A stretch of 19,261 bases of DNA from Atribacterota bacterium (lineage in GTDB: Bacteria > Atribacterota > Phoenicimicrobiia > Phoenicimicrobiales > Phoenicimicrobiaceae), in contig JBBRDV010000022.1 in assembly GCA_038203565.1 (NCBI GenBank), forward strand, positions 1 through 19,261, given 5' to 3'. Below the pieces are notes generated by a model. It searched no databases, was not told the origin of the DNA, and saw only the letters and a program-made list of their open reading frames with translations. Shown in pieces: positions 1-19,261 of this stretch. The translations under genes were made by a program, and so were the position numbers. How positions within the stretch are numbered: position 1 is the stretch's first letter; each line of letters starts with the position of its first letter.

Positions 1-99
1 TCAAAAAAATGTGCACCGTACAAAAAATTTCACAAAAAAAAACACTAAAAATTTAAAAAAAATTTTAATGCAAAATTTCGACACCTGACCCCTACACTT

Positions 100-549
100 T
101 TATAATTTTTTTAGGAGTTTGAAATTTTTATCTTTCAATATCTTTATTATTTTATTAGAGCTCTCTAAAACTTTAGGACTGACAGAACAGGAATAGTTTA
201 TAATTTTAGGCTGAATGCCGATGAAAATAAGTTCTTTTGCATATTCTTTCAGATAAGACATTAAAAAGGATAAAGGCATACTATGGGTAGTGAGATGCAG
301 GGCACTAATCCTATCAGGAGAGATTATTCTAAATTCACCAGATTTAAGGTCCATCTCCACAGCGTCGATAAGTACTACCAGATCAGGCTTATTTTTTTTA
401 ATGATTGAGGTAAAATTTTCAGGAACAACCGCACAGTCTATAGAAAGCCAATCACGATCTTTAAAACCCTGGGCGATAATTGATCCTATTCCATCATCAC
501 CTCGAAGTATGTTTCCAATGCCCATTAAAATATACTTTTTTGTATTCAT
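100..549 (-). CDS. hycI: Hydrogenase maturation endopeptidase, HycI/HyaD-HybD family
   Basis: 149 aa; N-terminal GIGNILRGDDGIG motif, VPENF, LIDAVEM..GE and TTHSMPLS motifs and FIGIQP typical of HycI-type proteases; AAGGA upstream on the minus strand. Confidence 0.88.
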   Translation of the reverse strand: MNTKKYILMGIGNILRGDDGIGSIIAQGFKDRDWLSIDCAVVPENFTSIIKKNKPDLVVLIDAVEMDLKSGEFRIISPDRISALHLTTHSMPLSFLMSYLKEYAKELIFIGIQPKIINYSCSVSPKVLESSNKIIKILKDKNFKLLKKL

Positions 550-565
550 ATTTTTTCCTTTAAAT

Positions 566-825
566 TAGTCGTTAATAATTAGTCGATAGTATATAGCATC
601 GCGTCAAAATACAGGAAAAATTAGTAGGGGCAGACCTTGTGTCTGCCCGTAATGAGTAAAGAATTTATATTTTTTTATTTTCTTCCTTGCGAAATACTAT
701 ATACTATCGACTATATACTATATTGACTGTTGACTGGTAAACTGGGAAACTGGAAAACTAATATTTTAACTGGTAAATACTAGAATGCGAGATACGAATT
801 ATTATTCACTAACGACTATTCACTA
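566..825. repeat. Nested inverted repeats built from degenerate 7-mer tandem units, plus 8-mer tandem units
   Basis: TAGTCGATAGTATATAG (580-596) is the exact reverse complement of CTATATACTATCGACTA (697-713); TAGTCGTTA (566-574) of TAACGACTA (810-818); 8-mers ACTGGTAA/ACTGGGAA/ACTGGAAA at 733-756. Confidence 0.85.
624..648 (+). repeat. GTAG-family REP-like palindrome
   Basis: GTAG (624-627) directly followed by an 8-bp perfect GC-rich stem GGGCAGAC/GTCTGCCC with a CTTGT loop, in AT-rich intergenic DNA. Confidence 0.7.
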
Positions 826-890
826 TTTTATGTTATCATAATAAAAAAAATTTAACAAATTGAATATTTATAAATTAAAAAAGAAAAAAA

Positions 891-917
891 GAAGGATTTT
901 AAAAATTTTTGTAGAAT
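891..917 (+). promoter_or_regulatory. Putative sigma-H-type promoter upstream of SPOR gene and rex
   Basis: GAAGGATTT-N11-GTAGAAT fits the Bacillus SigH consensus RNAGGAWWW-N11/12-RNNGAAT. Confidence 0.45.
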
Positions 918-1001
918 AATTAAAGTATATTAGTATATAATATAAAAAATACGATATTAACTTTTATCTATTCAAAAGTTAGTATAGGAGTATGATTTAA
1001 T

Positions 1002-1592
1002 ATGAGAAAAGCGAGTAGGATTTATAAGAGGAAAAGCAGAAGTAATCTGGAAACCTTTATTATCTTAATAGGCGCGATAATAATTTTGGGTGTGGCCTTT
1101 AATTTAGCCCGAGATAGGAGTTATATTCCCCCCGAAGAGCCGACCATTGTAGAAGAAGAGAAAGTAGAATCTCCGGTCATAAAAGTACCTGTTGTGCTAC
1201 CCCAAAAAGAAACAGTGGAAAGTATTGGGGAAAAGGAGAAATTTCCTGAGGAAGAAATAAAAAAAGAGATTACTTCAGAAGAGAAGCCGCCACTTACTGA
1301 GCCGAGCGTGATTAAAACTCCAAAAGTGGAAGCAGAAGTAGAAGTAGTAAAGGAATCTGAAGTAGTTTCAGATAAGAAGGTGTATACTGTTCAGGTAGGA
1401 GCTTTTTCGGCTGAACAAAATGCCCAAAATTTAGCTAAAGAGATAAGAGATAAAGGGTACCAGTCTTATGTAGTTAAAGGAAAAACCCTTTATAAAGTAC
1501 AGGTGGGGGAATTTAAAAGCCATGAGGAAGCCCAAAACATATCGCAAAAATTAAAAGAATCAGGGTACCCCATCTTTGTAACAACCAGATAA
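1002..1592 (+). CDS. SPOR-domain membrane protein (FtsN/DedD-like architecture)
   Basis: Basic N-terminal tail, one hydrophobic helix (FIILIGAIIILGVAF), Glu/Pro-rich linker, C-terminal SPOR repeats YTVQVGAF...YKVQVGEF; AGGAG RBS. Confidence 0.88.
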   Translation: MRKASRIYKRKSRSNLETFIILIGAIIILGVAFNLARDRSYIPPEEPTIVEEEKVESPVIKVPVVLPQKETVESIGEKEKFPEEEIKKEITSEEKPPLTEPSVIKTPKVEAEVEVVKESEVVSDKKVYTVQVGAFSAEQNAQNLAKEIRDKGYQSYVVKGKTLYKVQVGEFKSHEEAQNISQKLKESGYPIFVTTR

Positions 1593-1608
1593 GAAAAGGA
1601 AACATAGG

Positions 1609-2244
1609 TTGAAGAATAAGAGCATTCCTTCTATAGCTATCAATCGTTTATCTATTTACCATAGATGTTTGGAAAAAATTTTAGAAACAGAAAAAGGGAA
1701 AGAGTTAGAATTTATTTCTTCGTCTAGAATTGCGGCAATAACCGGTATAAATTCAGCACAAATTCGTAAAGACCTGGCTTATTTCGGAGAATTCGGTAAA
1801 AGAGGACTTGGATATCCTTTAATAGATCTTAATAGAGAATTAAAAAAGATATTAGGATTAGATAAAAAGTGGTCAGTTATCATTGCCGGAGCAGGGAATT
1901 TAGGTAAGGCCTTAGTAAAGTATAAAGGATTTTTAAAAAAGGGCTTTATCATCAGGGGAATTTTCGATAATAATCCCTCAAAAATTGGCAAGAAACTTGG
2001 CCATATTTTTATTTACGATATAAAAGAGATAGAAAAATTTATAAAGGCGAAAAATATAAATATTGGGATATTGGTAGTACCAGCTGATTCAGCCCAGGAA
2101 GTGGCGAATAAAATGGTTGCAGGTGGGATTCAAGCTATTTTAAATTTTGCCCCCGTCTATGTCGTATTATCCCCCGAAATTAAAATACATAATGTAGATC
2201 TATCCATTGAATTTGAAGGGTTGACATACTATTTATCTCAATGA
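1609..2244 (+). CDS. rex: Redox-sensing transcriptional repressor Rex
   Basis: RLSIYHRCL, QIRKDLAYFGEFGKRGLGY winged-helix motif, GAGNLG Rossmann motif, ILNFAP; TTG start with AAGGA RBS. Confidence 0.96.
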   Translation: MKNKSIPSIAINRLSIYHRCLEKILETEKGKELEFISSSRIAAITGINSAQIRKDLAYFGEFGKRGLGYPLIDLNRELKKILGLDKKWSVIIAGAGNLGKALVKYKGFLKKGFIIRGIFDNNPSKIGKKLGHIFIYDIKEIEKFIKAKNINIGILVVPADSAQEVANKMVAGGIQAILNFAPVYVVLSPEIKIHNVDLSIEFEGLTYYLSQ

Positions 2245-2250
2245 TATAAT
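2221..2250 (+). promoter_or_regulatory. sigma70/SigA promoter of the hydrogenase operon
   Basis: TTGACA (2221-2226)-N18-TATAAT (2245-2250) with extended -10 TG at 2242-2243. Confidence 0.85.
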
Positions 2251-2264
2251 ATTTTTGTTTTTTA

Positions 2265-2286
2265 ATTTGTGATAATTATCACAAAT
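2265..2286. promoter_or_regulatory. Rex operator
   Basis: Perfect 22-bp palindrome ATTTGTGATAATTATCACAAAT; core TTGTGA-TAATTA-TCACAA (2267-2284) matches the Rex box TTGTGAA-N4-TTCACAA at 12 of 14 positions; lies just downstream of the promoter and next to rex. Confidence 0.9.
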
Positions 2287-2377
2287 AATTAATAAGGATA
2301 AAAATCATATTTAACCTAGATGAAGAAAGATAACATAAAATAATATCTATAGATGCATTTTAAGAAAGGGGACTATT

Positions 2378-2728
2378 ATGAAAATTAAAGATTTAATTCG
2401 CGTTTTAGATGCGGAAGTTTTATGCGGTGAAGATTATTTAGGTCAAGAAATCACAGACTTTGACGCGAGTGATCTTTTAAGTGATATCTTAGCTTATTCC
2501 AAGGATGACTATATTCTCTTAACCGGTTTAACCTCTTTGCAAGTTGTCCGTACAGCTGAGTTAACTGGAGCTATTGCTATTGTTTTTGTGCGAGGCAAAC
2601 TGCCTCCTCAAGAAGCAATCGGTTTAGCTAAATCTCACCATATCCCCCTTTTAAAGACGGATAACCTGATGTTTGCCTCCTGTAGAAAAATTGTCGAGGA
2701 AATAATAAAAGAAGAGAAGAATAAATGA
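2378..2728 (+). CDS. DRTGG-domain protein
   Basis: 116 aa; ASDLLSDILA, ILLTGLTSLQVVRTAEL, AIVFVRGK motifs of hydrogenase-cluster DRTGG proteins. Confidence 0.85.
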   Translation: MKIKDLIRVLDAEVLCGEDYLGQEITDFDASDLLSDILAYSKDDYILLTGLTSLQVVRTAELTGAIAIVFVRGKLPPQEAIGLAKSHHIPLLKTDNLMFASCRKIVEEIIKEEKNK

Positions 2729-3675
2729 GTGCTAATTATTCCAAAGAAAAGTTAACTTTAGTTAATGAGCTGATTTACCAAATCAAAGTTAAAGAAGCTA
2801 TGTCTAAGAAAGTAATCTTTTTTAGGGAAAATACTACCTTCAGAGAAATTCAATTAAAACTTAAGGAGAAAAAATTTTCTGGAGTCCCTATCCTTGACAA
2901 CGGAAATAATATTGTAGGGATCGTAAGTATTGATGATATTATTACTGCCTTTGATAAGGGTTATGTAGATAATGAAATTTCTGATTATATGAGTAGAGAT
3001 GTAATTACCATACCTCAAAATTTTTCAGTAATTTCGGCAATCAATAGATTAGAAAAATTTAAGGTGGGGCGGCTTCCGGTTACAGAATCTTCAAATAGCA
3101 AAAAAATTGTAGGGGTAATAACTCTGAGTGATATTTTAAATAGATTGTTGGTTGTAGTTCAGTCAATTGCCGAAAAGGTGGAAGATAAAGAAATAAAGAA
3201 TACTCAAATTTCTCATGATTTAATTAAAAGTATTGTAAAAAAGCCGCTTCGCTTTGAAGTTAAGGGAGATGATTTTGACAACGCCGGCAGAGTGGCAAGT
3301 ATAATTAAAAAGTATTTTCAGAACCTGGGAATTAGTAAAGATATTATTCGTAGAATTGCTATTGTTTGCTATGAAGCCGAGATGAATATTTGTCTTCATT
3401 CCCTGGGAGGGAGTATGGCTATCGAGGTTAATAATGATAATAATGCGATAATTTATGCTCATGATAAAGGTCCTGGAATTCCAGATGTTGATCTTGCCTT
3501 AAAACCGGGATTTACCACAGCATCTGAAAAGATCAGGGCTTTGGGTTTTGGTGCCGGGATGGGGCTTCCCAATATTAAACGCTATGCCGATAAATTTGAG
3601 ATTGAATCTTCTTTAAAGACCGGAACAGAACTAAAAGCAATAATTAATTTGGGGGTAAAAAATGAAATTAAGTAA
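2725..3675 (+). CDS. CBS-pair fused to RsbT/anti-sigma-factor-type Ser/Thr kinase (HATPase_c)
   Basis: Two CBS motifs (FSGVPILD..IVGIVSIDDI; VGRLPV..IVGVITLSDIL), then GHKL boxes YEAEMNICLH, DKGPGIPD, GFTTA, GAGMGLPNIKR; ATGA overlap with upstream gene. Confidence 0.88.
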   Translation: MSANYSKEKLTLVNELIYQIKVKEAMSKKVIFFRENTTFREIQLKLKEKKFSGVPILDNGNNIVGIVSIDDIITAFDKGYVDNEISDYMSRDVITIPQNFSVISAINRLEKFKVGRLPVTESSNSKKIVGVITLSDILNRLLVVVQSIAEKVEDKEIKNTQISHDLIKSIVKKPLRFEVKGDDFDNAGRVASIIKKYFQNLGISKDIIRRIAIVCYEAEMNICLHSLGGSMAIEVNNDNNAIIYAHDKGPGIPDVDLALKPGFTTASEKIRALGFGAGMGLPNIKRYADKFEIESSLKTGTELKAIINLGVKNEIK

Positions 3676-4006
3676 AATAGTTAATAAATGCCAATTGGAA
3701 AAAATTGTTTTTTGTACTGACTGCGAAATTGAAAACGGTTATTGTGGAGATTTGATGTCTGATGTTATGGCACATGCTGAAGAAGAATGTATCTGGATTA
3801 CAATCCAGGCGCACAAGAATAGCATAGCGGTTGCCCTTATCAAAGATATTAAATCTATAGTATTTACCAATAATGTAACGGTTGAAAAAGAGGTAATTAA
3901 AAAAGCTGAAGAAGAAAAGATTAATTTACTCCGTACCCGTAAAGATTCTTTTACTGTGTGTGGAGAAATATATTGTATGATGGAGGCTGAAACTGCAAAG
4001 GATTGA
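3662..4006 (+). CDS. DRTGG-domain protein (second copy)
   Basis: 114 aa; GYCGDLMSDVMA, IWITIQAHKNSIAVA motifs. Confidence 0.83.
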   Translation: MKLSKIVNKCQLEKIVFCTDCEIENGYCGDLMSDVMAHAEEECIWITIQAHKNSIAVALIKDIKSIVFTNNVTVEKEVIKKAEEEKINLLRTRKDSFTVCGEIYCMMEAETAKD

Positions 4007-4715
4007 TTTACATATCCATTCTGCTCTTTCGGCTTGCGGTGATGATATTATGTCACCTCAGCTAATTTTAGAGCAGGCTGCTCAGAAAAAGCTTAATCTT
4101 ATATCTATTACTGATCATAATACTGTCGAGCATTCAATTTTAGCCTGCAAGCTGAGCGAAGATATGCCTATTCGAGTAATTCCCGGGGTGGAATTGACCA
4201 GTAGAGAAGAAGTCCATCTCTTAGCTTATTTCCCCAATATAGAAGCAATTTTAAAAATGGAAAAAGAAATAGATAACTATTTACCCGGGAAGAAAAATAA
4301 TTCCAGAGTTTTTGGGAACCAGCTATATTATAATCTCAATGGCGAAATTACCGGAATCGACGATGCCTTAAGACAGGTAGCTTTAAATATAGGATTAGAT
4401 AATCTGGTTGATTTTGTACACAGCATAGAAGGGATTGCCGTTCCTGCCCATATTGATAAAGCTAGATTTAGTTTACTTAGCCAATTGGGATTTTTGGATC
4501 CGGAAGCAGATTACGATGCTATAGAATTTTCTAAGTTCAAATGGAGAAGAGATAAATTTGAATTGGGTTATACCTGGAGCAGTTTTCCGGTAATAGCTGG
4601 TTCAGATAGCCATGGGGTTGAGGATATTGGGCTCTTTTTTATGGAAGACAACCAAGAGGAGATTAATAATTTTACATCTTTGAAAGATTTTTTAAGAAGA
4701 AGTAAACAGCAATGA
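3993..4715 (+). CDS. PHP-domain metal-dependent phosphoesterase (probable CTG start at 3993; first ATG at 4050)
   Basis: In-frame upstream extension reads QRIDLHIHSALSACGDDIMSP (first HxH motif); ITDHN, PGVEL..EEVHLL, PAHID, GSDSH motifs; GGAGG at 3982-3986. Confidence 0.85.
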   Translation: MQRIDLHIHSALSACGDDIMSPQLILEQAAQKKLNLISITDHNTVEHSILACKLSEDMPIRVIPGVELTSREEVHLLAYFPNIEAILKMEKEIDNYLPGKKNNSRVFGNQLYYNLNGEITGIDDALRQVALNIGLDNLVDFVHSIEGIAVPAHIDKARFSLLSQLGFLDPEADYDAIEFSKFKWRRDKFELGYTWSSFPVIAGSDSHGVEDIGLFFMEDNQEEINNFTSLKDFLRRSKQQ

Positions 4716-5266
4716 GAGATTTAGCAGATCATTTATTTGATGTTTTAGAAAATTCTGTAAAAGCTGGAGCTACAGAAGTAAAAATTATTTTAGGAATTAA
4801 GGATAAGCTTTTTTTTTGTAAAATAGTAGATAATGGTAGTGGAATTAAAGATGAAGACGTTACCGATCCTTTTGTAACCTCACGAAAGACCAGGAAGGTT
4901 GGTTTGGGACTCCCTCTTTTAAAGAGAGCAGCAGAAAGCACCGGTGGTTTCCTTAAAATATATAATTCAGAAAAAGGAGGGATTATTTTAGAATTCGAAA
5001 TGGATATGACCCATATTGATGCTAAACCTTTCGGAGATATAGCCAGAACATTTGTAGATGCTATCTACAGTTGGCCAGATGTTGATTTTGAGATATTTAC
5101 AAATATAGAGAATAATAAAAAATTCCCTATTCTTAATAGTAGAAAGATTAAAAATATAGTAAATCAGTATGAGATGCAGCAGAAGGAGATTAGGGATTTT
5201 ATTTATCAATCTATAGATCAGGAGCTTAGAAAAATAGGTATTGATAACCAGTTTGGTATATTGTAA
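4712..5266 (+). CDS. Stand-alone histidine-kinase-like GHKL ATPase
   Basis: N box DVLENSVKAGA, G1 DNGSGI, F box DPFVTSR, G2 VGLGLPLL, HIDAKPFGD; no recognisable sensor or DHp domain. Confidence 0.85.
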   Translation: MRDLADHLFDVLENSVKAGATEVKIILGIKDKLFFCKIVDNGSGIKDEDVTDPFVTSRKTRKVGLGLPLLKRAAESTGGFLKIYNSEKGGIILEFEMDMTHIDAKPFGDIARTFVDAIYSWPDVDFEIFTNIENNKKFPILNSRKIKNIVNQYEMQQKEIRDFIYQSIDQELRKIGIDNQFGIL

Positions 5267-5352
5267 TTTAAAGGAGTCTTTTGGATATTTTCACTAGATA
5301 AATATTTAATTTATTTTATTGTATCTAATATATAAAGATGAAGGAGAGAAAG

Positions 5353-5718
5353 ATGAAGAATTTAGAAGAATTAAAAAAAATTAGAGAGAGAGTAAGAAAA
5401 GATTTAGAATTACGTACCGGAAAGCATCGAATTAAGATTGTGGTTTGTCTGGGGACTTGTGGTATTGCTGCTGGAGCTCGAGAGACCATGAATACCCTTA
5501 TCGATCTTATTGCCAAGAACGATACTTCCGATACCATAGTAACCACAGCAGGGTGTGCAGGTTTTTGCGAACAGGAACCCATGATTCAGCTCTACATAGA
5601 AGACAAGGAGCCAGTTGTTTATGGAAAGGTTGATGCAAAAGCAGCCAAAGAAATATTTGAGAAACACGTTTTAAAAGGCGAAATTGTAGAAAAATATCTT
5701 TTTTCAAAGGGGAAGTAA
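5353..5718 (+). CDS. Thioredoxin-like [2Fe-2S] ferredoxin subunit (HndB/HydD-like)
   Basis: IVVCLGTCGIAAGARE...TAGCAGFCEQEPMI; AAGGAG at 5341-5346 favours the ATG at 5353 over 5338. Confidence 0.88.
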   Translation: MKNLEELKKIRERVRKDLELRTGKHRIKIVVCLGTCGIAAGARETMNTLIDLIAKNDTSDTIVTTAGCAGFCEQEPMIQLYIEDKEPVVYGKVDAKAAKEIFEKHVLKGEIVEKYLFSKGK

Positions 5719-5720
5719 TT

Positions 5721-6212
5721 ATGGGATGTCTTTGCAATGAAAAAGAACTTACTGATGAGCAAAAGTATAAACAACTCAAAGAATTTATTGATGAAAATAA
5801 AAATAAGAAAGGTTATTTAATACCGGTACTCCATACGGCGCAGGCAATATTTGGATATCTCCCGCCAGAAGTACAGAACTTTGTGGCTAAAGAGATGAAT
5901 ACCCCAGTGAGTGTAGTTACCGGAGTAGTTACTTTTTATTCTTATTTTAAGATTTTTCCAGCCGGCAGACACACAGTTACCGTATGTTTAGGAACAGCCT
6001 GCTACGTTCGAGGTGCGAAAAAAATATTAGAAGAACTTGAAAAAAAAATGGGCATAAAAATTGGAGAAACTACTGAAGATAGAAGGTTTTCTATGGGAGT
6101 GCAAAGATGTCTGGGGGCTTGTGGATTAGCTCCAGTTATTATGATCGATAAAGATGTCTACGGTCGGATGTCAGCAAAAAAATTAGATAAAATTTTAGAA
6201 CAATACAAATAG
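5721..6212 (+). CDS. nuoE: NuoE/HydC-like [2Fe-2S] subunit (NuoE-1)
   Basis: LIPVLHTAQAIFGYLP, VVTFYSYF, VCLGTACYVRG, RCLGACGLAPV. Confidence 0.93.
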   Translation: MGCLCNEKELTDEQKYKQLKEFIDENKNKKGYLIPVLHTAQAIFGYLPPEVQNFVAKEMNTPVSVVTGVVTFYSYFKIFPAGRHTVTVCLGTACYVRGAKKILEELEKKMGIKIGETTEDRRFSMGVQRCLGACGLAPVIMIDKDVYGRMSAKKLDKILEQYK

Positions 6213-6232
6213 ATAAGGCAGGGAATATTAAT

Positions 6233-9200
6233 ATGTATAATTTAAGAGCACATGTTTTGCTTTGTTATGGAGGTGCCTGTATTTCTTCGAACGCAGGTAG
6301 CGTTAAAGAAGCAATGGAAAAAGCAATAGCAAAAGCAGGACTTCAAAATGAAGTTGATGTTGTAACTACCGGATGTATGGGAACTTGTGAGCTGGGCCCG
6401 ATTATGGTTATCTATCCGGAGGGAGTATTCTATCAGAAGGTTAAATCCGAAGATGCTGAAGAGATTGTCCAGGAACACTTGTTAAAAGGCAGAGTTGTTA
6501 AACGTCTATTCTATAAAAAACCGAAAACTGAAGAAATGATAGAAATGTTTAATGATATAGATTTCTTCAAACTACAGAAGAAAATAGCTCTTCGGAATTG
6601 TGGAATTATCAATCCCTTGGAAATTGAAGAATATATAGCTGCTGATGGATATATGGCTTTAGGGAAAGTGCTGACCGAAATGACCCCGCAGCAAGTAATT
6701 GAAGAGATGAAAAAATCAGGTCTGAGGGGACGAGGCGGGGCAGGATTCCCTACCGGTTTAAAATGGCAATTTACTGCTGCCTCACCAGGCAAACAAAAAT
6801 ATGTATGTTGCAATGCAGATGAAGGTGATCCCGGTGCCTTTATGGATAGGAGTATTTTAGAGGGAGACCCCCATAGTGTAATGGAAGCTATGATGATCTG
6901 CGGATATGCTATAGGCGCGGATCAGGGATATATATATGTTAGGGCTGAATATCCTTTAGCTGTGGAGAGGTTATCGATTGCTATTGAACAAGCGAAAAAG
7001 AATGAACTTTTAGGAAAAAATATTTTAGGGACTGATTTTAATTTTGATATAGAAATAAGAATGGGAGCAGGCGCTTTTGTCTGCGGTGAAGAAACCGCTC
7101 TAATGCGTTCTATAGAAGGGAAGAGAGGAGAACCTCGTCCAAAACCTCCTTATCCCGCTCAAAAGGGATTATTTGAATGTCCTACAGTATTAAACAATGT
7201 TGAGACATTTGCCAATATCCCCTATATAATTTTAAATGGCGCTGATGATTTTGCTTCTGTAGGGACTGAAAAGAGCAGAGGAACAAAAGTATTTGCTTTG
7301 GCAGGTGATATAAATAACACTGGACTTATTGAAGTTCCTATTGGAATGCCTTTAGGAACAATTATCTATGATATCGGAGGAGGAATCCCCAATAATAAAA
7401 AATTAAAAGCGGTACAGATCGGCGGTCCTTCGGGAGGTTGTATACCTACTGATCATCTGAACGTAAAAGTGGATTATGAGTCATTACAAGAACTTGGAGC
7501 AATTATGGGTTCAGGTGGATTGATTGTCATGGACGAAGATACCTGTATGGTTGATTTAGCCCGTTATTTTATGGAATTTATCCAGGAAGAATCGTGTGGT
7601 AATTGCACCCCTTGTCGTCAAGGGACGCGGATTATGTTAAATATTTTGGAGCGAATCTGTCAGGGAAAAGGAAAAATGGAGGACCTGGATATTCTGGAAG
7701 AATTGTCTGAGCAGATAAAACAGACTTCTTTATGTGGTTTAGGACAGACCGCACCTAATCCGATTATTGCAACTTTAAGATATTTTAGAGACGAATATAT
7801 TGAACATATTCGTGATAAAAAATGCCGGGCAGGAGTATGTGCAGAACTGGTGTACTCTCCATGCTCTAATGAATGTCCGGCTTCGGTAAATGTACCTGGA
7901 TATCTTGCTTATACCAAGGAAGGTAATTTTAAAAAAGCTCTAGAAATACATTTAAAGAATAATCCGTTTCCTGCAGTCTGTGGACGGGTATGCCCTCATC
8001 AGTGTGAAGCTAAATGCAGAAGAAACGATCTCGATTCGGCGGTCAGCATTCGTTCTGTCAAACGATTTATGGCTGATTCAATAGATGATTATCTAAAATG
8101 TTTCCCTGAAAAACAAAATTCTAATGGAATTAAGGTAGCAGTCATTGGTTCAGGTCCATCTGGATTATCTAATGCTTATTTTCTTACTATGCTGGGATAC
8201 GAGGTTACTGTTTTTGAGTCCGAAGCTAAAGCTGGAGGCATGCTTACCTATGCTATCCCTTCATATAGACTTCCTAAAAATATAGTGGAAAAAGAGATTC
8301 AAGCCTTATCTCGATATGGGGTAAAGATAAAAACTAATTCTAAAATTGGAAAAGATATAACCATTAATGAACTCAAAAAACAAGGGTTTAAGGCCTTTTA
8401 CATTGCTATAGGAACAGGGGATTCAATTATGCCTGCAATTGAAGGGATAGATGGCAATAATAGAGTTATAAGCGGGTTAGATTTTTTGTATAAAATCAAT
8501 AATAATGAAAAAATCTCTGTTGGCCAGGAGGTAGTAGTTATTGGAGGAGGGAATACTGCTATTGATGCAGCCAGAACTGCCAAGAGAATGGGGGCAGGTG
8601 TAACCATAGTATATCGCCGAACCAGAGAGGAAATGCCAGCTGAGATAGAGGAAATTAAAGAGGCAGAAAATGAGGGAATAAAAATACAACTCCTTCAAAA
8701 TATTAAATCCGTTAAGTCAAACTCTAACAATAAGTTAGCAGTTGAATTCCTGAATATGCGGCTTAGTGAATTTGATAAATCTGGTAGACGAAGACCTGTG
8801 GAAATAGAAGCTTCTTTGTTTACTAGAGAAGTTGATCTATTGATTTTAGCCATTGGTCAAAAACCATCTCTGGGACACTTATTTGATAAAGAGGCGATCA
8901 AGCTTAATAGAGATGGAACTATCTTTTGTCATTCCCATAAAGGAGAGACGATGTCAGAAGATATCTTTGCTGGTGGTGACGTGGTGACTGGTCCTTCTAC
9001 TGTAGTGGAGGCAATCGGGCAAGCACAGAGGGCAGCTGAGGCCATAGATAAATATTTAACCGATGGCCGAAAGGAATATCCCTGGAATATAATGGATGAA
9101 ATCGAAGTGAAGTTTGATCCGGAAGAAGAACCGGTAGATTATGAGCGGGCAAAAAATATAATAATTCCAGTAGGAGAAAGAGATTCTTTTACCGAAGTTG

Positions 9201-9280
9201 AAAAGACCTGGGACAAGGTAACTGCTTGTAAAGAAGCAGATAGATGCCTGCGTTGTGAGTTTAAGAAAGAAGAGGAGTGA
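6233..9280 (+). CDS. NuoF/HydB-like FMN-NADH subunit fused to GltD/NfnB-like FAD-NAD(P)H oxidoreductase
   Basis: aa 1-541: [2Fe-2S] CYGGAC..CMGTC, GRGGAGFPTG, NADEGDPGAFMDR, AFVCGEETAL, GGPSGG, ESCGNCTPCR..CGLG, HIRDKKCRAGVC; from aa 542: SPCSNECP..CGRVCPHQCEAKC, GSGPSG, IPSYRLPK, GGGNTAID..YRR, FAGGD, C-terminal EADRCLRC. Confidence 0.93.
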   Translation: MYNLRAHVLLCYGGACISSNAGSVKEAMEKAIAKAGLQNEVDVVTTGCMGTCELGPIMVIYPEGVFYQKVKSEDAEEIVQEHLLKGRVVKRLFYKKPKTEEMIEMFNDIDFFKLQKKIALRNCGIINPLEIEEYIAADGYMALGKVLTEMTPQQVIEEMKKSGLRGRGGAGFPTGLKWQFTAASPGKQKYVCCNADEGDPGAFMDRSILEGDPHSVMEAMMICGYAIGADQGYIYVRAEYPLAVERLSIAIEQAKKNELLGKNILGTDFNFDIEIRMGAGAFVCGEETALMRSIEGKRGEPRPKPPYPAQKGLFECPTVLNNVETFANIPYIILNGADDFASVGTEKSRGTKVFALAGDINNTGLIEVPIGMPLGTIIYDIGGGIPNNKKLKAVQIGGPSGGCIPTDHLNVKVDYESLQELGAIMGSGGLIVMDEDTCMVDLARYFMEFIQEESCGNCTPCRQGTRIMLNILERICQGKGKMEDLDILEELSEQIKQTSLCGLGQTAPNPIIATLRYFRDEYIEHIRDKKCRAGVCAELVYSPCSNECPASVNVPGYLAYTKEGNFKKALEIHLKNNPFPAVCGRVCPHQCEAKCRRNDLDSAVSIRSVKRFMADSIDDYLKCFPEKQNSNGIKVAVIGSGPSGLSNAYFLTMLGYEVTVFESEAKAGGMLTYAIPSYRLPKNIVEKEIQALSRYGVKIKTNSKIGKDITINELKKQGFKAFYIAIGTGDSIMPAIEGIDGNNRVISGLDFLYKINNNEKISVGQEVVVIGGGNTAIDAARTAKRMGAGVTIVYRRTREEMPAEIEEIKEAENEGIKIQLLQNIKSVKSNSNNKLAVEFLNMRLSEFDKSGRRRPVEIEASLFTREVDLLILAIGQKPSLGHLFDKEAIKLNRDGTIFCHSHKGETMSEDIFAGGDVVTGPSTVVEAIGQAQRAAEAIDKYLTDGRKEYPWNIMDEIEVKFDPEEEPVDYERAKNIIIPVGERDSFTEVEKTWDKVTACKEADRCLRCEFKKEEE

Positions 9281-9282
9281 GT

Positions 9283-9747
9283 ATGACAGTAAAAGAGATT
9301 ATTAACAAGTATGGAAATAAAAGAGAAAATTTATTACAGATTTTGCATGATATTCAAAATCAAAGCCTCCAGAATTATATTAATGAAAAAGAGGTTAATT
9401 TATTAAGCAAGGAAATGAAAATACCAGTATCTGATATTAAAGGGACTGCTTCTTTTTACACCATGTATAGTTTTATCCCTCGTGGTAAATATATAATCAG
9501 AGTTTGCGAGAGTCCTCCCTGTCACTTATTAGGTGCACAAACGATTTTTAAGGCTATAGAAGCTAAATTAGGCATTAAAGAAGGGGAGACAACCAAAGAC
9601 GGACTTTTTACCTTAGAAGGGACTAGCTGTTTGGGAATTTGTGGGGTAGCTCCGGCTATGATGATTAATGAAGAAGCCTATGGTAATTTAAATGAAGAAA
9701 AGATCGGAAAAATATTGGACCAAATTCAAGAAAAGGAGAGTAATTAA
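9283..9747 (+). CDS. nuoE: NuoE/HydC-like [2Fe-2S] subunit (NuoE-2)
   Basis: LLQILHDIQ, TASFYTMY, VCESPPCHLLG, TSCLGICGVAP; GAGGAG at 9272-9277 favours ATG 9283 over GTG 9277. Confidence 0.92.
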   Translation: MTVKEIINKYGNKRENLLQILHDIQNQSLQNYINEKEVNLLSKEMKIPVSDIKGTASFYTMYSFIPRGKYIIRVCESPPCHLLGAQTIFKAIEAKLGIKEGETTKDGLFTLEGTSCLGICGVAPAMMINEEAYGNLNEEKIGKILDQIQEKESN

Positions 9748-9749
9748 TT

Positions 9750-11393
9750 ATGTCAAAAAGAAGTATTGCGCAGATTTTAGTGGGTATTGATGGAAATACT
9801 GTCCTTTCCGGTGCAAGGAAGATAAAGACCAAGCTGATTACCGAAATAAATAAACAAGGTCTTTCCGATCAAGTTTCGGTAATCGAAACCGGCAGTATTG
9901 GTCCTATTAATAAAGGAGTGGTCATAGGTATTTATCCAACGGGTGAAATGTACGGAAATGTGACTGAGAAAGATATTGCTGAATTTGTTCAGGAAAAATT
10001 TGTCAAAGGCAGACCTTATAAAAAATTACTGTTAGAAGAAAAAATGCAACCAGAGATAGATTTGAAAACCTATGATTCCAGAAAAACCCAATATTTCGGG
10101 CGAATCGTCCTGGACAACTGTGGGAAGATTAACCCGGAAGATATTGAAGAATATATCGGAATGGGTGGTTACCAGGCATTAGGGACAGTCTTAAAAGAAA
10201 AAACACCAGAAGAAGTTATTCAAATAATGAAGAACTCTGGACTCAGAGGAAGAGGTGGTGCTGGATTTCCCACCGGCTTAAAATGGTCTTTTGCAGCCCA
10301 GGAAAAAGAAAGTCCAAAATATGTTATTTGCAATGCAGATGAAGGAGAACCGGGCACTTTTAAGGATCGATTAATTATGGAAGGAGATCCCCATAGAGTT
10401 TTAGAAGGGATGGCTATCTGCGGATATGCTATTGGGGCGAATACCGGTTATATTTATATTCGAGGAGAATATCAGCTTTCTATTCAAAGGTTAGAAAAAG
10501 CCATAAATGATGCGGAAAAATTAGGCCTTTTGGGGAAAAATATATTTGGAACTGATTTTGATTTCAAGGTCAAGATTAAGATGGGAGCAGGTTCTTATGT
10601 TTGCGGAGAAGAAACCTCTCTCTTAAATTCTATGGAGGGTTTTAGGGGAGAGCCAAGATTAAAACCACCTTTCCCTGCTAAATCAGGGTTTTTATCCAAA
10701 CCTACTAATGTGAATAATGTAGAGACCCTGGCTAATATTGCTCCTATTATTTTGAATGGCGCTGAATGGTTCAAAAAATTTGGGACAGTAGATTCACCGG
10801 GGACCAAAGTTTATACTATTTTGGGACATGTCAATCGTTCTGGCTTAATAGAAGTTCCCATGGGGATTACCTTAAGAGAAGTTATTTATGATTATGCGGG
10901 AGGTATTTCTTCCGGAGAATTTAAAATGGCTCAAATAGGAGGCACTGCGGGAGATATTCTTTCTGCGGAACTTTTGGATGTAGCACTTGATTATAAATCC
11001 CTTCAAGAAGTAGGGCACAACCTCGGCTCCGGAGCCATATTAATTATGAATGATTCAGTTTCGGTAGTAGATTTTTTAAAGTGCTGTATGAAATTCTTTA
11101 TGCATGAATCCTGTGGTCGATGTTCTGTGTGTCGAATTGGGACTAAGCAGATGTATGAATCTTTTAATCGTTTAGAAAAGAAAGAAGCATATTTTGACGA
11201 ACTTAAAAATATAGAAGAATTAGCCAAAGGACTTAACTTAGCTTCTTTTTGCCCTCTTGGTCAATCCGTTGCTTCTCCTGTTCTTTCTGCTATAAAGTAT
11301 TTTGAAGCAGAATTGTCGGAAGGTATAAATCCGAATAAAATTCATGAACCGGTCACCAGGGAAGAAAGTGGCATAGTATTCAGTTATTCTTAA
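9750..11393 (+). CDS. nuoF: NuoF/HydB-like FMN-NADH subunit, short non-bifurcating type (NuoF-2)
   Basis: GRGGAGFPTG, NADEGEPGTFKDR, GSYVCGEETSL, GGTAG, ESCGRCSVCR..CPLG; no C-terminal ferredoxin domain. Confidence 0.92.
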   Translation: MSKRSIAQILVGIDGNTVLSGARKIKTKLITEINKQGLSDQVSVIETGSIGPINKGVVIGIYPTGEMYGNVTEKDIAEFVQEKFVKGRPYKKLLLEEKMQPEIDLKTYDSRKTQYFGRIVLDNCGKINPEDIEEYIGMGGYQALGTVLKEKTPEEVIQIMKNSGLRGRGGAGFPTGLKWSFAAQEKESPKYVICNADEGEPGTFKDRLIMEGDPHRVLEGMAICGYAIGANTGYIYIRGEYQLSIQRLEKAINDAEKLGLLGKNIFGTDFDFKVKIKMGAGSYVCGEETSLLNSMEGFRGEPRLKPPFPAKSGFLSKPTNVNNVETLANIAPIILNGAEWFKKFGTVDSPGTKVYTILGHVNRSGLIEVPMGITLREVIYDYAGGISSGEFKMAQIGGTAGDILSAELLDVALDYKSLQEVGHNLGSGAILIMNDSVSVVDFLKCCMKFFMHESCGRCSVCRIGTKQMYESFNRLEKKEAYFDELKNIEELAKGLNLASFCPLGQSVASPVLSAIKYFEAELSEGINPNKIHEPVTREESGIVFSYS

Positions 11394-11482
11394 GAGTAAG
11401 CTTAAGTTTAATTATTTTAGGATAAGCATAAAAGATACTTATAAATAAAATTATCAATAAACAATAAGAAGGAGAGGGGTTA

Positions 11483-13255
11483 ATGGCAAATATTACCATA
11501 AATAATATGAAAGTTGAAGTACCAGAAGGCACTACTATTTTAGATGCTGCCAAAACAATTGGTATAAAGATACCTACTCTGTGTTATCTTAAAAATGTTC
11601 AAGAGCCAGGATCATGTAGAATGTGTCTTGTGGAGGTTGAAGGGGCTAAAACACTTCAGCCCTCTTGTGTAACACAGGTTTCAGAAGGTATGAAAATCCA
11701 TACCAATACTAAAAAAATAAGAGATACCAGAAAGATTATATTGGAATTGCTTTTAAGTGATCATCCCTGGGAATGTAATACTTGTGATCGTAATCAGGAC
11801 TGTGAACTACAAAAATTAGCAGATGAGTATGGTATTAAAGAAGTTAGATTTCAATCCGTGAAGGAAAGATTGCCTTTAGATGAAAGTACTCCCGGTATTG
11901 TGAGGGACCCGAACAAGTGCATTTTATGTCGAAGATGTGTTACTGTATGTCAAGAAGTTCAGGGAGTGGGTACATTGGCTCCCAGAGCTCGTGGTTTTAA
12001 TACAATTATTGCTCCCGGACAAGGCAATTTATTAAGTGAAGCCGTATGTGTTCAATGCGGACAATGTGCCGCTGTTTGCCCTGTTGGAGCAATAACAGAG
12101 AAAGATGATATTGATAAAGTATGGGAGGCCCTTGATGATCCGAATAAATATGTGGTTGTCCAAACTGCTCCCGCGATAAGAGCTGCTTTGGGTGAATGTT
12201 TTGATTTAGAACCAGGTACTTTAGTTAAAGGTAAAATGACTGCTGCTCTTAAAATGTTAGGATTTAATGCTGTGTTCGATACTAATTTTACAGCTGATTT
12301 AACTATTTTGGAAGAAGGCACAGAACTTCTTACCAGACTAAAAAAAGTACTGGTCGATAAAGATAAGAAGGTAGCTTTGCCAATGTTTACTTCCTGTTCA
12401 CCGGGATGGATAAATTATATGGAAAATTTTTATCCTGAGTTAATTCCTAATATTTCTACTTGTAAATCTCCTCAGCAGATGTTTGGAGCGGTAGCAAAAA
12501 CCTATTATGCTAATAAAATTGGAAAGAAAAAAGAAGAGATAGTAGTAGTATCTATAATGCCCTGTACCGCTAAAAAATTTGAATGTAACCGAGAAGAAAT
12601 GAACGCGAGTGGAGTTAAAGATGTAGATTATGTGTTAACTACCAGAGAATTAGGAAAATTTATTAAACAAGCAGGAATAGATTTTGTTAATCTTCCCGAT
12701 GAGGAAATGGATGCACCTATGGGCATATCTACTGGTGCTGCCGATATTTTTGCCAATACCGGAGGAGTTATGGAAGCTGCTCTTAGAACGGCATATGAGA
12801 TTGTGACTGGAAGAGAAATTCCTTTTAATGGATTACATGTTTCCTCGGTCCAGGGACTTGATGGCGTAAAAGAAGCATCACTAAAAATTGATGGAACCAA
12901 AGAAGAATGGGCTTTCCTGGAAGGTGTTACGGTAAATGTTGCAGTTGCCCATGGATTGGGAAATGCAAAAAAGGTCATCGAGAAAGTCTTATCCGGCGAA
13001 AAACAATATCATTTTATTGAAATAATGGCTTGTCCGGGTGGGTGTATTGGTGGTGGTGGTCAACCCAGGATGACTACCGATGAAGTAAGGCAAGCAAGAA
13101 TTAAAGCCATTTACAAGGAAGACGAAGGAAGAAAATATCGTAAATCACATGAAAATCCAGCCGTAAAAGCACTTTACGAAGAATTTCTTGTGAAACCACT
13201 TGGAGAAAAATCACATCATTTGCTTCACACGAAATATTCAAGTAAAAAAGATTAA
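11483..13255 (+). CDS. hydA: [FeFe]-hydrogenase catalytic subunit, group A (HydA/HndD-like)
   Basis: H-cluster motifs TSCSPGW, MPCTAKKFE, EIMACPGGCIGGGGQP; N-terminal [2Fe-2S], His-ligated [4Fe-4S] (HPWECNTC..C) and 2x[4Fe-4S] (CILCRRCVTVC, CVQCGQCAAVCP); C-terminal RKSHENP..HHLLHT. Confidence 0.97.
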   Translation: MANITINNMKVEVPEGTTILDAAKTIGIKIPTLCYLKNVQEPGSCRMCLVEVEGAKTLQPSCVTQVSEGMKIHTNTKKIRDTRKIILELLLSDHPWECNTCDRNQDCELQKLADEYGIKEVRFQSVKERLPLDESTPGIVRDPNKCILCRRCVTVCQEVQGVGTLAPRARGFNTIIAPGQGNLLSEAVCVQCGQCAAVCPVGAITEKDDIDKVWEALDDPNKYVVVQTAPAIRAALGECFDLEPGTLVKGKMTAALKMLGFNAVFDTNFTADLTILEEGTELLTRLKKVLVDKDKKVALPMFTSCSPGWINYMENFYPELIPNISTCKSPQQMFGAVAKTYYANKIGKKKEEIVVVSIMPCTAKKFECNREEMNASGVKDVDYVLTTRELGKFIKQAGIDFVNLPDEEMDAPMGISTGAADIFANTGGVMEAALRTAYEIVTGREIPFNGLHVSSVQGLDGVKEASLKIDGTKEEWAFLEGVTVNVAVAHGLGNAKKVIEKVLSGEKQYHFIEIMACPGGCIGGGGQPRMTTDEVRQARIKAIYKEDEGRKYRKSHENPAVKALYEEFLVKPLGEKSHHLLHTKYSSKKD

Positions 13256-13358
13256 GAGATTTAGTGTTAATATTTTAAAATAGAATAAAGAATAATTATT
13301 GATAACCTGCGAGAGAGGAAAAATATTTCTAACCTTAAGGGGAAATCGTAAATTTCCG

Positions 13359-13427
13359 AAATAATTAAAGGGGTTTAATTATCTTACCTTGAGCTAAGAA
13401 ATCAAACCCCTTTAATTATTTATTTTT
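13359..13427 (+). terminator. Long stem-loop, probable intrinsic terminator or attenuator between hydA and the ECF gene
   Basis: AAATAATTAAAGGGGTTT (13359-13376) perfectly complements AAACCCCTTTAATTATTT (13404-13421); inner ATT/AAT and TCTTA/TAAGA pairs; followed by ATTTTT. Confidence 0.65.
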
Positions 13428-13458
13428 AAAAAATTTATTAAAAGGGGGAATAATTTAA

Positions 13459-13971
13459 ATGGAAAATAATAAAATCAAATTTATTACTCGGACTGGAATA
13501 TTGTTAGCGGTAGCTTTAGTTATTCAGATGGGGGGATTACCTCAGCCGATAACCGGTCCGCTAATTAACACAGTACTTTATCTTTCAGCCTTATTGGTTG
13601 GAAGTGGGAGTGGAGTCATTATCGGTGTTTGCACACCGGTTATTGCTTTTATGAGGGGTATTTTACCAGCACCCTTGGGCCCGATGATTCCGTTCATTGC
13701 TTTGGGCAATGGTGTTTTAGTGTTTGTTTTTAGTTTATTAAAAGGAAAAAATAAAATATTGGGAATTATTTTGGCATCTTTAACAAAGTACGCAATTTTA
13801 GCTGTCACAGTTAAATTTATTGTAGATGTACCTGACAAGATAGCTCAACTTATGAGTTTACCTCAATTGTTTACTGCTCTATCCGGTGGAGTAATTGCTA
13901 TATTGGCGTATAAAGTTTTGTGGGTTATCGGTATAGATAGAGCAAAAGAATTCCCAGAAGATAAAAAATAA
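13459..13971 (+). CDS. ECF transporter S component (substrate unknown)
   Basis: 170 aa, highly hydrophobic, about 5-6 helices; ITRTGILLAVALVIQ, ITGPLINTVL, TPVIAF..GILP..PMIPFIALGN pattern of ECF S components. Confidence 0.8.
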   Translation: MENNKIKFITRTGILLAVALVIQMGGLPQPITGPLINTVLYLSALLVGSGSGVIIGVCTPVIAFMRGILPAPLGPMIPFIALGNGVLVFVFSLLKGKNKILGIILASLTKYAILAVTVKFIVDVPDKIAQLMSLPQLFTALSGGVIAILAYKVLWVIGIDRAKEFPEDKK

Positions 13972-13989
13972 TAACCATCATAAGATTTT

Positions 13990-14018
13990 TTGGATTATAT
14001 CTCTTTATAAGATATAAT
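13990..14018 (+). promoter_or_regulatory. Putative sigma70 promoter of the FDH unit overlapped by a palindromic operator
   Basis: TTGGAT (13990-13995)-N17-TATAAT (14013-14018); inverted repeat ATTATATCT-N7-AGATATAAT at 13994-14018. Confidence 0.5.
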
Positions 14019-14158
14019 TAGTTCGTATAGGGAATTTATATTCGCTTTCAAGGGGTGTTGCAAGTCAAGCAGAGCTTGCCAAAGCTACACTCAATGATAA
14101 ATATTAATAATAAGAAGATAAAGATTTATGGAGTCCTATTAGGAAATGGAGAAAAAAA

Positions 14159-14653
14159 ATGGAACAGCAGATTGATAATTTGTTGGAAAAATTTAATCTT
14201 GAGCAAGTAGATGGATTAAATGAAATTATTGAAAAATACAGAGTGGATCCGGGAGGAATAATACCCTTACTGGAGGAAGCTCAGGATCTCCTCGGATACC
14301 TGCCCATTAATATCCAGAAACAAATATCTGATAAAACTAATATTTCTTTAAGTAGAATTTATGGAATTGTAACCTTTTATTCATTCTTTACCATGACCCC
14401 TCGAGGTAAACACACTATCCAGGTATGTTTGGGTACAGCTTGTTATGTCAAGGGAGGCAAGAAAATTGCAGAAATAATTGAGAAAGAATTTGAAGTAAAA
14501 CCCGGAGAAACTACTACTGATAGAAGATTTACTTATGAAACGGTAAGATGTCTTGGGGTTTGTGGATTAGCCCCGGTAATAGTTGTTGATGGAGAAGTTT
14601 ATGGGAAAGTTCAGTCTTCGAAGGTTGAAGAGATATTAGAACAATATAAATAA
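14159..14653 (+). CDS. nuoE: NuoE-like [2Fe-2S] subunit of formate dehydrogenase complex (NuoE-3)
   Basis: IIPLLEEAQDLLGYLP, IVTFYSFF, VCLGTACYVKG, RCLGVCGLAPV. Confidence 0.93.
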   Translation: MEQQIDNLLEKFNLEQVDGLNEIIEKYRVDPGGIIPLLEEAQDLLGYLPINIQKQISDKTNISLSRIYGIVTFYSFFTMTPRGKHTIQVCLGTACYVKGGKKIAEIIEKEFEVKPGETTTDRRFTYETVRCLGVCGLAPVIVVDGEVYGKVQSSKVEEILEQYK

Positions 14654-14685
14654 CGGTTAAGGTTGAGATAGGAAAGGAGAAGGCT

Positions 14686-16446
14686 GTGAGAAAAATAAAG
14701 ATAGAAGATTTAATAAAAATTAAAAAGCATGCCTTAATTAATAGAGAACTATCAGAAAAAGGAATAAAAATAAGAATAACTGTCCATATGGGCACCTGCG
14801 GCATTGCTTCAGGTGCCCAAAATATTATGGATGCCCTGATAAAGGAAATTGAGAAAGGAAAACAAAAAGATATTGCTATTATCACTTCTGGTTGTATGGG
14901 GTTGTGCAGTAGAGAGCCTTTAATTACTGTGGAGATATTTGGGCAAGAACCAATCATTTATCAGTATATGGATAAAGAGAAGATATTGGAGGTTTTTAAA
15001 AAGCATATTTTAGGGGGAAAAGTCCTTGCTGGTTATGCCTTGGCCAGGGGAAAAGAAGAGCAAATCAAGGAGAGAATCAAACACAACGGCAATTTGCCAA
15101 ATGAAATTGTATTGGATAGAACCATACCGGGTATTGAAGAAATCCCCTTTTTTTCAAATCAAGAAGTAAGAGTATTGAAAAATCGCGGGGTAATTGATCC
15201 GGAAAAAATTGAAGATTATATTGCCAGAGATGGATATAGGGGAATGGCTAAAGCTCTAACAGAGATGACCCAAAAAGAAATTATTCAGGAAATTTTAGAT
15301 TCGGGATTAAAAGGAAGAGGCGGAGCCGGTTTTCCAACAGGGCTCAAATGGAAATATGCAGCTTTATCGGAAAGTAAAATCAAATATATTGTCTGTAATG
15401 CCGATGAGGGTGACCCTGGTGCTTATATGGATAGAAGTATTTTAGAGGGTGACCCCCATTCTATTATTGAGGGAATAGTTATTGCGGCTAAGGCTGTAGA
15501 TGCTCATCATGGATATATCTATTGCCGTGCAGAATATCCCTTAGCCATAAAAATGTTAAATAAAGCTCTTGGTCAAGCCGAAGAATTCGGTCTTTTAGGC
15601 AAGAATATTTTAGGAACAGGATTTGATTTCGATTTAAAAATTTGCCGGGGAGCAGGGGCTTTCGTTTGTGGAGAAGAAACTGCTTTAATGAGATCTATTG
15701 AAGGAAAAAGGGGCATGCCCCGACCCAGGCCGCCTTTCCCCGCTCAGGCTGGGTTATGGGAAAAACCCACAATTTTGAATAATGCAGAAACATTAGCTAA
15801 TGTTGGCCAGATAATTTTAAAAGAAAGTTCTTGGTTTGCTAATATAGGAACAGAAATTAGTAAAGGTACCAAAGTATTTGCTCTTACCGGTAATGTAAAT
15901 AATGTGGGATTAGTGGAAGTCCCTATTGGAACGACTTTGGCTAAAATTGTCTACGATATTGGTGGTGGAATACCTGAAGGTAAAAAATTTAAAATGGTAC
16001 AAATAGGGGGACCTTCAGGAGGATGTATTCCTACTGAGCATCTTAATACTCCTATAGATTATGACACTATGAAAAAATTAGGAGCGATTATGGGTTCTGG
16101 TGGTTTAATTGTGATGAATGAGGATAAGTGTGCGGTGGATATAGCCCGCTTCTTTATGGATTTTTGTCAAGAAGAATCTTGTGGTAAGTGTACTCCCTGT
16201 CGTGAAGGGACAAAAAGGATGGCAGAGGTTCTTACTAATATTTGTGAGGGAAAGGGGAAAGAAGGAGATATTGAACTTTTAGAAGAGATGGGAGAAGTCA
16301 TCAAAGATGCTTCCCTTTGCGGCCTGGGTCAAACAGCTGCTAATCCGGCATTAAGTACCATCCGTTATTTTAGGGAAGAGTATGAATCCTATATTAAAAA
16401 TAAAAAACGTTCAGTATCTTCCAGGCGTGTTTTCAAGCCTTTCTGA
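14686..16446 (+). CDS. nuoF: NuoF-like FMN-NADH subunit of formate dehydrogenase complex (NuoF-3), with HndB-like N-terminal domain and truncated C-terminus
   Basis: GTG start with AAGGAG RBS; HMGTCGIASGA..GCMGLC, GRGGAGFPTG, NADEGDPGAYMDR, AFVCGEETAL, GGPSGG, ESCGKCTPCR..CGLG. Confidence 0.92.
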   Translation: MRKIKIEDLIKIKKHALINRELSEKGIKIRITVHMGTCGIASGAQNIMDALIKEIEKGKQKDIAIITSGCMGLCSREPLITVEIFGQEPIIYQYMDKEKILEVFKKHILGGKVLAGYALARGKEEQIKERIKHNGNLPNEIVLDRTIPGIEEIPFFSNQEVRVLKNRGVIDPEKIEDYIARDGYRGMAKALTEMTQKEIIQEILDSGLKGRGGAGFPTGLKWKYAALSESKIKYIVCNADEGDPGAYMDRSILEGDPHSIIEGIVIAAKAVDAHHGYIYCRAEYPLAIKMLNKALGQAEEFGLLGKNILGTGFDFDLKICRGAGAFVCGEETALMRSIEGKRGMPRPRPPFPAQAGLWEKPTILNNAETLANVGQIILKESSWFANIGTEISKGTKVFALTGNVNNVGLVEVPIGTTLAKIVYDIGGGIPEGKKFKMVQIGGPSGGCIPTEHLNTPIDYDTMKKLGAIMGSGGLIVMNEDKCAVDIARFFMDFCQEESCGKCTPCREGTKRMAEVLTNICEGKGKEGDIELLEEMGEVIKDASLCGLGQTAANPALSTIRYFREEYESYIKNKKRSVSSRRVFKPF

Positions 16447-16559
16447 TATGTAATTAGACTTGGGGCTGATGTGATCTTGAGATAGAAGATTAAGAAAATA
16501 AAAAATATTTTTTAATTATTTAAAAAACAAGAGTTTTTGAAAACAGGAGGAGAAGAGTA

Positions 16560-19259
16560 GTGTCTTTGATAAATATAATGATAGATAATATCAAGGTAAT
16601 GGTAGAAGAGGGAATAACTATTTTAGATGCTGCTAAAATAGCAGGTATTAAAATCCCCACTTTATGTGCTATGCCTGAACTTGAATTTTTTCCTGGTTCT
16701 TGTCGGATATGTGTTGTAGAAGTTGTTGGTATGCCTGCTTTGGTTGCTTCCTGTGCCTATCCCGTAAGAGAAGGATTGAAAATATATACTAACAATAAAA
16801 GAGTTACCAGGGCTCGTAAAATGACTTTGGAATTCTTGCTGGCCAATCATCCTCTGGATTGTATGACCTGCGAGAAGAGTGGTTCTTGTATTTTGGAAGA
16901 CCTGGCTTATGATTTAGGTATAAAGAAATCCAGATTTGAAAAAAATAAAAAAGAGATTACTATTAGCAATAATAATCCTTTTATTGTAAGAGAATTGGAT
17001 AAATGTGTGCTTTGCGGAAGATGTGTGGAAATATGTAATGAAATCCAGCAATCAAATATTCTCGATTTTGGGTACCGGGGAATAAGAACAGAGATTATAG
17101 TAGATGGAGGAGTTGATTTAAAAAATTCAAATTGCGTATTTTGCGGACAGTGCGTTGCAGTATGCCCGGTAGGTGCATTGACAGACAAGGAAGCTAAAGG
17201 GAAGGGCAGAACCTGGGAATTTAGGAAAGTAAAAACTACTTGCAATTATTGTGGATGCGGATGTAATTTTGATTTTAATGTAAAAGAAGGAAAAGTGGTG
17301 AAGGTTACTTCTAACTCGGAAAGCGCAGTTAATGGAATTAATCTCTGTGTAAAAGGACGTTTTGGTTATGATTATATTCACCGGGATGACCGATTAACTA
17401 CTCCTCTAATTAAGAAAAATGGTAAATTTGAGAAAGCCGGCTGGGATGAAGCTTATCAATTAATAAGTGATAAATTTACCAGAATCAGGAAAGAAAGCGG
17501 CAATGATAGCTTGGCTGTCTTATCTTCTGCTAAGTGTACCAATGAGGAAAATTATCTTCTAATGAAGTTTAGCCGAGCGGTTTTAGGAACTAATAATGTA
17601 GACCATTGTGCCCGCTTGTGTCATTCAGCAACTGTAGCAGGATTAGCTCAAGCCTTCGGTAGTGGAGCAATGACCAATTCGATAGAAGAAATTGCCAATG
17701 CCTCAGCAATTTATCTAACCGGCTCAAATACCACCGAAAATCATCCGATCATTGCTTTAGAAATTAAAAAAGCAGTTGTAAAAAATGGTGCAAAATTAAT
17801 TGTAGCGGATCCCCGGGAAATTGAATTAACCAAATATGCTACTTTATGGTTAAGACAGCGTCCGGGCACTGATGTGGCACTCTTTAACGGCTTGATGAAT
17901 GTTATCATAAATGAAGGCCTGGAAGATAGAGAGTTTATAGCAAAACAAACCGAAGGGTATGAGGAAATGAAAAAGACTGTCCTTAAATATACCCCTGAAA
18001 TTGTAGAGAAAATTACCGGAGTACCCGCAGAGGATATCAGAAAAGCTGCCAGGATATATGCTAGTGCGCCTACTGTTTCTCTGATTTACTCGATGGGGAT
18101 TACCCAGCACACCACCGGCACAGATAACGTTTTATCTACTGCCAACATTGCCATGCTTACCGGTAATGTAGGTAAAGAAAGTACCGGAGTCAATCCTCTC
18201 CGTGGACAGAGTAATGTACAGGGAGCCTGTGATTTAGGAGCTCTACCCGATGTTTTTTCCGGTTACCAAAAAGTTACTGACCCTCAAGTTAGAGAAAAAT
18301 TTGCTAAAACCTGGGGATCAGAACTGCCCGATAAAGTCGGATTAACCGTATTAGAGATTTTAAATGCTGCTTATGAAGGAAAGATTAAAGGCATATTTAT
18401 CATGGCAGAAAATCCCGCTATGTCTGATCCTGATTTAAATCATGCTCGAGAAGCACTAAAGAGAGTGGAATTTTTAGTAGTATCTGATATCTTTATGACC
18501 GAAACTGCTGAATTAGCAGATGTAGTCTTACCAGGAGTTAGTATTGCCGAAAAAGATGGCACTATTACTAATACGGAAAGGAGGGTGCAACGGATAAGAA
18601 AAGCTGTTGAGGCTGTAGGAGATTCAAAACCAGAATGGCAGATTATCTGTGAATTAGCTCAAAAGATGGGTTACAATATGAAGTACAATAGTCCAGCAGA
18701 AATAATGGAAGAAATTGCTAGTCTTACTCCTATTTATGGCGGGATATATTACAATCGGCTAGAAAAAGCAGGATTACAATGGCCTTGTGTAGATGTTAAT
18801 CATTCTGGAACTAAATATCTTCATAAAGATAAATTTAGTCACGGAAAAGGAAAATTCTCTAGGGTAGAATTCAAAGAAGCAGCCGAACTACCAGACGAGG
18901 AATATCCTTTCCTCTTTACAACTGGTCGAGTATTATACCATTTTCACACCGGAACTGTAAGTCGGAGATCTAAAGGATTAAACGAGATCTATCCAGAAGC
19001 ATTAGTGGAAGTTAACCCTCACGATGCGCAAGAGCTAAAGGTAAAAGATGGAGAATTTGTAGAAGTAACCTCTCGCCGGGGAAAGATTAAAGCTAAAGCA
19101 AAGGTTACTGAAAAATCAGGAAAAGGTGTGGTGTTTATGAGTTTCCACTTTTATGAAGCAGCGGCAAATTTACTTACTAATGCTGCCCTGGATCCGGTAG
19201 CGAAGATTCCCGAATATAAAGTATGTGCGGTAAAAGTAAAAAAAACATCAATAAAATAA
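16560..19259 (+). CDS. fdhF: Formate dehydrogenase alpha subunit (Mo/W-bisPGD, Cys-type) with NuoG-like N-terminal Fe-S domains
   Basis: GTG start with AGGAGG RBS; [2Fe-2S], HPLDCMTC, 2x[4Fe-4S], CNYCGCGC..C; active site NNVDHCARLCH; GITQHTTG; NPLRGQSNVQG; C-terminal LDPVAKIPEYKVCAV. Confidence 0.96.
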   Translation: MSLINIMIDNIKVMVEEGITILDAAKIAGIKIPTLCAMPELEFFPGSCRICVVEVVGMPALVASCAYPVREGLKIYTNNKRVTRARKMTLEFLLANHPLDCMTCEKSGSCILEDLAYDLGIKKSRFEKNKKEITISNNNPFIVRELDKCVLCGRCVEICNEIQQSNILDFGYRGIRTEIIVDGGVDLKNSNCVFCGQCVAVCPVGALTDKEAKGKGRTWEFRKVKTTCNYCGCGCNFDFNVKEGKVVKVTSNSESAVNGINLCVKGRFGYDYIHRDDRLTTPLIKKNGKFEKAGWDEAYQLISDKFTRIRKESGNDSLAVLSSAKCTNEENYLLMKFSRAVLGTNNVDHCARLCHSATVAGLAQAFGSGAMTNSIEEIANASAIYLTGSNTTENHPIIALEIKKAVVKNGAKLIVADPREIELTKYATLWLRQRPGTDVALFNGLMNVIINEGLEDREFIAKQTEGYEEMKKTVLKYTPEIVEKITGVPAEDIRKAARIYASAPTVSLIYSMGITQHTTGTDNVLSTANIAMLTGNVGKESTGVNPLRGQSNVQGACDLGALPDVFSGYQKVTDPQVREKFAKTWGSELPDKVGLTVLEILNAAYEGKIKGIFIMAENPAMSDPDLNHAREALKRVEFLVVSDIFMTETAELADVVLPGVSIAEKDGTITNTERRVQRIRKAVEAVGDSKPEWQIICELAQKMGYNMKYNSPAEIMEEIASLTPIYGGIYYNRLEKAGLQWPCVDVNHSGTKYLHKDKFSHGKGKFSRVEFKEAAELPDEEYPFLFTTGRVLYHFHTGTVSRRSKGLNEIYPEALVEVNPHDAQELKVKDGEFVEVTSRRGKIKAKAKVTEKSGKGVVFMSFHFYEAAANLLTNAALDPVAKIPEYKVCAVKVKKTSIK

Positions 19260-19261
19260 TA

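Follow-up and report, generated by a model that had tools for sequence, protein, structure and literature searches.

How can a single [FeFe]-hydrogenase gene serve three flavin sites? The question is raised by a cluster of genes at positions 5353–13255 of the window, that is, the whole 19,261-nucleotide stretch of Atribacterota DNA analysed here. The initial annotation described a six-subunit locus, and all six open reading frames were confirmed on the + strand with the domains claimed for them. The number six stands as a count of genes rather than of demonstrated subunits, and the unit reaches beyond them to a seventh, linked gene (13459–13971). The first gene encodes an HndB/BfuD-like thioredoxin-fold [2Fe-2S] protein (5353–5718; Cys 37, 41, 73 and 77 of the 126-aa ORF). 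Its longest ORF opens at 5338; the ATG at 5353 is preceded by AAGGAG, and the majority of orthologues have 121 aa. This is followed by NuoE1/BfuC with [2Fe-2S] cluster C1 (5721–6212), a 1015-aa BfuB::NfnL fusion (6233–9280), NuoE2 (9277 or 9283–9747; 38% identical to NuoE1), NuoF2, an NADH head of the non-bifurcating type (9750–11393), and HydA of group A3/A6, which has four accessory clusters and intact H-cluster motifs P1–P3 (11483–13255). The intergenic gaps from hndB to hydA are 2, 20, −4 (GTG start) or +2 (ATG), 2 and 89 nt. Motifs bear out the two FMN/NAD sites, the FAD/NADP-type site, the H-cluster and the lack of a ferredoxin-docking domain that had been read from this locus. Further downstream, also on the + strand, lies a nuoE3-nuoF3-fdhA unit (14159–19259), whose NuoF3 has no ferredoxin tail and whose FdhA shows 48% identity to HydA in the N-terminal part.

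Upstream, on the same strand, is a probable rex gene, encoding an NADH/NAD+ redox-sensing repressor (1609–2244; Pfam PF06971 and PF02629). A sigma70-type promoter-like site (2221–2250, +) agrees with the consensus at 12/12 positions as a pattern match, and a perfect palindrome (2267–2284), the sole exact copy in the genome, matches what is presumably the Rex operator consensus. At 22 related loci, the Rex-type palindrome is exact in 17, has one mismatch in two and was not found in three. The five accessory genes that come next (DRTGG, CBS+HATPase, DRTGG, PHP and HATPase; 2378–5266, +) are retained even where FdhA takes the place of HydA. High NADH would turn the operon on through Rex.

The six genes are conserved in the Atribacterota class JS1. 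The initial annotation had called for a synteny search, and the order hndB-nuoE1-fusion-nuoE2-nuoF2 was seen again in many genomes; therefore the arrangement is not due to chance. In the counts that follow, where related genomes are not independent samples, the fusion lies immediately 5' of HydA at 16 loci and immediately 5' of FdhA at seven, giving 23 loci without NuoE2/NuoF2. With NuoE2-NuoF2 intervening, it is followed by HydA at 13 loci plus the window and by FdhA at eight. HydA or FdhA trails the fusion at every locus long enough to tell, and a JS1 locus (L080) reads hndB-nuoE2-nuoF2-hydA, without nuoE1 and the fusion. On the evidence of gene order, these parts are a modular kit in which either HydA or FdhA partners the fusion and NuoE2/NuoF2 is optional. 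Because of this, and since the 23 loci and L080 each do without one of the heads, the reading that fits best is of one HydA shared by two alternative heads, as one of the three options first offered had it. In the full proposal, the heads take turns: NuoE1 plus the fusion would use NADH and NADPH, NuoE2-NuoF2 would use NADH only, and the diiron cofactor of HydA would likely need the protein encoded by the seventh gene. We hold this proposal tentatively, at somewhat under an even chance. Two features of the close relatives were absent from the initial annotation: the replacement of HydA by FdhA and the existence of a class without HydEFG.

HydA passes the NCBIfam model NF040763 (group A6) with 903 bits against a cut-off of 765, and its nearest structures are 8a6t and 7q4v. 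Motifs P1–P3 are those of active group A3 enzymes, and P1 carries the Ser variant, the same as in A. woodii HydA1. The maturases HydE, HydF and HydG, which an active enzyme of this group should have in its genome, were not found in the window's own genome (99% complete), and each was found in 0 of 52 JS1 genomes. HydG is present in 30 of 34 other Atribacterota genomes, outside JS1. This maturase gap is acknowledged as an open question (PMC11216029). A conserved HydA occurs in 22 of the 52 JS1 genomes; at one JS1 locus (L013) hydA is split over two frames.

The missing diiron cofactor would likely depend on the seventh gene (13459–13971, +), which encodes a HymD/Hyd6TM-like membrane protein with the fold of an ECF S component. 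It lies directly downstream of hydA in 21 of 22 hydA-bearing JS1 genomes. Across the 52 genomes, the counts for both genes, hydA only, S gene only and neither are 21/1/2/28, the two are adjacent in 21/21, and eight genomes retain them as a free-standing pair. The six-helix fold is indicated by PF12822 above cut-off and by a predicted structure (pLDDT 88), for which the best 13 Foldseek matches listed are all ECF S components (TM 0.5–0.66, E 0.015–0.21). Two PF02361 genes in the genome encode candidate EcfT partners. Resemblance to Hyd6TM and HymD is a match of motif pattern by eye, and indirect links (Atlas, P0379) join the family to HymD and to archaeal clusters. The S protein is a testable candidate for bringing in the diiron unit of the H-cluster, or a precursor of that unit.

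There is somewhat less than an even chance that the S protein imports no cofactor and is instead a hydrogenase membrane anchor or a general nutrient importer, for riboflavin or lipoate. Similar proteins are annotated as "HymD subunit", HymD being a membrane anchor, and the top fold match is RibU. In some genomes of the sister class, the S gene comes after lipA- and lplA-like genes; in Clostridia, it stands beside cysteine-desulfurase-like genes. In a sample of 301 Clostridia genomes (one unscored), HydG showed no anticorrelation with the family, being present in 44/68 carriers versus 148/232 non-carriers. However, within JS1 the S gene follows the distribution of hydA and not that of the flavin heads, and it was not found in FdhA-only JS1 genomes in which all three flavin sites persist. 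It is likewise absent from 5/5 outside genomes that contain this gene cassette together with a HydG match, and the family also adjoins hydF or TM1266-like genes.

Two further ideas about this region were rejected. The S family is no general marker of maturase loss, given the Clostridia counts and its presence in 29 of 34 sister-class genomes, mostly apart from hydA. A riboswitch upstream of the S gene was discarded as well: no Rfam family reached its gathering score, either in the window stretch or at 10 loci, and the conserved intergenic signal is a TM1266-like gene, which in many relatives takes the position of the long hairpin found here between hydA and the S gene (13359–13421, +).

The fusion is central to the first head. 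Its residues 1–541 form a HydB core with the B5 Cys, FMN, B1, the B2/Zn ligands and the bifurcation signature, and A. mobile HydB aligns to residues 4–541 with shared numbering. Present are the bifurcation-type residues A202, M204, F282 and GGPSG, the B2 ligands C438, H525, C531 and C536, and the B5 ligands C11, C16, C48 and C52; FMN, B1, the F/A/M residues and the B2 and B5 ligands are all features by which the Bfu family was defined (Schut 2022). The family's B3/B4 2x[4Fe-4S] ferredoxin-docking domain is lacking, and in its place residues 542–1009 form a StnC/NfnA-type (NfnL-like) domain with two [4Fe-4S] clusters, FAD and NADP(H) (PF14691 at 532–617, PF07992 at 634–931). By these features, the fusion is not a canonical Bfu member. 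The nearest relatives of the C-terminal domain are Csac NfnA and StnC, and K610 corresponds to their K170. In five JS1 genomes, the same slot holds a 597–604-aa BfuB with a ferredoxin tail, and in a quick tree such proteins branch at two distinct points within the fusion sequences. At one locus (L010) the fusion is broken into two ORFs.

In the proposed mechanism, NADPH would replace ferredoxin. The first head, NuoE1 plus the fusion, would couple the oxidation of NADH and NADPH to H2 formation, with confurcation at the FMN-B1-C1 centre. The low-potential pair would pass from NADPH to FAD and on to two clusters tethered at the usual B3/B4 site, for a predicted net reaction of NADH + NADPH + 2 H+ → 2 H2. 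For the second head, the prediction is H2 formation with NADH as sole electron donor. E' is taken as −280 mV for NADH and −370 to −380 mV for NADPH; with that NADPH value assumed, the computed H2 ceiling rises from about 3 Pa to about 100–150 Pa. Besides an NfnAB-like pair, the genome holds an Mbh-like cluster, and no RnfC scores above cut-off; the first head would therefore act as a valve that spares ferredoxin for ion pumping. Rnf itself was considered and rejected: the sole sizeable RnfC-like match is below cut-off and sits in a microcompartment cluster.

An alternative that we consider unlikely is that the fusion does not bifurcate. Here, the NADP domain would lie on the mid-potential chain, as in NfnA and StnC, making the enzyme an uncoupled H2:NADP+ and/or H2:NAD+ oxidoreductase. 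In Csac NfnA, the same domain supplies the mid-potential branch through A3, by the path FAD-A7-A6-A3; such wiring in the fusion would mean no bifurcation. In characterised enzymes, loss of B3/B4 accompanies loss of bifurcation, and the hexameric hydrogenase of Moorella thermoacetica is reported to reduce NADP+. Against this stand the bifurcation-type residues (A-F-M and F) and the B2 ligands, which are kept in 46/46 fusion rows (44 distinct loci). Moreover, a single slot holds either the NADP tail or a true ferredoxin tail, and C544, the first ligand of the new clusters, comes 8 residues after C536, the last of B2. Every characterised Bfu enzyme in the surveyed literature has ferredoxin on the low-potential branch. 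If confurcation with NADPH is correct, an NADPH-terminated Bfu version would be new bifurcation chemistry, for which the natural ferredoxin-tailed orthologues are a ready control.

The second head is simpler. NuoF2 has T/K and Y at the diagnostic positions, no GGPSG and a Cys-less thioredoxin domain, and B1 is the only cluster retained. The non-bifurcating signature of Losey 2020 (T/S at 232, K/S/A at 234 and Tyr at 367, with GGPSG absent) occurs in 23/23 NuoF2 rows, which marks NuoE2/NuoF2 as a plain non-bifurcating NADH head, as judged from its residues. Could both heads belong to one hybrid particle? This is possible through HydA-HydA dimers, with each head on a separate protomer and the two joined via a His-ligated cluster. 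The T. maritima HydABC protomers connect at 8.8 Å through their His-ligated A4 cluster, whose ligands are present in HydA here (H94, C98, C101 and C107), and the genes are tightly coupled. We nevertheless regard the hybrid as improbable, since either head is found alone with an alpha subunit and thus neither requires the other.

Less probable still is that HydA is apo in JS1, as an iron-sulfur scaffold or relic, and that the heads serve mainly FdhA. The absence of HydEFG matches from all 52 genomes is consistent with this, as are the FdhA in the HydA slot of close kin and the 30 of 52 genomes with no hydA match. However, 18 JS1 HydA sequences have conserved active-site motifs, the dN/dS of the H-domain is 0.03–0.10 in 9 of 10 pairs (the remaining pair is saturated), and this domain is at least as conserved as the N-terminal wire. 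The eight free-standing hydA and S gene pairs also speak for a functional HydA, and archaeal hydrogenases without maturases become active once chemically matured.

Very improbable is that HndB-NuoE1-fusion is a stand-alone transhydrogenase beside an NADH-only hydrogenase, another of the options first offered, or that the added FAD is a second bifurcating centre: one chain does hold both nucleotide sites and FAD bifurcation was raised by Zheng & Huang (PMC11406978), but the 23 loci, L080 and the HydA or FdhA after every fusion in sufficiently long loci disfavour the former, and the latter is countered by K610, which is the lysine that ligates the cluster at the non-bifurcating site of StnC/NfnA (Glu in P. 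furiosus NfnL and in NfnAB-type bifurcation at the FAD-proximal cluster), with Lys found by regex in 41 of 46 fusion rows and five unmatched.

Returning to the two alternating heads, a broader picture, which we find doubtful as a whole, is that JS1 are H-cluster auxotrophs: having lost HydEFG, they would rely on their community for the [2Fe] unit or for one of its late precursors, taken up via a dedicated HymD/Hyd6TM ECF S component, and would confurcate NADH and NADPH to H2 free of ferredoxin. If true, such an NADPH-terminated enzyme would account for the disposal of NADH, with ferredoxin spared, by JS1, which abound in anoxic sediments, and scavenging via the S component would also account for the maturase-less hydrogenases of DPANN archaea. 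A bacterial class with a conserved HydA, no HydEFG and a linked S gene makes cofactor import directly testable.

How does the locus compare with known systems? M. thermoacetica HydABCDEF reportedly combines two NuoE/F-like sets but lacks a GltD fusion. It is likewise reported to be a six-gene, NADP(H)-linked [FeFe]-hydrogenase (Rosenbaum & Muller 2024), the likeness being one of gene number and cofactor. The suggestion that the architecture might be undescribed did not hold for the fusion, a type described, in silico, as sub-type I BfuABC(D) of group A3 (Zheng & Huang 2024, PMC11406978); no assayed example was found in the surveyed literature. Shared with sub-type I are a BfuB with DPD_II and a FAD/NAD(P) domain for B3/B4, the HndB-like BfuD, Ser in motif P1 and an M3a HydA. 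Unlike sub-type I, this locus has a second, non-bifurcating NuoE/F pair inserted, its relatives swap HydA for FdhA and its class is without maturases; in that paper's main text, the terms "atribacter", "NADP" and "maturase" are absent. The bifurcating HydABC/Bfu enzymes (A. mobile 7t2r, A. woodii 7q4v, T. kivui 8a6t) have the BfuB core residues and BfuC in common with it, but not the loss of the B3/B4 ferredoxin-docking domain. StnABC and NfnABC (8oh5, 9bov, 9n5u) have this FAD/NADP domain too, including the Lys-ligated cluster. There, it belongs to the alpha subunit as a third substrate site, next to a B3/B4 BfuB, with ferredoxin still used and no H-cluster, whereas here it is on the beta-subunit tail, with HydA or FdhA as alpha subunit. 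NuoF2 has the three features of the non-bifurcating NADH-dependent beta subunit of Losey 2020, without B2–B5, but its HydA gene is common to another head as well, and the Cys-less thioredoxin domain is retained. Finally, Hyd6TM is a membrane protein of 4–6 helices within three genes of hydA in the 32 archaeal table rows covered (PMC11216029), and the archaea that have it are mostly without maturases (Greening et al. 2024). It is called uncharacterised there, the words "ECF" and "transporter" being absent from the main text. The present analysis goes beyond that description by showing the ECF S-component fold and by testing the link to hydA in a bacterial class.

Judged by sequence, the hydrogenase locus is a real, conserved variant assembled from known parts, and with it comes an unexpected, testable maturation puzzle. 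ORF and domain checks found all six genes where the initial annotation had placed them (HndB-like, NuoE1, the 1015-residue fusion, NuoE2, NuoF2 and HydA), with intergenic gaps of 2, 20, −4/+2, 2 and 89 nt. Both rex and a perfect sigma70-like site lie upstream of this run. Also upstream is a palindrome (2267–2284) that matches the Rex consensus; it has a single exact copy genome-wide, and 17 of 22 related loci carry it without a mismatch. The nearest relatives belong to the Atribacterota class JS1, and the window genome, which is 99% complete, encodes one HydA and three NuoF homologues, every one inside the window. A NiFe-hydrogenase maturation protease (100–549, minus strand) adjoins the operon. 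The DRTGG/CBS/PHP/kinase block at 2378–5266 is kept beside the cassette even where FdhA substitutes for HydA, and is therefore not tied to the H-cluster.

Residues 4–541 of the fusion (6233–9280, plus strand) align to A. mobile HydB with identical numbering. This core has A202, M204, F282, GGPSG, the B2 ligands C438/H525/C531/C536 and four N-terminal Cys, which are the marks of the bifurcating type in Losey 2020 and Schut 2022, and the signature is retained in 46 of 46 fusion sequences. Residues 542–1009 stand in place of the B3/B4 ferredoxin tail and most resemble the FAD/NADPH domain found in Csac NfnA and in StnC. Here, K610 aligns to K170 of those proteins, the ligand at a non-bifurcating FAD site; P. 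furiosus NfnL has Glu at this position. Five JS1 genomes carry in the same slot a 597–604-residue BfuB with a real ferredoxin tail, and in a quick tree these branch at two distinct positions amid the fusions; the NADP and ferredoxin domains are therefore interchangeable tails of one orthologue.

NuoF2 has T/K and Tyr and no GGPSG; the thioredoxin-domain Cys and the B2 ligands are lost and B1 is kept (23 of 23 sequences). The linkage of fusion to hydA, for which a synteny search had been proposed, recurs elsewhere: among the collected relatives' loci, fusion-E2-F2 precedes HydA in 13 besides the window and FdhA in 8, and the fusion lies directly 5' of HydA in 16 (15 outside JS1, and L053) and of FdhA in 7. 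One locus, L080, is hndB-E2-F2-hydA without E1 or the fusion, and the two fusions nearest the window's in the tree carry different alpha subunits (HydA in L013, FdhA in L004). With gene orders so varied, the parts behave as a kit, and either head (NuoE1 and the fusion, or NuoE2 and NuoF2) would thus be able to serve an alpha subunit. In one JS1 genus, a 594-residue NuoE-NuoF fusion of mixed signature, T/K but GGPSG, lies 5' of fdhA (L060, L061).

A second unit, nuoE3-nuoF3-fdhA with a Cys-type FdhA, occupies 14159–19259. NuoF3 stops at 586 residues without the ferredoxin tail that is kept in its L009 and L013 orthologues; therefore none of the three NuoF homologues of the genome is able to dock ferredoxin. 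A 1061-residue NuoF3 orthologue, after position 6510 of L083, is possibly a second fusion.

We propose that head 1 (NuoE1 and fusion) would confurcate NADH and NADPH to 2 H2, with a putative reach of the bulky NADP domain to the C1 cluster, and that head 2 would form H2 from NADH when H2 is very low. NADPH has a potential of −370 to −380 mV, the range used in calculating H2. At equilibrium, H2 is calculated to reach 3 Pa with NADH as sole donor (−280 mV; PMC9304861), versus 99–146 Pa for NADH and NADPH coupled. The main rival, to be weighed against the bifurcating-type core, is a non-coupled head 1 enzyme. It is also possible that a mixed HydA dimer bears head 1 on one protomer and head 2 on the other, because T. 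maritima HydA protomers are joined through a His-ligated cluster. The window genome encodes an NfnAB-like pair as well as an Mbh-like cluster (contig C47; L208), and no RnfC above cut-off; Mbh and a bifurcating Fdh are also reported for JS1 in a genome paper on that class.

HydG, HydF and HydE had no match in the window genome or in any of the 52 JS1 genomes, of which 23 reach 90% completeness or more, in a search in which the named controls matched; elsewhere in the phylum, 30 of 34 genomes had a HydG match. HydA is matched in 22 of the 52, active-site motifs are kept in 18 JS1 HydA sequences, and H-domain dN/dS is 0.03–0.10 in nine of ten pairs, the remaining pair being saturated. Greening 2024 (PMC11216029) gives full maturases in 5 of 130 hydA-bearing archaea.

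The ORF 3' of hydA (13459–13971, plus strand), here the S gene, has an ECF S-component fold by domain match, predicted structure and structural comparison; two EcfT-like genes are present elsewhere in this genome. It is present in 23 of 52 JS1 genomes, near a contig start in two and alongside hydA in 21; in all 21 it is co-oriented with the hydA match and lies 270–878 bp 3' of it. Only one JS1 genome, G034, has hydA but lacks the S gene, and its HydA is distant (54%). In eight JS1 genomes, hydA and the S gene form a free-standing pair remote from any nuoE/F, and this arrangement suggests assembly in trans with a flavin head encoded elsewhere. For the pairs L069–L072 and L075–L078, that head lies by fdhA or, in L056, without an alpha subunit. 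A TM1266-like gene, absent from the window, occurs in 10 of 52 JS1 genomes; it always directly precedes the S gene (as at L009:10281–10550, L013, L018–L022, L080 and L059), and in nine of the ten hydA lies on its other side. The TM1266-S pair is also seen in L140, L151, L194, L196, L200 and L204.

The cassette also occurs in five outside genomes, all incomplete assemblies; each has a HydG match (four over cut-off) and none has an S-family gene. Unclassified bacteria (L005, L007, L012, L041) have the cassette at 75–90% identity and carry HydG but no S gene; the L005 and L007 cassettes nest within JS1 sequences in the tree, and lateral transfer is possible. Among 32 S-family loci inspected in a Clostridia sample, four are directly 3' of hydA, three of them in genomes without HydG and HydF matches, and five are beside hydF or TM1266. 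A dedicated importer, to which the JS1 linkage might point, is argued against by the sister class, where the S family occurs in 29 of 34 genomes, beside hydA in 0 of 10 inspected and 3' of lipA-like genes in two, and by Clostridia, where HydG is not avoided (44 of 68 S-family carriers versus 148 of 232 non-carriers). Lipoate is a candidate substrate of the family. In L167 and L168 of the sister class, the gene lies 3' of lipA-like and lipoate-ligase-like genes. In Clostridia it often adjoins a cysteine-desulfurase-like gene (L173–L175, L201, L203).

The S family may be related to HymD/Hyd6TM, as motifs and Atlas links, rather than a direct alignment, suggest. Hyd6TM, listed beside hydA and called uncharacterised in Greening 2024 (PMC11216029), has motifs that match by eye; in the Atlas, the window protein is connected with a 'HymD' cluster (0.91), and a relative at 38% identity with archaeal clusters (0.93). 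Searches of open full texts, without the supplements of PMC11406978, returned nothing that describes the two-head layout or the JS1 maturase gap, or that treats HymD/Hyd6TM as an S component of the ECF type. Novelty, left open by the initial annotation, thus holds for the layout within that scope but not for the fusion, which is already the 'sub-type I' BfuB of Zheng and Huang 2024 (PMC11406978), who suggest FAD bifurcation for it and report no assay. A hexameric NADP+-reducing hydrogenase has reportedly been purified from M. thermoacetica.
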